Part shown: positions 1-64,000 of the stretch, one piece after another
Layout: every line of letters starts with the position of its first letter
Position numbering within the stretch: position 1 is the first letter of the stretch
Assembly (NCBI GenBank): GCA_043808095.1
Contig: JAZDFF010000031.1
Coordinates: forward strand, 37,073 to 101,072
DNA length: 64,000 nucleotides
Reading direction: 5' to 3'
From: Candidatus Omnitrophota bacterium
GTDB lineage: Bacteria > Omnitrophota > Gorgyraeia > JAZDFF01
The notes under the pieces: generated by a model
What the model was told of the DNA's origin: nothing
Database searches by the model: none
What the model saw: the letters and a program-made list of their open reading frames with translations, nothing else
Translations under genes and position numbers: made by a program

Positions 1-737
1 TTTACCAACTATATCTCTTGGTTTCGCCATCCGGACATGCCAAAAGCCAGATCCAGCCTCCGGTGATTTTATTTATGGCGGTTCTGCTCTTTGGGGTAAT
101 TCTTGGGGTAACCTTGGTTACTCAGGCGCAGAGAAAAATACCCGTCCAATATGCCCGTCGGATTGTAGGGAGAAAGATGTATGGCGGACAGAGTACCTAC
201 CTGCCTCTAAAGGTGGACCAGTCAGGTGTAATTGCCATCATCTTTGCCCAGTCCATAATTCTATTTCCGGCAACCTTGGCGACATTTATACCCAATCCGG
301 CTTTTCAGCGCCTGGCCAGTGGATTAGTCCGCGGCCATATCCTTTATACTGTATTATATGCGGGGTTAATCATCTTCTTTTGTTATTTTTACACTGCCAT
401 TGTCTTTAATCCGGTGGATATCTCAGATAATATGAAAAAGCACGGCGGTTTTATTCCGGGGATAAGACCGGGTAACCCCACTTCGGAATTTTTGGATTAT
501 GTGATGACGCGAATTACTCTCGCCGGCGCATTATTTATTGTGATTATCGCCATTTTTCCTGATTTAGTTATGGCCTGGCTTAAAATACCATATTTGGTGG
601 CATCGTTTTTTGGCGGCACAGGAATATTAATCATTGTGGGAGTTATGCTGGATACGATTAAGCAGATTGAATCACAACTTCTCATGCGTAATTACGAAGG
701 CTTTATGAAGAAAGGTCAAATTCATGGCAGGAGATAG
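1..737 (+). CDS. secY: Preprotein translocase subunit SecY, C-terminal part (5' end lies outside the window)
   Basis: The translation has typical SecY C-terminal TM segments and motifs. The synteny secY-adk-map-infA is conserved. Confidence 0.9.
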   Translation, partial: YQLYLLVSPSGHAKSQIQPPVILFMAVLLFGVILGVTLVTQAQRKIPVQYARRIVGRKMYGGQSTYLPLKVDQSGVIAIIFAQSIILFPATLATFIPNPAFQRLASGLVRGHILYTVLYAGLIIFFCYFYTAIVFNPVDISDNMKKHGGFIPGIRPGNPTSEFLDYVMTRITLAGALFIVIIAIFPDLVMAWLKIPYLVASFFGGTGILIIVGVMLDTIKQIESQLLMRNYEGFMKKGQIHGRR

Positions 738-1386
738 TCGCATTGTCCTGGTTCTTTTAGGTCCTCCTGGCTCAGGCAAAGGAACGCAAGCAAAGTTACT
801 TTCAGATAATTTTAATCTTGTACATATTTCAACCGGTGATCTACTGCGCAGAGAAGTCGCCCAGGGTACTGACTTAGGTAAAAAGGCAAAAATAATTATG
901 GAAAAAGGCGAGCTGGTTCCGGATTCTTTAGTCAATTCCATGCTAAAAGGAGAGATCAAGCGCCAAGATTCAAAAAATGGGTTTATCTTTGACGGTTATC
1001 CCAGAAACTTAAAACAGGCAGCCCAACTCGATAATATCCTAAAACAAAACAAATTAGATTTAAGCTGGGTAATTTATTTTAAGGCCTCGCTTAATGTAAT
1101 CATCCAACGCTTGTCCGGCAGGAGGGTCTGTGAGGCCTGCGGCGCCAATTATCATATTACTAATATGCCGCCTAAAGTTGCCGGCCGCTGTGACCTCTGT
1201 AATGAAGAACTTATCCAGCGCAAGGATGATTCGAAAGATTCAGTGCGTAAAAGAATCGAAGTTTACGATGAGCAGACCAAGGACCTGGTGAGCTTCTACG
1301 AAAAACAGCTTAAACTGCGGGTGGTTTCAGGCGATCTAAGCGCGCAGGAAGTATTTAAAGAGATAGATAAAATCTTAAAGAAATAA
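724..1386 (+). CDS. adk: Adenylate kinase with Zn-binding lid (CxxC...CxxC)
   Basis: P-loop GPPGSGKGT and LID cysteines CEACG...CDLC. Its start overlaps the secY end. Confidence 0.9.
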   Translation: MAGDSRIVLVLLGPPGSGKGTQAKLLSDNFNLVHISTGDLLRREVAQGTDLGKKAKIIMEKGELVPDSLVNSMLKGEIKRQDSKNGFIFDGYPRNLKQAAQLDNILKQNKLDLSWVIYFKASLNVIIQRLSGRRVCEACGANYHITNMPPKVAGRCDLCNEELIQRKDDSKDSVRKRIEVYDEQTKDLVSFYEKQLKLRVVSGDLSAQEVFKEIDKILKK

Positions 1387-1449
1387 CTTGTTAATTACAG
1401 GGGTTAAATCTCTGGAATCTATTTGAAACAACTGTAATCATTTTAAAAG

Positions 1450-2196
1450 ATGATTGCCATCAGGACACACGAGGAAATAGAATTGATAAGGCGGGCCGGT
1501 AAAATCATCGTCAAGACACTGCAGTTACTTAGAAGTAGAGTTAAGCCGGGAGTAAGCACTCAGGAGCTGGATGAATTGGCAGAAGATTCAATTAGGTCCC
1601 AGGGCGGGGCTCCGGCATTTAAAGGCTATAAAGGGTTTCCGGCAAACATATGTACCTCGATTAATGAAGAGATTGTGCATGGGATTCCGGATGAAAAACG
1701 AATTTTGAGAGAAGGCGATATAGTGGGAATTGATATCGGCGTAGGATGCGAAGGTTATTTTGCGGATGCCGCTATAACCCTTGCGGTAGGTAATATTTAT
1801 AGCCCGCTACAAAAATTGCTTGATGTAACCCGAGACTCTCTTTATTTAGGTATAAAAAAGGCCCGTATCAGGAATCACCTTTCTGACATATCAGCTGCTA
1901 TTCAAAACTTCGTCGAGGCTAATGGTTTTTCTGTTGTCCGTGAATTTGTGGGTCATGGAATTGGTCGGGAGCTCCATGAGAGTCCCGAGATACCAAATTT
2001 TGGTCAGCCGCATACAGGGCCAATGCTAAAAAAGGGCATGGTTTTAGCAATAGAGCCGATGGTAAATATGGGTACCTGGCAGGCTGATTTCCTGGATAAT
2101 AATTGGACGGCCGTAACCAAAGATAGGAAACCTTCAGCGCATTTTGAACATACGATTGTGGTTACTGACTCAAATCCTGAAATTCTGACAAATTAG
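1450..2196 (+). CDS. map: Methionine aminopeptidase type I
   Basis: M24A motifs: metal-ligand context D-I-G..HGIG..E. Position after adk fits. Confidence 0.9.
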   Translation: MIAIRTHEEIELIRRAGKIIVKTLQLLRSRVKPGVSTQELDELAEDSIRSQGGAPAFKGYKGFPANICTSINEEIVHGIPDEKRILREGDIVGIDIGVGCEGYFADAAITLAVGNIYSPLQKLLDVTRDSLYLGIKKARIRNHLSDISAAIQNFVEANGFSVVREFVGHGIGRELHESPEIPNFGQPHTGPMLKKGMVLAIEPMVNMGTWQADFLDNNWTAVTKDRKPSAHFEHTIVVTDSNPEILTN

Positions 2197-2301
2197 GAAC
2201 GCGAATAATATTAGCGACCATTCGCGTTCCTGCCTGCCACAGGCAGGCCTGCCCACCGAAGCCTAAAAGGCGAAGGCAGGGATTAGCGAAAATTAGCGAT
2301 T

Positions 2302-2520
2302 ATGGCCAAAGAAGAACTCATCGAAGTAGAAGGGACAGTTGTTGAATCATTGCCAAATGCTATGTTTAGGGTAAAACTGGATAACGAGCATATGGTTTTA
2401 GCCCATATCTCAGGTAAGATTAGGATGAATTTTATAAGGATTTTGCCTGGTGATCGAGTAAAACTTGAATTATCGCCCTATGATTTATCAAGGGGAAGAA
2501 TTACCTTTAGGAATAAGTAA
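2302..2520 (+). CDS. infA: Translation initiation factor IF-1
   Basis: 72-aa S1-like protein with near-canonical IF-1 sequence. Confidence 0.9.
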
Positions 2521-2585
2521 CAAACGCGAATACAAGCTAATCGAACGCGAATAATCGCGAATAAAAATTAGCGTGAATTAGCGTT

Positions 2586-2627
2586 CCCGCCACAAAGAAT
2601 GGCGGGTCCGCCAAAGAATTGTGGCGG
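2586..2627. repeat. 42-nt hairpin repeat CCCGCCACAAAGAATGGCGGGTCCGCCAAAGAATTGTGGCGG
   Basis: A near-identical copy lies at 5765-5806. Its arms ccgccacaa / ttgtggcgg are reverse complements. Confidence 0.7.
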
Positions 2628-2656
2628 AAGATTCGCGACCATTAGCGTCAAAAAAA

Positions 2657-2770
2657 ATGAAAGTACGAGCATCCGTTAAAACTATTTGTGAGAAATGCAG
2701 GATAATTAAACGACGTGGAATTATCCGTGTCGTTTGTAAGAATCCACAGCATAAGCAGAGACAGGGATAA
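2657..2770 (+). CDS. rpmJ: 50S ribosomal protein L36
   Basis: Hand-translated 37-aa [40 protein letters not shown] with the zinc-ribbon C..C..C..H pattern. Too short for the ORF track. Confidence 0.75.
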
Positions 2771-2890
2771 ATTGTTAGTAACCAGAAACCAGAGAATGCC
2801 TGCTTGTCGTCAGGCGGGGAAACCAGAAAAAATAAAAATCTGGTTACTGTAAACTGTAATCAGGTTTCTTCCGAACGAAAGTGAGGAAAC

Positions 2891-3310
2891 ATGCCCAGAA
2901 TCTTAGGTGTAGACATACCCAAAGAAAAACGTATTGAAATAGCCCTGATGTATCTTTACGGGATTGGCAGAAGCCTCTCGAATAAAGTTTTAAAAGAGGC
3001 CAATGTTGATTTCAATAAACGCGCCAAAGATCTGACCGAAGAAGAAGTTTCTAAAATAACCTCTATCATTCAGAAGGGCTACAAAGTAGAAGGAGATTTG
3101 CGCCGGGAGATTTCTCAAAATATAAAACGTCTCGTTGATATTGGTTCGTATCGGGGACTAAGGCATAGACGCGGACTGCCAGTAAGGGGCCAACGTACGC
3201 GAACTAATGCCCGGACTCGCAAAGGACCGCGCAAGGTCGGCCCGATCGCTATTAAGAGAGAGGAACCGGCAAAAAAAGCAGCTCCGGCAGCGGCAAAACC
3301 AGCCAAGTAA
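2891..3310 (+). CDS. rpsM: 30S ribosomal protein S13
   Basis: [26 protein letters not shown] is the canonical S13 N-terminus. Confidence 0.9.
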
Positions 3311-3393
3311 AATGATTTCAATGATTGAAAGGCAATTAAAATCACGTAATCTATTTTTAATAATCACTGTAATCATTTTTAGAAGGAGAAATA

Positions 3394-3789
3394 ATGGCAA
3401 CTAATAAACCCGAAAAGGCAAAAAAGAAAAAGGCCGTAAAGCAAGTAACGGCCGGTATCGTTCATATCCAGGCAACGTTTAACAATACCATGATTACCAT
3501 AACCGATAAACAGGGCAATACCTTAGTTTGGTCTTGTCCGGGCATAGTCGGTTTTACCGGTTCTAAAAGGTCAACGCCTTTTGCCGCCCAGGTTGCTGCA
3601 GCAGATGCAGCCAGAAAGGCAAAGGATTTAGGGCTTAAAGAAGCAGAGGTATATGTAAAAGGCCCTGGAGCCGGTAGAGAATCTGCGATACGGGCGTTAC
3701 AAGCTGCAGGACTGACGATTACCATAATTAGAGATGTTACGCCGGTTCCGCACAATGGTTGTAGGCCTCCTAAAAGAAGAAGGGTGTAA
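3394..3789 (+). CDS. rpsK: 30S ribosomal protein S11
   Basis: [18 protein letters not shown] is the canonical S11 motif. Confidence 0.9.
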
Positions 3790-3877
3790 GTAAGGCACGA
3801 GATTAATTCCCCCTGCTGCTTCGTTTTGCTCAAGCAAAAGCGAAGCAAAACGGCAGGGGTCATTAAGGAGAAAATAG

Positions 3878-4504
3878 GTGGGCAGATACTTAGAAGCAAA
3901 TTGTAGGCTTTGCCGAAGGGAAGGCATGAAGTTATTCTTAAAAGGCACGCGCTGTTTTACTGAAAAATGTGCCGTCTCAAGAAGGGAGTATGCCCCTGGC
4001 CAGCATGGAAAGACTCGGCAGAAACTCTCAAACTACGGCGTCCAGCTAAGAGAGAAACAAAAACTAAAACGTATGTATGGCATATTAGAACGCCAGTTCC
4101 GTAAATATTTTGAGGTTGCCTCGCATAAAAAAGGCGTTACCGGAAGGACGCTACTTCAGATATTGGAGCGCCGACTCGATAATCTAATCTTTAGGGCAGG
4201 TTTTGCGGTTTCGCGCAATCAGGCCAGGCAGATTGTAAGGCATAATTTTGTATATGTTAATAACCACCGGGTAAACATACCCTCTTTTCTGGTAAAAGAA
4301 AATGATGCTATCTCTATAAAGGCCAAGGAGACTGCGGCAAAGAAGATTAGGGAGAACATCGAGGTAACGAAATCCAGTCCTCAGGCGTCATGGCTTGAGG
4401 TTAATCAGGCAGATCTTAATGCGAAGGTGCTGAGATTGCCTGAAAAAGAAGATATCCAGGTTCCGATTCAGGAACAGTTAGTTGTAGAACTTTACTCTAA
4501 ATAA
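3878..4504 (+). CDS. rpsD: 30S ribosomal protein S4
   Basis: N-terminal CRLCRREG zinc-finger-like region and S4 domain. Confidence 0.9.
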   Translation: MGRYLEANCRLCRREGMKLFLKGTRCFTEKCAVSRREYAPGQHGKTRQKLSNYGVQLREKQKLKRMYGILERQFRKYFEVASHKKGVTGRTLLQILERRLDNLIFRAGFAVSRNQARQIVRHNFVYVNNHRVNIPSFLVKENDAISIKAKETAAKKIRENIEVTKSSPQASWLEVNQADLNAKVLRLPEKEDIQVPIQEQLVVELYSK

Positions 4505-4512
4505 GTGAAGCC

Positions 4513-4580
4513 ACAACTTATGGAAGTCCGCCACAGATTTGTTGGCGGACGACATAAGTTGTATGGCTGAACTTATCCCC
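4513..4580. repeat. Nested hairpin repeat ACAACTTATGG...CCGCCAC..GTTGGCGG...ACATAAGTTGT...GGCTGAACTTATCCC
   Basis: A shorter copy lies at 10365-10412 (acaacttatggaacatagtgacataagttgt ctggccgaatttatccc). Confidence 0.65.
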
Positions 4581-4756
4581 CATCACTTTTTAAAATACTT
4601 TGGGGCGGGGAAGATAAATTTTAATAAAAGAAAAAATATTTTTTTCGAACTCAGCACTATCAATAAAAGTGGTGGGGGGTTAAATTCACAGACGGCTTTC
4701 AGCCTACAATTTACGTCATAAACTCCGTAAATTGGCTGTTCATTTAAGGAGGATAC

Positions 4757-5743
4757 ATGGGAATTAAATGGAAGGATTTCCAGATGCCCAGGAAATTGGA
4801 ATGCGAAGAGTCGAGTTACTCTTCTACCTACGGCAAATTTTTCGCCGAACCTTTTGAAAGGGGTTTTGGCGTAACCCTGGGCAATTCATTACGTAGGATA
4901 TTATTGTCTTCGATTGAAGGCAGTGCCGTCACCTCAATTAAAATTGATGGTGCTTTGCATGAGTTTACCACCATTCCCGGTGTCTTGGAGGATGTAACCG
5001 AGATTATTTTAAATATCAAAAATTTGGTCTTACGTTCTCATTCAAAGAGCCCTAAAACTATTTCAATAAAGGCGTCCAAAAAAGGAGAGGTTTTAGCCAA
5101 GAATATTATCACTGACGAGACTGTTGAGGTAATAAACCCGGACCTTCTTATTGCCACCTTAACTCAGGACACTAATTTTAATTTGGAAATGGAAGTAAGC
5201 CGCGGACGGGGCTATGTTACAGCAGAACAGAATAAAAAGGAAGAGCAGGTTATCGGCGTAGTCCCTATCGATACCGTATTTACCCCCGTAAGAAGAGTTA
5301 ATTTCTTTGTGGAAAACACCCGCATTGGTCAACGCACAGATTATGACAAATTAATTCTGGAAATTACTACTAACGCTAGCATTAATCCTAAAGATGCGCT
5401 TTTATATGCCAGCAACATCTTACAGAGGCATCTTGATGTATTCGTTAATTTCGGGCAATTGCCTGAAGAAGAGGAAGAGGCTGTTAGTAAAGAACAGGAA
5501 GCGTTTTATGAAAAGCTGAGACTGCCTATTTCTGAACTTGAACTTTCCGTGCGGTCATCAAATTGCCTTCAAGAGGCTAATATCAAAACCATTGCGGATT
5601 TAGTGGGAAGGACCGAGGCAGAAATGCTTGGTTTCCGTAATTTCGGTAAAAAATCCTTGGCTGAAATCAACAATATACTAAAGGATATGAATCTTTCTCT
5701 GGGTATGCAGATCGATGCCAAATTACTGGAGAAGAAAGAGTAA
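4757..5743 (+). CDS. rpoA: DNA-directed RNA polymerase subunit alpha
   Basis: The FERGFGVTLGNSLRRILLSS motif and the alpha-CTD are present. The start could instead be the M at 4784. Confidence 0.9.
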   Translation: MGIKWKDFQMPRKLECEESSYSSTYGKFFAEPFERGFGVTLGNSLRRILLSSIEGSAVTSIKIDGALHEFTTIPGVLEDVTEIILNIKNLVLRSHSKSPKTISIKASKKGEVLAKNIITDETVEVINPDLLIATLTQDTNFNLEMEVSRGRGYVTAEQNKKEEQVIGVVPIDTVFTPVRRVNFFVENTRIGQRTDYDKLILEITTNASINPKDALLYASNILQRHLDVFVNFGQLPEEEEEAVSKEQEAFYEKLRLPISELELSVRSSNCLQEANIKTIADLVGRTEAEMLGFRNFGKKSLAEINNILKDMNLSLGMQIDAKLLEKKE

Positions 5744-5887
5744 GAAATGATTACAGTGATTTTTCCCGCCACAAAGATTGGCGGGTCCGCCAAAGCATTA
5801 TGGCGGAAAAAGAGATTACAGTGATTAATTACCGTAATCAATGTTAATAATCACTGGAATCATAACTAATTTTTTAACAGGAATAAC

Positions 5888-6520
5888 ATGAGACATAGAG
5901 TCCTTCGATACCGTCTGAATCGTTTTACCAGTTTTCGGAAAGCAACCCTAAAAAGTCTTGCCAGGGCCGTACTTTTGAATCAGAGGATTAAGACTACCAA
6001 GACGAAGGCCAAGGCCGCCGCAAGGTTGGTAGAAAAATTGATCAGCCTGGGCAAGGCGGATACCCTTTCCGCAAAGCGAAGGGCATTTGCCATACTGACT
6101 GATCACAAATTAGTAAGTTTATTGTTCAATGATATCGCGCCTCGTTTTAAAACCAAAAAAGGCGGTTACACTCGGGTTATTTTGTGGAAAAACCGCCGAG
6201 GAGATAATGCGCAACTGGCGGTTTTGGAACTGACTGAGATTGCTATTAAAGAAAAATCCAAGCCAAAGCCGAAGGAAAAGGCAGAAAAACCAACTGCGCC
6301 TAAACCTGAGGTCGAAGCCAAAGAAGAGGCTCAGAAGCCGGAAAGGCCTAAGATTGTAAAACCTAAGCCGGAGAAACCAAAAGAAGAAAAACACGAAGAG
6401 AAAAAGAAAGAAACGGTAGCTCCCCCAATTAAAGAAGAGCATAAAGAGACCAAAAAACCATCCAAAAAATTCTTTGGTGGCCTGAGAACATTCTTTAAAA
6501 AGCAAAAAGATTCTACCTAG
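5888..6520 (+). CDS. rplQ: 50S ribosomal protein L17 with a long Lys/Pro/Glu-rich C-terminal extension
   Basis: The L17 core covers aa 1-120. A low-complexity KPKPEKPKEE tail of about 90 aa follows. Confidence 0.85.
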   Translation: MRHRVLRYRLNRFTSFRKATLKSLARAVLLNQRIKTTKTKAKAAARLVEKLISLGKADTLSAKRRAFAILTDHKLVSLLFNDIAPRFKTKKGGYTRVILWKNRRGDNAQLAVLELTEIAIKEKSKPKPKEKAEKPTAPKPEVEAKEEAQKPERPKIVKPKPEKPKEEKHEEKKKETVAPPIKEEHKETKKPSKKFFGGLRTFFKKQKDST

Positions 6521-6622
6521 AAAGCTCATCTTGACCCTACTCGGCCGGGTTTTTAGTTTTAGCCCCGGGCGAGCAAAGCGAGTAGAAGGGTTCGCCATTA
6601 AAATGGGAGGAGTAAGAGACCA

Positions 6623-7783
6623 ATGATTCTTAGCCGAAGAGTGAAAGCTGTTTCTCCTTCGCCTACCTTAGCCGTCACTGCGCGTGCCAAACAGATGAAG
6701 GCGGCCAATATTGATTTGGTTAATTTTGCCGCCGGTGAGCCTGACTGGGATACCCCGGATGTTATAAAAGAAGCTGCAATCGACGCCATAAGGTCTGGTT
6801 TTACCAAATATACCCCCACAAGCGGCCTTCCCGAATTAAAACAACAAATCTGTGATAAGTTCAAAAAAGATAATAACATTGCCTACAAGCCGGAGCAGGT
6901 TGTAGTAACCTGTGGCGCAAAACACGCCCTTTACAATATCCTGCAGGCAATTGCCGACAGCGGCCATGAAGTAATTATCCCGTCGCCTTATTGGGTAAGT
7001 TACCCCGAAATGTGCCTACTTGCCGGTGCCAAGCCCGTCTTTGTAAAAACCTCCTTGAAAAATAATTTTAATTTAACCGGAAAGGACCTCAAAAAAGCTA
7101 TCACCAGAAAAACCAAGGCCCTTATTATAAACAGCCCCTCTAACCCTGCGGGTTCGGTTTTATCTATCGACCAACTAAAAGATATTGCCGCTCTCTGCGT
7201 CTCCAATAATATTTATTGTATAAGCGACGAGATTTATGAAAAATTAATCTACGATAATTTAAGGCATGAGTCTATCGGCTCACTCTCGGATGCAATTTAT
7301 AAATTGACCTTTACGGTAAACGGCGTATCAAAGACCTATTCTATGACTGGCTGGCGTATCGGCTATCTGGCAGGGCCTTTGGATGCAGTCCAGGCAATAG
7401 GCAGATTACAGGACCATTCAACTTCAAATCCTTCATCAATCAGCCAGAAAGCGGCAATTGCCGCCTTAAAACTCGAGCCCTCTTTTATCAGCCCGATGGT
7501 TGAAGAGTTCCAAAATAGACGGGACTGCTTCCTGAAAAGGCTGGATAAGGCAGAACTCGCTTATATCAGGCCTCGGGGAGCATTTTATGTCTTTTGCAAC
7601 ATCAAGAAAACCGGGCTTGGTTCGGATGAATTTTGCAAAAGATTCCTTGAGGAGGCCAAGGTTGCCGCTATCCCGGGCAAGGGCTTTGGAAATGATGATT
7701 ACGTGCGTTTTAGTTTTGCGACCAGTATGGCTGATATAGAAAAAGGCCTAGATCGATTAGAAGGATTCCTTAAACGGATTTAA
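6623..7783 (+). CDS. Aspartate/aromatic aminotransferase (class I PLP-dependent)
   Basis: The PLP-lysine context SKTYSMTGWRIGY and an overall AAT class I fold. Confidence 0.8.
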   Translation: MILSRRVKAVSPSPTLAVTARAKQMKAANIDLVNFAAGEPDWDTPDVIKEAAIDAIRSGFTKYTPTSGLPELKQQICDKFKKDNNIAYKPEQVVVTCGAKHALYNILQAIADSGHEVIIPSPYWVSYPEMCLLAGAKPVFVKTSLKNNFNLTGKDLKKAITRKTKALIINSPSNPAGSVLSIDQLKDIAALCVSNNIYCISDEIYEKLIYDNLRHESIGSLSDAIYKLTFTVNGVSKTYSMTGWRIGYLAGPLDAVQAIGRLQDHSTSNPSSISQKAAIAALKLEPSFISPMVEEFQNRRDCFLKRLDKAELAYIRPRGAFYVFCNIKKTGLGSDEFCKRFLEEAKVAAIPGKGFGNDDYVRFSFATSMADIEKGLDRLEGFLKRI

Positions 7784-7913
7784 AAATAAATACATTACAC
7801 CGCTAAACCGCAAAATTGCCGCAAAATCGCAAAATTTTTTAATATTTTCTTTGCGTTTTTGCGCCCACGGTTAGTATTTCTGTAGTTTTGCGCCTTTGCG
7901 GTGTTAAAAGAGC

Positions 7914-9173
7914 ATGAGAAATAAAACCATTGCGGAAAAAATATTATCTAATCACGCCAAGAAGGACCTTAAGGCAGGAGACTTTGCTGTCTGTAATGTA
8001 GATTTCTGTTTTGGACAGGACGGCACCAGTAATATCATAATTGAGCGTATCAAGGAATTAGGCTTTAAGGATTTGGCTTTAAAGAACAGGGCATGCCTGG
8101 TGATTGACCATTCAAGCCCAAGCCCTAACCAGGGAGTTTCCGCCATTCATAACCGTATGCGCGCATTTGCCGCCGGACACGGCCTTATGCTTTATGATAT
8201 CGGTTGTGGCATTTGTCATCAGGTAATCCTCGAGTCAGGCGGGATTCTACCCGGAGATTTAGTCCTGGGCGCGGATTCGCATACCTGTACTTACGGGGCA
8301 CTAGGGGCCCTGTCAACCGGAGTAGGCTCGACTGATTTATCCATTGTCCTGGCAAGCGGCAAAAACTGGTTCAGGGTGCCCCAGACGATAAAGATTATCG
8401 TAAAAGGAAGGCTTAAAAAAGGAGTTGTTGCTAAAGATGTTATACTATATATTATTTCGCTACTCGGTTCGGGTGGTGCAACTTATAAGGCAATAGAATT
8501 TTGCGGCCCAGTCATTGATGACTTGGATATGGACGGCCGTTTCACTATAGCTAATATGGTCGTGGAGCTCGGGGCAAAATGCGGTTTTATGCCGGTAGAT
8601 AAAACTACACACGTCTGGCTGAAATCCCGCGTTAAAAAAAAGATTTCCCCGGTTTCAAGCGATAAAGATGCCGAATACTCTGATATCATAGAGATTGACG
8701 TAACAAAACTTACTCCCCGCATCGCCAAGCCCCATAGCGTAGATAACGGCGCATCAGTTAAAGAGGTGGAAGGTACGAAGATCGATGAGGCATTTTTAGG
8801 CACCTGTACTAACGGCAGGTTAAAAGACCTGGAGATGGCCGCTAAGATTTTAAAAGGTAAAAAAGTAGCCAAATCAGTAAAATTTATCGTAGCCCCGGCG
8901 TCCCGTGAGATTTTCTTAGAGGCGCTTAAAAAAGGAATTATCGAGATATTTATCCAGGCTGGTGCAGCCGTAGTCAATCCCGGATGCGGGCCTTGCGTGG
9001 GTACGCATCAGGGCGTGCCTTCGGATAATGAAGTAGTGATATCTGCCGCAAACAGAAATTTTAAAGGCAGGATGGGTAACCCCAGTGCCTTTATTTATCT
9101 GGCATCTCCTCTGACTGTTGCTGCTTCAGCAATTAAAGGCGAGATTACCGACCCCAGACGTTTCTTGAAATAA
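7914..9173 (+). CDS. leuC: Aconitase-family dehydratase large subunit, archaeal-type LeuC/homoaconitase-like (419 aa)
   Basis: Aconitase-family Fe-S ligand region GTCTNGRL, CGPC. The length is typical of short archaeal-type LeuC/HACN. Confidence 0.7.
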   Translation: MRNKTIAEKILSNHAKKDLKAGDFAVCNVDFCFGQDGTSNIIIERIKELGFKDLALKNRACLVIDHSSPSPNQGVSAIHNRMRAFAAGHGLMLYDIGCGICHQVILESGGILPGDLVLGADSHTCTYGALGALSTGVGSTDLSIVLASGKNWFRVPQTIKIIVKGRLKKGVVAKDVILYIISLLGSGGATYKAIEFCGPVIDDLDMDGRFTIANMVVELGAKCGFMPVDKTTHVWLKSRVKKKISPVSSDKDAEYSDIIEIDVTKLTPRIAKPHSVDNGASVKEVEGTKIDEAFLGTCTNGRLKDLEMAAKILKGKKVAKSVKFIVAPASREIFLEALKKGIIEIFIQAGAAVVNPGCGPCVGTHQGVPSDNEVVISAANRNFKGRMGNPSAFIYLASPLTVAASAIKGEITDPRRFLK

Positions 9174-9204
9174 GCATAATTAAGCGGTTGAGTATTAAAA
9201 AAGG

Positions 9205-9234
9205 TTGCGTTTTGGGCTACGTATCGTCTATAAT
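9205..9234 (+). promoter_or_regulatory. Sigma70-like promoter upstream of pilT (TTGCGT, 18 nt spacer, TATAAT)
   Basis: -35 ttgcgt at 9205-9210 and -10 tataat at 9229-9234. Confidence 0.45.
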
Positions 9235-9309
9235 GTTATTGTCAAACGTTTTGCGTAAAAATACGATAAACGAAATGATAAGTAACTAAACTTATATGGA
9301 GGGTTAAAA

Positions 9310-10356
9310 ATGGAACTACGGGAACTATTATTAATGACCGTGCAGAACAAGGCCTCGGATTTACATCTTACCGAAGATATGCCGCCGATACTGCGTATCG
9401 ACGGAAAGCTTACTCATACAAAGCTTCCTAAACTTAACCGCGAGGGCCTGAAGAAATTGGTTTATACTGTTTTAACGGACAGCCAGAAGGAGAAATTTGA
9501 AAGAGAGCTGGAGTTGGATTTATCCCTGGCCTTGCCCGGTTTGGACCGTTTCAGGGTGAATATTCACGTCCAGAGAGGATCGGTTGAGGCGGCGCTGCGC
9601 CGTATCCCTTTATTAATCCCGACACTTGAAGAGTTGGCCCTTCCTAAGATAGTGACAGAACTTGCGCTTAGGCCCAATGGGCTGGTTTTAGTTACGGGCC
9701 CTACCGGCGTCGGTAAGACTACCACGCTTGCGGCCATGGTAGATTTGATTAACACCCAGAGGGAGCAATTAATAATTTCTATCGAAGACCCGATTGAATA
9801 TATCCATGTGAATAAAAAGAGCATCATTAAACAGCGCGAGGTTTTTACGGATACGCATTCATTCGCCGATGCCTTAAAGCATTGCCTCCGCCAGGATCCT
9901 AACGTCATTGTGGTAGGAGAAATGCGCGATTTGGAGACCATTTCAACGGCTCTTACCGCCGCAGAAACCGGCCACTTGGTTTTGGCAACGCTGCATACCC
10001 CGGACGCGCCCCAGACCATTGAAAGAATCATCGATGTCTTTCCGCCTTATCAGCAGCAACAGGTGAAATTACAGTTGTCCGACTGTATCCAGGGCATCGT
10101 TTCGCAGCTGCTCCTTCCGCGGGCATCGGGAACAGGCAGAGTCGCAGCCACTGAAATTTTAATCGGGACCTCAGCCATCCGTAATCTTATCCGCGAGCAG
10201 GAGATTGAGCAGATCCCGACTCTCATGCAGACCGGTCATCAATACGGCATGAAGATTATGGATAAATGCCTTAAAGAAATGGTTGCGCAGGGTTTGATTA
10301 CCATGGAAGTAGCATTAACCAAGGTAAAGAATCCCAATGAGTTTAAGAGTATGTAA
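9310..10356 (+). CDS. pilT: Type IV pilus retraction ATPase PilT
   Basis: Walker A GPTGVGKTT, the PilT N-terminal region, and Asp and His boxes. Confidence 0.85.
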   Translation: MELRELLLMTVQNKASDLHLTEDMPPILRIDGKLTHTKLPKLNREGLKKLVYTVLTDSQKEKFERELELDLSLALPGLDRFRVNIHVQRGSVEAALRRIPLLIPTLEELALPKIVTELALRPNGLVLVTGPTGVGKTTTLAAMVDLINTQREQLIISIEDPIEYIHVNKKSIIKQREVFTDTHSFADALKHCLRQDPNVIVVGEMRDLETISTALTAAETGHLVLATLHTPDAPQTIERIIDVFPPYQQQQVKLQLSDCIQGIVSQLLLPRASGTGRVAATEILIGTSAIRNLIREQEIEQIPTLMQTGHQYGMKIMDKCLKEMVAQGLITMEVALTKVKNPNEFKSM

Positions 10357-10544
10357 ATGAGGTTACAACTTATGGAACATAGTGACATAAGTTGTCTGGC
10401 CGAATTTATCCCGAGCAATCATTTATTTGAATGGTTGCGAGGGATCTCATTTTTTATCTACTGACGTTTTAGTGGCGGGGAATCATCTGTGCTCATCTGT
10501 GAAATCATTGGTAATGACTTTAAATCTGTGCTAATCTGCGAATT

Positions 10545-11051
10545 ATGGTAATAACAGGCTACGCCTATAAACTCGGCGACAACATCAATACCGACGTAAT
10601 TATCTCGGGCCGTTACAAATTCCAGATCACCGATATGAAAGAGCTCTCAAGGCATATCTTTGAAGATATCGACCCTGATTTTGCCAAAAATATAAAACCG
10701 GGAGAATCTATTATTGTGGCCGGCGAGAATTTCGGCTTAGGTTCATCTCGCGAACAGGCGCCTTTAGCCATAAAGGCCGCAGGTATTGTTGCGGTGGTCG
10801 CCAAAAGTTTTGCCCGCATATTCTTCAGAAATTCATTTAATGTTGGCCTGCCTTTAATTGAATTAGATACTAATCCAATCAGTCAATCGGATAAACTCGA
10901 GATTGATTTAGATAATGGCAGGCTTACTGATTTGACCAAAAACAAAGAACTAAAATCAAAACCCATACCGCCATTTATGCAGGATTTGTTAAAAGAAGAC
11001 GGCGTAATTAATTACTTTAAAAAACACGGCGATTTGAAATTTGACATTTGA
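10545..11051 (+). CDS. leuD: Aconitase-family dehydratase small subunit, archaeal-type LeuD-like (168 aa)
   Basis: LeuD swivel domain and GENFGLGSSREQA motif. It is separated from its large subunit by pilT. Confidence 0.7.
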   Translation: MVITGYAYKLGDNINTDVIISGRYKFQITDMKELSRHIFEDIDPDFAKNIKPGESIIVAGENFGLGSSREQAPLAIKAAGIVAVVAKSFARIFFRNSFNVGLPLIELDTNPISQSDKLEIDLDNGRLTDLTKNKELKSKPIPPFMQDLLKEDGVINYFKKHGDLKFDI

Positions 11052-11132
11052 TTATAAGTATACATCTGTGCTAATCTTGTATCTTTTCATCTGTGCTAAT
11101 CTGTGATTTCTCTTTTTAATTTATAGGAAAAT

Positions 11133-12212
11133 ATGAAACATACAATTACCCTTATCCCAGGTGACGGCATCGGCCCGGAAGTAGCCTTGGCTGCCAGGCG
11201 CTGCGTTGAGGCTACAGGCGTAGATATAAAGTGGGAGGAAGTTATTGCCGGAGAGGAAGCAATTAAGAAATTTAAGACCCCGCTTCCTGAAAATGTCCTT
11301 GAATCGATTAAAAAGAATAAAGTGGCATTAAAAGGCCCGATTACCACGCCTGTTGGCGGCGGTTATCGCTCAATAAATGTCGAGTTGCGCCAGCGGCTGG
11401 GGCTCTTTGCTTGCCTGCGGCCGGCAAAATCCATTCCCGGAGTTATCTCAGCCTATAAAGATATTGATTTGGTGATCGTCCGTGAGAATACCGAAGATTT
11501 ATATGCCGGCATAGAGTTCCAGCAGGGTAAGCCTGATACCCAAGAATTGATTAAGACCCTAAACAAATTACAGAAAAAAGCCATTAAAGTTGACTCAGGC
11601 CTTTCCATCAAGCCTATTTCTATATCTGCCTCTCGTAAGATCGTGCGTTTTGCCTTTGATTACGCACTAAAATTCAACCGCAAAAAAGTTACCTGTGTGC
11701 ACAAGGCAAACATTATGAAGTTTACCGACGGGCTATTTCTCGAAGAGGCAAGAAAAGTCGCCAGGGATTTTGAGGGAAAAATTGAATTTTCTGACTGTAT
11801 CGTAGATAATCTGGCCATGCAGTTAGTAAAAGCCCCGAAGAATTTCGATGTCTTAGTCCTGCCTAATCTATACGGCGATATCATCTCTGACCTCTGCGCC
11901 GGCCTAATCGGCGGCTTAGGCGTGGCAAGCGGGGCAAATATCGGAGATGACATGGCATTATTTGAGCCGGTTCATGGCGCTGCCCCCAAATATGAAGGAA
12001 AAAATAAAATTAACCCTACTGCCTGTATCCTTTCGGCAGTTTTAATGCTCAGATACCTGAATGAATTTAAGGCCGCAGACAAATTAGAGGCTGCTGTTAT
12101 CTCCGTAATCAAAGAAGGCAAATCCGTTACCTACGACCTGAAGAAAGACAGAAACGATCCTACTGCTGTTGGTACTGTCGAGATGACCAACGCTATTATA
12201 AAAAGGATATAA
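11133..12212 (+). CDS. Isocitrate/homoisocitrate dehydrogenase family (NAD-IDH-like beta-decarboxylating dehydrogenase)
   Basis: GGYRSINVELRQRLGLFACLRP and NLYGDIISD. The substrate-loop sequence resembles IDH more than LeuB. Confidence 0.7.
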   Translation: MKHTITLIPGDGIGPEVALAARRCVEATGVDIKWEEVIAGEEAIKKFKTPLPENVLESIKKNKVALKGPITTPVGGGYRSINVELRQRLGLFACLRPAKSIPGVISAYKDIDLVIVRENTEDLYAGIEFQQGKPDTQELIKTLNKLQKKAIKVDSGLSIKPISISASRKIVRFAFDYALKFNRKKVTCVHKANIMKFTDGLFLEEARKVARDFEGKIEFSDCIVDNLAMQLVKAPKNFDVLVLPNLYGDIISDLCAGLIGGLGVASGANIGDDMALFEPVHGAAPKYEGKNKINPTACILSAVLMLRYLNEFKAADKLEAAVISVIKEGKSVTYDLKKDRNDPTAVGTVEMTNAIIKRI

Positions 12213-12300
12213 GAAAATTATAGTTCATTGTTAATGTTTGTCTGTCGTTGTCGATGTTGGTATCGAAACTCGATTCTTGAAGCCGGGAATTATAATATTA

Positions 12301-12350
12301 ATGTAGTTAAACTAGCATCTGGTATCTGGCATCTTGTATCTAGCATCCAT
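12301..12350. repeat. Heptanucleotide tandem repeat (TNGYATC x about 5)
   Basis: tagcatc tggtatc tggcatc ttgtatc tagcatc. Confidence 0.5.
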
Positions 12351-12469
12351 ACCGAGAGACGAGCTTCGATGACTAAAAGAATAATAATCTCCTTTTGATT
12401 AACCAATATTTATCTGTGCTCATCTTGTATCATTTCATCTGTGCTAATCTGTGTAAAGATGCAACCTTA

Positions 12470-12527
12470 GATAGCCTCAGATAACATCAGAAAACCTTAG
12501 ATAACCTCAGATAACATCATATAACCT
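12470..12527. repeat. Tandem CAGATAACAT / TAGATAACCT decamer-like repeats immediately upstream of mdh
   Basis: agatagcctcagataacatcagaaaaccttagataacctcagataacatcatataacc. Confidence 0.5.
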
Positions 12528-13448
12528 ATGAAAGTAGCTGTGATCGGTGCCGGCAACGTCGGCGGAACGCTCGCAATGCGCCTTGCTGAAAAAGACATTG
12601 CCGATGTAGTCTTAGTGGACGTGGTGAAAAACCTCGCCCTGGCCAAGGCCTCTGATATCAAAGACGGCTTAGGAATCTCCAAATTCAATCATAAACTCGA
12701 AGCCGGGCAAGATATCTCTCTTGCAAAAGGCTCACAGGTTGTCGTGATAACTGCCGGCTTGAGTCGAAAACCCGGAATGACCAGAGAGGACCTCTTAAAG
12801 AATAACGCCAAAATAATTACGGATATCAGCCGGGCATTAAAAACCATAATCGAAAAAAAGACCATAATAATCGTAGTCAGTAACCCCGTAGATTTAATGA
12901 GTTATCTGGTTTATAAAGAGACCGGGCTTCATCCGCGCTCAATTATCGGTATGGGCCCTAGCCTTGACGCCAGCCGTTTTGCCAATCTTATTTCCGAAGA
13001 GTTAAAGGTCTCACCGCGGTTTGTAAATACCTCGGTTATCGGCGCTCATGGTGAAACCATGGTAGTATTAAGCCGGTTTAGTTTTGTCCAGGGTAAACCC
13101 CTTAAAGATATATTAGCCCAGGATAAAATCAATTCGCTGGTTGAGCGGACCAAAAACCGCGGGGCAGAGATTGTTTCCTTATTCGGGACAGGGAGTGCCT
13201 ACACTGCGCCTTCATTAGCATCCCTTGAGATGGTTGAGGCGATAATCCGCGATGAACGCCAGAAAGTTATCTGCGCAAGCGCCTATTTAGACGGTGAATA
13301 CGGCCTGAAAGACGTATTTATCGGGGTCCCTATAAATCTCTGTAACCTCGGAATCTGGCGTATCGTCCAGCTCGACCTGAATAAAGAAGAACTAGAGGCC
13401 TTACGCAACTCCGCTGCTTCCATTAAGAACTCATTATCTAGTATCTAG
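12528..13448 (+). CDS. mdh: Malate dehydrogenase (LDH-like MDH family)
   Basis: Rossmann motif GAGNVGG at the N-terminus, an overall LDH/MDH fold, and a length of 306 aa. Confidence 0.8.
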   Translation: MKVAVIGAGNVGGTLAMRLAEKDIADVVLVDVVKNLALAKASDIKDGLGISKFNHKLEAGQDISLAKGSQVVVITAGLSRKPGMTREDLLKNNAKIITDISRALKTIIEKKTIIIVVSNPVDLMSYLVYKETGLHPRSIIGMGPSLDASRFANLISEELKVSPRFVNTSVIGAHGETMVVLSRFSFVQGKPLKDILAQDKINSLVERTKNRGAEIVSLFGTGSAYTAPSLASLEMVEAIIRDERQKVICASAYLDGEYGLKDVFIGVPINLCNLGIWRIVQLDLNKEELEALRNSAASIKNSLSSI

Positions 13449-13500
13449 TATCTATTATCTAGCATCTACTGACTACTATTTACTATCTACTTTCTACTTA
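13435..13500. repeat. Degenerate heptanucleotide tandem repeat (YTATCTA-like, about 9 units) overlapping the mdh stop codon
   Basis: tatcta gtatcta ttatcta gcatcta ctgacta ctattta ctatcta ctttcta. Confidence 0.6.
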
Positions 13501-13502
13501 GC

Positions 13503-14801
13503 ATGTTTGACCTCACAATCATCGGCGCCGGCTGGGCAGGCTACTCCGCAGCCCTGCGCGCCAAAGAATTAGGTAAGTCCGTCTGCCTGATTGAAAAATC
13601 CGATATCGGCGGCACCTGTCTAAACCGCGGCTGTATCCCCACCAAATTCCTCGTTACTGCTGCAAAACAAATCAGCGCATTTAAAAAAGCGAACTCTTAC
13701 GGGATTGAGGTATCTTCCTATAACCTTGACTTTAAAAAGACCATCGAAAATAAAAACGGGCTGATTGCAAAACAACGCGCTACCATGGAAAATCAGCTAA
13801 AGATTAAAGGAATAGAGGTCATTAAATCAGAAGGCCGGCTCACAGGCCCAAACCGGATAAAGGCAGGTGAAAGGGTTATCGAGTCCAAATACATACTCAT
13901 TGCCACCGGCTCTAAGCCCTTTGAGCTGCCTGACCTGAAATTTGACCGCTCTAAATTCATTTCAAGCGATGAACTCTTGAATCAAAGCAGCATCCCGAAA
14001 ACCTTGCTGATAGTAGGAGGGGGAGTAATCGGCTGCGAATTTGCCAGCATTTTTAACAGCCTGGGCTCCAAGGTAACCATTGTAGAATTATTAGATAGGA
14101 TCCTGCCTACCGAAGACAAAGAGGCCTCAAAGAAGCTCGAAGTAACTCTTAAGAAAAAAGGCATAACTATCCATACTGCAAAAAAAGCCCAGGACCTTAA
14201 TTTGAATGATTTTGAAAAAGTCCTGGTCTGCGTTGGAAGGGCCTCTAACACCAGAGATTTAGGCCTGGATGAGTTAGGAGTAAAAATTAATAAAGGCGCT
14301 ATTTGCGTAAATGAGTATTTAGAAACCAGTATCAAAAATATTTATGCCGCAGGCGATTGTATCGCTGGCTATCAACTTGCCCATGTTGCCGCTTATGAGG
14401 GAAAACTCAGCGTAGATAATATGTTCGGCCAGAAACAAAAAGCTGACTATAGCAGTGTGCCGAGCGCCATATTTACCGAGCCAGAGATTGCAAGTGTCGG
14501 GATAGATGAAGATGAGGCAAAGGCCAAAAATATCGAGATAAAGGTTGCTAAATTTAGCTTTCTTGGCCTTGGCCTTGCCCATATAACCGGCGCAACCGAC
14601 GGCTTTATCAAAATAATTGCCGCCAAACATACCGAAGAAATATTGGGCGCAGTTATCTTTGGCCAATCCGCAACCGAATTAATCGGTAGTCTATCTCTTG
14701 CCATTAGAAATAAGCTCACCATCTCTCAGATTAAAAATACTATTTTCCCGCATCCAACCATCTCCGAATCCATTCTTGAAGCAGTATTGAGAACGCAATA
14801 A
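13503..14801 (+). CDS. lpdA: Dihydrolipoyl dehydrogenase-family flavoprotein disulfide reductase
   Basis: FAD motif GAGWAGY, redox-active GGTCLNRGCIPTK, and a C-terminal dimerisation domain. It is short for Lpd at 432 aa. Confidence 0.7.
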   Translation: MFDLTIIGAGWAGYSAALRAKELGKSVCLIEKSDIGGTCLNRGCIPTKFLVTAAKQISAFKKANSYGIEVSSYNLDFKKTIENKNGLIAKQRATMENQLKIKGIEVIKSEGRLTGPNRIKAGERVIESKYILIATGSKPFELPDLKFDRSKFISSDELLNQSSIPKTLLIVGGGVIGCEFASIFNSLGSKVTIVELLDRILPTEDKEASKKLEVTLKKKGITIHTAKKAQDLNLNDFEKVLVCVGRASNTRDLGLDELGVKINKGAICVNEYLETSIKNIYAAGDCIAGYQLAHVAAYEGKLSVDNMFGQKQKADYSSVPSAIFTEPEIASVGIDEDEAKAKNIEIKVAKFSFLGLGLAHITGATDGFIKIIAAKHTEEILGAVIFGQSATELIGSLSLAIRNKLTISQIKNTIFPHPTISESILEAVLRTQ

Positions 14802-14810
14802 ATGAAACGT

Positions 14811-14925
14811 TTAAGGGATAGCAGGGTATAGAAGGGGATAGTAAGGTATAGAAAGGGATTTTTAAAAACCCTGCTAACCTATCCTGACCCTTGCTAACCC
14901 ATCCTAACCCCTAAACGTAGAGAAT
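14811..14925. repeat. Inverted pair of about 20-nt tandem repeats (GGGATAGCAGGGTATAGAAG x2.3 / CCCTGCTAACCTATCCTGA x2.3)
   Basis: Direct reading of the lpd-lipB intergenic region. The two arms are approximately reverse-complementary. Confidence 0.6.
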
Positions 14926-15579
14926 ATGAGCATTAGAGTTATTGACTTAGGCCTCATAGAGTTTCTTAAAGCCCACAAGATTCAAAAACACCTCGTTGAC
15001 GAACTTAAATCTAATGGCTGGCACGACACTCTAATTATCTGCGAACACCCCCCGACTATTACCCTGGGAAGAAAAACCAGGCTGGAAAATCTACTTGCCG
15101 ACGAGAAAACCTTAAAAGAAAGAAAAATATCGGTCTTTCGCGCTGACAGGGGAGGAGATGTCACCTATCACGGCCCCGGCCAAATCATCGCTTACCCTAT
15201 ATTTGACTTACGCAGGTATAAAAAAGACATCCATTGGTTCCTAAGGAAACTCGAAGAAATCACAATTGATTTTTTATGGCGATATAAGATATCTGGTGAA
15301 AGAAAAAAGGGTTTTACCGGCGTTTGGGTCGGTAATAAAAAAATCGTCTCAATCGGTATCGGCATTTCTAACTGGATAACCTTCCATGGTCTGGCTATAA
15401 ATGTTAAAACTAACTTAGAATATTTTTCCCTGATTAAGCCCTGCGGCCTTAAAGTCGAAATGACTTCAATGGAAGCAATCTCAGGTAAAAATTACAATTT
15501 AACTGAAGTAAAGCCAGTATTATTAAGAACTATTGAACAGGGATTCAACCACCGTTTTACTAATAGTTTACAAAAATGA
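14926..15579 (+). CDS. lipB: Octanoyltransferase LipB
   Basis: LipB motifs RADRGGDVTYHGPGQ and the catalytic-region context. Confidence 0.8.
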   Translation: MSIRVIDLGLIEFLKAHKIQKHLVDELKSNGWHDTLIICEHPPTITLGRKTRLENLLADEKTLKERKISVFRADRGGDVTYHGPGQIIAYPIFDLRRYKKDIHWFLRKLEEITIDFLWRYKISGERKKGFTGVWVGNKKIVSIGIGISNWITFHGLAINVKTNLEYFSLIKPCGLKVEMTSMEAISGKNYNLTEVKPVLLRTIEQGFNHRFTNSLQK

Positions 15580-17189
15580 ATCTACAAGGCGTACTATCTT
15601 ATTTTACTGCTTTTACAAGTTTAATATTAGGAACCGTTGTTTTATTAAAAGATAGAAAACAAACTTTAAATATAACTTGGTTTCTAATGAGCGTTTGTAT
15701 TTCAATCTGGGCAGGATTATACGCATTCATGATAACAGCTTCCAATTATAATTTAGCATTGTTTAGTGCTAGAGTGCTTAATTATAGCGCTATGTTCATA
15801 GCTCCTTTTTATTTACATTTCATCGCCTCACTTTTAAATAAAAATAGAGAATATAAATCCTTTGTTATTTCATCATATTTTGCTTTAGGAGCTCTATTGA
15901 TTGTTACTTTAATTTTTCCTAATTATTTTGTTCCTGATGTTATGCCTAAATTTGGATTTAAGTTTTATACTAAAGCAGGGTTTTTGTTTTATCCCTATTT
16001 CATATTATGGGCTTTTTATATTACTTATGCATTCATAAAATTAATTTTCGAAAGCGGAAAATATAACGATTTTAAACGTAACCAAATTCAGTACATAATT
16101 TTTGCTTCTCTAATTGGTTTTCCGGCCGGAACAACTTCTTTTCTTGCAGTCCTTACTAAAAATATATCTCCTTTTGGGGTGCCGTTCATTTCCTTATATA
16201 CTTTTATAATTAGCTATGCAATCATTAAACATCACCTCATGGACATCAACGTTGTTATCCGGCGAAGCCTTGTTTATTCGATTCTTGCAGCCTTTATTAC
16301 CGTTATTTATCTTATTTTTGTAATTTTGGCGGAAAGGCTTCTTCATACCTTTGTCGGCTACAGTTCTCTTGTACCAACAATATTAGCCGCCTTTACCATT
16401 GCCATTTTATTTATACCTTTAAAAAACAAAATCCAAGCCTTTGTGGACAGAGTTTTCTTTAAAGGCACGCTTGTTACGCTTTCCCAGGATAAAGAGCGCC
16501 TGGAACAAGAGGTGAGGCAGGGAGAAAAGCTCGCTGCCATAGGAAGGCTCGCCGCCGGTATTGCCCATGAAATCAAAAACCCCTTGACTTCAATCAAGAC
16601 CTTTACTGAATTCCTGAATGAAAAATTTGATGAGCCGGATTTCCGCGATAAATTTAAGAGGATAGTAGGAGAGGAGGTAGACAGGATTAATCACATCGTT
16701 AATAGCCTCCTTGACCTTAGCCGTCCAAAACCTCTTAACCTTGAGTCAGTTGATGTGCCTGAAATCATTGAGAATATCTTGAACTTACTTGAACCTGACC
16801 TAAGCCAAGCCCGAATCACCATTAAAAAAGATTTTCAAGACAATCTTTCTCAAATTCCTGCTGATCCTAACCAGCTAAAACAAGCGTTTATCAACCTGAT
16901 TCTAAACGCCAAGGATGCCATGAAAGACTCTCTTCAAAAAGAACTCACCATTAAGACTCGAAAAGTTTCTAATTTTCTTCAAATAGAAATAATTGATACA
17001 GGCTGCGGAATTCCACAGGATAAACTAAATTCCATCTTTGAACCGTTTTATTCTACCAAAGAGAAAGGCACCGGCCTGGGCCTGTCAATCGTCCACTCCA
17101 TCATCCAAGCTCACCATGGTAAGATAGAAGTCAAAAGCACTCCTGCCGTTGGGACGACATTCATTGTATCCTTACCATTCCGACCATAA
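15576..17189 (+). CDS. Sensor histidine kinase with N-terminal 7TM domain (HisKA + HATPase_c)
   Basis: Multiple N-terminal TM helices. H-box AHEIKNPLTSIK and G-boxes GTGLGLSIV are present. Confidence 0.8.
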   Translation: MNLQGVLSYFTAFTSLILGTVVLLKDRKQTLNITWFLMSVCISIWAGLYAFMITASNYNLALFSARVLNYSAMFIAPFYLHFIASLLNKNREYKSFVISSYFALGALLIVTLIFPNYFVPDVMPKFGFKFYTKAGFLFYPYFILWAFYITYAFIKLIFESGKYNDFKRNQIQYIIFASLIGFPAGTTSFLAVLTKNISPFGVPFISLYTFIISYAIIKHHLMDINVVIRRSLVYSILAAFITVIYLIFVILAERLLHTFVGYSSLVPTILAAFTIAILFIPLKNKIQAFVDRVFFKGTLVTLSQDKERLEQEVRQGEKLAAIGRLAAGIAHEIKNPLTSIKTFTEFLNEKFDEPDFRDKFKRIVGEEVDRINHIVNSLLDLSRPKPLNLESVDVPEIIENILNLLEPDLSQARITIKKDFQDNLSQIPADPNQLKQAFINLILNAKDAMKDSLQKELTIKTRKVSNFLQIEIIDTGCGIPQDKLNSIFEPFYSTKEKGTGLGLSIVHSIIQAHHGKIEVKSTPAVGTTFIVSLPFRP

Positions 17190-17264
17190 ACGCAAAAATT
17201 CCTTATCAAAAGTAGTTTCTTGAGATATAATAAATGAAGCCATCCTGACTAGACATCGTGATTT

Positions 17265-17327
17265 GGTCGATTTTCGCTTTTAATTTAAATTTTTGCGTTT
17301 TAGCGGCTTTTTGCGTTTTGGCGGTAA
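17265..17327. repeat. TTTTGCG/CCGCAAA-family intergenic repeat
   Basis: ttttcgcttt...ttttgcgttttagcggctttttgcgttttggcgg. Related copies occur at 7801-7904, 18959-18996, 19384-19418 and 25690-25805. Confidence 0.6.
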
Positions 17328-17352
17328 CAACAATTATTATTAGGAGGAAAAT

Positions 17353-17598
17353 ATGACTAGAGTAATTCTACCAGAACTCGGCGAAGGTATAACTAAGGCC
17401 ACAATAACCAATTGGTATTTTGAAGTAGGCGCCGAAGTAAGGCAGGGGGATGATTTAGTAGAGCTTGCTACCGACAAAGCCACTTTTAATCTACCGGCGC
17501 CTTGCTCCGGTGAGTTAGTTGAGATATTATTCTCTGACGGCGACGACGTCCAGGTAGGCGAAGCCTTGGCAATAATTGAAGAAAACACGGGAGAATAG
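17353..17598 (+). CDS. Stand-alone lipoyl-attachment domain protein (E2-type lipoyl domain, 81 aa)
   Basis: LPELGEGITKATITNWYFEVGAEV...ATDKATFNLPAPCSGEL carries the lipoyl-lysine context TDKA. No E2 catalytic domain follows. Confidence 0.6.
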   Translation: MTRVILPELGEGITKATITNWYFEVGAEVRQGDDLVELATDKATFNLPAPCSGELVEILFSDGDDVQVGEALAIIEENTGE

Positions 17599-17647
17599 GA
17601 GAATAATTAAATAGTTTGTTTTTACAACAAAAAAGTTGTAAAAATGC

Positions 17648-17676
17648 TTGACAAGACAACTTTTATGTTGTATATT
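17648..17676 (+). promoter_or_regulatory. Near-consensus sigma70 promoter (TTGACA, 17 nt spacer, TATATT) with flanking ACAAC/GTTGT inverted repeats
   Basis: ttgaca at 17648-17653 and tatatt at 17671-17676. The palindromes ttacaacaaaaaagttgtaa and acaagacaac...atgttgt sit directly upstream of the AbiEii-like gene. Confidence 0.55.
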
Positions 17677-17683
17677 TTAATCT

Positions 17684-18400
17684 ATGGCAACGCGCATAGA
17701 ATATCTTCAAAACAGGGTCTTAGGGACATTATCGGAAAAGCTTGATGAATTCTATTTAGCAGGCGGAACCGCGTTATCATTATATTATTTTCATCACCGT
17801 CAATCGTTAGATTTGGATTTTTTCGCCCAAAAATTTTCCCAAAAAAGTGTTCGCAACATTATTAGGCAATTATCTTTAGCTCTAAATAAAGAAATTGAAT
17901 TAATTAGCGAGGAATCTCGAAAGAACAGAGTAAAGATAATGGTTTATTCTCTAATCATTGACAGAAAACGCTCGTTAAAATTAGATTTTGTAGAGGACTA
18001 TCTTAAGCTTATCAGGCCTCCTAAGCCGATAAACGGGATAAAGGTTTTATCTCTCGAGGATATTTATCTTAGAAAAATTTATGCCATAACCGGAACACAG
18101 CAAATTGAGACAGATTTAGGCGCAAAAGTGACTCATGGGGGAAGACAAGAGGCAAGGGATTTTTACGATTTATACTGCCTTTCTCAGATTTTTATGAGGC
18201 TATCGGCTTTTTGTTTTAAATTTGGTAACCCTTTAATGCGCGAGGGCATTATTAGATGGTTTCGCACCTATAGCCGTATGGATATAAAAACAGGCCTTCT
18301 TGAATTAAAATTAAAAAAGAGTATCGCCTATCTTGAAATGGAGAGGCATTTTAAAAGAGAGGTCGAGAAGATTATTGAAAAAGAGGTTAGTTCAATATGA
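17684..18400 (+). CDS. AbiEii/AbiGii-like nucleotidyltransferase (DUF1814 family; type IV TA / abortive-infection toxin-like)
   Basis: N-terminal motif LAGGTALSLYYFHHRQSLDLDFF matches the GGTAL...R.S.DlD signature of the AbiEii NTase family. Confidence 0.55.
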   Translation: MATRIEYLQNRVLGTLSEKLDEFYLAGGTALSLYYFHHRQSLDLDFFAQKFSQKSVRNIIRQLSLALNKEIELISEESRKNRVKIMVYSLIIDRKRSLKLDFVEDYLKLIRPPKPINGIKVLSLEDIYLRKIYAITGTQQIETDLGAKVTHGGRQEARDFYDLYCLSQIFMRLSAFCFKFGNPLMREGIIRWFRTYSRMDIKTGLLELKLKKSIAYLEMERHFKREVEKIIEKEVSSI

Positions 18401-18930
18401 AATTAAAAAGTGATTGGCTTTGGGATAGAAAAATTACCCCCCAAAAAGCAAAGTCTATATTAAGCAGGCCCGATGATGCGCATTTTTTGGGTTTGGCAAG
18501 CCTTCTATTGTCTAGAAAGAACTCGCCTCAGGAGGTATTTAAGAATTACATTAAGACAATGGATTTCTTGCAAAATTGGCAGAGAATTAAAAGACAGATG
18601 CGTAAAGACAACTGGAATAATCCACGCATAGAATTCTGGCAGGCCATTTATGAGACATTAAAGAAAAAAAATAAGATAAAAATGGTTAATATTTACAATG
18701 GGGAAGAGTTAACAAAACCAAAAAATGAATTTTATAGGACCATTGCCGATAAATTAAAAATGATCCGAAAACAAAAAGGGATAAGCCAGGGCGAATTAGC
18801 CAAGAGGCTTAAGGTTTCTCAGCAGGCGATTTCGCATATTGAGATGGGCAGAGATAATGCCTCTTTACTTACTCTCAAAAAGATCGTCGATGCCTTGGGC
18901 GCTAAGCTTGATGTGGAGATTTCCGGCTGA
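18397..18930 (+). CDS. XRE-family helix-turn-helix protein (C-terminal Cro/C1 HTH), translationally coupled to the upstream NTase
   Basis: ISQGELAKRLKVSQQAISHIEMGRDNASLLTLKKI is an HTH_XRE domain. The start overlaps the upstream stop (ATGA). Confidence 0.7.
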   Translation: MKLKSDWLWDRKITPQKAKSILSRPDDAHFLGLASLLLSRKNSPQEVFKNYIKTMDFLQNWQRIKRQMRKDNWNNPRIEFWQAIYETLKKKNKIKMVNIYNGEELTKPKNEFYRTIADKLKMIRKQKGISQGELAKRLKVSQQAISHIEMGRDNASLLTLKKIVDALGAKLDVEISG

Positions 18931-18958
18931 GATAGTTCAGGGTTAAAAATCTATTTTA

Positions 18959-18996
18959 CACCGCTAAATCGCAAAAGGCCGCAAAACCGCAAAATA
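18959..18996. repeat. CCGCAAA-family repeat (left inverted arm flanking the GxxExxY gene)
   Basis: ccgctaaatcgcaaaaggccgcaaaaccgcaaaa. The reverse-complement arm lies at 19384-19418. Confidence 0.6.
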
Positions 18997-19004
18997 TCTA
19001 AAAC

Positions 19005-19382
19005 ATGACATTAGAGCAAATCAATGAATTATCAAATAAAATTATCGGTTTTGCTATTAAAGTCCATAAAGCCTTAGGCCCTGGGTTTGTTGAAAAAGTA
19101 TACGTAAAGGCATTAATATTTGAATTAGAGAAAAATAAAATCAAGTTTACGCAAGAAAAATCCATTAAAGTTAAATACGAAAATCTTCTCTTGGGCCAAC
19201 ATAGATTAGATTTCTTAATTGAAGACGAAATCATCCTAGAAATAAAAGCAGTTTATGAGATAAATAATTTCCATATGGCGCAAATGCTTTCCTATTTAAA
19301 AGCTGCTGATAAGAAATTGGGTTTAATTTTGAATTTTTCTAGATCAAAATTAGAAATAAAACGAGTTGCTTATAACTTATAA
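19005..19382 (+). CDS. GxxExxY family protein (PD-(D/E)XK nuclease-like)
   Basis: GxxExxY family pattern: KVHKALGPGFVEKVY, D.LIED.IILEIKAV. Confidence 0.7.
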   Translation: MTLEQINELSNKIIGFAIKVHKALGPGFVEKVYVKALIFELEKNKIKFTQEKSIKVKYENLLLGQHRLDFLIEDEIILEIKAVYEINNFHMAQMLSYLKAADKKLGLILNFSRSKLEIKRVAYNL

Positions 19383-19383
19383 C

Positions 19384-19418
19384 TTTGCGCCTTTGCGGAA
19401 TTTTGCGCCTTTGCGGTG
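19384..19418. repeat. TTTGCGG-family repeat (right inverted arm)
   Basis: ctttgcgcctttgcggaattttgcgcctttgcggtg. Confidence 0.6.
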
Positions 19419-19441
19419 TTTCTTTATTTTTCCTTAAAAGT

Positions 19442-19888
19442 ATGGCAAAGATCCAATCTCAAATCTTAGTTAAAAAGGGACGCGAAGAGATCTTTAACCT
19501 GCTTAAGGATATGGAGCGTTTCCCGGAATTCATGCGCGACGTAAAAAGCCTTCATATCTTAGAGCATGTTGATAATAAACTTATTACCAAATGGCAGATT
19601 GAGATAGAGAATACCGCAATCACCTGGAAGGAAGAGGATGTCTTCGACGACAAAAACTATACTCTAAAGTTTCATATGCTTGAAGGCGACTATCAGGAAT
19701 ACCAGGGCTCCTGGCGCCTCGAGCCGCATTCCGGCACCACCCGGATTAAAATAGACGCTGTCTTTGACTGGGGTATCCCGGTTTTAGAGAGATTTGTCGC
19801 AAATGTCCTTGAGCGTAAAGCCCGGCTTGCATTTGAGGGCATGCTCAAATCTATCAAGAAAAGATTGGAAGTTGATTTGCACAGATGA
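19442..19888 (+). CDS. SRPBCC (START/Bet v1-like, polyketide cyclase/CoxG-type) domain protein
   Basis: Its length of about 148 aa from MAKIQSQ and its sequence are typical of SRPBCC ligand-binding proteins. The stop codon lies inside a CACAGATGA repeat. Confidence 0.5.
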   Translation: MAKIQSQILVKKGREEIFNLLKDMERFPEFMRDVKSLHILEHVDNKLITKWQIEIENTAITWKEEDVFDDKNYTLKFHMLEGDYQEYQGSWRLEPHSGTTRIKIDAVFDWGIPVLERFVANVLERKARLAFEGMLKSIKKRLEVDLHR

Positions 19889-19920
19889 GCGCAGATAAAA
19901 GAACAGATGAGCACAGATTC
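19880..19920. repeat. CACAGATGAGCACAGAT repeat (inverted orientation of the ATCTGTGCTAATCTGTG family)
   Basis: acagatgagcgcagataaaagaacagatgagcacagattc. It overlaps a stop codon and the next start. Confidence 0.6.
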
Positions 19921-20287
19921 TGGAATATATAAAGACCTTACCTACAAAATTATTGGCGTACTTTACGAAGTTCATAATGAGCTTGGGCCAGTTCATAAGG
20001 AGAATATTTATCATAAGGCAGTTGCGATAGAGTTAAAAAGTAAAAATATAAACTTCGATGAAGAAAAATATCTGCCTGTTATGTATAAAGGTCATAAAAT
20101 AGGGATATATAAACCGGATTTCATCATTGAAGATAAGGTTATATTGGAAATTAAAGCAGTCCCCTTATTAACTAAGGCGATGTTTGACCAGATTTATTAT
20201 TATCTTAAAGGCTCCAAATATAAACTGGTATTATTGGCTAATTTCGGATCCAGTAAATTAACTCTAAAACGCCGTATTTATACATAA
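19907..20287 (+). CDS. GxxExxY family protein (PD-(D/E)XK nuclease-like), second paralog
   Basis: EVHNELGPVHKENIYHKA and D.IIEDKVILEIKAV. It is a paralog of the gene at 19005-19382. Confidence 0.7.
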   Translation: MSTDSGIYKDLTYKIIGVLYEVHNELGPVHKENIYHKAVAIELKSKNINFDEEKYLPVMYKGHKIGIYKPDFIIEDKVILEIKAVPLLTKAMFDQIYYYLKGSKYKLVLLANFGSSKLTLKRRIYT

Positions 20288-20346
20288 CATCTGTGCTAAT
20301 CTGTGAAAACACACATTTTAACTATTAATCTGTGCTAATCTGTGTG
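20288..20346. repeat. ATCTGTGCTAATCTGTG-family repeat, two tandem units
   Basis: atctgtgctaatctgtgaaaac...atctgtgctaatctgtgtg. Other copies lie at 10485-10540, 11064-11106, 12412-12454 and 50651-50740. Confidence 0.65.
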
Positions 20347-20369
20347 AAGAATTAAATAACTCAAAACAT

Positions 20370-21470
20370 ATGTCAGATTTCGCCATCATAATTCATCCAA
20401 CAAGCGAAGAACTCCTGCACCGCTACGAGCCGGGAATGAAGAAAAAACCCAGGCAGGTAGTGAAAAAACTTCTCGAATGGATGGCTCCTTTTAAGGCATC
20501 TGATGTAAAGGGTCTGCGCTCTGTTACCGGAAAGACCTTAGACGGATACCTGGTAATGTGCCCGCTCTTAATGGAGCAGATGATTTCCCTAAATCCCCGC
20601 AAGGTGCTTAAGGCAATCGCCAATGCCGGAGAACTCGCCTCTAAATTAGGCGTAAAGATTATCGGATTAGGCGCCTATGCCGCATTAATCGGAAATAAAG
20701 GGCTGGAATTGGCGCAAAAGATAAAGATCCCCATTACTACAGGCGCTGCTTATACCCTGGCAATGATTCCCGAGGCTATTCTTCGGGCGATGAAGATTTT
20801 GGATGTGGAGCCTGAGAAAGCCAAGGTGCTTTTTATCGGTTCCGCTAATAATGTCGTTACTACCTGTATTGATATCCTGGGCCATTCATTTAACCGTATC
20901 TACCTCAATGGCCACCACTCCGAGAGGATTGATAATTATATCCGCCAGCAACGTAAAGACAAAGGTATAAATATAGAAAAAATCAATGACATCAGTGAAG
21001 TCCTGGCCCAGGCTGATGTCATTGTCGTAGCCACAAACAGGATTCCGCCTGCCTTTGATGTCCATAAGTTAAAACCGAAGACAATAGTCTTTGATGTCTC
21101 TTACCCCAGAAAAGTCCCCAATAATCTCCGGGATGATATCCTGGTGATTGACGGCCTGGCAGTCCGTCCCCCGGGTGAGGTTGATTTTAATTTTGATTTT
21201 GGCCTGCCGCGAGGCCTATCTTATCCCTGTATGGCAGAGCCATTAGTCCTGGCATTTGAAAACAGATTTGAGAGTTATTCCCTGGGCAGGGAGATCCCCA
21301 TTGAAAAAGTAAGGGAAATCAGCCGCCTGGCTTCCAAGCACGGCTTTGAAATCGTCGACTTTACCAGCCAAGACAGGCTATTTTCAACCGAGCAGGTAAA
21401 ACAAATAAAAACCAACGCGCAGAAAACCCAAACCTCAAAACGCACCATTTTTTCAACACCGATATTTTAG
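20370..21470 (+). CDS. Putative NAD(P)-binding oxidoreductase (shikimate/quinate dehydrogenase-like Rossmann C-terminal half)
   Basis: KVLFIGSANNVVTT...ADVIVVATNRIPPAFD...IVFDVSYP resembles the AroE-type NAD(P)-binding domain. The N-terminal half is unassigned. Confidence 0.35.
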   Translation: MSDFAIIIHPTSEELLHRYEPGMKKKPRQVVKKLLEWMAPFKASDVKGLRSVTGKTLDGYLVMCPLLMEQMISLNPRKVLKAIANAGELASKLGVKIIGLGAYAALIGNKGLELAQKIKIPITTGAAYTLAMIPEAILRAMKILDVEPEKAKVLFIGSANNVVTTCIDILGHSFNRIYLNGHHSERIDNYIRQQRKDKGINIEKINDISEVLAQADVIVVATNRIPPAFDVHKLKPKTIVFDVSYPRKVPNNLRDDILVIDGLAVRPPGEVDFNFDFGLPRGLSYPCMAEPLVLAFENRFESYSLGREIPIEKVREISRLASKHGFEIVDFTSQDRLFSTEQVKQIKTNAQKTQTSKRTIFSTPIF

Positions 21471-21484
21471 ATTAGGAGTTATTT

Positions 21485-22687
21485 ATGGAAGAGATTAAAA
21501 AAATATTAGATTTTATTGATAGAGTAGGTTTGTATCCGGATATAAAAGCTATTTCTGGATCTGCAACGCCAGAAGTTGTTATAAATGGTAGAAAAACTCT
21601 TCTATTTTCTTCAAATAGTTACTTAGGCATAGCCTCATCCGATAAATTGAAACAAGCTGGTATCGATGCTATAAATAAATACGGGATAGGAACCGCAGGA
21701 GCTCGATTGCTTTCAGGAAATTTAGAAATTCATGTGCAAGTAGAGAAAGAAATAGCAAAATTTAAACACTGTGATGATGCCATTGTATTCAATACCGGCT
21801 ATATGACAAACGTAGGAGCTATTAGTGCAGTTATGAATTTGCCCAAAATTGGCCCTAGTTCATTTTTCAAAGGAACGGGCATCATATTCAGTGACGAGTT
21901 AAATCATGCAAGCATTATTGACGGTTGCAAACTGAGTAATGCCAGTGTGATTATATATAAACATGTAGATATGAAGGATTTGGAAGGAAAACTTCGATGG
22001 CAAAGAAAGAGAAGAAAATTAATTATTACAGATGGAGTATTTAGTATGGATGGCGATATTGCTCCTTTAGATAAAATAGCAGAATTGGCAAAAAAATACA
22101 AAGCAATGGTGATGGTTGACGATGCTCACGCGACAGGAGTTTTAGGAAAAAATGGCAGCGGAACCCCAGAGCATTTTAATCTAACTCAAGACGACATAGA
22201 TATTATGATGGGAACTTTAAGTAAGGCATTGGCTGGTGCTGGTGGTTATGTAGCTGGTAAAAAAGACTTGATTAGATATCTGAGAGTAACAAGTAGGCCT
22301 TACATCTTCTCAACTTCAATGCCTGCTAGCAATTCTGCGGCGGTTATTGCAGCTATAAGAGAAATCAAAGACCACCCAGAATTAATAAGAAGGTTATGGG
22401 AAAATGCTAATCAGTTAAGAGAAGGCTTTAAAGAACGAGGGTTTAATACCTTAAAAAGCCAGTCCCAAATTATACCTGTATTAATAGGTGAAGAAAAAAA
22501 GGCCATAGAAGCTGCAAGGATACTTTTTGAAAGAGGTTTTTTTGCTCCCTGCGTGCGTTGGCCAGCAGTGGCTAAAGGTCAAGCGAGGATTAGGTTTACA
22601 GTTATGGCTTCACATTCAGAGCATCAGATAAATCTCCTTTTGGATGAATTTAGCAAGATTAGTAAAGAATTAGGAATTATCAATTAA
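21485..22687 (+). CDS. Alpha-oxoamine synthase family PLP enzyme (BioF/Kbl/SPT/CqsA-LqsA-like)
   Basis: Class II aminotransferase motifs DELNHASIIDG, DDAHATGVLG and the PLP-lysine context GTLSKALAG. Confidence 0.8.
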   Translation: MEEIKKILDFIDRVGLYPDIKAISGSATPEVVINGRKTLLFSSNSYLGIASSDKLKQAGIDAINKYGIGTAGARLLSGNLEIHVQVEKEIAKFKHCDDAIVFNTGYMTNVGAISAVMNLPKIGPSSFFKGTGIIFSDELNHASIIDGCKLSNASVIIYKHVDMKDLEGKLRWQRKRRKLIITDGVFSMDGDIAPLDKIAELAKKYKAMVMVDDAHATGVLGKNGSGTPEHFNLTQDDIDIMMGTLSKALAGAGGYVAGKKDLIRYLRVTSRPYIFSTSMPASNSAAVIAAIREIKDHPELIRRLWENANQLREGFKERGFNTLKSQSQIIPVLIGEEKKAIEAARILFERGFFAPCVRWPAVAKGQARIRFTVMASHSEHQINLLLDEFSKISKELGIIN

Positions 22688-22723
22688 GTTCTTTAAAAGA
22701 ATGTTAATATAAAGAGGGAGGAA

Positions 22724-23500
22724 ATGAAAAGAAAATTAATTTTAGAGGATGTTTACAAGAATTTAGAGGTAAAAAAACAAGTTAGAATTATGGATAAAAC
22801 GGTGGATGTTCCAGTAAAATATGGAACTCAAGCAATAATGGGATTATTCCCCATATCGACAAAAAAGGCAACTAACTTTATTAATAATACAAGATTAAAA
22901 CCAGTAGAATTTTCTTTCGGGACAAGTCTTGTTTCTATTACTATTTTTAACCATATCGTCTGCCCAGTAGGTCCATATAGAGAAATAGCCTTATCAATTC
23001 CAATAATTCACGATACAAAGATTTCAGTTCCTCTTATCCCTTTTTTATTTAATAAGTTTATAAAAAATTTTGGGTTTTACTCATTTTTACTGACAGCCAA
23101 CACAACTATAGGAAGAGAACATGCAGAGAAAATTTGGGGATACCCTTTTTATAATAAAAACATAGAAGTGCAAATTGAGGAAAACGATTCGGGTTTTTCT
23201 GTACTAGCTGAAGAAAAGTTGGAAAAAGTTTTTTCTTTATCGGTGGAGAAAACAAATAAAGAAAAAATAATAAAAAGAGATTATCAAACCTATTTTTTAA
23301 AAGATGATAAATTAATAAACGTAGAATTAAACACAATAGGAATAAGCGGTTATTCCTTAGACAAGAAATCTGGAAAATTAGAATTAGGCTTTCATGAAAT
23401 TAGCAAAATATTGCAGAACTTATCTATCGATTTAACACCTTTAGAAACAATTTATTACAGAGAAGCTATTAAAATAGCGAATATTCCTAAAGCATTATAA
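22724..23500 (+). CDS. Hypothetical protein, possibly acetoacetate decarboxylase-like (ADC family) fold
   Basis: The size of about 258 aa and the segment VGPYREIALSIPI are weakly reminiscent of the ADC family. No firm motif is present. Confidence 0.25.
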   Translation: MKRKLILEDVYKNLEVKKQVRIMDKTVDVPVKYGTQAIMGLFPISTKKATNFINNTRLKPVEFSFGTSLVSITIFNHIVCPVGPYREIALSIPIIHDTKISVPLIPFLFNKFIKNFGFYSFLLTANTTIGREHAEKIWGYPFYNKNIEVQIEENDSGFSVLAEEKLEKVFSLSVEKTNKEKIIKRDYQTYFLKDDKLINVELNTIGISGYSLDKKSGKLELGFHEISKILQNLSIDLTPLETIYYREAIKIANIPKAL

Positions 23501-23515
23501 CATTCGTTATAGAAA

Positions 23516-25681
23516 ATGATCTATTATTTTAGTTTTAGTTCTTTATTGGGTGGGTTAATAGCTTTATTGACGGGTTTTGTAGTCTATTTCAAAAATAGAA
23601 ATAATATTCTTAATAAGACTTGGCTGTGGCTTAGTTTAAGCGTTGCAATTTGGAGTACCTGTTATTTTCTTCTTATCACATCTCCGACTAAAGACAATGC
23701 TCTTATTTATAATTTGGTCCTGCATTACGCTGCAATTTTTATTCCAGCCTTTTATTTACACTTTATTTTTTCTTTGATTGGATTGTCGCAAAAGAAAAGA
23801 ATAACATTATTTTTATGTTATACAATGAGTTTTGCTTTGGCAAGCATTAATCATTCTACGCTTTTTGTAAAAGATGTCTTGCCGAAATATATTTTTAATT
23901 TTTATCCAGATGCAGGAAAACTTTACTTTCTTTTCTTTCTAGACTTTTTTATTTGGATTAATTACGCTCTTTATGAATTATTCATGACTTATAAAAACAC
24001 TACGGGGTTTAAATCTTTGCAAATTAAATATGTAGGCATTGCTTCTATAGCTGGGTTTATAGGTGGCGGTAGTGTTTTTCTGCTTACTTTCAATATTCCT
24101 GCGCCACCTTTCGGCCTGGCTTTATTTTCTTTATATCCTATAGTAATTGCTTATTCCATTGTTAAATACCGCCTCATGGATATCACTGTTGCTATCACCC
24201 GCACAACTATCTTTGTTTTTGTATACAGCTTGGTATTAGGAATTCCATTTTTTATAGCCAAAACCTGGAGGCCATGGTTAGAAGATATATTTAAATCAAA
24301 TTGGTATTTTGTGCCTTTGGGCTTTCTTGGCTTCTTAGCCATGACTGGTCCGTCTATATACCTCTACATTCAGAAGAAGGCTGAAAATAGACTGCTTCGC
24401 GAGCAGAGACGCTACCAAGAGACTTTACGTCAGGCATCTGCAGGAATGGTACGCATACGGGATTTGAAGAAATTGCTCAATCTCATAGTCTATATGGTAA
24501 GGCGCGCAGTAAAATTAACCCATGTCTGTATCTATCTCTTTGATGAGAAGGCCAACCAATATACCCTTCAGGCAGTACGGGACCAGAATAGAGTGTTTGT
24601 AACTAACTTAGAGTTAGGTAATCATTTAGTTAAGCACCTTAGGGAATACCGCAAGCCCCTGGTTTATGAAGAATTAAAACGGCTTTCAGAAGATAAACGA
24701 GATCTTTCTTTTGTCCTGGCTGAGGCTGAGATGAAAAGGATAAATGCCTCAGTCATTGTTCCAAGTTTTGTTGAGGATAAACTCCTTGGTTTTATTGCTA
24801 TGGGCGATAAACTTTCCGGGAAGATTTTTACTGAGGATGATTTGGCTGTGTTTTCAGTATTGGCGAATCAGGCGGCTCTTGCTATTGAAAATGCCCAGTT
24901 CTATGACGAAGTTCAGGAAACCCAGGAGCAGTTATTCCAGGCAGAAAAAATGGCTACTCTTGGTACAATGGCAGACGGGCTCTCGCATCAGATAAATAAT
25001 CGTTTTCATGCTATGGGTTTAATTGCCGGCGATGCCCTGGATTCGATTAAACTCACCAATGCCGAAAGCCTGCCTGAGGATTCCAAAAAACTGCTCGGTG
25101 AAATAAAACACGCCTTAGAAAAAGTCCAGGATAATGTTATGCAGGGAGGAGAGGTGGTAAAAGGTCTCTTAAAATATTCCCGTCCGGGTGAAGAAGGCTT
25201 TGAAGCCATTACCTTAGACCAGATTATTGACGCCTCTTTAGAGATGGTTCAGTATAAGGTCAAATTAAAGGAATTGGATTTCGTAAGAGACTACGCTAAA
25301 GACTTGCCAAAAGCAAAAGTTAACCTTACCCAACTGCAGGAGGTATTCTTTAACCTTATTGATAATGCCAACGACGCGATGAGACAGAGAAAAGAGGAGT
25401 TAAAAGAGGCTGATTATCGTCCAAAAATTACTGTAAATGCCCAGGGCCTTGATAATGTCCTGCAGATTAAAATAAGCGACAATGGCATCGGCGTAAAAAA
25501 AGAAGACTTCCATAAATTATTCACCCCGTTTTTTACCACCAAGGCCTCCAGCCGAAAAGGAACCGGCCTTGGCCTATTCGTGATAAAAAAGATTGTCACC
25601 AGTAACCACGGTCAAATCTCCGTCGAATCCGAATACCAAAAAGGCACTACCTTCACGATAGAACTTCCGGTTGCCAAATGA
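23516..25681 (+). CDS. Sensor histidine kinase: N-terminal 7TM domain, GAF, HisKA and HATPase_c (721 aa)
   Basis: TM-rich N-terminus paralogous to 15576 and 27386. A GAF-like middle region is followed by H-box LSHQINNRFHAM and ATPase boxes. Confidence 0.8.
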   Translation: MIYYFSFSSLLGGLIALLTGFVVYFKNRNNILNKTWLWLSLSVAIWSTCYFLLITSPTKDNALIYNLVLHYAAIFIPAFYLHFIFSLIGLSQKKRITLFLCYTMSFALASINHSTLFVKDVLPKYIFNFYPDAGKLYFLFFLDFFIWINYALYELFMTYKNTTGFKSLQIKYVGIASIAGFIGGGSVFLLTFNIPAPPFGLALFSLYPIVIAYSIVKYRLMDITVAITRTTIFVFVYSLVLGIPFFIAKTWRPWLEDIFKSNWYFVPLGFLGFLAMTGPSIYLYIQKKAENRLLREQRRYQETLRQASAGMVRIRDLKKLLNLIVYMVRRAVKLTHVCIYLFDEKANQYTLQAVRDQNRVFVTNLELGNHLVKHLREYRKPLVYEELKRLSEDKRDLSFVLAEAEMKRINASVIVPSFVEDKLLGFIAMGDKLSGKIFTEDDLAVFSVLANQAALAIENAQFYDEVQETQEQLFQAEKMATLGTMADGLSHQINNRFHAMGLIAGDALDSIKLTNAESLPEDSKKLLGEIKHALEKVQDNVMQGGEVVKGLLKYSRPGEEGFEAITLDQIIDASLEMVQYKVKLKELDFVRDYAKDLPKAKVNLTQLQEVFFNLIDNANDAMRQRKEELKEADYRPKITVNAQGLDNVLQIKISDNGIGVKKEDFHKLFTPFFTTKASSRKGTGLGLFVIKKIVTSNHGQISVESEYQKGTTFTIELPVAK

Positions 25682-25689
25682 TACAAGGG

Positions 25690-25805
25690 AACCGCAAAGA
25701 ACGCAAAAGTAGATAGCTATTAAAAACACCGCAAAGTTCGCAAAGAATAATTTTGGCGGTTTAGCGGTGAAAAAGTTTAAATTCAATTTTTTGCGCTTTG
25801 GCGAT
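25690..25805. repeat. CCGCAAA/TTTGCGG-family inverted repeat pair (empty element)
   Basis: accgcaaagaacgcaaaag...caccgcaaagttcgcaaag ... ttttggcggtttagcggtg ... ttttttgcgctttggcg. Confidence 0.55.
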
Positions 25806-25822
25806 TAAAAAGGAGCAAAACC

Positions 25823-26188
25823 ATGCCAAAATTATTGATCGTTGATGATGAGCCTGATGTAACAGAATTTGCCAAGAACTTTTTCAAAAAGCGAAAATTT
25901 GACGTCACAACCGCCTCAAACGGGCCTGAGGCCCTTGAGATTATCCAAAGAAATAAACCCGATATAATGCTTTTAGATATCAAGATGGAAGGAATGGATG
26001 GCTTAGAGGTCCTCGAAAAAATTGGCGAAATTACCAAAGATGTCAGGATAATTATGGTTTCAGGGATCGAAGAGAAAGAGTCCGTAGAAAAGGCTAAAAA
26101 ATTAGGCGCAATCGGATTTGTCCATAAGCCGCTGGTGTTGGAAGAATTAGAGAGAGTCGTTTTAAAAGAGGCTGAGAAGATCAAATAG
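25823..26188 (+). CDS. Stand-alone response regulator receiver (CheY-like)
   Basis: DDE at the N-terminus, phospho-acceptor LLDIKMEGMDG, and the conserved Lys context. Confidence 0.85.
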   Translation: MPKLLIVDDEPDVTEFAKNFFKKRKFDVTTASNGPEALEIIQRNKPDIMLLDIKMEGMDGLEVLEKIGEITKDVRIIMVSGIEEKESVEKAKKLGAIGFVHKPLVLEELERVVLKEAEKIK

Positions 26189-26194
26189 AAATAT

Positions 26195-27364
26195 ATGGGA
26201 CTAATAGACTACAAATCGGAACTTGAGGCTGCTGCAAAAAGCATGATCCTGGTACATCATCCGGGCATGCTCATTAAGATGATGGTGCGCATGCTGGTAA
26301 ATAAAGTGCGTCTGCACCATGCCGGAATCCTGCTTTATAATAAAGACCGCAACACCTATATCCTGACGATCTCAAGAGGACAGCGCGGCTTAAAAATTCC
26401 CGCCGGTTATGCCCGCGTAGAGCCCAGCGCAGGACTAGTCAGGTTCTTCAGTAGCAAAAACACCCATTTTAAAGACTCAGTGCTGACAGTCGAACGGATT
26501 AATGCCTACCTTAGAAAAAAAGAAATTTCCCAAAATCAATCTTTGGCTGAGATACTTGTTGAGGCCAAGCGGCAGATGTCTGATTTTGGAGCTGTTACTG
26601 CTATACCGATTTTCTTTCAACAGGATCTATTGGGCGTAATGCTCTTTGGAAAGAAGCGCTCAGGCAAAAAATTCCTGAAGGAAGAACTTAATTTCTTTGT
26701 GGCCTTATCCAGTAATGTGGCCATGGCTATTAGAAACGCCCAGTTATTTGAGGATTTGGCAATCGAGGTTGAAAGGAATCATCGGCTATTTATCCATACT
26801 GCAATGGCCCTGGCAAGCGCCATTGATGCCAAGGACCACTATACCCACGGCCATACCCAGCGGGTTACGGATTATTGCCTGGCTATAGCGCGAAGGCTCA
26901 TTATGCAAAAGGTCCTTAAGCCTAAGGAGGGTTTTCTTGAAAATCTACGCACTTCCGGCCTTCTTCACGATATCGGAAAAATCGGCGTGCCTGAGGCTAT
27001 TTTAGGCAAAGAACAGAAACTAACTGATGATGAAATAACTAAAGTCAAACAGCATTCTTTGATTGGAGTAACAATATTGCAGCCGATAAAGGAATTGGCT
27101 GAGCCTATTTTGGGGGTAAGGTATCATCATGAAAATTTTGACGGAACAGGCTACCCCGAGGGTAAAATTGCCGAAGATATCCCGATTTTTGCCCGCATCA
27201 TCCGTGTCGCCGATGCCTATGATGCCATGACCTCAGACCGTCCCTACCGCAAAGCCTTTACCAAGCACGAAGCCGTCGAAGAATTAAAAAAATACGCCGG
27301 CACCCAATTTGACCCTGCCATTGTCGATGCAGTCGTCGAGCTCTTTCACGAAGGAAATATATAA
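26195..27364 (+). CDS. GAF domain - HD-GYP phosphodiesterase (c-di-GMP)
   Basis: HDIGKIGVP and HHENFDGTGYPEGK, the HD and GYP motifs. The N-terminal half is GAF-like. Confidence 0.8.
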   Translation: MGLIDYKSELEAAAKSMILVHHPGMLIKMMVRMLVNKVRLHHAGILLYNKDRNTYILTISRGQRGLKIPAGYARVEPSAGLVRFFSSKNTHFKDSVLTVERINAYLRKKEISQNQSLAEILVEAKRQMSDFGAVTAIPIFFQQDLLGVMLFGKKRSGKKFLKEELNFFVALSSNVAMAIRNAQLFEDLAIEVERNHRLFIHTAMALASAIDAKDHYTHGHTQRVTDYCLAIARRLIMQKVLKPKEGFLENLRTSGLLHDIGKIGVPEAILGKEQKLTDDEITKVKQHSLIGVTILQPIKELAEPILGVRYHHENFDGTGYPEGKIAEDIPIFARIIRVADAYDAMTSDRPYRKAFTKHEAVEELKKYAGTQFDPAIVDAVVELFHEGNI

Positions 27365-27385
27365 AAAAGCGGTTACTAAAAACAG

Positions 27386-29014
27386 TTACTTAGTAACCTT
27401 GTTCTTCTTTAACTCAATGATAAACTCACTCCTAACGCCAACCTTACTTTCCACTCCAATGCTCCCGCCATGTTCCTTAATTATCCCGTGGGTAATAGAC
27501 AGTCCTAGGCCTGTTCCGGTTTCCTTGGTGCCGTAAAATGGGTCAAAGATATGAGGAAGGTCTTTTGTCTGAATACCGGCTCCTGTATCCTTAATGCTTA
27601 TCTCAACCCAACCAGGCTCCTTATCTACAGTCTTTATGGTCAGGATTCCGCCCTGTGGCATTGCATCGAGCGCGTTGAGGATGATATTTAAGAACGCCTG
27701 TTTTATCTGAACCGGGTCAAGGTTTAGGATAGGATTTGTAGAGTTAAATTCTTTGACTAAGGCAACTTTCTTTTTTAATAAATCATTGGTTAAAAGCGAA
27801 AATGTATCTTCTAATAATTGGTGGATATCGCAGTCTTGTAGCTTAAGAGGGGTGGGCCTGGCAAAGTCAAGCAGGCCGTGGACGATATTATTGATTTTAT
27901 CTACCTCAGAGCCGACAATCCTTTGAAATTTCTCCAAGAATTCCGGATTGTCTTTATTTTCCTTAAGATACTCGGTAAAGGTCTTAATCGAGGTTAAGGG
28001 ATTCTTAATTTCATGGGCCATGCCTGCGGCTAGCGTTGCAACTGCCTTCATTTTCTCTGAGCGACGTATCTCTTCCTCCAGGCGTTCTTTTTCCAGTGCC
28101 AGGGAAGAGAGAGTGCCTTTGAAAAACAGTCGATCAATGATTTTCTGGATTCTGTCTTTGACAGGGTTAAAAAATAGGGCAATTACAAACGCCGCAAGGA
28201 TTGAAGCAACAAGAGAGCTATAGCCCATAAAAGTATGTAACAAGCGTTCAAGGAGCATAACAAAAATTAGATAGGTTGCTGTGATAAAGGCAACCAGAAG
28301 AGAATAAACTAGGCCTTTTTGAATGACTACTTTTATGTCCATGAGTTGGTGTTTGATTATTGCATAGGCCGACACAAAAATAAATATCGGAACAAGATAA
28401 TTACTAAATGGATTAAGAGGATAAAAATGCAAGTTATACATATAAGCCAAATTTGATAGGCCTCCTATATAACCGATAATAGTTGCCCAAAATAAATATT
28501 TTAATTGATTTTTTTTAGTTCCTGTTGATTTTCGATATTTCACATAGAAAAGCCTTTCTGCATAAATAACTGTTATTAAAAAATAGTACCATGTTAGGAT
28601 ATAAAGTGGCCCAACAAAAAAAGAATACTTGATAAATTGATTTGGAATTACTTTGTTAAGATATAATTTAGATGGAAATGTTAATAGGAAGATAATGGCA
28701 ATGACATAAGCAGATTTAAGAATAAAAGCTTTTTTAATATTTAATAATTTGACGACAAAATGTAAAAATAGCACCGGAATCAAAATTACTCCGATATGTT
28801 CCAATTTTCCAAACAGAAGCACCAAATTTTCTTTACCGATCCATCCAATCCAAGATTGACAAAAACTCCATTCAGCAATACATAAACAGAATATAAAAAA
28901 TATTTTGTTTACTGTTTGTTTTCTATTAGAAAAAAATACAAAAATACCAAGAGCAAGTGAAGTAAAACTCGAGAATAATAATGCAAACCTGTAATTAAAT
29001 TCGTAAAATTCCAT
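27386..29014 (-). CDS. Sensor histidine kinase with N-terminal 7TM domain (paralog of 15576..17189)
   Basis: The C-terminal part of the TM domain and the HK core are near-identical in places to 15576..17189 (AIIKHQLMDIKVVI..., AHEIKNPLTSIKTFTEYL). Confidence 0.8.
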   Translation of the reverse strand: MEFYEFNYRFALLFSSFTSLALGIFVFFSNRKQTVNKIFFIFCLCIAEWSFCQSWIGWIGKENLVLLFGKLEHIGVILIPVLFLHFVVKLLNIKKAFILKSAYVIAIIFLLTFPSKLYLNKVIPNQFIKYSFFVGPLYILTWYYFLITVIYAERLFYVKYRKSTGTKKNQLKYLFWATIIGYIGGLSNLAYMYNLHFYPLNPFSNYLVPIFIFVSAYAIIKHQLMDIKVVIQKGLVYSLLVAFITATYLIFVMLLERLLHTFMGYSSLVASILAAFVIALFFNPVKDRIQKIIDRLFFKGTLSSLALEKERLEEEIRRSEKMKAVATLAAGMAHEIKNPLTSIKTFTEYLKENKDNPEFLEKFQRIVGSEVDKINNIVHGLLDFARPTPLKLQDCDIHQLLEDTFSLLTNDLLKKKVALVKEFNSTNPILNLDPVQIKQAFLNIILNALDAMPQGGILTIKTVDKEPGWVEISIKDTGAGIQTKDLPHIFDPFYGTKETGTGLGLSITHGIIKEHGGSIGVESKVGVRSEFIIELKKNKVTK

Positions 29015-29168
29015 ATGCTTTATTTAAATAGAGAAGGGTTCATATTATCTTCGCCACTTTTTCTTTTTTTAACACCGCCAAGACGCCAAATTACTGTCTA
29101 TTGTGAGTCATTCGCAAAGGCGCAAAACCTCTGGCTGCTGATAGAGGGAGAGAGATTCCCGGACTTTT

Positions 29169-29441
29169 TTACCTATAAATTTCTCTTCTGTGGCCTAAGT
29201 CAATGATGTATATGATTAAGGTATTTTTATGGATAGTATAAATGATACGATAATCGCCTACGCGTAAAGAATAATCACCTGAAAGCTTACCTTGTAGGCG
29301 TTTTCCCTGATAAGGATCTGTTTTTAGAGTTTCTATGACGGTTATTAGGCGGGAATACAGTTTTTTATCTATTCTAAATATCTTTTCTAATGCTCCAGCC
29401 GCAAGCCGCGAAAATTCTATTTTAAACATCTGTTTTCTCAA
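29169..29441 (-). CDS. RelE/ParE-family type II toxin
   Basis: 90 aa. The C-terminal YRIIYTI...IIDLGHRREIY pattern is typical of RelE/ParE. Confidence 0.65.
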   Translation of the reverse strand: MRKQMFKIEFSRLAAGALEKIFRIDKKLYSRLITVIETLKTDPYQGKRLQGKLSGDYSLRVGDYRIIYTIHKNTLIIYIIDLGHRREIYR

Positions 29442-29709
29442 TTCTTGCGCGTAACTCTTCTAAAGAAACGGTTTTTCCGGCTTTAATTTCTTTCTTGGCC
29501 TGTTTTATCCTTCTTGCGGATTCTTTGTCCGAGAGGATCTCGATTGTTTCTAAAAATCCTTCATAATCATCGGGGCTTAGCATAATTGCGATCGGTTTTC
29601 CTCTTTTAGTAATAATATAGCGGTCTAGTTTGGTATCTATATTTCTTATTACCTTCGGTAATCCCGGGCGCAACGCCTTTAACGTAATGGCATTAACCAT
29701 TTTAACCAC
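29422..29709 (-). CDS. Phd/YefM-family antitoxin
   Basis: 95 aa. It overlaps the downstream toxin gene and has a Phd/YefM-like N-terminal fold signature. Confidence 0.6.
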   Translation of the reverse strand: MVKMVNAITLKALRPGLPKVIRNIDTKLDRYIITKRGKPIAIMLSPDDYEGFLETIEILSDKESARRIKQAKKEIKAGKTVSLEELRARIEKTDV

Positions 29710-29755
29710 CTCCTGAATAAAGTATACACTAAAGAGTATACTTTGTCAAGGAAGA

Positions 29756-30133
29756 TTAGATTATCTTTTCGACCTTTTCGAGTAAATCTTTTGACTCGAA
29801 GGGCTTGACGATATAGTCAGAGGCGCCGCTTTTTACAGCCTCTGTTGCCATTTCTACGCTTTTATAGCCGCTGACTACCGCGATTTTCTGATTTGGAGAA
29901 AGGCCCTTAATCTGTTTTAAGATATCCAGGCCGCTAATCTTGGGCATCTTGATATCAAGAAGGATAAGGTCAGGTTTTTGCCCCTTTTTGAGGCATTCCA
30001 GGCACTCCTGGCCGTCTGTAGCAAAGGAAAGGTCATAGTCCTTGCCTAAAATCAGCCTCAGCGACTCGCGGATGCCTTCTTCGTCATCGATGCAGTGGGA
30101 AATCTCACCAAACAGACCGATGCCAAAGCACAA
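29756..30133 (-). CDS. Response regulator receiver domain protein, possibly 5'-truncated at the junction with the Rhs gene
   Basis: The REC motifs (DDEE, LLDIKMP, SGY, KPF) are complete. The N-terminal few residues are encoded antisense to the Rhs coding sequence, and the only candidate start is a TTG. Confidence 0.55.
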   Translation of the reverse strand: MCFGIGLFGEISHCIDDEEGIRESLRLILGKDYDLSFATDGQECLECLKKGQKPDLILLDIKMPKISGLDILKQIKGLSPNQKIAVVSGYKSVEMATEAVKSGASDYIVKPFESKDLLEKVEKII

Positions 30134-33100
30134 GTTTTAAACTTTACCTATGACTCGCTCAATCGCTTAACTAGTAAATCCGCAGGCGACAAGACATCGG
30201 TTACTTATCAATACGACAGCGGCCCATACGGCATCGGCCGCTTGAGCAAAATCCCAGATACCTCAGGCCAGACCGAGTTTTTCTACGACAATTTAGGCCG
30301 CGAGATTAAATCTATCAAGACTGTGAGCGCAATTACTTATACTGTTGAGCGCACCTATGATGCCCTGGATAGGCTCACCAGCCTTAAATACCCTGATAAT
30401 AGCATGGTCTTCTACGAGTATAATCCTCAGGGCATCCAAAATGTCCATAGTTATTCATCCGACACTAACGGCCTTAAATTGTATTTGAATTGCAATGGCT
30501 CCGATGGTTCAAGAAATTTTATAGATGCAACCGGCAAAAACGTTAGTGTTTATGGCAATGCCCAAATAGATACTGATCAATACCAGTTTGGCGGTGCCTC
30601 TGGTTTGTTTGACGGCAATGGAGATTATCTCTCATTAGCAGATAGTGATGACTGGAGCTTTGGTTCAGAAGATTTTACAATAGATTTTTGGGTGAGATTT
30701 AATGCATTACCGTCGTCTGGGGATGGGGCGACAATTCTAAGTCAAAGAGAGTCGACTATTAGATGGTATGTGACATTGTGGAACAGAAGTGGAACTTATG
30801 AATGGCATTTCCAGACATCGGATGTTTCTAATAGTATTGTGGTGGTAAAGGCTACGACTGTAGCCATTGATACTTGGTATCATATAGCGGTTGTCCGCGA
30901 TGGCAATAATTTTATGATATTCCAAGACGGCGTTCAAGTAGGCACTACTGTAGCGAGTGCTGATTCTGTACCTGATGTAGCAGGACCATTAGATATAGGA
31001 ACTTTTAATAGAATAGACGCTAATTTGAATGGTTGGTTAGATGAGTTAAGAATTTCTAAAGGTATAGCCCGCTGGACATCCAATTTTACTCCACCAGATG
31101 AATCTGATTACTCCCAGTATAACTATGAAACCTTCATTGCCAACATCGACTATTCACCCACCGGCCAGATTACCAAGATTGTTTATGGAAATGGCACCGA
31201 AACCAACTATGCCTACAATCCCAATACGCTGCGGCTATCGCATCTGACTACGGGTTTATCCGGTCAGGCCGCCACTCTGCAAGACCTGCAATACCAATTC
31301 GACAATGTGGGCAATATCTCAAACATAGCCGACTCAATAAATACTGCCACCCAATCATTCAACTATGATGATTTGAATCGCCTCATTCAGGCGCAAGGCG
31401 CTTACGGCGCATTTAGTTATACTTATGATTCTATCGGCAATATGACTAATAAAGAAGGAGTGGCCTTAACTTATGGCAAGGCCGGGAAACTTCCTCATGC
31501 TGTTACTCAATACGGCTCGACGCTAATTGACTACGACGTTAACGGCAATATGGCCACTAAAGACAACCTGCAATATACCTATGATGCGGAAAACCGCCTG
31601 ACTGAAGTGGAAGACACAACCGCCACCCAGCCACAAACCCTGAATATCAGCCTGCAGCCGGGTTGGAATTTTGTTTCTTTTGCTGTTCTGCCCTCGATTA
31701 CCACGATTAGCTCAGTATTGGCCTCAATCGCCGGAAAATACGACCAGGTTTCTCGATACAATTCAACAACCAGATCCTTCGAGCATTATGTGGGTAATTC
31801 TAAATACGACCAGTTTTCTACCTTTGAATATGGCAAGGGTTATCAGATTTATGTCACTTCAGCAACAGGCGCGGCCCTGACTGTCACCGGAAATATCCCT
31901 TCTTCATTGGATATTTCGCTAAAATCCGGCTACAACCTGATTGCCTGTCCCCAAATGGCTGAGACACCGGTTGAAGAGGCGCTAAAACCTTTAAAATTAG
32001 GGGTTGATTATTCCAAGGTCCTGCATTATAATAAAAACTTAGCGCTCTTTGAAAAGTATGACGCAGAAAGCCACGAGTTCTCAAGCCTGAATCCGGGCGA
32101 GAGTTATTATCTCTATTGCCTGAAAAATACGAGCTGGGTGGCGCAGAATACCGCGCCGACGACAACTTTTGCTTATGACGGCGACGGCGGAAGGGTAAAG
32201 AAGACAGTCGGCTCAAATACCACCACCTACATCGGCTCGCTGTTTGAAAAAGACTCAAGCGGCAAGACTACTAAGTATATTTTCTCGGGAGCAAATCGGG
32301 TCTGCACAGTTGAATCAACCGGCGATAAATACTTCCATCATTCGGATCATCTGGGAAGCAGTAACGTCGTGAGCGACGACAACGGCCAGCAAATTGGCCT
32401 CACCGAATTCACTCCCTACGGCTCAGTTTCACAACAGGCCGGCACCTTTGACCCCAAACACAAGTTTACCGGAAAAGAACTCGACGCGAGTACGGGGTTG
32501 TATTTTTACGGCGCCCGCTACTACGACCCTACCATCGGGAGATTCATAACTGCCGATACGATTGTCCAGTCGCCCTACGATCCCCAAAGCCTGAATAGGT
32601 ATTCTTACTGTCGAAACAACCCTCTAAACTACACTGACCCGACTGGGCATAGTTGGAAGAAGTTTTGGAATAGCTTTGCTGGAGCGTTTGTAGCTGTTGC
32701 CCTTGCTTTTGTGCTTGGTCCTGCTGGGTTGTACTGGGTAGGTTCAACCATGGCCTGGGCAATCGGAGGGGCGGCAGGAGGAGCCCTCACAGGTGGACTT
32801 GAAGGCGGTTGGAAGGGTGCTTTAATAGGCGGGGCTCTAGGAGGTGCCCTAGGTGGTTTTGGCGCTTGGGGAGTAAGGGAATTTGGAGCTGGTTTTGGCT
32901 ATGGGATGTTAGCTGCCGGTGCAGGAGTGGCCGGCGCTACCGATAGCTGGGATAGCTTTGCAGGAGGAGTTGTCGGAGGAATTGCTGGAGCAGCAGTTGG
33001 GAATATTTGGAATGATTTTACTGGTGCACAGTCAGGAGTTAATAGAAATGATTTGGCTGCACAAACTGAACAATTAAAACAAGCCCAGCAAGCCCTTAAT

Positions 33101-33553
33101 ATAGAGCCGAATGAAACGATTAGAGTAGGCACAAGAGATGCAGTTTTAAATGCCGACCATCAATTAATACGAAGACAAAATGGTATGATTGTGGAGGCTG
33201 GTGCTGGTGAAGGTGGCAAGATGACAGTTTTCCAATATAATCCCCAAGATTATATTAATCCTGCTTCTCGTGTAAATCTAGCACCTACTCAAAAGCACAC
33301 CTTATCTGCTCTGTATGAAGGTAAACTACATTTACGATGGTCTAATCCTGTCCCTGTTAATTCAGCAAAACTAGATACTTTAATTAGCGGAGTTCAATCA
33401 ATATGGTCGGCTGCAAATTATGCTGCTGGAGCATTTAATAGTAACTATGCTATAAATACTTTTGTTTACGGTTCAGCGCCACTTGGAACAAAAATAACAG
33501 GTCTACATACATGGAGACCGAGTTTCTCGGGTAATTATGGGAAGGACCAATGA
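30095..33553 (+). CDS. Rhs/YD-repeat toxin, N-terminally truncated: YD repeats, LamG-like insert, RHS core ending DPTGH, glycine-zipper C-terminal toxin domain
   Basis: Repeated YD motifs (TYQYD, TYTYD, FAYDGDGGR), the core YFYGARYYDPTIGRFITADT...NYTDPTGH, then a unique 300-aa C-terminus. The ORF begins mid-repeat with a GTG. Confidence 0.8.
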   Translation: MGNLTKQTDAKAQVLNFTYDSLNRLTSKSAGDKTSVTYQYDSGPYGIGRLSKIPDTSGQTEFFYDNLGREIKSIKTVSAITYTVERTYDALDRLTSLKYPDNSMVFYEYNPQGIQNVHSYSSDTNGLKLYLNCNGSDGSRNFIDATGKNVSVYGNAQIDTDQYQFGGASGLFDGNGDYLSLADSDDWSFGSEDFTIDFWVRFNALPSSGDGATILSQRESTIRWYVTLWNRSGTYEWHFQTSDVSNSIVVVKATTVAIDTWYHIAVVRDGNNFMIFQDGVQVGTTVASADSVPDVAGPLDIGTFNRIDANLNGWLDELRISKGIARWTSNFTPPDESDYSQYNYETFIANIDYSPTGQITKIVYGNGTETNYAYNPNTLRLSHLTTGLSGQAATLQDLQYQFDNVGNISNIADSINTATQSFNYDDLNRLIQAQGAYGAFSYTYDSIGNMTNKEGVALTYGKAGKLPHAVTQYGSTLIDYDVNGNMATKDNLQYTYDAENRLTEVEDTTATQPQTLNISLQPGWNFVSFAVLPSITTISSVLASIAGKYDQVSRYNSTTRSFEHYVGNSKYDQFSTFEYGKGYQIYVTSATGAALTVTGNIPSSLDISLKSGYNLIACPQMAETPVEEALKPLKLGVDYSKVLHYNKNLALFEKYDAESHEFSSLNPGESYYLYCLKNTSWVAQNTAPTTTFAYDGDGGRVKKTVGSNTTTYIGSLFEKDSSGKTTKYIFSGANRVCTVESTGDKYFHHSDHLGSSNVVSDDNGQQIGLTEFTPYGSVSQQAGTFDPKHKFTGKELDASTGLYFYGARYYDPTIGRFITADTIVQSPYDPQSLNRYSYCRNNPLNYTDPTGHSWKKFWNSFAGAFVAVALAFVLGPAGLYWVGSTMAWAIGGAAGGALTGGLEGGWKGALIGGALGGALGGFGAWGVREFGAGFGYGMLAAGAGVAGATDSWDSFAGGVVGGIAGAAVGNIWNDFTGAQSGVNRNDLAAQTEQLKQAQQALNIEPNETIRVGTRDAVLNADHQLIRRQNGMIVEAGAGEGGKMTVFQYNPQDYINPASRVNLAPTQKHTLSALYEGKLHLRWSNPVPVNSAKLDTLISGVQSIWSAANYAAGAFNSNYAINTFVYGSAPLGTKITGLHTWRPSFSGNYGKDQ

Positions 33554-34482
33554 TAAAAAAATATTATATAATCGGTATTATAATATTAGTTTTTTTTACA
33601 GCAAAAGGCTTTGCAATAGAAGAGGTTAATATGTATCACGAATTGAAAAAAATTGATAAGTCTGGTATTTGGAAAAATATTTGGTGCGATGGGTATGAAA
33701 TACATCTATGTAACTTGCCTTTCTATAAAAGAGGAACAAAGTTATTTGAAGTAGAAAACCGTAAATTTATGCTTATAGGAAATCGTGAATTATCGCCTGA
33801 TGCAAAGAAAATAGCATTTACACTTGAGACTTATAAGCATAGAGCTTATCAGAATATTATTCGTACAGATCTCTATATAATGAATAGCGATGGAACAAAC
33901 CTTACGAAATTACCAACCGATGTATTTGAAAATATCTTTCTAATCGGTTTTTTAGGAGACGGCAAGCTTGTATTGGAACATTCCGAAGTAGAAAATTACC
34001 TTCATAAACCAGAAACTCGGGTAATCTATACCATAGACCTAAATACAAATAAAATTAATAAATTTGCTAATCAAAAAATTTCAATTAGTAGTCTCAATGC
34101 TTCTGCGAAAGGTGATTTATTAATATGCCCAGAACAGAATATGACTATTGTTTATGATGTTGAAAATAATGCAACCAAAAAAATGAATATAAAAATGGAT
34201 GCGCCTGTTCTGTCACCGGATGGTAAAAAAATTCTTTTCAGACGCGGCGATATGATGGGAAGTTATTACATTGTTAATATTGACGGAACTAATGAAGAAT
34301 TGTTGCTGTCAGATGAGAAGATTCGATATTTACTCAAAGGTTCTGGAGATTATAGAGATTTAGTCTATGCGAGTTGGTCTCCCGATTCAAGATTCCTCTT
34401 GTTTACTGAATCTTCGGACCTACAAAAAGGTAAGTCGTTTGTATTAGATATTGGCTCTAAAGAGATAGTTAAGATAAGGTAA
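33550..34482 (+). CDS. Putative Rhs immunity protein: secreted/anchored TolB/PD40-like beta-propeller protein
   Basis: Start overlaps the Rhs stop (ATGA). There is an N-terminal hydrophobic segment and PD40-like segments (DGTNLTKLPTD, SPDGKKILF, WSPDSRFLLF). Confidence 0.4.
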   Translation: MIKKYYIIGIIILVFFTAKGFAIEEVNMYHELKKIDKSGIWKNIWCDGYEIHLCNLPFYKRGTKLFEVENRKFMLIGNRELSPDAKKIAFTLETYKHRAYQNIIRTDLYIMNSDGTNLTKLPTDVFENIFLIGFLGDGKLVLEHSEVENYLHKPETRVIYTIDLNTNKINKFANQKISISSLNASAKGDLLICPEQNMTIVYDVENNATKKMNIKMDAPVLSPDGKKILFRRGDMMGSYYIVNIDGTNEELLLSDEKIRYLLKGSGDYRDLVYASWSPDSRFLLFTESSDLQKGKSFVLDIGSKEIVKIR

Positions 34483-34616
34483 TTTACAAGGCGAATTCCG
34501 GGGAATTCCGGGGACACACACGTAATTCACGGATTATTTGAATTTCATAAAATTACTAGACGCTTTATTTAAACACTTGGAAAATAAGGACAGCGACTAT
34601 TTATTTTTATATCTAA

Positions 34617-35981
34617 GCAAGTTCGCTCTTTGAAAAAGACTCAAGCGGCAAGAGCACCAAATACATTTTTTCAGGCGCAAACCGGGTCTGCACAGTTGAA
34701 TCAACGGGCAATAAGTATTTTCACCACTCAGACCATTTAGGCTCAAGCAATGTCGTTAGCGATGCCAATGGCGCTCAAGTCGGCCTGACTGAATTCACTC
34801 CCTACGGTTCAGTCTCAAAACAAACCGGCACCTTTGACCCCAAACACAAGTTCACCGGCAAAGAACTCGACGCGAGTACGGGGTTGTATTTCTACGGCGC
34901 CCGCTACTACGACCCTACCATCGGGAGATTCATTACTCCTGATTCAATAGTTCAAGCTCCAAGCGACCCACAGTCACTAAACCGATATTCTCAATCCCGG
35001 AACAACCCAATCACCTATATTGATCCCAATGGTCGATGGTTCTGGGCTGCTATAATTATTGGTGCTATTTTAGGGGGAGGTTCAGCAGCGGCAAATCACC
35101 AGCCTATATGGCAAGGTGTGCTTATGGGAGCTTTAGGGGGTTTGATGATTGGTGGAGGAGCAGCTGCTTTTGGTTTTTGGGGAGCAGTAGGAGGTGGAAT
35201 GATTGCCGGTGCATCTAATTCTGCTGTGTTTGGAGGCAATATTGGATTTGGTGCTCTTATTGGCGGTCTGGGAGCTGGCATAGGTTATGGTTTAGGTTCA
35301 TGGGCAAGTGGATGGAATGAGGGTAGTTTTTGGGGACAATTAGGTGCAGCAGTAACTGCAGGCAGCGTCGCAGGCGGAGTAGGAGCAGAACTTCAAGGTG
35401 GTAAATTCGGCCAAGGCGCGGGGATGGGAGCAGCATATGGGGCTGCTGGATTTTTTGGATCAAAAGCAGGCAATTGTCTTGACCCACGTATTCGTCAGGC
35501 ACAAAAATATGAACAAGAAGTTAGAAAAATGCACGCTCTTAATAGCAAAAATAACGACATGATAAAGATTGATGTTGGTGCGAGACCGGCGGTAGGTCCT
35601 GCAGATCATCGTTTTTTATTGAAATGGGAGATGGGTTCAAGATATCCAGGAAGTGGCCCTATAGAAACTACAAATACTATGGGCGATCTATCAAATTGGC
35701 CAACCTATAGGCATACTCAAAGTGCTATCAAATCGGGAATGGCACACTATGCTACCGCTGAAGTCAGCGCATCAGGTTTAGTTGATGCAATAGCCCTTTA
35801 CGAGCAGTATTGGGTTAATACGAATACAATTTATAGTGGTGGGAGTTATAATAGTAACTATGCCATAAATACTGTAATCTATAGTGCAGGTGGAACTGTG
35901 CCAGGAGGATTGGGCTTGACCCCCGCTTTTGGTACTGTACCCGCTTCCGCATTCTATCCCTATATACCTAAAGAACGATGA
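34617..35981 (+). CDS. Orphan Rhs C-terminal cassette (displaced rhs-CT): copy of the Rhs core end plus a divergent glycine-zipper CT domain; lacks an N-terminus
   Basis: Nucleotide identity to 32240-32560 is high. The translation LFEKDSSGKS...YFYGARYYDPTIGRFITPDS...DPNGR is followed by a different CT, whose C-terminal motif NSNYAINT is shared with the main CT. Confidence 0.65.
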   Translation, partial: ASSLFEKDSSGKSTKYIFSGANRVCTVESTGNKYFHHSDHLGSSNVVSDANGAQVGLTEFTPYGSVSKQTGTFDPKHKFTGKELDASTGLYFYGARYYDPTIGRFITPDSIVQAPSDPQSLNRYSQSRNNPITYIDPNGRWFWAAIIIGAILGGGSAAANHQPIWQGVLMGALGGLMIGGGAAAFGFWGAVGGGMIAGASNSAVFGGNIGFGALIGGLGAGIGYGLGSWASGWNEGSFWGQLGAAVTAGSVAGGVGAELQGGKFGQGAGMGAAYGAAGFFGSKAGNCLDPRIRQAQKYEQEVRKMHALNSKNNDMIKIDVGARPAVGPADHRFLLKWEMGSRYPGSGPIETTNTMGDLSNWPTYRHTQSAIKSGMAHYATAEVSASGLVDAIALYEQYWVNTNTIYSGGSYNSNYAINTVIYSAGGTVPGGLGLTPAFGTVPASAFYPYIPKER

Positions 35982-36385
35982 GCAAAATGAAGCAAAGTAT
36001 TATAGTACTCTCTATAGTATTAATTACAATTTATTTGTTAAATAATAATAGAGGAATCGCTATGGAGGATAAACTAGATCACAAGACTGTCATTAAAGAA
36101 GAATTAAAACAGATAGAGATTTCCGATGGAGTTAGTAAAAAGGAGGCAATTATTATTGCTCAGAATGAATTAATTAAAGATGGACTTGAAAAAGAGTATT
36201 ACATTTCTAAGCCAATAATAACGGAAAGTAAGTTGGTAGACGGGTGTTGGTTTGTTAGGTTTAACATGAAATTTAAATTCGGATATATATTGGAAAAAAT
36301 ATTATTTCTTGGAAGATGGTGCGGATACCATATTGAAAAGAAATCAGGCGAAATAAAAATGAAAGATTGGGGTCCTGACTTATAA
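35978..36385 (+). CDS. Small secreted/membrane-anchored protein, candidate immunity protein for the orphan CT
   Basis: ATGA overlap with the orphan CT. It has an N-terminal signal/TM segment and is paralogous to 37344..37712. Confidence 0.35.
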   Translation: MSKMKQSIIVLSIVLITIYLLNNNRGIAMEDKLDHKTVIKEELKQIEISDGVSKKEAIIIAQNELIKDGLEKEYYISKPIITESKLVDGCWFVRFNMKFKFGYILEKILFLGRWCGYHIEKKSGEIKMKDWGPDL

Positions 36386-36568
36386 ATAAAAAATCATAGA
36401 TATCTTTGTTCTCAAATGCAATTTAAGAAATAGGAGTTCTTATACCAATTTTTATATAGACTTATAAAGAGGCATTTATGAAAAGAGCACTTCTAGTCAG
36501 CATAAGCAATAATGGTGTCAGAACTCAATAACCCTTTTAATATATAAAATTGTCGTGTAAAAATTCCG

Positions 36569-37263
36569 GGGACACGTACCTTTTATTTAACAAATAATAT
36601 CAGATGACGTAGAAACATCCATGAGTCCACGAATGGCAAGAATTGTTTTTTCTAATATGCCTCATCACATAGTTCAGCGAGGTAATAGAAGGCAGGATGT
36701 ATTTTTTGAAGATGAAGACCGCGAGATTTATTTACGTTTATTAAAAGAACAGATACAAAAGTATGAAGTCCAAGTATGGGCGTATTGTCTTATGAGTAAC
36801 CACGTACATTTAATCGTTGTTCCCGCCAATAAAGATTCTTTAGCGAAAGCCATAGGAGAAACCCATAAAAGATATACCAGAATGATCAATTTCCGAGAAG
36901 GATGGCGTGGATATCTTTGGGAGGGTAGATTTAAGAGTTTTCTCTTGGATGAAAAGTATGTCTATGCCGCTGTTCGTTACGTTGAGAGAAATCCGGCAAG
37001 AGTTAAGATTGTAAAAAGAGCGGAAGATTACCCTTGGTCAAGTGCCAAGGCCCATATTAAACGTCTAAATGGAACCGTCTTAAGTGATTTCTATCTCTTA
37101 GATGAAATAGCAGATTGGTCAGATTATTTACGCCAGGAGGATAAAGAAGAAGACTTGAAGATATTTAGGCGTCATGGCAGTGTGGGTAAACCAATAGGGG
37201 ATGCTAAATTCATAAAACGGACTCGGATTAATCAGTTCAATTAGGTACGTGTCCCCGGAACTT
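36569..37263 (+). mobile_element. REP-associated tyrosine transposase (RAYT/IS200-like) unit with flanking inverted REP-like sequences TTCCGGGGACACGTACC
   Basis: ttccggggacacgtacc at 36569-36585 and its reverse complement ggtacgtgtccccggaa at 37247-37263 bracket the tnp ORF. A related gaattccggggaattccggggacacacacg lies at 34491-34522. Confidence 0.65.
36621..37244 (+). CDS. IS200/IS605-family Y1 (HUH) transposase, RAYT-like
   Basis: HUH motif SNHVHLIV, a downstream conserved Tyr region (YVERNPARVKIV...YPWSS), and a typical N-terminus MARIVFSNMPHHIVQRGNRRQDVFF. Confidence 0.75.
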   Translation: MSPRMARIVFSNMPHHIVQRGNRRQDVFFEDEDREIYLRLLKEQIQKYEVQVWAYCLMSNHVHLIVVPANKDSLAKAIGETHKRYTRMINFREGWRGYLWEGRFKSFLLDEKYVYAAVRYVERNPARVKIVKRAEDYPWSSAKAHIKRLNGTVLSDFYLLDEIADWSDYLRQEDKEEDLKIFRRHGSVGKPIGDAKFIKRTRINQFN

Positions 37264-37343
37264 ACAATTTATAGTATTGGTAGTAGCGTTCCAGGATGTG
37301 TGCAAGCACCAGAATTTTCTAAATTTCCTTATAGAAAATAAAA

Positions 37344-37712
37344 ATGATAATACTTATAAACAAATTTATTATACTGAGTTTGGTTATACTACTTATATTT
37401 CTGAAGCCTAAAATTGGAGGCGCTATGGCTGAAAGACCGATTCAAGATGAAATGCAAATAAAGGTTGATTTGTCAGATGGCGTTAATAAAGAAGAGGCGA
37501 TAATTCTTGCAAAGAACTACTTAATACATAAAGGGCTAGAGAAAAATGTAATCATTTTTAAGGCCAAAGTTAGAGAAAGTCGGTTATTTAAAGAATGTTG
37601 GACTGTTTACTTTCCTCCATCTCCTAATATTCGGGCAAGAATACCATTTGATTTTGTGGTAGACGTAGATAAAAAAACCGGTGAAATAAAACTAGCTGGT
37701 TGGAATAAATAG
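37344..37712 (+). CDS. Small secreted protein, paralog of 35978..36385
   Basis: Shared segments DGV.K.EAII.A.N.LI.KGLEK and KK.GEIK...W. A signal/TM segment is present at the N-terminus. Confidence 0.35.
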   Translation: MIILINKFIILSLVILLIFLKPKIGGAMAERPIQDEMQIKVDLSDGVNKEEAIILAKNYLIHKGLEKNVIIFKAKVRESRLFKECWTVYFPPSPNIRARIPFDFVVDVDKKTGEIKLAGWNK

Positions 37713-37978
37713 TAAAATTATACAGAGTAATAAAAATAATGGTGGCGGAACTCAATAAGTTTTTATAAATAAAAATTTAAAATGATAATTCATATAATTA
37801 CTTATTCCAGTACCACTTTTATTATTTTTAAATTGACATTTTAAGGGAAAGTAGTATTCTGGGTATGTAATCTTTTTACACATCAAACTACAATGGAGTG
37901 GAATAAGGTTAAAATAAGTAAATTCATAAAACGGCTCTTCAAATATGGGCTGTTTTTTATTTTAAAAGAGGAGGAAAA

Positions 37979-38383
37979 ATGAAGAAAAATTATTTATTAT
38001 TGTTTAGTATTTTATTACTATTTGGTTGTTCAACAGCCGGCTCTCACCTTAAATCGGTTCAGTCTGACGTAGCTGACAGGGTAACTGTAGGAAAAGTCCA
38101 ACGCGAGATTCGTATTGGTATGTCATCTGCTCAAGTGGCTGAAGTATTAGGCTCTCCTAATATTGTTAGCACTGACGAAAATCGGAGAGAGGTATGGATT
38201 TATGATAAGATTGCTACGGATGTTTCTTATTCAAATAATGAAGGCGGGGCTACTTTGCTACTATTAGGCATTACTGGTTCTTCGGGTGCAGTATCGAAAT
38301 CTCAAAGGACTTTAACAGTTATTATTAAGTTTGATGAAAACAGCAAAGTCCGAGATTTTGCTTATCATACATCTAGCTTTTAG
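37979..38383 (+). CDS. Lipoprotein, BamE/SmpA-OmlA-like
   Basis: Lipobox LLFGC. GMSSAQVAEVLGSPN...EVWIY resembles the SmpA_OmlA fold. Confidence 0.4.
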   Translation: MKKNYLLLFSILLLFGCSTAGSHLKSVQSDVADRVTVGKVQREIRIGMSSAQVAEVLGSPNIVSTDENRREVWIYDKIATDVSYSNNEGGATLLLLGITGSSGAVSKSQRTLTVIIKFDENSKVRDFAYHTSSF

Positions 38384-38404
38384 GACGAAAATAAAACAGA
38401 CAAA

Positions 38405-38957
38405 AATGCGAAGCTTTCCAAAATTATTCTTATGTTTATTTTTGAGTTTGGGACTAATTAGCTGTGTCAGTATTCCTACAGGTTTTCTAAAGCTTAACGA
38501 AGGCTATTTAGAAAAAAGGCAATTGCAAATAAGGCAATACGACACAACTAATGAAGAACAGATTATAACGGCTGTCGCTGGAGTTTTACAAGATTTAGGT
38601 TTTACTTTGGATGATAGCGAAACCAAATTAGGGTTGGTATCTGCTTCTAAAAAAGCTGATGCAATAAGTGCAGGTCAAGTTACCGGCGCAATCTTCCTTG
38701 ACATGTTATCCGCTTTAGGTGGTAATTATTCTAATAACGCCGCAAGGTGTGATAAATCTCAGGTAGTTAAAGCCTCGGTAATTACGAAACTAAGCCTTGA
38801 AGGAAATAAGATGGTTGTTCGAGTTACATTTCAGCGAATTGTTTGGAACATGAGTAATCAAATCAACAGAGTAGAAACTATTAATGATCCGGAAATATAT
38901 CAGAAGTTTTATGATAGTTTATCAAAAGCGATATTTTTGGAGGCTCAGAAAATATGA
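38405..38957 (+). CDS. Lipoprotein of unknown function (paralog pair member 1)
   Basis: Lipobox LISC. It is homologous to 38954..39388 (DTT...Q.V...LQDL.F..D......GS..SK ... DPE.YQ.F...L.KAIFL.AQ). Confidence 0.4.
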
Positions 38958-39388
38958 GAAAATTAACAAGATATTGCGGTATTCTTATGATTTTATTTTT
39001 GAGTGTTGTATTGTCTGGGTGTGCAACTACCGCTGGAAAGGCTTTTGAGACCAAAGAAAGTCAGGTTAAATTAAGAAGTATCCAGACAAGAGCTTTTGAT
39101 ACAACCGATAAGAAGAAAATGATGCAAACTGTAATAAGCACGCTACAAGACTTAGATTTTGTTGTTGATAAAGCCGATTTTATGCTCGGTTCCATTACCG
39201 GTTCTAAATTTCTTGGGCACGAGGTTGTGACAATGACGGTTATTGTTAGACCACGGGGAGAAAAACAGTTGTTAGTAAGGGCAAACGCCCAATATGGGAT
39301 TAAGACAGTAGAAGATCCAGAAACCTATCAAGATTTCTTTACTGCTTTAGAAAAGGCAATATTTTTAACAGCGCAGCAGGTTGATTAA
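38954..39388 (+). CDS. Lipoprotein of unknown function (paralog pair member 2)
   Basis: Lipobox LSGC. The two genes form a tandem duplicate and overlap by 4 nt. Confidence 0.4.
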   Translation: MRKLTRYCGILMILFLSVVLSGCATTAGKAFETKESQVKLRSIQTRAFDTTDKKKMMQTVISTLQDLDFVVDKADFMLGSITGSKFLGHEVVTMTVIVRPRGEKQLLVRANAQYGIKTVEDPETYQDFFTALEKAIFLTAQQVD

Positions 39389-39574
39389 AGGTTTAAAGAA
39401 AATAGTATAATAAATAAATTGATAATGGATTCCAAAAATAAAGGAAAAAAAGCTCAATAATTCTTTTAAAATTCAAACAGAATAATTTATTATTGTAAAT
39501 TCCATCCCAGATACTCTGCCTGGGATTTTTTGTTTGTTGCGCTGGGTTTATAATTGTGATAAAATTATGAGCCT

Positions 39575-40705
39575 ATGAAAGAAAAAAGAGTGCTCCTGAT
39601 GTACATCACCGAATTTTCCGGGCATTACCATGCTGCTCATGCTATAGAAAACGCCCTTAAACTCAAAGACCATAAGGTAGAGACCTTAAATATCAATGCC
39701 TTCCACTACACCAGTCCCATCACCGAGAAAATTGTCCACAAGATTTACATGGGGGTCATCAAGAGGACCCCGAGGATCTGGGAATACCTCTACGACAACC
39801 CTAACTTTATAAATGGCACCAGCAGTATAAAAAAATTCATTAATAAATTTAATTCCCCGAAATTAAAACGGCTTTTTGACCGGTTTAAGCCCCGGGCGAT
39901 TGTTTGTTCCCAGGCCTTTCCCTGCGGTATGACCGCTGCCTTTAAAAAGGCATATAACATTGATGTGCCGTTAATCGGCGTATTGACGGATCATGCGCCG
40001 CATTCATACTGGCTTTATGATAACGTGGATTATTACGTTGTTCCATCGCAGGATGCCAAAGAGGTCTTTGTTAAAAAGGGAGTGGCCCCTGAGCGCATAA
40101 AGGTATTGGGGATACCTATTGACCCCAAGTTCGCCAGGCCCAAAAATAAGGAAAGAACCGCAAGGCGCCTTAAATTAGACCTGCATACTCCGATAGTACT
40201 TTTAATGGGAGGCGGCCAGGGAATAGGGCCGATAAATAAAATTATAAAATATCTTGATAAAGCCAGGGCGAATTTTCAGATTGCAGTAATAACCGGGACC
40301 AATAAGAAGTTAATTAAAAAATTAAAGGATAGCCGCAATAAATTTAATAAAAAGATTACGGTCTTTGGTTATGTGCATAATGTTGATGAATTGATGGAGG
40401 TCTCTAAACTCCTTATTACAAAAGCCGGCGGAATAACCACTACCGAGGCCCTGGCAAAAGGCCTGCCTATGATTATCATAAAGCCTATTCCCGGACAGGA
40501 AGATTCTAACTGCGAATTCTTATTGAGGCATAAGGCGGCAATAAAGATTAGAAAAGCAAAAGAAGTCACTTCTTGCGTCGAGAGATTGATTAATGCCGAA
40601 GGAAGGTTACATCAGATGGGTTTGAATGCAAGAAAAATAAGCAAGCCGCAGGCAGCTTTGGATATTGCGGAGTTAATATTAAGATCATCCTCCTACGCTG
40701 AATAA
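39575..40705 (+). CDS. GT28-family lipid glycosyltransferase (MGDG synthase/UgtP-like)
   Basis: MurG/MGD-like C-terminal domain with GGGQGIGP and an N-terminal MGDG_synth-like region. Confidence 0.6.
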   Translation: MKEKRVLLMYITEFSGHYHAAHAIENALKLKDHKVETLNINAFHYTSPITEKIVHKIYMGVIKRTPRIWEYLYDNPNFINGTSSIKKFINKFNSPKLKRLFDRFKPRAIVCSQAFPCGMTAAFKKAYNIDVPLIGVLTDHAPHSYWLYDNVDYYVVPSQDAKEVFVKKGVAPERIKVLGIPIDPKFARPKNKERTARRLKLDLHTPIVLLMGGGQGIGPINKIIKYLDKARANFQIAVITGTNKKLIKKLKDSRNKFNKKITVFGYVHNVDELMEVSKLLITKAGGITTTEALAKGLPMIIIKPIPGQEDSNCEFLLRHKAAIKIRKAKEVTSCVERLINAEGRLHQMGLNARKISKPQAALDIAELILRSSSYAE

Positions 40706-40803
40706 TTTCTACTTCGCCAAGGCTTCGTAGAATAAATTTCGAGTCAGCTTCCCTGCCTGCCGGCAGGCAGGGGCGGATTTCACTGAATGGATAAGTTGAA
40801 ATT

Positions 40804-41712
40804 TTGTTAAGGTGTTCAATGTTAGAATATCAAAAATACCAATTAGGAATTTATTTGGCCACGCACCTGCCCTTGGCGGCTAGTTACGCCCTGGCAAATA
40901 TCTTGTCCGAATTGCATTATTTATCTTCTAAAAAAGACCGAGACACTATCAGGGGAAACCTAAAGGCGATTTTGCCCGATGCCAGCCCCAGGCAGATTGA
41001 GCGATATACCCATGAGGTATTCAGGAATTTCGGCAGGTATATAGTTGAGTTTTTCCGTTTTGCCAAGATTGACCAGGAATTTATCGACCGGCATGTTAAG
41101 ATAGAAGGCAGGGAACACGTTGAAGAGGCCCTAAAAAGAGGCAAGGGTGTGATTGCCCTGTCTGCACATCTGGGGAATTGGGAGTTAGGAGGAGTGATTG
41201 TTGCCAGGAGCGGTTATTCTTTTATAGCAGTAGCCCTTACACACTGTGACAAAAGGATTAATAATTTTTTTAATTTCCAGAGGGAATTCCACGGGGTTAA
41301 GGTTTTACAGGTAAAGACCGGCATCCGAGATTGTTTTAAGGCCCTAAAACAAAACCAGATAATTGCCCTTGTCGGAGACCGGGATTTTACCAATAGCGGG
41401 ATAATCAGCAATTTTCTGGGAAGGCAGTCGGATTTGCCAAGGGGGCCGGCAGTTTTTCATTTAAGGACGGGCGCTCCGATTGTGCCGGTATTTATGATAA
41501 GGGAGGGCCCTACTTATAATTTCCGCCTGGTGATTGAGAAACCTATAGAATTTACTCCTTGTGGCGACGAGGAAAAAGATATCAAAGACCTGACAGATAT
41601 TTGCAGCAAGGCAATCGAAACCTATGTCCGCAGGTACCCAGAGCAATGGCTGATGTTTAGGCAGTTTTGGTATGACCCGGACACGCCGAAGGAAGAGATC
41701 AAGATAATCTGA
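40804..41712 (+). CDS. Lipid A biosynthesis lauroyl/myristoyl acyltransferase family (LpxL/HtrB-like LPLAT)
   Basis: Acyltransferase motif SAHLGNWELGG. Confidence 0.7.
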   Translation: MLRCSMLEYQKYQLGIYLATHLPLAASYALANILSELHYLSSKKDRDTIRGNLKAILPDASPRQIERYTHEVFRNFGRYIVEFFRFAKIDQEFIDRHVKIEGREHVEEALKRGKGVIALSAHLGNWELGGVIVARSGYSFIAVALTHCDKRINNFFNFQREFHGVKVLQVKTGIRDCFKALKQNQIIALVGDRDFTNSGIISNFLGRQSDLPRGPAVFHLRTGAPIVPVFMIREGPTYNFRLVIEKPIEFTPCGDEEKDIKDLTDICSKAIETYVRRYPEQWLMFRQFWYDPDTPKEEIKII

Positions 41713-41901
41713 TTGATACTGCTGATAGCATTAATCAAATGTCTAATATCGAATTTCTAATGCCTAATAAATGTTCAAATTCTTAATATCTAATTTAAAA
41801 TTAGACATTTTCCCGCCAAAAGCGGGATCCCGCTGGATTCTTTCTATTGTGCGGGATAATCACTGTAATCTTTTTGGTAATCACCGTAATCATTATTTAA
41901 T

Positions 41902-42576
41902 ATGAAGACATGCGTACTCATCCCCTCATATAACGAGGAAAAAACCATAGGCGGTATCGTTAAGAAAGTGCGCGCTCTTGAGCTGGATGTAATTGTAGTT
42001 GATGATGGTTCATCCGATAATACCGAGAAGGCCGCAAAAGAGGCAGGGGCCTTAGTTATAAGCCATCCGAAAAATCATGGCAAGGGTTTTGCCCTGCGTA
42101 ACGGCTTTACTTATACTTTGGGCCAGGATTACGAAGCGGTTATTACGATGGACGGCGACGGCCAGCATGACGTGCAGGATATAAAAAAATTCCTAAAGGC
42201 AACGGAATCCAATCCTCAGCTTGGCGTTATCGTGGGAAACCGCATGCTTAATACCAAGGACATGCCGTTTATCAGGTTTTTAACCAATATCTTTATGTCT
42301 TTTGTGATTTCTATGTTTTCCCGCCAGGAGATTGCCGATACCCAGTGCGGATTTAGGTTAGTAAGGCGCGCAGTTTTAGAAAATATAAGGTTATTCACTT
42401 CTAATTTTGAGATTGAATCCGAGATACTTATCCGGGCGGGGCGCCTGGGATACAAGATTTCCTCAATCCCAATCCAGACGATTTATCTTACGAAGTCGAG
42501 TAAAATCAGCCCGTTTATAGATACCTTTAGATTCATTAAATTCATCATTAAAGAGATATGGATTTCGATTTTTTAA
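41902..42576 (+). CDS. GT2-family glycosyltransferase (dolichyl/polyprenyl-phosphate sugar transferase-like)
   Basis: CVLIPSYNEE...VIVVDDGSSDNT and DGDGQHD motifs. Confidence 0.7.
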   Translation: MKTCVLIPSYNEEKTIGGIVKKVRALELDVIVVDDGSSDNTEKAAKEAGALVISHPKNHGKGFALRNGFTYTLGQDYEAVITMDGDGQHDVQDIKKFLKATESNPQLGVIVGNRMLNTKDMPFIRFLTNIFMSFVISMFSRQEIADTQCGFRLVRRAVLENIRLFTSNFEIESEILIRAGRLGYKISSIPIQTIYLTKSSKISPFIDTFRFIKFIIKEIWISIF

Positions 42577-43196
42577 GAAAAAAGATGGTTGAAGAGCAGC
42601 TTATCCGACGGGGGATAAAAAACGAGCGTGTGCTGGCTGCCTTTTCTAAAGTCCCGCGGCATAAATTTATCCCGGAAAATCTCCATGACAGCGCCTACGG
42701 AGATTTCCCTCTTGCCATAGGAGAGGGCCAGACTATTTCCCAGCCTTATATGGTGGCGATAATGACTGAGCATTTAGACCCAAAGAAATCAGAAAAAATA
42801 CTGGAGATTGGCACCGGCTCAGGATATCAGGCAGCCATACTTGCGGAATTGGCTGGGGAGGTCTATTCGGTTGAGCGATTTGACGGCCTTTCAAAGAAGG
42901 CTGAAATGGTTCTTTCAGAGCTCGGTTATAAAAATATCCATCTTAAGGTGGATGACGGGACCTTAGGCTGGAGGGAATTTGCGCCTTTTGATGGAATCAT
43001 TATTACTGCCGGCGCCCCAAAGGTGCCCAATAATTTAGTGGGGCAGCTTACAGATGATGGAAGGATGCTTATTCCTATAGGAGGGAGTTTCAGCCAGGTG
43101 CTTACTTTGGTGAAAAAACAAATAGGCCAGATAACCTGCAAAGAAATCTGCGGCTGCGTGTTTGTGCCTCTTGTGGGAAAACATGGCTGGCAATAA
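42558..43196 (+). CDS. pcm: Protein-L-isoaspartate O-methyltransferase
   Basis: GEGQTISQPYMVA and SAM-binding LEIGTGSGYQ. Confidence 0.85.
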   Translation: MDFDFLRKKMVEEQLIRRGIKNERVLAAFSKVPRHKFIPENLHDSAYGDFPLAIGEGQTISQPYMVAIMTEHLDPKKSEKILEIGTGSGYQAAILAELAGEVYSVERFDGLSKKAEMVLSELGYKNIHLKVDDGTLGWREFAPFDGIIITAGAPKVPNNLVGQLTDDGRMLIPIGGSFSQVLTLVKKQIGQITCKEICGCVFVPLVGKHGWQ

Positions 43197-43302
43197 AACA
43201 CGAATTTCCACAGATTGCCTGCCTGCAGTGTAGGCAGGCACACGAATAAACACGAATACTAAAAGATACCGGATCATGACTCCATTTGTTTAAGAGGACA
43301 GT

Positions 43303-43806
43303 ATGATACAGATTTATACCGGTGACGGAAAAGGCAAAACTACGGCGGCCCTGGGCCTTGCCATACGCGCGGCAGGCGCAGGCCTTAAGGTTTATATCGG
43401 CCAATTTCTAAAAGGAAGGACTTACTGCGAACTAGAATCTTTAGAGAAGATTAAAAATATAAAGATTGAACGCTTTGGCCGGACTTGTTTCATCAAAAAA
43501 CGGCCTACGAAAAAAGACCTGGAATTAGCGAAAAGGGGATTTAAAAAAATCGAAGAGATTATCTGCAAAGGCTGTTATGACCTGGTGATTTTAGACGAGA
43601 TCAATATCGCTGTTTCCCTAGGGCTCCTGGAATTAGGCCAGCTTTTAAGGCTTATCAAAAAGACTCCCGGAGATGTCGAGCTGGTTTTAACCGGACGCTA
43701 CGCACACCCCGAGATTATTAAGGTTGCGGATTTAGTCAGCGAAATAAAAGATATAAAACATTATTATGAAAAAGGGGTAAAGGCAAGGAGAGGTATTGAA
43801 TATTGA
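43303..43806 (+). CDS. cobO: Cob(I)yrinic acid a,c-diamide / cob(I)alamin adenosyltransferase (CobO/BtuR type)
   Basis: N-terminal motif IQIYTGDGKGKTTAALG. Confidence 0.8.
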   Translation: MIQIYTGDGKGKTTAALGLAIRAAGAGLKVYIGQFLKGRTYCELESLEKIKNIKIERFGRTCFIKKRPTKKDLELAKRGFKKIEEIICKGCYDLVILDEINIAVSLGLLELGQLLRLIKKTPGDVELVLTGRYAHPEIIKVADLVSEIKDIKHYYEKGVKARRGIEY

Positions 43807-43939
43807 AAATGATTACAGTGATTACCAAAAAGATTCCAGGGATTAAAGAAGATTGAAACGCCAGTTGGCAAATTTTGCTTGCGTCCCAAAAGTTTCTATG
43901 ACATCAAGAAAAATTTAACCGCCAGTTGGCAAATTTTTC

Positions 43940-43968
43940 TTGACAGATTAAAGCAAAAGTTGTATTTT
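43940..43968 (+). promoter_or_regulatory. Sigma70-like promoter (TTGACA, 17 nt spacer, TATTTT) preceding the cobalamin riboswitch
   Basis: ttgaca at 43940-43945 and tatttt at 43963-43968. A 24-nt direct repeat cgccagttggcaaatttt lies at 43858 and 43921. Confidence 0.45.
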
Positions 43969-43989
43969 AATATAGAGATTTTCGTATTA

Positions 43990-44200
43990 GGTTAAGGGAA
44001 ATCCGTGCTTCGATTTCGCTTAGAATGAACACTGAGTGAAACGAAGTGTTAAAATCGGATGCGGTCCCGCCGCTGTAACCCCGGGCTTTTTATAAAAAAA
44101 AGCGGACCCTTTTAGCAGAAAATACCACTGCCTCAAAGAAACGTCGAGGTGGGAAGGTGGCTAAAAGGGCGGGGGAGCCAGAAGACCTACCTAATAAAAT
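43990..44200 (+). ncRNA. Cobalamin (AdoCbl) riboswitch
   Basis: Core AAGGGAA...GTGTTAAAATCGGATGCGGTCCCGCCGCTGTAACC matches the GGUGAAAAUCC / GCNGNNCCCGCCACUGU core. The B12-box-like GAGCCAGAAGACCTACC lies at 44175-44191. The element sits upstream of btuFCD. Confidence 0.55.
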
Positions 44201-44268
44201 GATTTAGCGTTTTATGTTTCGCTAAACGCTACATCCTCGCGGAAGGGCTAAGTAAAAAAAGGGTGCAA

Positions 44269-44299
44269 CCCCGACGTAAATGTCGGGGTTTTTTATTTT
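44269..44299 (+). terminator. Rho-independent terminator (riboswitch expression platform)
   Basis: Stem ccccgacg taaa tgtcgggg followed by ttttttatttt. Confidence 0.6.
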
Positions 44300-44394
44300 G
44301 CCAGACGATACGTGGGACGAAGACGGATAATCCCAAACTTGCGCAGAAATTTCTTCGAAATTTTCAGGCGCTTAATCGAGGGAAAGATTAATAG

Positions 44395-45219
44395 ATGAAG
44401 AAGGCAATCTTATCGATAATATTTCTTTTCTTGTTCTTAAATACGGCGGCAGCCTCTCCAAGATACATTTCGTTTGCTCCTTCGACCACTGAAATTTTGT
44501 TTGCCCTGGGATTGGACGATGAAATCGTAGGAGTAAGTACATTCTGTAATTATCCCCCAAAAGCGCAGGAAAAAGAAAAAGTTGGCACATTTAGCCAACC
44601 GAATATCGAGAAAATCTTATCTTTAAAACCAGATATTATATTCTGCACCGGTCTTGAGCAGGCAGGCACAGTTAAAGAATTGAAGCAACTTAACCTCAAA
44701 GTTTATGTTAGCGACCCCTGTGATATTGAAGGATTATTTAATTCAATTCGGGAAATAGGTAGACTCACCAGCAAAGAAAAAGAGGCAGATGCCCTAATCG
44801 GCAAAATGAAGACGGCTATCAGCGAAATTAGTTCTTTGGTCAAATTGATTAATAAAAAAGACATGCCCAGAGTATTCGTTGAGATATGGTATGACCCGTT
44901 AATGACAGCAGGCAAGGGTTCTTTTATCGACGAGTTGCTTAGGTTAGCCGGTGGAGTGAATATTGCCTACGATACTCCACGACCTTATAGTTATTTTAGC
45001 CCTGAACAGGTACTAAAACGAAATCCCACATGTATTATTCTGACTTATATGAGTAATGAAAAACCCCTAATGGCAGTTAGCAGACGCTTTGGCTGGGAGG
45101 AAATCTCTGCAGTCAAAAACAACCGCATATATAACGATATTAATCCGGACCTCTTGTTACGTCCTGGACCGCGTTTAGTCGAAGGCCTAAAAGAATTGCA
45201 CAAAAGGCTATATCCTTAA
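44395..45219 (+). CDS. btuF: ABC transporter periplasmic cobalamin/siderophore-binding protein (BtuF-like)
   Basis: Signal peptide, class III SBP fold features, and riboswitch-controlled context. Confidence 0.7.
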   Translation: MKKAILSIIFLFLFLNTAAASPRYISFAPSTTEILFALGLDDEIVGVSTFCNYPPKAQEKEKVGTFSQPNIEKILSLKPDIIFCTGLEQAGTVKELKQLNLKVYVSDPCDIEGLFNSIREIGRLTSKEKEADALIGKMKTAISEISSLVKLINKKDMPRVFVEIWYDPLMTAGKGSFIDELLRLAGGVNIAYDTPRPYSYFSPEQVLKRNPTCIILTYMSNEKPLMAVSRRFGWEEISAVKNNRIYNDINPDLLLRPGPRLVEGLKELHKRLYP

Positions 45220-46176
45220 ATGAATCCATCTTTAAAAAGAAAAATCCTATTATTATTGGTAATATTGGTTTTTGCTTTATTGCTTGGGATTACCAAAGGC
45301 TCAGTTAAATTATCCGTTGTAGAGTTGTTACTTAAGGAAAACAGGCAAATTTTTTATCTTAGGCTTTCACGTATCCTGTTGGCTATAATTACGGGAAGCG
45401 GCCTGGCAGTCTCAGGGATTGTTCTTCAGGCCGTCTTAAGAAATCCGCTGGCAGAACCTTACTTATTAGGCACATCAAGCGGCGCAGGCCTAGCAGCAGT
45501 ATTAGCCATAATCATAGGTATTTCCAGTGTATATCTTCCCTTTGTGGCCTTTTTGGGAGCCATCCTAGCTATCCTCTTAGTCTATAACCTGGCTAAAAGA
45601 GATAACAAGATTCCGGTGCAGTCACTTGTTCTTTCTGGAGTAATTGTATCTATAGCGCTATCCAGTATAATTGTTTTTTTGATATCTGTCTCCGTCAATG
45701 AGACATTACACGGTATTTTGTGGTGGTTGTGGGGAAGTTTGCAGGTTTATGATTTTAGGCTTCTTTTTATAGTCAGCATCATAGTTGTTATAGGGACATT
45801 GATGGTATTCGTACTTTCACAGGATTTAAATGCCATCAGTATCGGAGAAGAAGAGGCAATTCATTTAGGCGTAAAGACTGAAACAATAAAGAAGGCATTA
45901 TTTTTTATCACTTCTTTAATTACAGCCAGCCTTGTTTGTATCTGCGGCGTGATCGGATTCGTAGGTTTAATTATCCCCCATGCTATGAGGTTTATCGTCG
46001 GCCCAAATCATAAGGTGCTTATTCCTGTCTCTTGTTTAGCAGCATCAGCCTTTATGATTATCTGCGATTTGCTTTCGCGAACAATCATGTCGCCATTAGA
46101 AATCCCTATTGGAGTGATTACTGCCATCGTCGGAGCACCGATATTTATTATCTTATTTAAAACGTCCAATAAATAG
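45220..46176 (+). CDS. btuC: ABC transporter permease, FecCD family (BtuC-like)
   Basis: Multi-TM FecCD-family sequence. Confidence 0.8.
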   Translation: MNPSLKRKILLLLVILVFALLLGITKGSVKLSVVELLLKENRQIFYLRLSRILLAIITGSGLAVSGIVLQAVLRNPLAEPYLLGTSSGAGLAAVLAIIIGISSVYLPFVAFLGAILAILLVYNLAKRDNKIPVQSLVLSGVIVSIALSSIIVFLISVSVNETLHGILWWLWGSLQVYDFRLLFIVSIIVVIGTLMVFVLSQDLNAISIGEEEAIHLGVKTETIKKALFFITSLITASLVCICGVIGFVGLIIPHAMRFIVGPNHKVLIPVSCLAASAFMIICDLLSRTIMSPLEIPIGVITAIVGAPIFIILFKTSNK

Positions 46177-46184
46177 AATAATCC

Positions 46185-46976
46185 ATGGATAATCTTTTAA
46201 AGATAAATAACCTTTGGGGCGGTTACGGTAAAGAGATGGTAATAAAAAACGTCTCATTTGAAATAAAAAGAGGAGATTTTTTAGGTATTATCGGTCCCAA
46301 TGGTTCAGGAAAATCGACTTTGCTTAGATTAATGAGCCGTGCATTGAATCCCCAAAAGGGTAATATCGCGCTTGAGGATATAGATATAAGTAAGACGGAC
46401 TTAAAAGAATTCTGTTGTAAGGTTGCTTTTGTGCCTCAAGATACCTTGATTAATTTTGACTTTGGTGTTTTTGAGATAGTGCTCATGGGAAGGATTCCGC
46501 ATCTTAAGAGGCTGCAGCTTGAAACCAGAAAGGACTTCTTAATAGCAGAAGAGGCGCTTTCATTGACCGATACTTTATATTTGAAAGAAAGGCAGATAGA
46601 TAGGCTGAGTGCCGGAGAGCGACAACGGGTGATTATCGCTAAGGCCCTGACCCAGGAGCCTATATTGTTATTTCTTGATGAACCCACGTCTCATCTGGAT
46701 ATAGGTCATCAGATACAGATCTTAGATTTGTTGAAAAAACTGAATAGGGAGAGAGGCCTTACCATAGTCATGGTTTTACATGATTTAAACCTAGCCAGTG
46801 AGTATTGCAATCGCTTGGTCTTATTAGACGAAGGAAAGATCTTTAAAGAAGGCTCTCCTTATGAAGTCTTAACTTATCAGAATATTGAAACAGTATATAA
46901 GACCGTTGTTGTAGTGAATAAAAATCCTATTTCCCAAAAGCCTTATGTACTTTTAGTCCCCCGGGAGAATAAATGA
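46185..46976 (+). CDS. btuD: ABC transporter ATP-binding protein (BtuD/FepC-like)
   Basis: Walker A GPNGSGKST, signature LSAGERQR, and Walker B LLFLDEPTSHLD. Confidence 0.8.
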   Translation: MDNLLKINNLWGGYGKEMVIKNVSFEIKRGDFLGIIGPNGSGKSTLLRLMSRALNPQKGNIALEDIDISKTDLKEFCCKVAFVPQDTLINFDFGVFEIVLMGRIPHLKRLQLETRKDFLIAEEALSLTDTLYLKERQIDRLSAGERQRVIIAKALTQEPILLFLDEPTSHLDIGHQIQILDLLKKLNRERGLTIVMVLHDLNLASEYCNRLVLLDEGKIFKEGSPYEVLTYQNIETVYKTVVVVNKNPISQKPYVLLVPRENK

Positions 46977-47545
46977 CTACGAGACTAATATTAGTAAGGC
47001 ACGGTCAGACTCCTTACGCTAGAGAGAAGAGATACTGCGGTTTAAGCGACATCGGGCTAGACGATAAAGGCATTAAAGAAGCAAAGGCTCTACGTAAAAG
47101 ACTATGCAGAAAGAATATTCAAGAGGTTTATTCAAGCGATCTTAAACGAGCATTGGATTTCGCAAAAATCATTTTTGAGAATTCTTCCATAAAAAGCACG
47201 GCTCAATTGAGAGAAATGAATTTTGGTATATTTGAGGGGCTTACTTATGGAGAGATCATGGAAAAATATCCGGAAATTTATACCAAATGGCTAAATGACC
47301 CCTTAATTACTCGAATTCCTAGGGCCGAGTCTTGGGTAGAATTCAGAAGAAGAATTAAACGAACATTAATTAAAATGATTAAACTTAACAAGAACAAGAC
47401 ATTGGCCATAGTCACTCATGCCGGACCGATAAGGATAATTCTAAGCGATATTTTGAGAACGAAGGATATCTGGCAAATAAACCCGGATACAGCTAGCCTC
47501 AATATCATCGAGTATAAAAATAAAAAAGCAAGATTAGTCGAGTGA
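46973..47545 (+). CDS. cobC: Histidine phosphatase family, alpha-ribazole phosphatase (CobC-like)
   Basis: RHGQT catalytic motif, and cobalamin context. Confidence 0.65.
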   Translation: MTTRLILVRHGQTPYAREKRYCGLSDIGLDDKGIKEAKALRKRLCRKNIQEVYSSDLKRALDFAKIIFENSSIKSTAQLREMNFGIFEGLTYGEIMEKYPEIYTKWLNDPLITRIPRAESWVEFRRRIKRTLIKMIKLNKNKTLAIVTHAGPIRIILSDILRTKDIWQINPDTASLNIIEYKNKKARLVE

Positions 47546-47554
47546 AAATTTAGA

Positions 47555-48073
47555 ATGGGAAAGATTATTTTTATTTTAGGTGGGGCAAGAAGCGGTAAAA
47601 GTCAGTTTGCAATAAAACTGGCTAAAAGAAAACCGCAAAGAGTTGCATTTATTGCCACGTGTTCGGCCCAAGATAAAGAAATGAAAAAACGCATTTGTCT
47701 ACACAAAAAATCAAGGCCTTCAGATTGGCAGACTTTTGAAGAGCTGCATGATTTAGCCCCATTATTAAAAAAAATAGGCCGCAAATTTGATATTATCATA
47801 ATAGATTGCTTAACTCTCTGGATATCTAATTTGTTGATAAAAGGTATAAACGGAAATGTAATTGAAAATAAAGCTAAGGAGAACTTTGCTGCCCTTAGAA
47901 CAATCAAGGGCAAATCTATTATTGTCTCAAATGAAGTCGGTTTAGGGATTGTGCCTGTTAATAAACTTGCAAGAGATTTTAGAGATATAGCAGGAAGAGT
48001 AAACCAAATTGCAGTCGGTGAATCCAACGAGGTGTTTTTACTGGTTTCGGGGATACCCTTAAAGATAAAATGA
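47555..48073 (+). CDS. cobU: Adenosylcobinamide kinase / adenosylcobinamide-phosphate guanylyltransferase
   Basis: P-loop GGARSGKS and the CobU fold. Confidence 0.8.
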   Translation: MGKIIFILGGARSGKSQFAIKLAKRKPQRVAFIATCSAQDKEMKKRICLHKKSRPSDWQTFEELHDLAPLLKKIGRKFDIIIIDCLTLWISNLLIKGINGNVIENKAKENFAALRTIKGKSIIVSNEVGLGIVPVNKLARDFRDIAGRVNQIAVGESNEVFLLVSGIPLKIK

Positions 48074-49128
48074 AAATCATAGATTGCGTAATCGAAAATA
48101 TAAGCGGGCTTGATTATGAACTTATGAAAAAGGCCCAGGATAGGCTGGATAATTTAACCAAGCCTCAAGGCAGTCTCGGAAGATTAGAGGAATTGGCGAA
48201 AATTATTGTAGGCATAACGCGAACAGCGTCCCCTGAGCTTAAAAATAAAGTTATCTTTACCCTTGCCGCAGACCACGGCGTTGCCGAAGAAAATGTTAGT
48301 GCTTACCCCAGAGAAGTTACCAGCCAGATGGTCTACAATTTTATAGACTGCGGCGCCGCGATAAACGTATTGGCAAAACATGTTGGTGCCAGGGTTGTGG
48401 TAGTAGATATCGGGGTAGCTTCTGATTTAAAACCCCATCCCAAATTAATGATTAAAAAAATAAATTATGGCACTAAGAATATAGTAAAAGGCTCGGCAAT
48501 GACTAAGGCCGAGGCAGAAAAGTCTATAGAAACGGGGATTAGCATTTTTGAAGAGGAGTTGAAAAAAGGGATTAATATTATCGGAACAGGCGAGATGGGT
48601 ATTGCAAATACTACTGCCTCAAGCGCAATAACTGCCCTTTTAACAAATAAGCCCCCGGAAGAAGTTACAGGAAGAGGTACAGGGATAGATGACAAGGTGT
48701 TAGAAAATAAAATCAAAATAATAAAAACGGCTTTAAAAATTAACCGGCCCAACCCCAGAGATCCCATAGATATCTTATCAAAAATAGGCGGGTTCGAGAT
48801 AGGAGGCCTTGTGGGGTTAATTTTGGCTGCTGCCTCAAAAAGGGTTCCTGTAGTAATTGATGGCTTTATTTCAGGGACAGCTGCATTGATAGCATACCAT
48901 TTAGAACCAAAGACAAAAGATTATATGATTGCCAGCCACTGTTCAGTAGAAAGAGGCCACAAAATTATCTTAGAGCATATGGGCCTTAAGCCCATATTAG
49001 ATTTAGACCTAAGGCTGGGGGAAGGTACGGGAGCTGCCCTGGGGATAAATATTATAGATGCGTCAATAAAGATTTTAACCCAGATGGCGACATTTAAAAA
49101 GGCTGGCGTTTCAGAAAAAACCCAATGA
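48070..49128 (+). CDS. cobT: Nicotinate-nucleotide--dimethylbenzimidazole phosphoribosyltransferase
   Basis: CobT family motifs GEMGIANTT and LGEGTGAAL. Confidence 0.85.
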   Translation: MKIIDCVIENISGLDYELMKKAQDRLDNLTKPQGSLGRLEELAKIIVGITRTASPELKNKVIFTLAADHGVAEENVSAYPREVTSQMVYNFIDCGAAINVLAKHVGARVVVVDIGVASDLKPHPKLMIKKINYGTKNIVKGSAMTKAEAEKSIETGISIFEEELKKGINIIGTGEMGIANTTASSAITALLTNKPPEEVTGRGTGIDDKVLENKIKIIKTALKINRPNPRDPIDILSKIGGFEIGGLVGLILAAASKRVPVVIDGFISGTAALIAYHLEPKTKDYMIASHCSVERGHKIILEHMGLKPILDLDLRLGEGTGAALGINIIDASIKILTQMATFKKAGVSEKTQ

Positions 49129-49179
49129 CCCATTCGACTTCGCTCAGGGTCATCCTGAGCGACTGAAAGGAGTCGAAGG

Positions 49180-49926
49180 ATGAGGAGCTTATTATTAGCT
49201 ATACAGTTTCTGACCATAATCCCAGTTAAAATCAAGAATGTCACTGACAAAAATTTTGCGAATTCAATGGTATATTTTCCGGTTGCAGGATTATTGATAG
49301 GCCTGATTTTAGCTGCAATAGCTCACCTGTTGTCCATTTTAAACTTCCAATATTTTGTATCAAATATTATTCTGGTTATTTCGCTAGTTATCATTACGGG
49401 AGGCATTCATCTGGATGGATTATCCGACACCTCCGATGCCCTATTAAGCAGAAAAGACAAAGACGAGATGTTAAGGATTATGCGGGATTCCCATATTGGG
49501 GTAATGGGAGCCCTGAGCATAATTTGTATTATATTGTTAAAGATATCTTTCCTTAGTTCTATTAATTCACCGTCAAAATTCGTATCGTTGGTTTTGATGT
49601 GCACTTTAAGCAGGTGGTCACTTGTATTAATGATGTTTTCCTTTCCTTATGCTAGAGAGGAAGGGAAGGCGAAAGTTTTTGTGCAAGGGGTTAATTTAAA
49701 GATATTAACTTTGGCTACAGTGATTGCCTTAGGCATTGCAGTTTCGGTCTGGCAGTTAAAAGGGCTATTAATCTTTGCGTTGACAGCGATAGGCAGTTAT
49801 GTAATCGGTAAATCCATAAATGATAAAATTAAAGGTTTAACCGGAGATTCTCTCGGGGCAATAAATGAACTCATAGAGGTCATTATATTATTTGGTGTAT
49901 GTATCTTAGAAAGGAGCGTTCTATGA
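49180..49926 (+). CDS. cobS: Cobalamin-5'-phosphate synthase (CobS)
   Basis: Polytopic membrane protein with CobS family motifs. Confidence 0.75.
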   Translation: MRSLLLAIQFLTIIPVKIKNVTDKNFANSMVYFPVAGLLIGLILAAIAHLLSILNFQYFVSNIILVISLVIITGGIHLDGLSDTSDALLSRKDKDEMLRIMRDSHIGVMGALSIICIILLKISFLSSINSPSKFVSLVLMCTLSRWSLVLMMFSFPYAREEGKAKVFVQGVNLKILTLATVIALGIAVSVWQLKGLLIFALTAIGSYVIGKSINDKIKGLTGDSLGAINELIEVIILFGVCILERSVL

Positions 49927-50660
49927 ATAACTTAGCAGTTATTTCTTCCTGGAGTGGCGGCAAAGACGGTTGTCTGGCCTGTTATAAAGCAATAAAACAG
50001 GGTTATCAGGTAAAATTTCTTCTTAATTTTATTTCTCGGGAACATAAGCGCTGTTGTTTTCACGGAATCGAGTCCGGCCTCTTGAAATTGCAGGCTGAAG
50101 CAGTAGGATTCCCTCTTATCCAAAAAGAGGTTACTGCCGATATGCAGAAATACGAAGAGGAATTTAAAGAAGCTGTACTTGAATTAAAAACCAAAGGGAT
50201 TAAAACGATGGTTTTCGGAGATATATATCTACTGGACCAGATAAATTGGGTCGAACGCGTCTGTAAAGACTTAGAGATTGTCCCTCTAGAACCACTTTGG
50301 AACGTTCCTCCTTCGGAAATTATAGAAGAGTTTATTGATTTAGGCTTTAAGGCAATCATTGTCAGTTGTAAGGCCGATAAATTAGGAGGGGATTTTATCG
50401 GAAGGTGCTTGGATAAAGAAATAGTGAAAGAGTTCAAAAAGAGAAATGTTTGTCCCTGCGGAGAGAACGGCGAGTTTCATACCCTTGTTATCGACGGCCC
50501 CTTGTTTAAAAAAAGAATTGAGATATTAGAAAGCAGGCCCGTACTTAAAGAAGGGTTTTGGAAACATTGGTTTCTGGATATAAAAAAAATAATCCAGATA
50601 GACAAAGGAAATCCTTGTGTGATTCAGAGTGTTGCCCTGCAACGGTGTTATCACAGATGA
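49923..50660 (+). CDS. MJ0570/Dph6-like PP-loop ATP pyrophosphatase family protein
   Basis: PP-loop SWSGGKDG at the N-terminus (from MNNLAVISSW), the ...EFHT motif, and ATGA coupling to cobS. Confidence 0.55.
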   Translation: MNNLAVISSWSGGKDGCLACYKAIKQGYQVKFLLNFISREHKRCCFHGIESGLLKLQAEAVGFPLIQKEVTADMQKYEEEFKEAVLELKTKGIKTMVFGDIYLLDQINWVERVCKDLEIVPLEPLWNVPPSEIIEEFIDLGFKAIIVSCKADKLGGDFIGRCLDKEIVKEFKKRNVCPCGENGEFHTLVIDGPLFKKRIEILESRPVLKEGFWKHWFLDIKKIIQIDKGNPCVIQSVALQRCYHR

Positions 50661-50740
50661 GCACAGATTGTAAGATACAGATAAACACAGAGAAGAATTT
50701 CTGTGATAATTTGTGAAATTTTTTCTGTGCAAATCTGTGG
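50651..50740. repeat. CACAGATGAGCACAGAT / TCTGTGCAAATCTGTGG inverted repeat pair (empty member of the ATCTGTG family)
   Basis: cacagatgagcacagattg...acagataaacacagag ... tctgtgataatttgtg...tctgtgcaaatctgtgg. It provides the stop codon of the upstream gene. Confidence 0.6.
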
Positions 50741-50791
50741 TTAAGCCCGGTCGATTGCCTATTTTGGAGAATATTCACACGGGAGGAGAAG

Positions 50792-52672
50792 ATGAAGATT
50801 TATAAAATTAAACCTGTGTTGAGTCTGTTGCTATTATGTCTATTTCTTTTAGCTTCCATAAACAGTCAAGCAACTGAACCCGAAGCAGACAATTATTCAC
50901 TCGATCTCGAAAAAATAGTAGTAACTGCCTCAAAAATAGAACAGTTATATAAATATTCTACACAAAATATAAGCATAATTACTAGTAAAGATTTAGAGTC
51001 TACTGCTAAAGATGAGATTACTGAAGTTTTGGATTTATTGCCATCTGTAGATATATTAGAATATGGTTCTAGCGGTTCTACGCGCTCAGTCCATACCAGA
51101 GGTGCCTCATCAACTCAAGTTCTCACACTTATTGATGGAAGGCCGTTAAATACACCTCGCGATGGCGCTACAGACTTTAATCAAATCCCCCTTTCTAATA
51201 TTGAGAGAATTGAAGTATTACGCGGGCCTGCCAGTAGCATCTATGGAGCAAGCGCGATAGGAGGGGTTATCAATATAATTACCAAGAGCCCAAAAGAAAA
51301 AATGCAAACCGAACTATTTAGTAAGTTCGGCTCTTTTAGCACAAAACACGCTTATTTAACGAATGGATATAAGATTAAAGATTTCGATTATTCTTTATCT
51401 TATGATTACTTTGCTTCGCACGGTCATAGGGATAATTCCGATTATTTAAGTAATAATGTCAATACAAAATTTGGCTATCAACTTAACCAAGATAATCGTA
51501 TTACAGCCTCTTGCGGTTATTATAACTCTGAGGTAGGTGCCCCTGGTCAAGTTTCTTATCCAGACCTTGATGACAGACAAGAGGCATTCAAAAAATACAT
51601 TGACCTTACCTATACTGGGAAACTGTTAGAGGGGCAAGATATATTATTAAAATTATTCCACAATTTTGATAGGCTTGAGTTCATCGAGACGCCTAATCCT
51701 CTTGATAAAACTACAAATCAAACTAAGGTGTATGGGATAGATGCACAAATTTCTCAAACTTTTTTTGATATCTTTCGGACAGCGATTGGAACAAGCTTTC
51801 AGGAAAATAGACTTAACAGTTCAGGCAGCGGTAAACATACATACAATTTAAAAGGTGCTTATTTTGAATCAGAGACAGATTTCTTAAAACTCGGTTCTTT
51901 AAAGTTCGGGGCGCGCTGGGATGATTACTCCAATTTCGGAGATAGAATCAGCCCGAGTGTAAGTTCTGAATTTTGGTTATTTGATACTTTTAAACTTCAT
52001 GCCTTAGCAGCAAAATCTTTTCGCGCACCTACGTTTAATGACCTTTACTGGCCAAGAGAAGAATATTTTTGGGAGGGTATTTCTGTCGGTGGCGTGGAAG
52101 GAAATCCAAATCTGGGTTCAGAAAAGGCCATGTCTTACGAAGTGGGCTTAAGTGGATATTTGTTTAATAAATTCAAAGCCGACGTCACCTTATTTAAGAC
52201 AAAACTCAGAGATTTAATCGAATGGTCTGTTGATAACAATTGGTGGTGGAAACCGGAAAATGTGAATTCTGCAACAATAAAAGGAGTAGAACTCGAGACA
52301 GAATTTGTACTAAAAGAGAATCTTAAGGCTAATTTTAATTATACATATCTTGAGGCTAAAGATGTTAATACAAAAAAGTGGTTAATCTATCGGCCTAGGC
52401 ACCTGTATAAGTTAAAATTCGTATATTTACCTACCTCTAAATTCGAACTGGGACTGAGCATGATATATAAAACCAAAAGGTTTGCCAATGCAGATAACAC
52501 GGTGTATCTTAAACATTACTTTGTGCCGAATCTAAATTTTATTTATCGAATAAATAAAAATGTACAAATCAATTTCGAGGTTAATAACATTTTTGATAGA
52601 CAATACCAAGAGGAAAGAGACTACTCTATGCCAGGAAGGGCATTTTATGGAGGGATGAAGTTTTCATTTTGA
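50792..52672 (+). CDS. TonB-dependent outer-membrane receptor (BtuB-like)
   Basis: Signal peptide, TonB box region (IVVTASK), plug and barrel motifs, and a C-terminal aromatic residue. Confidence 0.8.
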   Translation: MKIYKIKPVLSLLLLCLFLLASINSQATEPEADNYSLDLEKIVVTASKIEQLYKYSTQNISIITSKDLESTAKDEITEVLDLLPSVDILEYGSSGSTRSVHTRGASSTQVLTLIDGRPLNTPRDGATDFNQIPLSNIERIEVLRGPASSIYGASAIGGVINIITKSPKEKMQTELFSKFGSFSTKHAYLTNGYKIKDFDYSLSYDYFASHGHRDNSDYLSNNVNTKFGYQLNQDNRITASCGYYNSEVGAPGQVSYPDLDDRQEAFKKYIDLTYTGKLLEGQDILLKLFHNFDRLEFIETPNPLDKTTNQTKVYGIDAQISQTFFDIFRTAIGTSFQENRLNSSGSGKHTYNLKGAYFESETDFLKLGSLKFGARWDDYSNFGDRISPSVSSEFWLFDTFKLHALAAKSFRAPTFNDLYWPREEYFWEGISVGGVEGNPNLGSEKAMSYEVGLSGYLFNKFKADVTLFKTKLRDLIEWSVDNNWWWKPENVNSATIKGVELETEFVLKENLKANFNYTYLEAKDVNTKKWLIYRPRHLYKLKFVYLPTSKFELGLSMIYKTKRFANADNTVYLKHYFVPNLNFIYRINKNVQINFEVNNIFDRQYQEERDYSMPGRAFYGGMKFSF

Positions 52673-52775
52673 AATTCTTGCTTGTAAGAGCAGCGGCTTA
52701 AAATTAGAATTTTAAAATCGCTTTTGGGAAGTAAAATCTCTCGACAATCAGTAGTTGTTGAGGTATATTTAAACT

Positions 52776-53447
52776 ATGAAAAGGACTCCGCCTTTTTTGT
52801 TTTTTTCCATTATCTCGGCATTAATCCACGTCCTGATTTTATTTTCTTCGCCTAATGCACAGGCCTTAAAAGAGAGAAGGCTTTTGGCTAAAGAAATAAC
52901 GGTGACCTACCAGAAATTTAAGGACATCTCCCAGAAAGAAAGAGCATTGTTTCAACAATACAGGCCAGAACTGGGGCCTAAGATAGCAAGTGCCAAAGAC
53001 CTGCCTTTAAAGGTTAAAAATATCGAACCCTTGCTCTTAAAAGAGCGATTTTACCAAGATTTAAAAATTACGGCTGATAAAAAGCCCTTAATCCCTAAGT
53101 CGGGCCTTAACCAGAAAAAGGTTTCTCTGCCTGAGCTAGAGCAGCCTCAGATTAAGAACCCCCTTTATCTTAGTTACTATCAGGATATCCGGGCCAGGAT
53201 TAAGCATTTTGCTTATAGTAATTATACCCGCCTGGAAAAGGGCGAGATATATATGACTTTTATAATTTCCTCTGACGGAAGCCTAAAAGATATCAAAGTC
53301 CTTAATGATAAATCTACAGATAGCCCATACCTAAAAGGGATAAGCCTCAAGAGCGTAAAAGAGGCAACTCCCTATCCCAATTTCCCCAAAGAACTAAACT
53401 ACCCGCAGCTGTCCTTTAATGTCATAATCTCCTATGAGATAGATTGA
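52776..53447 (+). CDS. tonB: Energy transducer TonB (C-terminal TonB_C domain)
   Basis: N-terminal TM anchor, a proline/lysine-rich linker and TonB_C-like C-terminus. Confidence 0.6.
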   Translation: MKRTPPFLFFSIISALIHVLILFSSPNAQALKERRLLAKEITVTYQKFKDISQKERALFQQYRPELGPKIASAKDLPLKVKNIEPLLLKERFYQDLKITADKKPLIPKSGLNQKKVSLPELEQPQIKNPLYLSYYQDIRARIKHFAYSNYTRLEKGEIYMTFIISSDGSLKDIKVLNDKSTDSPYLKGISLKSVKEATPYPNFPKELNYPQLSFNVIISYEID

Positions 53448-53605
53448 TTCTTACTCCCGGCTCAAATCCCGTTTATCTAATAACCTAATAGCTATCTTTT
53501 AAAGGTTGAGATTTATAAATCTGGCATCTATGATATAGCATCCAGAATCTTAAAAACTCGCTTTACAATGAGTATAAATGATGGTAAAATATCTACCTAA
53601 AAATA

Positions 53606-53717
53606 GGGCGTCACAAAAGTGCCGCCCTTGATTACTGTGATTAAGAAAACAGATTACAGCGATTAAGCATGTCATCGAGATAATCACTGGAATCTTATTT
53701 AAAATCACTGTAATCAT
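53606..53717. repeat. Composite intergenic repeat: GGGCGTCACAAAAGTGCCGCCC hairpin plus TGATTACAGTGATT / AATCACTGTAATCA inverted units
   Basis: Same composite, in inverse orientation, at 61147-61276. The TGATTACAGTGATT family also lies at 1392-1440, 2836-2862, 3340-3380, 5745-5866, 41851-41905, 43803-43830 and 58295-58355. Confidence 0.65.
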
Positions 53718-53774
53718 AGGCTGGAACGGCTTTCGTGACAGCCTATTCCTAAAAAGAAAAGGAGATGATTAAAT

Positions 53775-53933
53775 ATGTCAGAGGTTGAAATAAGAAGGGG
53801 TGAGTCTTTTGAGGCTGCCCTGCGCCGGTTTAAGCAAAAAATCGAGCGTGATGGTATCCTGAAAGAAGTAAGGGACCGCAAGCACTACGAGAAGCCAAGC
53901 GAGAAAAAGCGTAAGAAAAGCCGAAGAAGGTAA
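53775..53933 (+). CDS. rpsU: 30S ribosomal protein S21
   Basis: Hand-translated 52-aa ORF MSEVEIRRGESFEAALRRFKQKIERDGILKEVRDRKHYEKPSEKKRKKSRRR. Confidence 0.75.
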   Translation: MSEVEIRRGESFEAALRRFKQKIERDGILKEVRDRKHYEKPSEKKRKKSRRR

Positions 53934-54852
53934 TGTTTGCGTTATCCACATCCTGGAATGCCCAAAAGTTTGACAACGGCAAGGAATTAATCAAGGAAAT
54001 AACAGAATTAGATTTTAAAAATATCGAACTTAGTTTTAATCTTACCCCTCTGATCCTGGATGACATTTACTCCTTTTAAAAAAAGGCGTAATTAAAGTAA
54101 TAAGTTTGCACAATTTTTGCCCTGTACCCGAAGGCCTGGAGAGGTCAAAAGCGCTTCCTGATTGTTATTCACTTGCCAGCCTAGACGAGGGAATTCGTAA
54201 AGACGCAGTAAATCATACCAAAAAGACCATTGATACCGCCACTAGTTTTAAGGCTAAGGCAGTGGTTTTACATTGCGGCCGGGTTGAAATGCCGGATAAA
54301 ACAATTGCATTAATCGAGTTATTCAAAAAAGGCCTAATTCATTCAGAAGAATATAGAAATCTCAAGGCTCAAGCCCTGGAAGAGAGAGAAGAAAAACTTG
54401 AGCCATTTTTAAATCAGGCCCTAAAAAGCCTGGCTGAACTTTTAGGATATGCAAAGGAAAAAGGGATTGTTCTGGGTATTGAAAATAGGTTTTATCTTCG
54501 CGAGATACCTAATTTTAATGAAATAGGTTTATTTTTAAAAACCTTTCCTAACAAAAATATAGCCTATTGGCACGATGCAGGTCATGCCAAGGTTCAAGAG
54601 AATTTAGGATTTAATTATCATCTCGAATATCTTAAGGCGTATTATAAAAGAATGATAGGGATGCATCTTCATGGCGTGGAGGGCACAGTTGACCATCTAT
54701 CTCCCTTAGACGGGGAAATTGATTTCACTGATTTAGTCGGTTTTACCCAAAAAGACACTTTAAAGGTTATTGAATCCCATAAGACAGCAAGCCCCAGCCA
54801 ATTAGCGGAAGCGGCAAAATACTTAAGAGGTATTTTTAATGACTACGATTAG
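53933..54852 (+). pseudogene. Sugar phosphate isomerase/epimerase (xylose isomerase-like TIM barrel) interrupted by a frameshift in an A7 homopolymer
   Basis: The 48-aa N-terminal ORF (53933-54079) and the 248-aa ORF (54106-54852) are one protein in different frames. The junction is ttttaaaaaaagg at about 54074-54086. Confidence 0.5.
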
Positions 54853-55654
54853 GCAGCCTGCTGTCAGCGGCCAATTTTATTACAGTTCCCCCGAGGCATT
54901 AAAAAAACAGATTGCCTCTTTTATTGATCAAGATGCCAAAAAACAGACTGTCTTGGCTATGGTCCTGCCGCATGCAGGATATGTTTATTCTGGAAGGGTG
55001 GCCGTTCAAACTATTAGCAATGCCGAGTTTAAAGAGACATTCATTCTTATAGGCCCGAATCATACCGGACACGGAAAGGCCTTTAGCATAATGACTGAGG
55101 GTTCCTGGCGCACGCCCTTTGGCGAGGTCCCTATTGACGAAAAATTAGCTAAAGAGATTTTGAATGACTCAGGGAATCTTTCCGAAGATACCCCGGCCCA
55201 GCGATACGAGCATTCTCTGGAAGTAGAATTACCCATACTCCAGTATTTTAAATCTGATTTTAAAATTGTTCCTCTGGTAATTGCACCGGCAGATAAAAGG
55301 ACCTATGAACGTATTGGTATTGAATTAGCCGGGACCATTAAAAGATTAAATGTAACTGATAAGGTAATTATTATTGCCAGCTCCGATATGACCCATTACG
55401 AACCACAAGAAGAAGCAGAAAAAAAGGACAGACTGGCAATTGAGGCTATTTTAAAATTAGACCACAGTCTTTTATTAGAGCGTGTCGCGGACCTGGATAT
55501 ATCAATGTGTGGTTATGCTGCGGTTGTCATAATGCTGGTTAGCGCAAAGAGGTTGGGTGCTAAAGAGGCAAGGCTTATCAGGTACGAAACTAGCGGTGAA
55601 GCTTCAGGAGACTATAGTTCTGTAGTAGGTTATGCCGGCATAATTATAAACTAG
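54839..55654 (+). CDS. MEMO1-family protein (AmmeMemoRadiSam system protein B-like)
   Basis: AVSGQFYYSSPEAL...LAMVLPHAGYVYSG motif set. Confidence 0.7.
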   Translation: MTTIRQPAVSGQFYYSSPEALKKQIASFIDQDAKKQTVLAMVLPHAGYVYSGRVAVQTISNAEFKETFILIGPNHTGHGKAFSIMTEGSWRTPFGEVPIDEKLAKEILNDSGNLSEDTPAQRYEHSLEVELPILQYFKSDFKIVPLVIAPADKRTYERIGIELAGTIKRLNVTDKVIIIASSDMTHYEPQEEAEKKDRLAIEAILKLDHSLLLERVADLDISMCGYAAVVIMLVSAKRLGAKEARLIRYETSGEASGDYSSVVGYAGIIIN

Positions 55655-55673
55655 ACGGGGGGGGAAAAGCACG

Positions 55674-56021
55674 ATGAATGACGACGCCAAAAAACAAATA
55701 GACGAGTCTTGGAAAGAAACGGTAGAAAAGGAAAAGACAGTTAAAGACTCAGAGATTAAACAGGAAAAATTTCAGATTCCTAAACCGGATTTTAAATTTT
55801 TTATTTCTACGCTCAGCCTTCAGGCATTTATTGCCCTGGGCGAATTAGAAAATCCGGTCAGCCACAAAAAAGAAGAAGATCTTAACCAGGCAAAGTTTCT
55901 TATTGATACCCTGGATATGCTAAAAGAAAAAACCAAAGGTAATCTTGACGAAGAAGAAGCCAGTATCTTAGAAGATGTACTCTATGAATTAAAGATGAAA
56001 TATGTAGCGAAGGGAGGTTAA
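55674..56021 (+). CDS. DUF1844 domain protein
   Basis: FISTLSLQAFIALGELENPVS...QAKFLIDTLDML is a DUF1844-like pattern. Confidence 0.5.
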   Translation: MNDDAKKQIDESWKETVEKEKTVKDSEIKQEKFQIPKPDFKFFISTLSLQAFIALGELENPVSHKKEEDLNQAKFLIDTLDMLKEKTKGNLDEEEASILEDVLYELKMKYVAKGG

Positions 56022-56022
56022 A

Positions 56023-56196
56023 ATGATCGATAAAGAATTATTAGATATATTGGCATGCCCGGCTTGTAAGGCTGATGTAGAGCTTAAAAATGAAAAAATC
56101 GTCTGCACTAAATGCGGCCGTAAATACCCCATTCGTGATGGTATCCCCATAATGCTAATTGATGAAGCCGAACCTCCCACAAAGAAAGGCGAGTAA
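56023..56196 (+). CDS. Trm112/YcaR-family small zinc-ribbon protein
   Basis: Hand-translated 57-aa [52 protein letters not shown]. Confidence 0.6.
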
Positions 56197-56198
56197 CC

Positions 56199-56654
56199 AT
56201 GAAACCGAGAATCTTAATTATCCATGGTCCGAATTTGAATCTTTTGGGAAAAAGAGAGCCTGATATTTATGGTAAGTTTACCTTAAAAGAAATCGACGGG
56301 AAACTTAAAAATTTAGGCGATTCCCTCGGCGTTACGATAAAGGCGGTGCAGTCAAATCATGAAGGCGAGATAGTCGATTTTATCGGCAGCGCACCGGGAA
56401 AATTTGACGCAGTTGTTATAAACCCTGCAGCCTATACCCATACCAGCGTGGCTATTCGTGATGCGATTTCCGCTATTCATATTCCAGTAATCGAGGTACA
56501 TCTCTCAAACATCTATGGCCGGGAGGATTTTCGCCATACCTCGCTGATTTCTGCGGTATGCTCCGGAGGAGTATTTGGTTTTGGAATAGAAAGTTATCTC
56601 CTGGGGCTGCGCGCCGCATTATTTTTGGTTAAGAATAAGCGCAAATCCCGCTAG
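56199..56654 (+). CDS. aroQ: 3-dehydroquinate dehydratase, type II
   Basis: [21 protein letters not shown] and the HLSNI motif. Confidence 0.85.
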
Positions 56655-56688
56655 AGATTAATCTGGCGGATCCTATCTTACGGAATAA

Positions 56689-57747
56689 ATGAACCTGCGT
56701 ATAGAAAGGCTCATTGATTTATTGCTTAAAGAAAATTTAAGCGGCCTTCTTATAAACCATCCGGCAAATATCCAATACCTTAGCGACTATCGCGGCCAAG
56801 AATCCTACCTTATTATCTCGGCAAAACACACTGTTTTTCTTACCGATTTTCGTTATATCGAAGAGGCCAAGACTGCTTTAAAGGGAATAGAGGTTAGGCA
56901 GATAACTGAGGCGCATTTTGAATCTCTCTCCGGGGTAATCAAAGACCTTGGTCTAAAGAGACTCGGGTTTGAGGCTGAATATACCTCTGTTTTAGAGCAT
57001 AAAAAACTTAAATCCTTACTGGCTAAAGGCGTCGAATTAATCCCGACAACGGATTTAGTAGAGAAATTGCGCTTAGTTAAGGACAGCAGTGAGGTAAAAA
57101 AGATTAGGTCAGCCATAGAGCTTACTGGAAAGGCCCTTAAATTCTTTAATTCTATTTTGAAACCAGGGGTAAAAGAAATAGACCTGGCTGCTGAGCTTGG
57201 CCGTTTCATTAAGAAAAACGGCGGCCTGGCAGAGGCATTTCCCATAATTATTGCCTCTGGAAAGAACTCAAGTTATCCTCATGCTGCATTAACCCATAAG
57301 CCAATTAAAAGAGGAGAGCCGGTTATGGTTGATCTAGGAGTTGACTTTTTGGGCTACAAATCCGACTTGACAAGGATATTCTTTTTAGATAAAATAAGTC
57401 CAAGGATTAGAAGTATTTACGACGTTGTACGAGAGGCACAGGAGAGGGCGTTTAAAAGGATAAAACCAGGCTCGCCTATCAGCCAAATCGACAAGGCAGC
57501 CCGTGAATATATTGTTCAAAAAGGCTATGGAAAATTTTTTGGGCATAGCTTAGGTCACGGTATCGGCTTAGAAGTCCACGAAGGCCCACCAATTTCTTCA
57601 AGGAATAATGATTGTATAATCCCGGGAATGGTTTTTACTATTGAACCGGCTATTTATCTTCCGGGTAAGTTTGGGATTAGAATAGAGGATGATGTCCTCG
57701 TAACCGAAAAAGGAGCAAAGATTTTAAGTGACAGTATCAATAAATGA
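56689..57747 (+). CDS. pepP: Xaa-Pro aminopeptidase (M24B family)
   Basis: M24 metal ligands and the HGLGHGIGLEVHE context. Confidence 0.8.
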   Translation: MNLRIERLIDLLLKENLSGLLINHPANIQYLSDYRGQESYLIISAKHTVFLTDFRYIEEAKTALKGIEVRQITEAHFESLSGVIKDLGLKRLGFEAEYTSVLEHKKLKSLLAKGVELIPTTDLVEKLRLVKDSSEVKKIRSAIELTGKALKFFNSILKPGVKEIDLAAELGRFIKKNGGLAEAFPIIIASGKNSSYPHAALTHKPIKRGEPVMVDLGVDFLGYKSDLTRIFFLDKISPRIRSIYDVVREAQERAFKRIKPGSPISQIDKAAREYIVQKGYGKFFGHSLGHGIGLEVHEGPPISSRNNDCIIPGMVFTIEPAIYLPGKFGIRIEDDVLVTEKGAKILSDSINK

Positions 57748-58288
57748 AATCAAGGTCGGATTAACCGTCCTCGTAGAGAGAGAAATCTATACTGTAGTAG
57801 ATTTACATCATGTTAAGCCCGGTAAAGGCGCTGCCTTTGTACGCACAAAGTTAAAAAACCTAAAGACCCAAAATGTTCTTGAGAGGACATTCCGCGGGGA
57901 CGAAAAGATTGAAGAGGCATTCATTGAACAGAGGAAGCTCCAATTTTTATATAGGGCAGGGGATGCCTTTCATTTTATGGACCAGGAATCATTTGAAGAG
58001 ACCGTTCTCCCTTATGAAAAGATAAAAGATACACAAGGGTGGCTTAAAGATAATATCGAGGTAACTGCACTCTTTTTTAAAGATGAATTATTGTCGGCAA
58101 ATGTCCCCAACTTTATTGAATTTAAGATAGTTAGTACGGAAACAGGCCTAAGAGGAGATTCTTCAAAGGCCGGGACGAAACCTGCGAAATTAGAGACAGG
58201 TAAAATCGTACAGGTGCCTTTATTTATCGAAGAGGGTAATTTTATAAGAGTAGATACGCGCAGCGGCGAATATATTGAAAGAGCCTAG
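57728..58288 (+). CDS. efp: Elongation factor P
   Basis: Canonical EF-P N-terminus with KPGKGAAFVRTKLKNL. Confidence 0.9.
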   Translation: MTVSINEIKVGLTVLVEREIYTVVDLHHVKPGKGAAFVRTKLKNLKTQNVLERTFRGDEKIEEAFIEQRKLQFLYRAGDAFHFMDQESFEETVLPYEKIKDTQGWLKDNIEVTALFFKDELLSANVPNFIEFKIVSTETGLRGDSSKAGTKPAKLETGKIVQVPLFIEEGNFIRVDTRSGEYIERA

Positions 58289-58368
58289 TAAAAAATGATT
58301 GCAGCGATTAGTAATTATGATTACAGTGATTAAATCTCTGGAATCATCTATTAATAAAGGAGGTTCGC

Positions 58369-58821
58369 GTGAACCTTAAAGAGATTAAAGAGATGATTGC
58401 CCTAATGAATGAAAATAATCTCACCGAATTAGAGATAGAGCGCGAGGGCATGCGGATTAAGTTAAAAAAGGGCATGGATGAAGCCGAGATTAGGCAGATA
58501 AGTTATACTCAAACAGATAAGACTGCTCCTCATCAGAGCTTTATTGAAGAAGAGAAAGCCCCGCCACAGGTATCTAAAAATGCCTTTGAGATAAAGGCGC
58601 CGATGGTCGGGACATTCTACCGGACGCCTTCTCCGGAGGCGCCTCCTTTTATTGAGGTTGGCCAAGAGATAGAGGTGGGACAGGTCATCTGTATAATCGA
58701 GGCCATGAAATTAATGAATGAGATAAAATCCGAGGTCAGAGGAAAAATCCTAGAGATTTGTGTTGATAATGCTGAACCGGTAGAATTTGGTCAGGTAATA
58801 TTTTTAATCCAGCCGCAATAG
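58369..58821 (+). CDS. accB: Acetyl-CoA carboxylase biotin carboxyl carrier protein
   Basis: Biotinyl-lysine motif [10 protein letters not shown]. Confidence 0.85.
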
Positions 58822-58825
58822 AGTT

Positions 58826-60175
58826 ATGTTTTCAAAAATTCTCATCGCCAATAGAGGCGAAATCGCCTTAAGAATAATCCGTGCATGTAAAGAACTTGGA
58901 ATCAGGACGGTAGCCGTATATTCACAGGCAGATAAAGAATCTTTACATGTACAGTTTGCCGATGAAGCTGTATGCATCGGCCCTGCCAGTAGTTCTGAAA
59001 GCTACCTTAATATCCCCGCTATTATCAGTGCCGCTGAAATTACCGACGTGGAAGCAATCCATCCGGGATATGGTTTTTTAGCGGAAAATCCGCATTTCGC
59101 CGAGATCTGCGAATCATGCCAGATTGCTTTTATCGGGCCTAGCCCTGCGACCATGAGACTTATGGGCGACAAAATGGCAGCAAGAATAGCTATGAAAAAA
59201 GCAGGTCTTCCAATTATCCCAGGCAGCACCTCTCTTATTAAAGGAAAAGATGATGCCTTAAAGACCGCCAAGCGCATCGGCTATCCTGTGGTCATTAAGG
59301 CAGCAGCCGGCGGAGGCGGAAGAGGCATGCGTATTTGTCATAATGATATAAGGCTGATCAGCGCGATGATGACTGCCCAGTCCGAAGCCGAGGCGGCCTT
59401 TGGAAATGACGCTGTATACATAGAAAAATGTATTTCCGACACCAGGCATATTGAATTTCAGATTTTAGCGGATAATTACGGCCATGTAATTCATCTTGGC
59501 GAAAGAGATTGCAGCCTACAAAGGAGGTATCAAAAAATATTAGAAGAAACTCCCTCAACGGTATTAGATGCCCGGCAACGTCATAAGATCGGAGAGATGG
59601 CTGTCAGGGCAGCCAAATCCGTGGGGTATCGCAATGTCGGCACAATGGAATTTTTAGTTGAAAAATCCGGAAATTTTTATTTTATGGAGATGAACACGCG
59701 CATCCAGGTTGAACATGCAATAACCGAAATGGTTACTGGCATAGACCTGATAAAAGAACAGATTCACATAGCTTGCGGTGAAAAACTTAAAATACAGCAG
59801 GATGACGTAAAGATCCATGGTCACGCTGTTGAGTGCCGAATCAATGCTGAAGACCCGGAAAATGATTTTATGCCTTGTCCGGGAAAAATTCAGATTTATA
59901 ATCTGCCGGGCGGATTTGGCGTGCGCGTAGACACGCATATCTATACCGGTTATGAGATAAGCCCGCACTACGATTCATTAATCGCTAAATTAATTACTCA
60001 CGCAAACACCAGGATTGAGGCGATAAAAATTATGAAGCGTGCCCTTGATGAATTTATCATTGAGCCGATTAAAACCACAATTGCCGTGCATAAAAGTATC
60101 GTTGATAATCCATTATTTTTAAAAGGTGAAATAAATACGAACTTTGTGGAAAAGATCTTTAAAAAGAAAGAGTAA
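58826..60175 (+). CDS. accC: Biotin carboxylase
   Basis: Canonical AccC sequence throughout, with an ATP-grasp fold. Confidence 0.9.
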
Positions 60176-60186
60176 GGAGCCAGACT

Positions 60187-60543
60187 ATGAGAGAAACAAC
60201 CAGCAATGATTTTGGCATAGTAAAAATACATAAAAAAGTTATAAGCTCTATCGCCTCGATTGCTACCAAAGAGGTAGAGGGCGTAGTGAAAATCGGAGGA
60301 AGTTTTAAAAGTAGTTTACTCCAATCGTTACTGAAAAGTGACTATTGCGCCATTATCGTCGACATAGACAAGAACAATGAAGTCAGGATTTCAATACCCG
60401 TCGTAATTCGATACGGCTTTAATCTACCTTCTGTTGCTGGCCAAATCCAAGATAATGTACGTAAGGCCTTTGAAAAAATGACGGATTTATCTCTAAAAGA
60501 GATTAATGTAAATGTCCAGGAAATTGAAGGGGGTAATAAATGA
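60187..60543 (+). CDS. Asp23/Gls24-family (alkaline shock) protein
   Basis: N-terminal motif GIVKIHKKVISSIASIATKEVEGV. Confidence 0.7.
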   Translation: MRETTSNDFGIVKIHKKVISSIASIATKEVEGVVKIGGSFKSSLLQSLLKSDYCAIIVDIDKNNEVRISIPVVIRYGFNLPSVAGQIQDNVRKAFEKMTDLSLKEINVNVQEIEGGNK

Positions 60544-61139
60544 AATTTTTTACTTATTTGGGAGTAAGTTTTAATACCTTTTTAACTTTAGTCATTGGTT
60601 TACTTCTAATATTATTTGCCTTACAGATAATCACCATCGAGCATATTACAGCTGCTCTCTATTTTATCGAAGGCCAGCAGCTGGCCATCGGTTTAATCGG
60701 ATTTTTATTCATCTTAACTGGCTTTGCCCTTTCACAGTCAATTTTAGGTAAGATTCAGCGTGAGAAAACAGTTGCCTTTACTAATCCTCAAGGAGAAGTA
60801 ATTGTATCTTTGACTGCCGTAGAAGACCTTATCCGCAGAATAATTTCAATAATTCCAGAGGTAAAAGATTCCCGGCCGACTGTCATAGCAGGTAAAAAGG
60901 GTATCAGCATTGACCTGCGCCTTACATTAAGGACAGAGGTAAATATACCGGAGTTTACCTCTAGACTACAAGAATTAGTCAGATCTAGAATTCAGGATAT
61001 TCTCGGTGTTGAAGAGACTATTAGCATCAGGATTTTTGTAGTAAAGATTTCCGTGGATGAACCCAGAAAAAAGAAAGAGGCTCAGCATCAAGAAGACGAA
61101 CCAATTATTCCGTTTCAAGGCTACGGTAAGAACTTATAA
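60540..61139 (+). CDS. Membrane protein with C-terminal Asp23-like domain
   Basis: Two to three TM helices, then an Asp23-like segment EVIVSLTAVEDLIRRIIS.... Confidence 0.45.
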   Translation: MKFFTYLGVSFNTFLTLVIGLLLILFALQIITIEHITAALYFIEGQQLAIGLIGFLFILTGFALSQSILGKIQREKTVAFTNPQGEVIVSLTAVEDLIRRIISIIPEVKDSRPTVIAGKKGISIDLRLTLRTEVNIPEFTSRLQELVRSRIQDILGVEETISIRIFVVKISVDEPRKKKEAQHQEDEPIIPFQGYGKNL

Positions 61140-61304
61140 TAAAGATTGATTCCTATGATTGAAAAAATGATTGCAGTGATTTTTAATAAGATTCCAGAGA
61201 TTATCTCACTGAGTTTGAATCGCCGTAATCTGTTTTACTAATCACTGTAATCAAGGGCGGCACTTTTGTGGCGCCCTAATGATTTGAAGAAAGGAGAGGT
61301 TTTA

Positions 61305-62333
61305 ATGCCAAAGATTGGAATATTAACAGGCGGCGGCGATTGTCCCGGGTTAAACCCTGTTATCCGAGCCGTTGTAAGAAAAGGTTTTAATGAAGGCTAT
61401 GAAGTGGTAGGGATTAAAAATGGCTGGAAAGGGCTGATTGAAAATGATACTTGCGTTCTTACTTTAGGAAATGTCTCGGGAATTCTTCCTAAGGGAGGTA
61501 CCATACTGGGTACAAGTCGGACTAATCCTTATAAAAAACCGGAAGACGTTAAGAAAATGCTCCAGAATTATAAACAATTAGGACTCTGTGCCCTGATAGC
61601 CGTAGGCGGCGAGGATACCTTGGGTGTAGCCACGAAGTTAATAAAAGATGGTTTAAAAATCGTTGGCGTTCCCAAGACCATAGACAATGACATTTCAGCA
61701 ACCGATTATACCTTTGGATTTGATACCGCATTAAATACTGCTACTGAATGTATAGACAGATTACATACTACCGCAGAAAGTCATCATCGTATAATTGTGG
61801 TTGAGGTTATGGGCCGCCATGCCGGTTGGATTGCTACTGAAGCAGGAATTGCAGGAGGGGCTGATGTTATTTTAATTCCTGAGCTTCCTATTGATATAAA
61901 GGAGGTCTGCGACCTTATTAAAAAGCGGCACCAAAGAGGAAAGACCTTTAGCATTATAATAGTTGCCGAAGGTGCCCAATTTAAAGTAGGGCAGGCAATT
62001 ACCCAAGAGACTAATTTAGATGAATTTGGCCATGCCAGATTAGGCGGCATCGGCGATCAATTGGGAAAAATTATTGAAAAAGAAACCGGATATGAAACCA
62101 GAGTTTCGGTATTGGGCCATCTTCAAAGAGGAGGTACTCCTTCGGCGTTTGACCGAGTCTTAGGCACCCGTTTTGGTATCAAGGCGGTTGAGTTGGTCAA
62201 AAAAGACGACTTTGGCAAGATGGTTGCCTTATCCGGAAATAAAATTATAGCCATACCTATTGAAGAATCAGTTAAGGAATTAAAGACAGTAGATATGGAA
62301 CTATACGGTATTGCTAGGGAGTTTTTTGGCTAA
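61305..62333 (+). CDS. 6-phosphofructokinase, probably PPi-dependent type
   Basis: PFK motifs GGDCPGLN. At the E. coli PfkA positions 104 and 124 it has Asp (GGEDT) and Lys (PKTIDND), residues diagnostic of PPi-PFKs. An RBS aggag lies 8 nt upstream of the ATG at 61305. Confidence 0.7.
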   Translation: MPKIGILTGGGDCPGLNPVIRAVVRKGFNEGYEVVGIKNGWKGLIENDTCVLTLGNVSGILPKGGTILGTSRTNPYKKPEDVKKMLQNYKQLGLCALIAVGGEDTLGVATKLIKDGLKIVGVPKTIDNDISATDYTFGFDTALNTATECIDRLHTTAESHHRIIVVEVMGRHAGWIATEAGIAGGADVILIPELPIDIKEVCDLIKKRHQRGKTFSIIIVAEGAQFKVGQAITQETNLDEFGHARLGGIGDQLGKIIEKETGYETRVSVLGHLQRGGTPSAFDRVLGTRFGIKAVELVKKDDFGKMVALSGNKIIAIPIEESVKELKTVDMELYGIAREFFG

Positions 62334-62399
62334 GTGAGGACATTACTTATGCCTGCCTTCCGATGAGGCAGGTGTTCGTAAGTTATACGCTCATTAAAT

Positions 62400-62966
62400 A
62401 TGAAAAATACAATTCGCAGAATACTTCAGGATTCAATCAAGGTAAAAGAAAATGTCCTGAAGACGCAGATTTTGGTCATTGAGAAAGTTGCCAGAGAAGT
62501 TATTGCATGTCTTAAAACCGGTCACAAGATAATCTTCTTGGGAAACGGCGGTTCAGCAGCTGACAGTCAACACTTGGCTGCAGAGCTGGTGGGAAGATTT
62601 CAGAAGAATAGACGTGGTCTTGCTGCCATTTCTTTAAATGTAAATACCTCGGTCATAACTGCCTTGGCCAATGATTATGGCTATGAGTATGTATTTTCAA
62701 AACAGCTTGAGGCCCTGGCAGAAAAAGGCGATCTTGTCATCGCCATTTCTACAAGTGGCAATGCCAAAAATGTGATTATGGCAGTAAAAAAAGCTGGGGC
62801 AATGAAGATTAAGACTATCGGGTTAACTGGTGGGACAGGAGGAGACCTGACAAAATTAGCAGACACCTCAATTACTATTGCTTCCAAAATTACCGCCAGG
62901 ATCCAGGAAGCGCATATCTGTATTGGGCATATAATCTGTGAATTAGTCGAAGAGGCATTGTTTTGA
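62400..62966 (+). CDS. gmhA: D-sedoheptulose 7-phosphate isomerase (SIS domain)
   Basis: GNGGSAADSQHLAAELVGRF. Confidence 0.85.
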   Translation: MKNTIRRILQDSIKVKENVLKTQILVIEKVAREVIACLKTGHKIIFLGNGGSAADSQHLAAELVGRFQKNRRGLAAISLNVNTSVITALANDYGYEYVFSKQLEALAEKGDLVIAISTSGNAKNVIMAVKKAGAMKIKTIGLTGGTGGDLTKLADTSITIASKITARIQEAHICIGHIICELVEEALF

Positions 62967-63451
62967 TGATCAAAGTAAAAATTAAAAGCCAGAATCAGCT
63001 TAAAGAAATCCTTAATAAGTTAAGAATAAGGGGGAAAACAATAGTTTTTACGAACGGATGTTTTGATCTTTTGCATTACGGTCATGTAAAATGCCTTGAA
63101 GAGGCAAAGAAACTCGGTGATTACCTGATTGTGGCTGTAAATAGCGATAGTTCTGTTCGGCGCCTGAAAGGAAAAAATAGGCCAATTACGCCAGAGGCCT
63201 CAAGGGCTAGGATCATCGCTGCCTTAGAAAGCGTAGATTTTGTTACTATTTTTAATGAAGACACGCCATTAAATTTAATTAAAAAAATTCGGCCTGATGT
63301 ATTAGTCAAGGGGGCAGATTGGAAGGTCAAAAATATCGTCGGCAGGGATGTTCTGGCTAATTACGGTGCTAGGATTTCGACTGTTCCATTAGTAAAAGGT
63401 TATTCGACAACCGAATTCATTAAGAAAATTGCCAAAAGTTTTTTTAGATAA
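62963..63451 (+). CDS. D-glycero-beta-D-manno-heptose 1-phosphate adenylyltransferase (RfaE domain II / HldE C-terminal-type cytidylyltransferase)
   Basis: FTNGCFDLLHYGHVKCLEEAK is the nucleotidyltransferase H-x-G-H motif. Confidence 0.8.
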   Translation: MMIKVKIKSQNQLKEILNKLRIRGKTIVFTNGCFDLLHYGHVKCLEEAKKLGDYLIVAVNSDSSVRRLKGKNRPITPEASRARIIAALESVDFVTIFNEDTPLNLIKKIRPDVLVKGADWKVKNIVGRDVLANYGARISTVPLVKGYSTTEFIKKIAKSFFR

Positions 63452-63866
63452 AAAAATATTGCGTTTAATCGACGCAAATTTAAATCGCATAAAAGAGGGC
63501 ATTCGGGTCTTAGAAGATATCAACCGGTTTGTGCTTGATGACAAGTGTTCTTCAGGAGACCTTAAAAAGATTCGGCATCATATTTTTAGATTAATCAAAA
63601 GCCTTCCCATTAGAGTCGATACCCTCATTTATGCCAGAGAAATAGAGTCTGACGTCGGACGCCCAAGCATCAAATCCGAAAACAAAAGAAGGAATTTAGA
63701 AGATATATTCTGTGCAAATGTCCAGCGGATTAAGGAATCTCTCCGGGTCTTAGAAGAGTTTTCAAAACTTTTTAATGCAAAAATAGCTACTGAATTTAAA
63801 TTTATAAGATACAAAGTATATGGCCTGGAGAAAAAAACAATAAAAAGAATCAGGGATTGTAAATAA
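63429..63866 (+). CDS. Hypothetical protein with an internal repeat (IKEGIRVLEDINRF / IKESLRVLEEFSKLF)
   Basis: ORF only. It lies directly upstream of thiC but carries no recognisable ThiE-length domain. Confidence 0.3.
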   Translation: MPKVFLDKKILRLIDANLNRIKEGIRVLEDINRFVLDDKCSSGDLKKIRHHIFRLIKSLPIRVDTLIYAREIESDVGRPSIKSENKRRNLEDIFCANVQRIKESLRVLEEFSKLFNAKIATEFKFIRYKVYGLEKKTIKRIRDCK

Positions 63867-63874
63867 ATTTGAAG

Positions 63875-64000
63875 ATGACTCGACTAGATTTAGCAAAAAG
63901 CGGAAAAATCACTGGCGAAATGAAAAGGGTCGCCAAATTTGAGCATACAGCCCCTGAGATTATTAGAGATGGCATTGCCAAGGGTAAGATAGTCATCCCT
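63875..64000 (+). CDS. thiC: Phosphomethylpyrimidine synthase ThiC, N-terminal fragment (continues beyond the window)
   Basis: MTRLDLAKSGKITGEMKRVAKFEHTAPEIIRDGIAKGKIVIP matches the ThiC N-terminal region. Confidence 0.55.
   Translation, partial: MTRLDLAKSGKITGEMKRVAKFEHTAPEIIRDGIAKGKIVIP

Follow-up and report, generated by a model that had tools for sequence, protein, structure and literature searches.

A probable toxin-first toxin-antitoxin cassette in Omnitrophota that couples an AbiEii/DUF1814 nucleotidyltransferase to a previously undescribed partner domain

Two overlapping genes on the forward strand of a Candidatus Omnitrophota contig probably form a self-contained, toxin-first cassette of the toxin-antitoxin type, akin to AbiE and MenAT and equipped with a new family of repressor-antitoxin. 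The first gene encodes an AbiEii/DUF1814 nucleotidyltransferase (NTase; 238 aa, 17684..18400, +), and the second a 177-aa partner (18397..18930, +) in which an all-helical N-terminal domain precedes an XRE-type helix-turn-helix (HTH); coordinates are those of the window, the whole 64-kb stretch of DNA analysed. The cassette is not a canonical AbiEi-AbiEii pair: it joins a known type of toxin to a new kind of presumed antidote, with an unusual mode of expression. The elements listed in the first-pass annotation all lie where it placed them, and each part of its reading that computation could check is upheld.

The presumed toxin, whose ORF contains LAGGTALSLYYFHHRQSLDLDFF, is a MenT-like member of the family to which the first-pass annotation had assigned it. 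Pfam PF08843 (AbiEii) matches the protein with 70.3 bits (E 3e-19, cutoff 22.5), aligning residues 16-211 with profile positions 8-192 of 238 and placing it within the family, and 19 PADLOC models, all named AbiEii, match as well (best E 1.8e-11). Profile searches pointed to no unrelated family: two other NTase families, DUF2204 and DUF6036, gave sub-threshold matches only, a PHROG search returned no match, and a PDB sequence search yielded nothing beyond a weak profile match to 4o8s/4ok0 (E 0.015) in which the same motifs are aligned. The protein fits in full the scheme described for AbiEii, comprising hG[G/S] (motif I), DhD (II), a basic residue (III) and +DxxD (IV) (Dy 2014, PMC3985639), with G27-G28 as motif I and R158-D159-x-x-D162 as motif IV, along with D101; S41-x-D43-x-D45 provides the catalytic Asp pair, with S41 as a possible phospho-acceptor. 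Across 30 homologues (alignment A2), G27-G28, D43-L-D45, K131 and D159-F-Y-D162 are invariant, as are S41-L-D43 and D101, while position 158 is R or K; as read from the sequence, the active site is intact. S41-L-D43 places a serine two residues before the first catalytic Asp, as MenAT-type neutralisation requires, and corresponds, in motif position rather than by structural superposition, to MenT1 T39-x-D41 and to AbiEii T65 (with D67/D69).

The partner ORF overlaps that of the NTase by ATGA (18397-18400), and its C-terminal portion (aa 116-172; 18742..18912, +), a presumed operator-binding repressor domain, belongs to the Pfam HTH_3 family (E 4.9e-16; 58.9 bits, cutoff 23, over residues 120-172), so the downstream, overlapping XRE-type protein described initially was correctly recognised. 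The recognition helix reads SQQAISHIE, and the nearest solved structures are C.BclI, HipB, ClgR and C.Esp1396I, with a Foldseek rmsd of 0.8-0.9 A over about 60 residues for C.BclI; the PADLOC model ‘Control_protein’ also matches the partner (E 8.8e-9), and weak, sub-threshold matches to the MqsA_antitoxin HTH occur among its relatives. The 120-aa unassigned N-terminal domain of the first-pass annotation resolves into a conserved domain of about 96 residues (aa 1-96; 18397..18684, +), presumed to be the NTase-binding (antitoxin) module, and a poorly modelled linker before the HTH. This domain has 25 invariant columns and the signature DWLWD...LLSRKN.P.EVF...NW..IK..MRK..WN.PRIEFWQAIY. Its lack of assignment stood: residues 1-115 have no Pfam or NCBIfam match at E<=1, searches of the partner against PHROGs and PADLOC found nothing outside the HTH region, and the N-terminal domain gave only chance-level matches in a PDB profile search (E > 0.2) and nothing below E=1 in Foldseek against PDB. 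The AbiEi family is absent from the Pfam, NCBIfam and PADLOC matches of the partner at E<=1, and neither PDB sequence searches nor Foldseek linked the partner to AbiEi/Rv2827c structures. The domain is previously undescribed and constitutes the main new element of the cassette.

A role for this domain as an NTase-binding antitoxin is presumed, from gene neighbourhood only. Just 122 cluster representatives among 1.84 billion proteins carry the domain, always at the N-terminus, and among the 1.84 billion representatives it was found in no gene context other than that of AbiEii-type NTases. HTH-less versions of 84-95 aa exist, and because these still directly follow an AbiEii gene (5/5), we regard the domain as the NTase-linked module. 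The same observations weigh on an alternative that we consider unlikely, namely that the HTH protein merely represses a non-toxic housekeeping or stress NTase (engaged in RNA tailing or small-molecule modification), with an N-terminal domain that serves ligand sensing or oligomerisation and never touches the NTase. Such an arrangement is favoured by conserved operators (described below), which give regulation alone sequence support, by the lack of similarity between the N-terminal domain and known antitoxins, and by two loci (L007 and L030) that carry the partner without an NTase; the last two observations are also counted against a toxin-antitoxin role. However, a pure regulator domain would not persist without its DNA-binding domain, as this one does directly after AbiEii genes, nor is it seen in any other setting, and the DUF1814 members in the cited papers all act as toxins (PMC11375011, PMC3985639, bioRxiv 10.64898/2026.01.19.700257).

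One sub-branch has the partner extended by a fusion of about 1000 residues with Mrr-like nuclease, TPR and PIN-like regions, L017 5001-8615 being an example; in six loci the partner carries Mrr_cat, TPR and a weak PIN-TPR-GreABC match. These Mrr-TPR-PIN fusions, which fit a simple antidote role poorly and are counted against it, have an effector-like appearance that would suit a reversal of roles as in MNT-HEPN (MntA-HepT) systems, where the NTase gene likewise comes first and is followed by that of a small helical protein: the downstream protein would then be the effector, and the NTase either its neutraliser or an enzyme that signals to or modifies it. We hold such a reversal to be decidedly unlikely, as the alignment of the N-terminal domain contains neither an R-x4-6-H HEPN motif nor any invariant His, the partner has no HEPN match in Pfam or Foldseek, its 177-aa form lacks a catalytic domain, an HTH that autoregulates is a typical antitoxin feature, and the NTase falls within AbiEii/DUF1814, whose studied members are toxins, rather than within DUF2204 or DUF6036. 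The identification of the partner as a HEPN-like toxin was rejected for want of the R-x4-6-H motif.

Gene order and linkage are highly conserved. Among 40 partner-anchored genome loci the NTase gene lies directly upstream in 35; L016 retains a remnant of it, two loci are cut by contig ends, and L007 and L030 are the NTase-less loci mentioned above. Conversely, the partner lies directly downstream in 67/67 evaluable NTase-anchored metagenome loci. In the window, as in each of the 102 paired loci examined, the NTase gene leads, and the junctions throughout are ATGA, TAATG or just a few nucleotides; the reversed order noted at the outset is thus kept in essentially all relatives. No conserved third gene accompanies the pair in the 40 loci, where the flanks are unrelated, and most copies are strict two-gene units; since the flanking genes are not conserved, the pair represents an autonomous unit. 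This autonomy makes it very improbable that the pair is the regulatory and sensor core of a larger, variable defence system, with the NTase as signal generator or modifier and a killing module located elsewhere or joined on, as seen in the Mrr-TPR-PIN variants, even though such variants do exist and one HTH-less pair adjoins an integrase, ParA and a PIN-MazE pair.

The cassette occurs mainly in Omnitrophota. Several hundred partner-type proteins, from Omnitrophota, Elusimicrobiota, Saganbacteria/WOR-1 and Thermodesulfovibrionia, are labelled only ‘helix-turn-helix transcriptional regulator’, and the association described here supplies a function-linked annotation for these regulators in poorly studied phyla. 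A search of viral contigs (IMG/VR) found no relatives of the partner, and a phage origin was rejected on this basis and on the absence of a PHROG match for the NTase. That no copy of the cassette turned up on viral contigs, and that nothing ties it directly to phage defence, are both counted against a toxin-antitoxin function.

Upstream of the pair, a sigma-70-type promoter (17648..17676, +; 11/12 match) consists of TTGACA (17648-17653), a 17-nt spacer and TATATT (17671-17676). It is the best site within 16500-20500; with 14 promoter-like sites found against 11.0 +/- 3.1 expected, the match in the window is weak evidence by itself. Two inverted repeats accompany it. The distal one, O1 (17619..17644, +; inverted repeat I2), reads TTTTTACAAC-aaaaaa-GTTGTAAAAA, has 10-nt arms that are 100% complementary around a core of ACAAC-N6-GTTGT (17624-17639), and has its centre about 50 bp upstream of the predicted start of transcription. 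The proximal one, O2 (17656..17671, +), reads ACAACTTTTATGTTGT, an exact ACAAC-N6-GTTGT match that fills the promoter spacer, its last T being the first base of the -10 hexamer; the centre-to-centre distance between O1 and O2 is 31-32 bp. These are the only two occurrences of ACAAC-N6-GTTGT (<=1 mismatch) in the 64-kb window, both exact; about 0.94 are expected by chance and 20/100 shuffles give two or more, so that the palindrome count in the window is not significant alone.

What lifts the promoter and operators above chance is their recurrence in homologous loci. There, 92/100 loci score at least 10/12 with a 17-nt spacer, and among 89 distinct promoters, scored at fixed positions with <=2 mismatches (shuffles give 0.9%), O1 is present in 71, at -23 +/- 1 from the start of the -35 element, and O2 in 66, always 8 nt after that start. 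The consensus over the 89 promoters is TACAAC-N6-GTTGTA ... TTGACAAtACAACtTaTATgtTGTATAaT. ACAAC/GTTGT half-sites go with a recognition helix of the form SQQxxS(R/H), while a clade with SQQ(S/T)IS(F/Y/L/M) has altered half-sites, TACCAAT/ATTGGTA and TACTA/TAGTA; this covariation comes from a single clade or a few, with phylogeny as a confounder. Operators of the O1/O2 type are absent from the HTH-less loci. The promoter and overlapping repeats first noticed in this one locus are therefore conserved features, and the comparison of loci supports the proposal that the palindromes are operators, their sequence tracking the recognition helix as expected for autoregulation.

The spacing of this promoter suggests an unusual start for the toxin message. 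The ATG at 17684 comes only 7 nt (ttaatct) after the -10 hexamer (inferred leaderless start, 17677..17686, +), no Shine-Dalgarno sequence precedes this ATG, and an in-frame TAA (17678-17680) lies just before it, the ORF having no possible start further upstream. Of 89 promoters, 41 have the ATG 6 nt past the -10 element and 63 have it 6-9 nt past. Because the ATG follows the -10 element by 6-7 nt and lacks a Shine-Dalgarno sequence, the NTase mRNA is probably leaderless, provided that the consensus promoter is the one used. This kind of start was not among the features noticed initially. The partner, by comparison, has a Shine-Dalgarno-like AAGAGG inside the 3' end of the NTase gene (18381..18386, +), 10 nt before its ATG at 18397, and an SD-like 4-mer at -18..-5 is found in 65/84 partner genes versus 4/84 NTase genes.

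Taken as a toxin-antitoxin module, the cassette might operate as follows. Dimers of the partner would bind O1 and O2 and shut off the strong promoter (negative autoregulation). Transcription would begin on the NTase ATG or a few bases away from it, and the NTase would therefore be translated as a leaderless, Shine-Dalgarno-less cistron. Translation of the partner would use the separate Shine-Dalgarno in the 3' end of the NTase gene, and with this combination partner would outnumber NTase even though the toxin gene comes first. The N-terminal domain would bind the NTase and hold it inactive by sequestration, by making the NTase phosphorylate its own invariant Ser41, part of the S-x-D-x-D loop, or by both. 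Loss or titration of the partner (for example through proteolysis, transcription shut-off or phage infection) would free the NTase, which may then add nucleotides to cellular RNA, most likely the 3' ends of tRNAs if MenT toxins are a guide, and such modification would stop translation and growth.

Several known systems share parts of this design. AbiE (AbiEi-AbiEii) of Lactococcus and Streptococcus agalactiae, originally classed as type IV and now proposed as type VII, has the same toxin family (PF08843, motifs I-IV and the S/T-x-D-x-D loop) in a bicistronic operon, with a partner that combines a DNA-binding and a second domain, and two inverted repeats overlapping the promoter, as expected for negative autoregulation; AbiEi autoregulates via inverted repeats in its own promoter (PMC3985639, PMC7319586). 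In contrast to AbiE, the present cassette has the NTase gene first, a C-terminal XRE HTH in place of the N-terminal winged HTH of AbiEi, a further domain without detectable similarity to COG5340/AbiEi, operators that are 16-bp ACAAC-N6-GTTGT dyads rather than 23-bp repeats, and an mRNA that is probably leaderless. The initial statement that known pairs place the regulator upstream holds for canonical AbiE and COG4861-COG4849 pairs (Dy 2014, PMC3985639), whereas a 2026 preprint places the RlegA gene downstream of that of RlegT (bioRxiv 10.64898/2026.01.19.700257), so that a toxin-first order is not unprecedented for DUF1814.

DUF1814 toxins include AbiEii and MenT1-4, their antitoxins are structurally diverse, and even one helix can be enough to set off auto-phosphorylation of the S/T that precedes the first catalytic Asp by two residues (PMC11375011; bioRxiv 10.64898/2026.01.19.700257). 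Auto-phosphorylation has been shown for T39 in MenT1, S78 in MenT3 and T65 in AbiEii. MenAT of Mycobacterium tuberculosis, whose MenT1-4 are tRNA nucleotidyltransferase toxins, resembles the present pair in its DUF1814 toxin (MenT1 T39-x-D41, K137 and D152 corresponding to S41-x-D43, K131 and D159/D162 by motif position) and in a diverse set of antitoxins that includes the small helical MenA1, MenA antitoxins inducing auto-phosphorylation. It differs in that MenA genes lie upstream of the toxin gene, that MenA1 lacks a DNA-binding domain and that MenA3/4 resemble AbiEi; between MenA antitoxins and the partner, no relation in sequence was detected.

The DUF1814 pairs RlegTA, SanaTA and SdenTA were reportedly found by shotgun cloning by Sberro in 2013. 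Compared by description only, they share the DUF1814 toxin, and RlegA the downstream position, with the present cassette; their antitoxins are COG5340-like or distantly so, unlike the partner. SanaTA and RlegTA affect phage T7 (bioRxiv 10.64898/2026.01.19.700257).

Our literature searches found no pairing of AbiEii with an XRE protein, and TASmania lists only AbiEi_4.AbiEii among common pairs. Parts of the design do recur outside this toxin family. The type II systems MqsRA and HigBA are toxin-first, and their antitoxins repress their own promoters through palindromes bound by a C-terminal XRE-type HTH, as proposed here. Their toxins are RNases rather than NTases, and the separate toxin-binding N-terminal part of MqsA has a zinc-binding fold (CxxC), in contrast to the all-helical domain of the partner, which has no conserved Cys and places the cassette outside MqsRA. 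Restriction-modification controller (C) proteins such as C.BclI, C.AhdI and C.Esp1396I provide the nearest solved structures for the HTH domain, use two dyad operators beside or inside the promoter of their own operon, and often have leaderless transcripts. Unlike C-protein operons, the cassette has no restriction or methylase genes nearby and its regulator has an extra N-terminal domain; its near-consensus promoter also means that activation is probably not needed.

DUF1814 (AbiEii/MenT) toxins are widespread, and their neutralisation, formerly viewed as ‘type IV’, is coming to be explained by auto-phosphorylation that the antitoxin induces. For that question it is useful to have a third partner family that is unrelated to the others, keeps the toxin gene strictly first and has a domain found both with an HTH and on its own: nature has thereby set up a test of whether these NTases can be made to inactivate themselves by any small protein that binds them. 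The leaderless, Shine-Dalgarno-less toxin and SD-led antitoxin predicted behind a strong, doubly operated promoter may likewise be one solution, with phylogenetic support, to the stoichiometry problem that toxin-first operons face. More tentatively, and with less than even confidence, we suggest that the N-terminal domain could be a new antitoxin or adaptor fold for DUF1814 NTases, unrelated to AbiEi/MenA and acting, for example, by triggering Ser41 auto-phosphorylation: a portable ‘NTase handle’ carried on an XRE repressor, free-standing or attached to Mrr-TPR-PIN arrays. Were this so, the cassette would be the core of an Omnitrophota-centred family of conflict systems, with the toxin:antitoxin ratio determined by the leaderless toxin cistron.

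The immediate surroundings of the cassette in the window had been described as a small island with other accessory genes. GC content (about 36% versus about 42-46% in some flanks) is not a decisive signal in a window that is itself heterogeneous; the genes downstream are two PDDEXK_3 genes and an SRPBCC gene.

The cassette comprises two forward-strand genes that share the four bases ATGA: a 238-aa nucleotidyltransferase (NTase; 17684..18400) and a 177-aa partner with a C-terminal XRE-type helix-turn-helix (HTH) domain (18397..18930). The first-pass annotation had described an AbiEii/DUF1814 NTase coupled through ATGA to a downstream XRE-HTH protein, in an order reversed relative to AbiE, and these observations are confirmed: the NTase matches Pfam AbiEii (PF08843; 70.3 bits, E 3e-19, cutoff 22.5, residues 16-211) and 19 PADLOC AbiEii models, and partner residues 120-172 match HTH_3 (E 4.9e-16). 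In NCBI, the NTase and partner are annotated only as ‘AbiEii/AbiGii toxin family protein’ and ‘helix-turn-helix transcriptional regulator’, respectively.

The partner has 321 full-length relatives (∼176 aa), and those with a source name all come from Candidatus Omnitrophota or Schekmanbacteria metagenome-assembled genomes (MAGs), an identical protein being found in an Omnitrophota MAG; no relatives were found on viral contigs. Sampling one genome per species yielded 40 partner-anchored loci, most from Omnitrophota and others from Elusimicrobiota, WOR-1/Saganbacteria and Thermodesulfovibrionia. An AbiEii homolog lies immediately 5′ of the partner, on the same strand, in 35 of these 40; L016 retains an NTase remnant, L009 and L040 end at contig edges, and L007 and L030 carry the partner without an NTase. 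Conversely, with the NTase as anchor, 80 metagenome loci were collected (11 ending at contig edges); the partner lies immediately 3′ in all 67 with sufficient downstream sequence, and two distant NTases (32-34% identity) lack it. Throughout, the junction is ATGA, TAATG or a few bases. Were the two genes the core of a larger system, a conserved third gene would be expected; none was found, no flanking genes are conserved, and the only locus-spanning clusters are those of the NTase and partner, which thus constitute a conserved, autonomous cassette. The solo partner genes, at 4992-5516 in L007 (after a 952-aa protein that contains GAGTGKT, a Walker-A-like motif) and at about 5001-5516 in L030, may be orphan antitoxin or repressor copies.

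Alignment of the NTase with 30 homologs (50-68% identity) revealed invariant residues G27, G28, S41, D43, D45, D101, K131, D159 and D162, with R or K at position 158. By sequence, these correspond to AbiEii motifs I-IV (hG[G/S], DhD, basic motif III and +DxxD; PMC3985639), and the same motifs align in a weak profile match to PDB 4o8s/4ok0. S41, two residues N-terminal of the first catalytic aspartate, is the counterpart, as judged by motif position rather than structural superposition, of the residues auto-phosphorylated in the Mycobacterium tuberculosis DUF1814 toxins MenT1 (T39, with D41) and MenT3 (S78) and in S. agalactiae AbiEii (T65, with D67/D69) (PMC3985639, PMC11375011, bioRxiv 10.64898/2026.01.19.700257). 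Phosphorylation of S41 is a tentative prediction.

The annotated 120-aa N-terminal domain of the partner is indeed unassigned, as no Pfam or NCBIfam family covers residues 1-115, but its conserved portion is shorter (∼96 residues). This portion is more conserved than the HTH, with 25 invariant columns and the signature DWLWD...LLSRKN.P.EVF...NW..IK..MRK..WN.PRIEFWQAIY. AlphaFold models are all-helical, both for the full partner (pLDDT 81.4, ∼90 across the N-terminal domain, residues 100-106 forming a disordered linker) and for the domain by itself (pLDDT 72.6). No PHROG or PADLOC family covers the domain, and neither a PDB profile search (nothing below E=0.2) nor Foldseek comparison of its model with the PDB (nothing below E=1) yielded a relative. 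When 1.84 billion cluster representatives were searched exhaustively with its profile, only 122 proteins were retrieved, all with the domain at the N-terminus, in three forms: fused to an HTH (about 175 aa), alone (84-98 aa), or in long fusions (320-1300 aa). The domain appears to be an NTase-specific module to which the HTH is an add-on, most strongly because the domain-only proteins examined (P0331, P0339, P0350, P0320, P0356) directly follow AbiEii genes in five of five cases, with overlapping start and stop codons. The existence of partners lacking an HTH, together with the absence of the domain from all contexts other than AbiEii genes, contradicts the view that the NTase is a regulated enzyme devoid of toxicity. 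In the HTH-less cassettes (L121-L130, e.g. L123 2282-3267 and L128 2319-3288), an AbiEii NTase precedes an N-terminal-domain protein of 84-95 aa, and a -10-like element still lies a few bases 5′ of the NTase ATG; the L128 pair adjoins a tyrosine integrase, ParA and a PIN-MazE pair.

A TTGACA-17-TATATT promoter embedded in ACAAC/GTTGT inverted repeats, noted previously, was recovered as the best-scoring site within 16500-20500 (TTGACA 17648-17653, TATATT 17671-17676; 11/12 matches), a region without overall enrichment (14 sites vs. 11.0 ± 3.1 expected). Palindrome O1 (TTTTTACAAC-N6-GTTGTAAAAA) occupies 17619-17644, and O2 (ACAACTTTTATGTTGT) lies within the promoter spacer at 17656-17671. These are the only ACAAC-N6-GTTGT sites (≤1 mismatch) in the 64-kb window, a count that is not decisive by itself, since ∼1 match is expected by chance. 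Conservation is more telling: a promoter with ≥10/12 matches and a 17-nt spacer occurs in 92 of 100 loci, and 96 homologous upstream regions (89 distinct), anchored on the -35 hexamer, gave the consensus tt.acAac.tatAa.TTgtAaa.tacTTGACAAtACAACtTaTATgtTGTATA.TT. With ≤2 mismatches and positions counted from the first base of the -35 element, O1 occurs at -23 ± 1 in 71/89 promoters, and O2 in 66/89, at +8 in every case (shuffled sequences, 0.9%); their centers are 31-32 bp apart.

The operators track the HTH in two controls. HTH-less loci lack the ACAAC-N6-GTTGT motif (closest match 3-5 mismatches), and loci with the recognition helix SQQ(S/T)IS(F/Y/L/M) carry other dyads 5′ of the NTase (e.g. 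TACCAAT/ATTGGTA, TACTA/TAGTA), whereas SQQxxS(R/H) accompanies ACAAC/GTTGT. The altered clade (L036, L037, L070, L079, L081, L082, L085, L093, L104) looks like a natural specificity switch of repressor and operator, a covariation confined to a few clades and phylogenetically confounded. These patterns support the proposed autoregulation by the HTH protein, and repression of the promoter by the partner through O1/O2 is very likely. As O2 abuts the -10 element, binding there should block access of RNA polymerase.

The NTase ATG lies 6 nt past the -10 hexamer in 41/89 promoters and 6-9 nt in 63/89; here the two are 7 nt apart, and an in-frame stop codon shortly precedes the ATG. Shine-Dalgarno-like 4-mers precede only 4/84 NTase genes vs. 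65/84 partner genes (here AAGAGG, 18381-18386). With transcription start sites deduced from the promoters, the toxin cistron is probably leaderless and the partner cistron Shine-Dalgarno-driven, so that the protein ratio would favor the partner despite the toxin-first order.

In one sub-branch (L016 1304-4888, L017 5001-8615, L021 5007-8630, L024 4978-8190, L025 4998-7265, L038 5001-8573), the N-terminal domain and HTH are fused to 580-1030 extra residues that include TPR repeats and a restriction-endonuclease domain (Mrr_cat, E 1e-6) and that weakly match the PIN domain of TPR-GreAB-C-PIN conflict systems; five of the six fusions still follow an AbiEii gene, the exception being L016. Such Mrr_cat-TPR-PIN fusions keep alive some version of an MNT-HEPN-like arrangement with the roles of NTase and partner reversed, against which stand the lack of a HEPN motif in the partner and the place of the NTase within the DUF1814 toxin family. 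The C-terminal regions of two other long fusions, P0312 (1307 aa) and P0336 (1249 aa), have no Pfam match.

A toxin-first toxin-antitoxin-type module remains the best-supported reading, in keeping with the earlier interpretation, and toxin-antitoxin behavior overall is probable. The NTase would be bound by the partner, direct contact with the N-terminal domain being likely, and neutralized by sequestration and/or induced phosphorylation at S41; in MenA1, a MenT antitoxin, a single helix is enough to induce phosphorylation (PMC11375011). The RNA substrate, by analogy tRNA 3′ ends, and the activating trigger are inferred. A role in phage defense is doubtful.

The cassette probably functions like AbiE and MenAT. 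It nevertheless falls outside the canonical AbiE type, defined by a COG5340/AbiEi antitoxin and the opposite gene order, as the partner is not of this family and the order is reversed. RlegTA, also reported as toxin-first, differs in its AbiEi-like antitoxin (bioRxiv 10.64898/2026.01.19.700257). MqsRA has a parallel layout (a leading toxin gene, then an antitoxin whose N-terminal part binds the toxin and whose C-terminus is an XRE HTH) built from unrelated domains, and restriction-modification controller proteins resemble the cassette in operator and leaderless layout and in HTH fold, the closest matches to the partner HTH being C.BclI, C.Esp1396I and C.AhdI, along with HipB and ClgR. Our literature search found no description of an AbiEii + XRE pairing or of the N-terminal domain. 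What is new is a partner domain family joined to a known toxin family, in toxin-first order, with a conserved two-operator promoter and a probably leaderless start. The find is less surprising because toxin-antitoxin systems often swap partners; the cassette merits experiment for its new domain, for the way that domain is used as a module and for its bearing on the current auto-phosphorylation question.

Just 5′ of the operator region, a tandem direct repeat (GGAGAATA GGAGAATA, 17590-17605) spans the stop codon of an upstream 81-aa gene (17353-17598). Downstream (18960-20345), two PDDEXK_3 (GxxExxY-type) genes are flanked by separate sets of short inverted repeats, CCGCAAAA-type upstream and TTTGCGG-type downstream of 19005-19382, and CACAGAT-type upstream and ATCTGTG-type downstream of 19907-20287, which points to small cassettes of a mobile or intervening-sequence-like kind. 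Between the two genes lies an SRPBCC/polyketide-cyclase gene (true start probably ATG 19444). The surroundings (13503-17598, 21485-22687) appear metabolic or signaling: judged by eye from translations, nearby ORFs resemble dihydrolipoyl dehydrogenase, octanoyltransferase (LipB), a histidine kinase, a lipoyl/biotinyl-carrier domain (the 81-aa ORF) and, downstream, an 8-amino-7-oxononanoate-synthase-type enzyme.

Follow-up and report, generated by a model that had tools for sequence, protein, structure and literature searches.

Genes of the GxxExxY family (PDDEXK_3, PF13366), whose function is listed as unknown (PMC3424549), are bounded in many bacterial phyla by mutually inverted arrays of a short repeat, and the clade has conserved this array-flanked architecture. 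We analyzed a 64-kb stretch of Omnitrophota DNA (the window), whose sole two GxxExxY copies, g1 and g2, encode proteins with 43% sequence identity (Table 1). Both match the TIGR04256 (GxxExxY) profile, with 137.5 bits for g1 and 115.5 bits for g2 (cut-off 35), and the PF13366 profile, with 130.3 and 114.4 bits (cut-off 22). The catalytic residues of g1 are D69, E79-x-K81 and Q93xxxY97; D69, E79, K81, Q93 and Y97 are invariant in a 22-sequence alignment. An AF2 model (pLDDT 95) has Cas4 SSO0001, lambda exonuclease and RecE as its best matches in a fold search, so the PD-(D/E)XK core and fold are present by both alignment and model. Profiles, motifs and predicted fold agree with a preliminary description of this DNA, which had called the genes paralogs with a likeness to PD-(D/E)XK proteins. 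Judged by its model, the GxxExxY protein is a minimal nuclease of the Cas4/RecB type, and its D...ExK...QxxxY motif set is intact. A two-domain fusion was modeled as a confident pseudo-dimer (pTM 0.84); a fold search with this model gave nothing new besides Cas4 and Hjc, and a PHROGs search gave no match. GxxExxY proteins have the fold and catalytic motifs of Cas4 and of PD-(D/E)XK homing endonucleases such as I-Ssp6803I, which are also small, sequence-guided nucleases (the guidance is putative here). Unlike homing endonuclease genes they do not lie within an intron or intein. Nor is g1 a true Cas4: it has no cysteines, hence no four-cysteine Fe-S cluster, and the annotated ORFs surrounding the cassettes include no cas genes. 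Its matches to Cas4b and Cas4 profiles are weak (E = 1.6e-4 and 4e-3). The profile of this very large PF13366/GxxExxY family picks up 30,598 clusters (50% identity) with E <= 1e-3; at the stricter E <= 1e-10 it picks up 11,272.

Table 1. Features of the two GxxExxY cassettes and of related repeats in the 64-kb window.
Feature	Position	Strand	Remarks
ORF-less hairpin, CGCAAA family	7797-7904		z = -4.8; segmented hairpin fold
Solo right-arm-type array, CACAGAT family	10485-10540		two double units, 22-nt spacer; no left partner
Solo right-arm-type array, CACAGAT family	11064-11105		no partner
Solo right-arm-type array, CACAGAT family	12412-12453		no partner
Solo right-arm-type array, CGCAAA family	17290-17325		downstream of HisKA_7TM kinase gene; no partner
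Promoter-like site TTGACA-17-TATATT	17648-17676	+	11/12 matches
Left arm, cassette 1	18958-18996	+	two CGCAAA-family double units, ACACCGCTAAATCGCAAAAGG and CCGCAAAACCGCAAAAT
g1, GxxExxY / PDDEXK_3 nuclease gene, 125 aa	19005-19382	+	profile matches
Right arm, cassette 1 (left arm inverted)	19384-19419	+	TTTGCGCCTTTGCGG AATT TTGCGCCTTTGCGGTGT
SRPBCC / Polyketide_cyc host gene between cassettes	19442-19888	+	Pfam match
Left arm, cassette 2	19880-19918	+	two CACAGAT-family double units; holds SRPBCC stop and g2 start codon
g2, GxxExxY / PDDEXK_3 nuclease gene, 126 aa	19907-20287	+	profile matches
Right arm, cassette 2	20288-20346	+	ATCTGTGCTAATCTGTG x2, 22-nt spacer between
ORF-less hairpin, CGCAAA family	25690-25805		2+2 / 2+2 units; z = -1.9; segmented hairpin fold
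Solo left-arm-type array, CGCAAA/CGCCAA family	29073-29128		no partner
Y1_Tnp gene with 16-nt inverted repeat	36621-37244		true REPIN-RAYT-type example
ORF-less hairpin, CACAGAT family	50652-50740		z = -8.0; segmented hairpin fold

Each gene is nested between inverted copies of a different repeat family, as first described, and the pairing of the arms confirms this. The arms of g1 pair over 36 nt (18958-18993 with 19384-19419, 81% complementary), and those of g2 in an outer segment of 21 nt (19876-19896 with 20289-20309, 86%) and an inner segment of 17 nt (19903-19919 with 20327-20343, 94%). The two pairs of arms are built from different 8-10-nt units, their own double units being ACACCGCAAAGGCGCAAAA for g1 and CACAGATNAGCACAGAT for g2. 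At up to 2 mismatches CACAGATNAGCACAGAT occurs 10 times (0.01 expected), and at up to 3 mismatches CCGCAAAGGCGCAAA occurs 15 times (2.2 expected). The repeats also run into genes. The last codons and stop of the SRPBCC gene, CAC AGA TGA (stop codon 19886-19888), are part of the left arm of cassette 2, the start codon of g2 (19907) comes from a repeat unit, and the first unit of the ORF-less hairpin at 50652-50740 provides CAC AGA TGA as the stop of a PF01902 PP-loop-type gene (50658-50660). Both repeat-derived stop codons had been noticed in the preliminary description, as had the position of the SRPBCC gene between the two GxxExxY genes, to which we can add a family match; that one gene has cassettes on both sides appears to be incidental. 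Both cassettes are probably transcribed from the promoter-like site in Table 1, and we found no promoter above chance inside them. A TTGACA...TATAT-type sequence is legible upstream of the same operon in three relatives, as read by eye rather than by a promoter scan.

We surveyed 80 GxxExxY loci from many bacterial phyla. The preliminary description had proposed checking whether the genes and the repeats co-localize, and across phyla they do so strongly: 71% of 63 GxxExxY genes have a flanking inverted-repeat score of at least 28, compared to 4.4% of 496 neighboring ORFs (median score 33 for GxxExxY genes vs 18 for other ORFs, P = 7e-27). The repeat unit has a core C-R-C-N-R-A, with spacing peaks at 8 and 9 nt and commonly 2+2 units per arm, and its position 5 is a purine in 96%. 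At least two CRCNNA cores are present in both arms of 61 of the 79 cassettes, with the reverse polarity in 1, and a terminal [AC]ACC[AG]C ... G[CT]GGT[GT] pair occurs in 29 cassettes vs 2 in a reversed control. Both the cross-phylum association and the polarity argue against an explanation that takes the arrays for regulatory or protein-binding sites of the host, or for simple slippage products, that neighbor these genes by chance and form no functional or evolutionary unit with them. It would suit that explanation that the solo arrays at 10485, 11064 and 12412 are directly upstream of ordinary genes, and that at least eight additional short-unit repeat families are found in other intergenic spacers of the window; but the insertion polymorphism described below takes in the arms, and the same cassette is found with its arms in another context. 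We consider it very improbable and already close to refuted.

The arms retain their repeat structure in a way that pairing does not account for. Arm-to-arm identity is 92.7% within the cores vs 80.9% between them (P = 1e-16), and g1, the empty hairpin at 7797 and a cassette of another organism retain the same arm-specific differences; together these results argue that the motif is conserved beyond the needs of pairing alone. Among orthologous cassettes, lineage-specific paired changes and arm-specific changes are about equal overall (18 vs 20), and there are clear cases (L003/L005 and L010/L022) of all the units changing together. Arm mismatches of the G.U and A.C types number 86 and 72, a difference that is not significant, so there is no RNA-strand signature. 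The unit variant goes with the protein lineage and not with the host: paralogs within one genome have differing units (in the window and in L001/L015, L002/L003 and L011/L013), and cassette pairs with the same unit have 54.6% protein identity vs 47.6% for pairs with different units. Distant viral homologs, with 38% identity or lower, lack arms, the sole exception being L106 (34% identity), whose flanking inverted repeat is long, AT-rich and of another kind.

Repeats without an ORF also occur in the window. The empty repeat pairs reported in the preliminary description at 7801-7904, 25690-25805 and 50651-50740 are real, and all fold as segmented hairpins (Table 1). Like the cassettes they have a 2+2 / 2+2 architecture, with loops of just 5-15 nt, and as short, non-coding sequences with terminal inverted repeats they have the form of MITEs. 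The hairpin at 7797-7904 has the variants that distinguish the arms of cassette 1 (left, CGCTAAA; right, CAAAG-GCGCAAAA), so its ends are those of a parent whose autonomy is putative, and the one at 25690-25805 sits directly upstream of a response-regulator gene. At 5744-5870 one hairpin is nested within the loop of another. The only Rfam match in the window is a cobalamin riboswitch.

The preliminary description had suggested that GxxExxY genes are cargo of such MITE-like hairpins; our survey does not support a role as passive cargo. The arms are a constant attribute of the gene clade, they overlap the start codon and N-terminus of the ORF, and their unit variant follows the protein lineage. 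In 22 of 28 loci from other genomes there is no other array of the same unit within 7.5 kb of the gene (in the remaining 6 there is), so dispersed empty copies are not general. There is also no varied cargo: the only other ORF classes with flanking inverted repeats are S23p and Y1 transposases. On these grounds the gene with its arms appears to be primary, and the empty hairpins would derive from it. The cargo model, in which another enzyme moves independent MITE-like hairpins and GxxExxY genes have landed or been captured in their loops as passengers, could draw on the architecture and short loops of the empty hairpins, the nested hairpins, a locus with compound arms (L083) and the presence of a Y1 (RAYT-like) transposase gene in the window. 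However, the inverted repeat of that Y1 gene is a different one (TTCCGGGGACACGTAC), orthologous sites in relatives are wholly without a hairpin, the arms accompany the gene even where the 7.5 kb examined hold no further array of the unit, it is the protein lineage that the unit variant follows from host to host, and the supposed cargo is limited to two gene families. We judge this alternative unlikely.

Comparison with relatives indicates that the cassette was inserted. The preliminary description had suggested looking for presence/absence polymorphism, and such polymorphism exists: in relatives whose SRPBCC genes are 76%, 53% and 45% identical to the one in the window, with synteny drawn from SRPBCC homologs, the next gene is 9 nt away or overlapping, and there is no cassette or hairpin at the orthologous site. 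We conclude that the gene and its arms were inserted in this Omnitrophota genome. A scan of metagenome contigs with the neighboring 366-aa gene found loci of only 30-35% identity and no close relatives. When the filled site is compared to an empty one (L093), the empty site can be reconstructed equally plausibly in three ways, and the comparison is compatible with a 2-bp (TG) target-site duplication or with none. A gene 81% identical to g1, with near-identical arms, is present in another organism (P0013), where it adjoins a glycosyltransferase gene. In three Mucilaginibacter genomes a cassette lies downstream of truB at what is apparently the same site (truB was identified by Pfam in L060 only), and four loci labeled as two Levybacteria and two Gammaproteobacteria (L021, L023, L025 and L045) have very similar flanks, which we read as upstream of tsf without a family search. 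The age of the paralogs (43% identity) and the apparently shared sites in related genomes imply that any mobility must be rare. The cassettes are not integron gene cassettes, because they have inverted arms on both sides of the ORF vs a single downstream attC, and no integron integrase is present among the ORFs annotated around the cassette.

The cassettes are typically wedged into operons. Their neighbors are co-directional with them in 63 of 75 cases upstream and 63 of 74 downstream, at median distances of 66 nt and 78 nt respectively, and three have co-directional tRNA genes on both sides; an rRNA motif was found in none of the 80 loci. Inspection of the flanks by eye, without a count, shows the right arm closely followed in many loci by a Shine-Dalgarno-like sequence of the GGAGG type and the start of the next gene. 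This setting is what would be expected if the cassette were an RNA-level module resembling an intervening sequence, whose arms pair in the operon transcript and are processed, for example by RNase III, which cuts the stems of intervening sequences (PMC4990558). Processing would free or regulate the small ORF mRNA and allow the genes on either side to be expressed again; the nuclease would serve the cell in a way that has nothing to do with the repeats (such as repair or defense), and the cassettes would spread only through the usual horizontal transfer and recombination. Such a module would fit the co-directional filling of operon spacers, including those between tRNA genes, the closely following Shine-Dalgarno-like sequences and starts seen by eye, internal promoters no more frequent than chance, and empty copies that fold into hairpins. 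It would also fit the analogous arms of S23p, the ORF class of 23S rRNA intervening sequences. Against it, G.U mismatches are not in excess over A.C, mismatches cluster between unit cores, arm-specific differences are retained from lineage to lineage, uniform tandem C-R-C-N-R-A units of fixed polarity are more than a stem requires, the window contains solo arms, and 0 of the 80 loci are in rRNA. We think that such an RNA-level module is a rather doubtful explanation.

Several known systems resemble the GxxExxY cassettes in part. The 23S rRNA intervening sequences of Leptospira and Coxiella likewise have an ORF of about 125 codons inside terminal inverted repeats, lie within a transcribed unit and are sporadically distributed, and a mobile origin has long been suspected for them (PMC4990558). 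S23p genes located outside rRNA (L055, L061, L134-L156) have tandem-unit arms like those of GxxExxY cassettes. The differences are that the intervening-sequence protein is a four-helix bundle whereas the ORF here encodes a PD-(D/E)XK nuclease, that our loci are in the spacers of protein and tRNA operons, and that the arms here are C-R-C-N-R-A unit arrays; the g1 and g2 cassettes do have an ORF within inverted repeats but are not inserted into a 23S rRNA helix, and we do not classify them as 23S rRNA intervening sequences. REPIN-RAYT systems, or REPtrons, similarly have a single nuclease-type gene between inverted repeat copies, a repeat that also occurs as ORF-less intergenic hairpin doublets, distinct paralogs with distinct repeat families, and mostly vertical inheritance (PMC3116915). 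In the window the inverted flanking repeats are dispersed as hairpin doublets, but elsewhere this holds only partly, with dispersed empty copies in just 6 of the 28 flanks from other genomes. The arms here are not individually palindromic, and the enzyme is Cas4/RecB-like PD-(D/E)XK, in contrast to the HUH Y1 transposase of REPIN-RAYT. Since g1 and g2 both belong to PF13366 and not to the Y1 HUH (IS200-like) class, we rejected them as REPtrons.

MITEs and Correia-type elements resemble the empty hairpins in being short (90-120 nt here), bounded by inverted repeats, intergenic and co-transcribed, but the putative parent here encodes no known transposase class. As in the GxxExxY cassettes, the ends of transposons such as Tn7 and Mu have at least two repeated sites each, in inverted orientation; in the cassettes the cores are better conserved than the spacers. 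TnsA of Tn7 is a PD-(D/E)XK nuclease, so an enzyme of this fold takes part in mobility there, as it putatively does here. Unlike Tn7 and Mu, the GxxExxY cassette has no DDE partner and consists of about 0.5 kb with one 125-aa protein.

The packaging of an uncharacterized gene family in this way in many phyla suggests a compact mobile cassette. We put at about even the chance that the cassette is a discrete inserted mobile unit of about 0.5 kb, comprising the nuclease gene and its own ends, with the empty hairpins as its ORF-less derivatives. Each end is an array, usually of two double units of the 8-9-nt repeat with the core C-R-C-N-R-A, and the two ends are mutually inverted. How it moves we infer as follows. 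The nuclease, probably acting as a dimer, would recognize the repeat cores at its own ends and cut these ends or a matching hairpin; repair of the cut, in the manner of homing or transposition, could then copy the element into further intergenic sites. Both the empty hairpins and the solo arms may be ORF-less derivatives, by analogy with MITEs and REPINs. Because the cassette is co-directional inside operons and has no promoter of its own, the two arms could also pair in the transcript, like the stems of 23S rRNA intervening sequences, and this may help the host operon to tolerate the insertion. We know of no prokaryotic mobile element that has a 125-aa PD-(D/E)XK nuclease as its only protein. 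S23p genes encode no enzyme and have arms of the same kind nonetheless, so a host factor or another trans-acting factor may handle the arms. It is possible, and we propose it only tentatively, that GxxExxY cassettes are a new class of prokaryotic mobile element, in which the sole protein, a Cas4/RecB-like PD-(D/E)XK nuclease of about 125 aa, recognizes C-R-C-N-R-A arrays at both ends of the element, and that S23p cassettes, the classical 23S rRNA intervening sequences among them, are its relatives or dependants.

We found no account of the flanking arrays in the literature searched, which covered GxxExxY and PDDEXK_3, the accessions of the family, and S23p in connection with repeats. The origin and role of the S23p (intervening-sequence) proteins are described as still unclear more than 25 years after the discovery of intervening sequences (PMC4990558). 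The link between gene and array turns the GxxExxY and S23p problems into concrete experiments: which nucleic acid is bound or cut, and whether the cassette moves. It explains a large share of the intergenic repeats of this genome, as well as spurious low-complexity N-terminal extensions in database entries (for example AKAQKSAEAQK and QPQRTQK), and possibly also why most database homologs are on very short contigs, many of about 1 kb, in a collection whose contigs are generally short. If GxxExxY cassettes are indeed a new class of element, with S23p-type cassettes as kin or dependants, the origin of 23S rRNA intervening sequences would be explained, as would much of the short repeat DNA between genes in Omnitrophota and other phyla.

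The two GxxExxY (PDDEXK_3 nuclease) genes of the window, g1 (19005-19382) and g2 (19907-20287), are 43% identical to each other and lie on either side of an SRPBCC gene; there is no third copy in the window. Both match TIGR04256 in profile searches (137.5 bits for g1 and 115.5 for g2, against a cut-off of 35), as well as Pfam family PF13366. Each gene is enclosed by two arms, which are inverted arrays of short repeat units, and we call a gene with its arms a cassette. The motifs of the two unit families are strongly overrepresented in the window (10 occurrences versus 0.01 expected by chance, and 15 versus 2.2). These profile matches, together with the arm pairing and motif counts, uphold the genes, arms and coordinates of the preliminary description, and the empty versions of both repeat pairs that it listed are also present as ORF-less hairpins. 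It was likewise correct that the SRPBCC gene and the PP-loop (PF01902) gene take their stop codons from the repeat, by way of a CAC AGA TGA unit; the start codon of g2 is similarly within a repeat unit. A promoter scan of the window found none above chance inside the cassettes. The operon holding them has a promoter-like site upstream (TTGACA-17-TATATT, at 17648-17676), and similar TTGACA...TATAT sequences can be read by eye in the intergenic sequence of relatives.

Arms, hairpins and related repeat features, in window coordinates unless a fetched locus (L number) is named
Feature	Position	Remarks
g1 left arm, ACACCGCTAAATCGCAAAAGGCCGCAAAACCGCAAA	18958-18993	inverse at 19384-19419; 36 nt, 81% complementary
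g2 left arm, two CACAGATGAGCRCAGAT double units	19880-19918	
g2 right arm, two inverse ATCTGTGCTAATCTGTG double units	20289-20344	
ORF-less hairpins of the g1 and g2 unit families	7797-7904, 25690-25805, 50652-50740	
Solo arms (arrays without a partner)	10485, 11064, 12412, 17290, 29073	beyond the preliminary description
GATTACAGTGATT / AATCACTGTAATC family	1387-1449, 3311-3393, 5744-5870, 41870-41901, 43807-43850, 53630-53722, 58289-58345, 61140-61262	
Array-flanked S23p genes	L055 800-1162, L055 6360-6839, L061 2045-2419, L134-L156	

In relatives whose SRPBCC genes are 76%, 53% and 45% identical to that of the window, the gene order is Biotin_lipoyl, HTH_17, SRPBCC and a 361-aa gene. Their SRPBCC gene is followed by a 9-nt gap or an 8-nt overlap with the next gene, and neither a GxxExxY gene nor a hairpin is found at the site, whereas the window has ~470 bp there, made up of the left arm, g2 and the right arm. 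Presence/absence comparison, which the preliminary description had proposed, thus separates sites with and without the cassette. Taking out CACAGATGAG...CTAATCTGTG leaves a plausible SRPBCC end (...EVDL*), and other reconstructions, with or without a target duplication, are equally possible. The place of HTH_17 (62-72 aa in the relatives) is held in the window by the g1 cassette and by AbiEii nucleotidyltransferase and Xre-type HTH genes (17684-18930) that resemble a type IV toxin-antitoxin system; this pair is a second insertion or replacement beside the cassette.

A closely related gene is found with nearly the same arms in other surroundings. The database protein P0013 is 81% identical to g1 and its gene has nearly the same arms (TTTTACACCGCTAAAACGCAAAAATACCGCTAAAACGCAAAATATG ... 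GCGGTGT) and different neighbors, and CGCAAA units accompany all g1 relatives of at least 71% identity, whatever the host. Paralogs within one genome bear different units, both in the window and in the locus pairs L001/L015, L002/L003 and L011/L013. Protein identity is 54.6% for pairs sharing a unit versus 47.6% (permutation p < 0.0005), a comparison that is confounded by shared descent.

To score arms more widely, the 200-nt upstream flank of each gene was aligned to its 200-nt downstream flank in reverse complement, at 80 loci with genes for GxxExxY relatives of 40-73% identity. Their record titles place these loci in Omnitrophota, Planctomycetota, Elusimicrobia, Cloacimonadota, CPR lineages, Chloroflexota, Bacteroidota, Nitrospirota, Thermodesulfobacteriota, Verrucomicrobiota and others, with isolate genomes of Mucilaginibacter and Oscillochloris among them. 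Scores of at least 28 were obtained for 71% of the 63 scorable GxxExxY genes versus 4.4% of 496 control ORFs from the same DNA (medians 33 and 18; Mann-Whitney p = 7e-27), so the repeats do co-localize with these genes in this sample. Among the 13 control ORFs scoring at least 32, three are antisense ORFs over GxxExxY genes. Eight others were checked in Pfam: two are 23S-rRNA-IVS-protein genes (S23p, PF05635), two are Y1 transposase genes, and four are ordinary or unassigned, at least one of these (truB, L060) adjoining an array. At 32 scorable viral loci, unit-type arms occur only in the two closest homologs (43% and 41% identity); one other (L106, 34%) is flanked by an inverted repeat of another type, long and AT-rich, and the remaining 29 score like controls (median 18). 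Because most viral homologs score like controls, the arms are a trait of one clade and not of the fold. Apart from the window, two GxxExxY genes within 8 kb of each other occur only at one Cloacimonadota locus (L033, 3899-4796), where they are in tandem.

From the empty hairpins, the preliminary description had suggested that GxxExxY genes are cargo of MITE-like hairpin elements. Such a passive-cargo reading fits worst, because no hairpin is present at the relatives' empty sites, the gene has its arms even at loci whose examined flanks show no other array of the same unit, and the 'cargo' is confined to two families. An array of a locus's own unit occurs elsewhere within 7.5 kb at only 6 of 28 other loci (19 arrays in total versus 4.1 expected from other units), so that scattered copies are not a general feature. 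The empty hairpin at 7797, the g1 cassette and L090 are asymmetric in the same way, with CGCTAAA in the left arm and CAAAG-GCGCAAAA in the right arm; the loaded and empty elements are therefore relatives that differ by ORF gain or loss.

The empty hairpin at 25690 is just upstream of a response-regulator gene, with a 721-aa gene on its other side. Three solo arrays of right-arm type (CACAGAT; 10485-10540, 11064-11105 and 12412-12453) precede consecutive genes by 4-75 nt, with no left arm nearby; the gene after the first (10545-11051) encodes an aconitase C-terminal domain (leuD-like). The window is 90% coding, and its intergenic tenth contains at least eight further short-unit families. The most common family of the whole window, GATTACAGTGATT / AATCACTGTAATC, is without a loaded gene in it, and units of its type bracket GxxExxY genes in other genomes (L053, L061, L079); in the loop of its copy at 5744-5870 are nested two GC-rich mini-hairpins and another hairpin. 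Even a ribosomal-protein operon has repeats in its spacers: at 2197-2890, infA and rpmJ are flanked and separated by ATTAGCG / CGCGAAT arrays, with GC hairpins (CCTGCCTGCC..GGCAGG; CCGCCACAAAG..). At the gathering score, Rfam finds a single family in the window, a cobalamin riboswitch (RF00174, 43972-44208, 73 bits).

Cassette neighbors are mostly co-directional (63 of 75 upstream and 63 of 74 downstream, with median gaps of 66 and 78 nt). As read from translated flanks, cassettes lie upstream of tsf (L021, L023, L025 and L045, with very similar flanks), upstream of dnaK (L010, L022) or downstream of fabF (L003, L005). Others are between tRNA genes (L014, L016, L019) or at histidine-kinase/response-regulator junctions (L061, L079, L083), a type of junction that S23p cassettes also use. 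The S23p genes of the table, which encode four-helix bundles, are flanked in a comparable way by inverted 8-nt-unit arrays (GGACGARG, AACGRACA, CAGTAAT), and many of these genes have a histidine-kinase gene on one side and a response-regulator gene on the other.

The arms are built as arrays of short units rather than as plain inverted repeats. At least two C-R-C-N-N-A cores per arm are present in 61 of 79 cassettes, and only one has the reverse polarity. Among 479 units the commonest spacings are 8 nt (85 cases) and 9 nt (78), and a second mode at 15-24 nt reflects arms made of two double units. Position 5 is a purine in 96% of units, whose variants include CGCAAA, CACAGA, CACGGA, CGCAGA, CACTGA, CACGAA, CACCGA and CGCCAA. 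Outer ends often read [AC]ACC[AG]C ... G[CT]GGT[GT] (29 cassettes versus 2 in a reversed control) or GCAACC ... GGTTGC (10 versus 0). The median distance from arm to ORF is 20 nt ahead of the start and 15 nt past the stop, and in some lineages the N-terminus is translated arm.

The main rival explanation is a module acting only at the RNA level, comparable to the S23p-encoding intervening sequences of 23S rRNA, in which RNase III cleaves the stem (PMC4990558). Among mismatches between the arms, G.U is not in excess over A.C (86 versus 72, alongside 2130 Watson-Crick pairs). Between-arm identity is higher in unit cores than in inter-core nucleotides (92.7% versus 80.9%, p = 1e-16), and differences specific to one arm persist across lineages. 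Some pairs differ by a joint change of all eight units, such as L003 (CACAGA) and L005 (CACGGA), seemingly at the same site, and L010 and L022. Together these sequence patterns favor arms that would be repeated recognition sites, forming two inverted ends. Pairing of the arms in a transcript is possible, but is not their chief conserved property.

The AlphaFold2 model of the protein (pLDDT 95) best matches Cas4 SSO0001, lambda exonuclease and RecE; no solved structure is matched by sequence. D69, E79-x-K81 and Q93xxxY97 are invariant in the alignment. Similarity to Cas4 profiles is weak, and the protein is not a Cas4 proper because it lacks the cysteines. The family comprises 30,598 clusters at E <= 1e-3, and many relatives (such as database proteins P0129-P0175) consist of two fused domains, about 260 aa in all, with D, ExK and Q kept in domain 1 and ExK absent from the consensus of domain 2. 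One fusion is modeled as a confident pseudo-dimer (pTM 0.84), which suggests that the working unit is a dimer.

The closest known systems, namely the 23S rRNA intervening sequences, REPIN-RAYT systems (PMC3116915) and MITEs, each share only part of their defining features with the cassettes. The window also has a genuine Y1_Tnp (IS200/RAYT-like) gene (207 aa, 36621-37244) with its own perfect 16-nt inverted repeat, TTCCGGGGACACGTAC, and related CCGGGGA copies at 34498 and 34508; the locus (36564-37263) looks like a REPtron-type locus in an AT-rich stretch of small unassigned ORFs. We found no account of repeat arrays flanking GxxExxY genes in the full-text literature, a scope outside which subscription journals and curators' comments may hold an earlier mention. 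We take each cassette to be a single inserted unit, consisting of a nuclease gene and its own ends. The nuclease, as the best candidate factor, would read the C-R-C-N-R-A cores and promote copying, and both the empty hairpins and the solo arms would derive from the cassette, without its ORF.

Follow-up and report, generated by a model that had tools for sequence, protein, structure and literature searches.

In the alpha-hydroxyketone quorum-sensing systems CqsA/CqsS of Vibrio and LqsA/LqsS/LqsT of Legionella, the gene for a PLP enzyme of the alpha-oxoamine synthase (AOS) family lies beside that for a polytopic membrane histidine kinase. Xanthomonas uses the Rpf/DSF system (RpfF/RpfB, RpfC, RpfG) to couple a lipid-derived signal based on fatty-acyl thioesters to a membrane sensor kinase that acts on an HD-GYP c-di-GMP phosphodiesterase. 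Features of both are found together in a 64,000-nt stretch of DNA (the window) from a Candidatus Omnitrophota MAG, which was compared throughout with MAGs and metagenome contigs (related loci are given as L numbers).

As in the Cqs and Lqs systems, an AOS-family gene neighbours a membrane kinase gene. The cqsA-cqsS layout is matched by CPR loci that hold only an AOS and a kinase, with or without a REC, and the extra paralogous receptors described below recall LqsS/LqsT. However, the receptor differs from CqsS/LqsS-type sensors in being a HisKA_7TM protein with an additional GAF domain, a stand-alone REC and a GAF-HD-GYP protein take the place of LuxU/LuxO or LqsR as output, and genes for an SRPBCC protein, a thioester reductase and an ADC-fold protein are present in addition. 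With Rpf, the locus would share the fatty-acyl thioester logic and the route from a membrane kinase to an HD-GYP phosphodiesterase, but crotonase-type RpfF is missing, the kinase is not of the hybrid RpfC type, REC and HD-GYP are separate proteins with a GAF domain on the HD-GYP, and in some relatives phosphotransfer is bypassed by a 7TM-GAF-HD-GYP fusion.

Organization of the locus

Six co-oriented ORFs lie on the plus strand between 20370 and 27364, separated by 14, 36, 15, 141 and 6 nt. They encode an acyl-thioester reductase of the AAR/PigE-N family (20370..21470), a PLP-dependent AOS (21485..22687, Aminotran_1_2), a beta-cone protein from a lysine-less branch (subfamily) of the ADC superfamily (22724..23500), the HisKA_7TM-GAF-DHp/HATPase sensor kinase HK2 (23516..25681), a stand-alone CheY-like REC (25823..26188) and a predicted GAF-HD-GYP c-di-GMP phosphodiesterase (26195..27364). 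ORF and domain analysis bore out the coordinates and domain classes that the initial annotation had given these six genes, with the reductase call refined. The module extends beyond this interval: by Pfam, the plus strand also carries HK1, a HisKA_7TM-HisKA-HATPase kinase without GAF (15576..17189), and an SRPBCC/START-like (Polyketide_cyc) gene (19442..19888), and a third kinase of the HisKA_7TM-HisKA-HATPase type, HK3 (27386..29014, minus strand), is convergent with the cluster. A second stand-alone REC (29756..30133, minus strand) lies upstream of HK3, and a ParE/Phd toxin-antitoxin pair separates the two on that strand.

The synthase belongs to a clade of its own

The AOS is of the BioF/Kbl/SPT type in fold and family, and all of its PLP and catalytic residues are present; judged by these residues, it is catalytically intact. 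It had initially been read as a CqsA/LqsA-like synthase. This assignment was ruled out, since the protein reaches 199 bits with the CqsA/LqsA model NF005526, whose cut-off is 428, shares 23% identity with VcCqsA and falls in a separate clade. The best NCBIfam model is TIGR01825 (456 bits, below the cut-off of 535), and the best solved structure is that of ThAOS (PDB 7poa/8s1y; E 1.8e-97), a broad-specificity Thermus thermophilus enzyme of this BioF/Kbl-related subfamily, with which it has all PLP residues in common. In contrast to ThAOS and TIGR01825, the window AOS stays below that cut-off, carries a BioF/SPT-type Arg (CVRWP; absent from L096 and Kbl) and is linked to 7TM kinases. It is roughly equally near SPT, BioF and Kbl, and its clade, monophyletic except for the TIGR01825-like L096, stands apart from EcBioF and EcKbl (bootstrap, 78/100). 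Phylogeny thus places the synthase not firmly within BioF or Kbl but in a distinct clade common to Omnitrophota and Patescibacteria. PGAP labels it BioF, and the AOS scores just over the cut-off of the NCBI BioF model TIGR00858 (433 versus 426), so that a biotin role for the clade would still be conceivable.

Reductase, SRPBCC and ADC-like proteins

The gene previously proposed to encode a dehydrogenase finishing a ketone or alcohol turned out to specify a Cys-dependent thioester reductase. The protein has a Shikimate_DH-like Rossmann fold, its best PDB matches are the N-terminal domain of PigE, from the prodigiosin MAP pathway, and acyl-ACP reductase (4ppm, 3e-31; 6jzq, 6e-17), and it keeps the catalytic Cys287, equivalent to C294 of cyanobacterial AAR. 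By homology to AAR and to PigE, for which thioester-reductase activity is known (PMC8341465), it should reduce an acyl thioester to an aldehyde. However, it scores far under the equivalog cut-offs (84 versus 450; 164 versus 850), it has no ADO or aminotransferase partner, an SRPBCC protein is paired with it or fused to it, and its NAD(P)H-binding GxxGxxG loop is degenerate (GSANNVV instead of GATGxIG). Among module-linked reductases, more distant ones retain both a canonical GATGxIG loop and the catalytic Cys.

The SRPBCC gene, which likely begins with the ATG at 19442, is predicted to encode a module member of the hydrophobic-ligand-binding type. Fusions to the reductase are found in L001, L026, L064, L086 and P0042/P0078-type proteins, and in L008, L009 and L011 the SRPBCC gene runs into the beginning of the reductase gene. 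In the window, a segment (19880..20344, plus strand) lies between the two; it holds a GxxExxY/PDDEXK_3 gene (19907-20287) with a copy of a dispersed 17-nt repeat on either side, the copies being inverted. Since SRPBCC and reductase overlap or fuse in relatives, this gene is an insertion that breaks their ancestral junction and is outside the pathway.

The 258-aa ADC-like protein has no direct Pfam match and no sequence-level match to PDB members. Nevertheless, its AF2 model (pLDDT 96) confirmed the predicted ADC fold: all 23 significant PDB fold matches belong to the ADC superfamily, the beta-cone fold is that of CaADC, Sbi_00515, Swit_4259 and MppR (Foldseek E 4e-10 to 1e-7), and 86/105 relatives match PF06314. 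The earlier ADC-like call thus holds for the fold, but F142 occupies the position of the Schiff-base lysine K115 of CaADC, while the equivalents of CaADC Y74 and E76 (Y85 and E87) are conserved. Phe, or Thr, His or Leu, replaces this lysine in the nearest ~34 family representatives. In the loci seen, the gene always follows an AOS. Because the reductase loop is degenerate and the ADC-like protein is without the catalytic Lys, two of the four cassette "enzymes" may be non-catalytic in the window.

Sensor kinases and output proteins

HK2 consists of a 7TM region (residues ~12-224), a GAF domain (~316-458) and a DHp/HATPase core with intact H, N and G boxes. Its 7TM region matches that of HK1 with 122 bits, and HK1, upstream of the cassette, probably serves as another receptor of this family; L001, L094 and L100 likewise have tandem or additional 7TM proteins. 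The acidic pocket, D52 and K102 are intact in the first REC, as are the HD and HHExxDGxGYP motifs in the HD_5 protein encoded downstream of it. In L026 and L055, 7TM-GAF is fused straight onto HD-GYP, and the sensor is therefore tied to HD-GYP output. In L026, L055 and L011, genes for FadL/TodX hydrophobic-compound channels lie beside the module.

Conservation across genomes and mosaic composition

A HisKA_7TM kinase gene follows the AOS immediately or 1-2 genes downstream in all seven contexts retrieved for the clade (the window, L093, L094 [Buchananbacteria], L095, L008, L100 [Pacebacteria] and L102), whose AOS members share 56-77% identity and whose flanks are unrelated. The reductase is absent from L094, L100 and L102, yet the AOS-7TM kinase pairing is kept. 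Two AOS loci further removed had no 7TM kinase despite ample flanking sequence. Moreover, a 7TM kinase lies within 6 kb downstream in 17/20 SRPBCC-reductase loci, compared to 0/50 for reductases without SRPBCC (Fisher, 1.4e-13, in a census that ignores phylogenetic kinship). These SRPBCC-reductase loci come from Omnitrophota, Planctomycetia, Elusimicrobiota and a Clostridia-labelled MAG. A PilZ gene lies between reductase and AOS in L001, and a PilZ-formyltransferase fusion 3' of the AOS in L093 and L095.

Most SRPBCC-reductase-7TM loci have neither AOS nor ADC-like gene, which are thus not essential to the core circuit. SRPBCC and reductase are the sensor's most widely conserved partners, the AOS-sensor pairing is separate, and AOS with the ADC-like gene forms a variable insert. 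Part of the conservation is chromosome-wide synteny among the window, L008 and L009, which are of one Omnitrophota lineage. The neighbourhood is also kept in other phyla and in relatives whose flanks otherwise differ, and the synthase lies outside a firm BioF or Kbl grouping; the linked unit of acyl-handling enzymes, membrane sensor kinase and HD-GYP protein proposed in the initial annotation therefore stands. From gene linkage, the domain fusions, PilZ within cassettes and the mosaic composition described below, functional coupling of the enzymes to the 7TM kinase is well supported.

Composition divides HK2 itself. GC3 is 0.51 in the reductase, 0.27 in the AOS, 0.22 in the ADC-like gene (the minimum among 66 ORFs) and 0.24-0.30 over the first ~240 codons of HK2, then 0.40-0.50. 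The low-GC3 island thus comprises AOS, ADC-like gene and the 7TM part of HK2, up to ~nt 24250. The HK2 7TM domain is nearest (44-45%) to kinases of loci with the same ADC-like type and least like that of L093 (30%), although no locus comes nearer in AOS and kinase core; L093 has a tailoring gene of a different type. Variation in the 7TM domain thus follows that of the tailoring gene, not that of the kinase core.

Discussion

We give about an even chance to a modular locus for small-molecule signalling, in which an acyl-derived ligand would act through a 7TM kinase on c-di-GMP. The adjacency of enzymes and two-component genes would be meaningless if the AOS were simply BioF or Kbl and the reductase a housekeeping enzyme, as in Bacillota. 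The PGAP name, the 7-bit excess over TIGR00858, the ~50 Bacillota loci where the reductase is found alone, with no signalling genes, and the extensive synteny with L008 and L009 fit such ordinary metabolism. It is nevertheless highly improbable, given adjacency in 7/7 AOS and 17/20 SRPBCC-reductase contexts across phyla with unrelated flanks, the domain fusions, a low-GC3 island that takes in no more of the kinase than its sensor part, and an AOS clade separate from EcBioF and EcKbl. Indeed, as initially noted for the window, neither bioA/D/B nor tdh (threonine dehydrogenase) was seen among the neighbours scanned there or in any other context.

Rather unlikely, in our judgement, is a role in membrane-lipid homeostasis, with the 7TM-GAF kinase reading membrane or lipid state and the enzymes acting as lipid-modifying effectors, not signal synthases, that yield fatty aldehydes or alcohols or sphingoid-like amino lipids under c-di-GMP/PilZ control. 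In L008, the HD-GYP gene is followed by genes for MGDG synthase and a lipid A acyltransferase, which lie at 39575-41712 in the window, and an ICMT/PEMT methyltransferase (L008), a PlsC-like acyltransferase (L009) and a CDP-alcohol phosphatidyltransferase with PgpA (L011) occur as well; the nearness of the AOS to SPT, lipid binding by SRPBCC domains and PilZ within the cassette point the same way. However, the MGDG and LpxL neighbours reflect lineage synteny and are 12 kb off in the window, CPR loci hold only the AOS and 7TM kinase(s) between tRNA synthetase genes, without lipid genes, and neither a ceramide synthase nor a ketosphinganine reductase partner was seen. Moreover, co-variation of 7TM domain and tailoring gene is predicted by ligand-receptor pairing, not by a generic membrane sensor. 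An exogenous hydrophobic compound (a host or partner fatty acid, an aldehyde or a foreign autoinducer) could instead enter by a FadL-type channel, be bound or converted by SRPBCC and the enzymes and be reported to c-di-GMP by 7TM-GAF. Omnitrophota and CPR bacteria are ultra-small and often partner-dependent, which would favour this route, as would the FadL/TodX genes beside three related modules; a reductase with a degenerate loop and an ADC-like protein lacking the Lys would make sense as binding proteins. We consider it unlikely, since the AOS is fully catalytic by its residues and its chemistry biosynthetic, the canonical loop and Cys persist in more distant reductases linked to the module, and no FadL gene was found near the cluster in the window. 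GAF domains and FadL channels fit intracellular or imported lipid sensing equally well.

For the signalling locus, we infer that the SRPBCC protein, reductase, AOS and ADC-fold protein would make or tailor a hydrophobic acyl-thioester-derived compound that serves as the ligand of HK2 and may or may not be secreted. The most plausible product, as a guess, is an alpha-aminoketone that the AOS would form from acyl-CoA/ACP and an amino acid, with the aldehyde chemistry of the reductase possibly contributing and the ADC-fold protein probably a non-Schiff-base tailoring or ligand-handling partner. The HisKA_7TM domain, and possibly GAF, of the adjacent kinase would detect this compound; the kinase would phosphorylate the stand-alone REC, which would control the GAF-HD-GYP phosphodiesterase and so lower c-di-GMP levels. 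In variant loci, cassette-embedded PilZ would allow c-di-GMP feedback on synthesis. Because several other phyla show the same pairing of enzymes with sensor, this is probably an undescribed chemical signalling module and not one of the CqsA type.

A kinase-centred gene cluster with two kinds of acyl-thioester enzyme

The initial annotation described six genes as a colinear set in one orientation, and their positions in this Candidatus Omnitrophota MAG proved exact. All on the plus strand, they encode a reductase (20370-21470), an alpha-oxoamine synthase (AOS; 21485-22687), an acetoacetate decarboxylase (ADC)-like protein (22724-23500), the HisKA_7TM-GAF kinase HK2 (23516-25681), a REC protein (25823-26188) and a GAF-HD-GYP protein (26195-27364), with gaps of 14, 36, 15, 141 and 6 nt. 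Pfam and NCBIfam searches upheld the calls for the signalling proteins as HisKA_7TM-GAF-HATPase, stand-alone REC and GAF-HD_5 (133.8 bits for HD_5 in Pfam). The H, N and G boxes of HK2 are intact, and the acidic pocket, phospho-acceptor Asp and conserved Lys of REC are all there. The HD-GYP protein has intact LLHDIGK and YHHENFDGTGYP motifs (HHENFDGTGYP, fitting HHExxDGxGYP) and is a predicted phosphodiesterase. HisKA_7TM itself is named in PMC5847659 as a sensor domain only.

A promoter and terminator scan of the cluster gave counts no higher than in shuffled sequences and no informative internal terminator. Its sole feature was a hairpin at 27371-27398, at the convergent junction of the HD-GYP gene with HK3, a third HisKA_7TM kinase gene (27386-29014, minus strand). 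No riboswitch was found near the cluster in an Rfam search; a cobalamin riboswitch at 43972-44208 (73 bits) lies 5' of a cluster for a BtuF/FecCD-type transporter, CobT and a TonB-dependent receptor, an ordinary arrangement.

Two kinds of enzyme gene are linked to 7TM kinases

The gene neighbourhood was compared across 103 loci found via the ADC-like protein, the reductase or the AOS, the relatives being all from MAG or metagenome contigs. A HisKA_7TM kinase gene lay downstream of the AOS in all seven contexts retrieved for its clade (the window, L008, L093, L094, L095, L100 and L102). In gene order, we observed AOS and 7TM kinase in L102; AOS, PilZ-formyltransferase and 7TM-GAF kinase in L093; two 7TM-only proteins, AOS and 7TM-GAF kinase in L094 (Buchananbacteria); and, between tRNA synthetase genes, AOS, 7TM kinase, 7TM-only protein and REC in L100 (Pacebacteria). 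L095 holds SRPBCC, reductase, AOS, PilZ-formyltransferase, 7TM-GAF kinase and more two-component genes. Four distant loci from a metagenome scan with the AOS (41-42% identity) served as controls lacking a 7TM kinase, and two AOS loci with 42-45% identity and ample flank had no HisKA_7TM kinase.

The reductase showed a linkage of its own. In Omnitrophota, Planctomycetia, Elusimicrobiota and some unclassified MAGs, it is encoded 3' of, or fused to, an SRPBCC gene (19442-19888 in the window), followed by a 7TM(-GAF) kinase, one or more REC genes and GAF-HD-GYP. For loci whose downstream sequence spans 2.5 kb or more, a 7TM kinase was found within 6 kb downstream of 17/20 SRPBCC-positive reductases compared to 0/50 SRPBCC-negative ones (Fisher 1.4e-13, a figure that ignores kinship; 4 of the 17 are near-duplicates). 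In two loci (L026 and L055), 7TM, GAF and HD-GYP are joined in one polypeptide, encoded after SRPBCC/reductase, and genes for FadL/TodX outer-membrane channels lie on the flanks. Loci L001-L007, found via the ADC-like protein, carry in this order an SRPBCC-reductase fusion, PilZ, AOS, the ADC-like gene and two 7TM kinases, with flanks unlike those of the window.

Chromosome-scale synteny (leuCDB, mdh, lpd and lplA upstream; MGDG synthase and LpxL downstream) connects the window with L008 and L009, so these three are not mutually independent. Synteny alone was ruled out as the cause of conservation by the unrelated flanks of L001, L011, L015, L016, L020, L026, L055, L056, L094, L100 and L102. 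The initial annotation had asked for a co-occurrence test of the six genes; the linkages recovered were those of AOS with 7TM and of SRPBCC and reductase with 7TM. Two kinds of acyl-thioester enzyme pair with a 7TM kinase independently of each other, and the window holds both. These linkages therefore make the 7TM kinase the hub.

The reductase is also found in other settings. Its homologue is a widespread stand-alone gene in Bacillota (L010 and about 50 loci among L018-L092); in L010 (Sporohalobacter) it adjoins an unannotated gene of 302 aa, between dus and greA. In Chloroflexota/Anaerolineae (L012, L069 and L091), an SRPBCC-less reductase is followed by REC (with GGDEF in L012) and then by giant multi-GAF ORFs, of 2146 aa in L012 and, cut off at the end of the locus, of about 3000 aa in L069 and L091. 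This seems to be another way in which the reductase family is wired to signalling genes.

The synthase forms a clade apart from CqsA

The PLP-binding and catalytic residues of the AOS superfamily, equivalent to EcBioF H133, S179, D204, H207, T233 and K236, are all present in the window AOS, and each is kept by at least 119 of the 120 members of its clade. NCBIfam scores were nearly level over the models for TIGR01825 (456 bits; cut-off, 535), BioF, Kbl (NF005394, 423 against 460) and SPT (397 against 640); the other Kbl model, TIGR01822, gave 337 bits (cut-off, 493). On the BioF equivalog model TIGR00858 the score lay just above the cut-off (433.3 bits; cut-off, 426.45), but TIGR01825 scored higher, the protein is 30% identical to EcBioF and its clade lies apart from EcBioF. 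The CqsA/LqsA model NF005526 gave 199.3 bits (cut-off, 428) and, on seven related kinase-linked AOSs, 181-234 bits; the NCBIfam profile of all kinase-linked AOSs is that of the window AOS. Identities were 38% to EcKbl, 34% to SpSPT and 23% to VcCqsA. We built a neighbor-joining tree with these three and EcBioF as its four references, whose sequences were verified against the PDB (2wk8/3hqt for VcCqsA). The window AOS and its 119 closest database relatives formed one clade (78/100 bootstrap) apart from all four references, VcCqsA being the most distant.

The initial annotation had proposed a CqsA/LqsA-like synthase, and this identity is contradicted by model score, sequence identity and tree. 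The phylogeny it called for gives a separate clade and does not place the enzyme firmly in BioF or Kbl; a grouping with CqsA was not recovered. Its remark that biotin and threonine dehydrogenase partners are absent held for the neighbours scanned: bioA, bioD, bioB and pimeloyl supply were found neither there nor in the seven related AOS contexts, and no tdh was found adjacent to the window AOS. The window AOS carries a BioF/SPT-type Arg (CVRWP) where Kbl has Tyr, which hints at a non-glycine amino acid substrate. Its product should be an alpha-aminoketone.

The reductase belongs to a thioester reductase family

The top match of the window reductase was the N-terminal domain of PigE (PDB 4ppm, 3e-31; NF053554, 164 bits, cut-off 850), which reduces a thioester to an aldehyde (PMC8341465). 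A further match was the cyanobacterial acyl-ACP reductase (AAR; PDB 6jzq, 6e-17; TIGR04058, 84 bits, cut-off 449.7), whose catalytic C294 aligns with C287; the motif around it, YPCMAEP, hardly varies within the family. The NAD(P)H loop GxxGxxG is non-canonical, reading GSANNVV in the window and GATSxxG in the close clade compared to GATGxIG in distant members and AAR; cofactor binding by the window protein is therefore uncertain. The product should be an aldehyde. The earlier oxidoreductase call is thus right for a Rossmann-type reductase but not for a generic dehydrogenase, and a role in finishing a CAI-1-type signal was rejected, since the protein is a member of a Cys-dependent thioester reductase family.

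A second, divergent reductase paralogue (92-209 bits, no Pfam match) lies directly 3' of the first in L008 (10091-11092), L009 (10086-11102) and L014 (5118-6206) and is not in the window.

The ADC-like protein has the fold but not the Schiff-base lysine

The 258-aa ADC-like protein had no direct family match in Pfam or NCBIfam, and a search of 5.8 billion clusters gave just seven close homologues. A profile search added 463 more distant representatives, and 86 of 105 sampled relatives matched Pfam ADC (PF06314). PDB sequence searches gave nothing significant (E of 0.4 or worse for the protein alone, no match for the family profile), and the protein was therefore placed by fold search and hhalign. 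An AF2 model from seven sequences was poor (pLDDT 62) and was replaced by one from a 105-sequence alignment (pLDDT 96.2), for which all 23 significant PDB matches were of the ADC superfamily (ADC, Swit_4259, MppR and Sbi_00515). In hhalign, Y74 and E76 of CaADC (reference verified as PDB 3bh2) matched the conserved Y85 and E87, and the Schiff-base K115 matched F142. This position is T, H, F or L in the approximately 34 nearest representatives and K in more distant ones. The call of an ADC-like protein thus stands for the modelled beta-cone fold but not for the catalytic lysine.

A subfamily lacking this lysine cannot use the canonical ADC mechanism. Canonical beta-keto-acid decarboxylation of a Kbl-type product was rejected as its role, given the missing lysine and the BioF/SPT-type Arg of the AOS. 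The window protein may act as a tailoring enzyme that needs no Schiff base, or it may help the sensor to handle its ligand. A PilZ-Formyl_trans_N fusion fills its slot in L095 (9200-10372) and L093 (3781-4950); such a fusion would imply that c-di-GMP controls the N-acylation or N-formylation of an amine, which might be what the AOS makes.

The cluster is a mosaic

Third-position GC (GC3) is 0.51 for the reductase gene and then drops, with 0.27 for the AOS gene and 0.22 for the ADC-like gene; the window median is 0.39, and of 66 ORFs the ADC-like gene has the lowest value. HK2 has a GC3 of 0.24-0.30 over its first approximately 240 codons, followed by 0.40-0.50 for GAF/kinase, REC and HD-GYP. 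L093, with PilZ-formyltransferase in place of the ADC-like gene, is closest to the window in AOS (77%), GAF (53%) and kinase core (62%), with only 30% in the 7TM domain. L001 and L007 are distant in AOS (38-42%), reductase (27%) and kinase core (33%). Their ADC-like protein is of the window's F type (62-63%), and their 7TM domain is the one most like that of HK2 (44-45%). Thus, variation in the 7TM sensor follows the tailoring gene rather than the remainder of the kinase, the exact pattern that a ligand-receptor pair would predict.

An intergenic 17-nt repeat, ATCTGTGCTMATCTGTG, is dispersed at 10485-10540, 11089-11105, 12437-12453, 19880-19918, 20289-20344 and 50652-50739 (10 copies with at most two mismatches, compared to 0.01 expected) and resembles a REP-like or miniature mobile element. 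Inverted pairs of it lie on both sides of the GxxExxY gene (19907-20287), apparently an insertion into the SRPBCC-reductase junction. Another GxxExxY/PDDEXK_3 gene, 43% identical, lies on the other side of SRPBCC (19005-19382) with its own inverted repeat (18974-18995 / 19400-19421); both have very low GC3. At 19381-19416 is an 18-nt tandem, overlapping the TTG that was called mechanically as the SRPBCC start.

Toxin-antitoxin pairs also break up the signalling region (AbiEii with HTH, 17684-18930; ParE with Phd, 29169-29709, minus strand), and similarly placed AbiE and HEPN/NTP-transferase pairs occur within or next to L009, L093 and L095. Relative to L008, the window has an insertion of about 12 kb (27386-39500) that separates MGDG synthase from the HD-GYP gene. 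It contains HK3, a toxin-antitoxin pair, REC, a 1152-aa RHS/LamG protein (30095-33553), a protein with PD40 repeats, an IS200-type transposase (36621-37244) and a number of ORFs that have low GC3 and match no family.

A candidate ligand-producing sensor module

The cluster genes are likely to form one functional unit. That its enzymes make the kinase's own ligand has about an even chance of being right. In this mechanism, the one best supported by comparative genomics, the 7TM(-GAF) sensor would respond to a hydrophobic ligand that the acyl-thioester enzymes produce or modify; the signal would pass from kinase to REC to GAF-HD-GYP, or directly in the 7TM-GAF-HD-GYP fusions, and change c-di-GMP, with the PilZ domains inside some variant cassettes providing feedback.

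Three other explanations bear on the same genes. A lipid homeostasis module, in which the enzymes would modify lipids, we consider unlikely given the co-variation of 7TM domain and tailoring gene. Sensing of an imported hydrophobic compound, to which the FadL/TodX channels beside two loci could be related, appears improbable given the intact catalytic residues of the AOS. Plain BioF/Kbl metabolism, despite a score just above the BioF cut-off, is highly improbable for a separate, kinase-linked clade with no pathway partners among the neighbours scanned.

The production of a ligand for the adjoining kinase, as preferred here, recalls known systems. In CqsA/CqsS and LqsA/LqsS an AOS likewise adjoins a membrane kinase, and Rpf/DSF follows a like scheme of lipid-derived signal, kinase and HD-GYP. 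However, the window AOS falls outside CqsA/LqsA by score and tree, and its kinase is of a different sensor family (HisKA_7TM) from CqsS/LqsS. Rpf/DSF has the crotonase RpfF and the REC-HD-GYP fusion RpfG, whereas the cluster has no crotonase gene and encodes REC and HD-GYP separately. Membership in either type thus fails. No description of such a gene combination was found in the literature searched.

A broader and tentative reading, which we hold to be possible rather than probable, is of a so far unrecognised autoinducer-like family common to ultra-small, partner-dependent Omnitrophota and Patescibacteria. A HisKA_7TM receptor would read an aminoketone-type signal, the product of a dedicated AOS clade; in Omnitrophota and some Planctomycetia/Elusimicrobiota, this receptor family would also be tied to an SRPBCC/thioester-reductase lipid branch and to c-di-GMP via HD-GYP with PilZ feedback; and tailoring genes and 7TM domain would be swapped together as specificity cassettes. 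If so, the low-GC3 island of AOS, ADC-like gene and 7TM domain in the window would be one such cassette.

To our knowledge, cell-cell or partner signalling has hardly been described for Omnitrophota and bacteria of the candidate phyla radiation (CPR). We know of no ligand for the HisKA_7TM sensor domain, and the conserved enzyme-receptor pairing offers a concrete candidate source of one. It would mean that an AOS enzyme was recruited to a sensor kinase a second time, independently of CqsA and LqsA, and would add a new c-di-GMP input route in which a lipid-derived signal reaches HD-GYP as in DSF signalling, with other parts. Since the minimal CPR version has only two or three genes, heterologous expression would be a direct way of testing the system.
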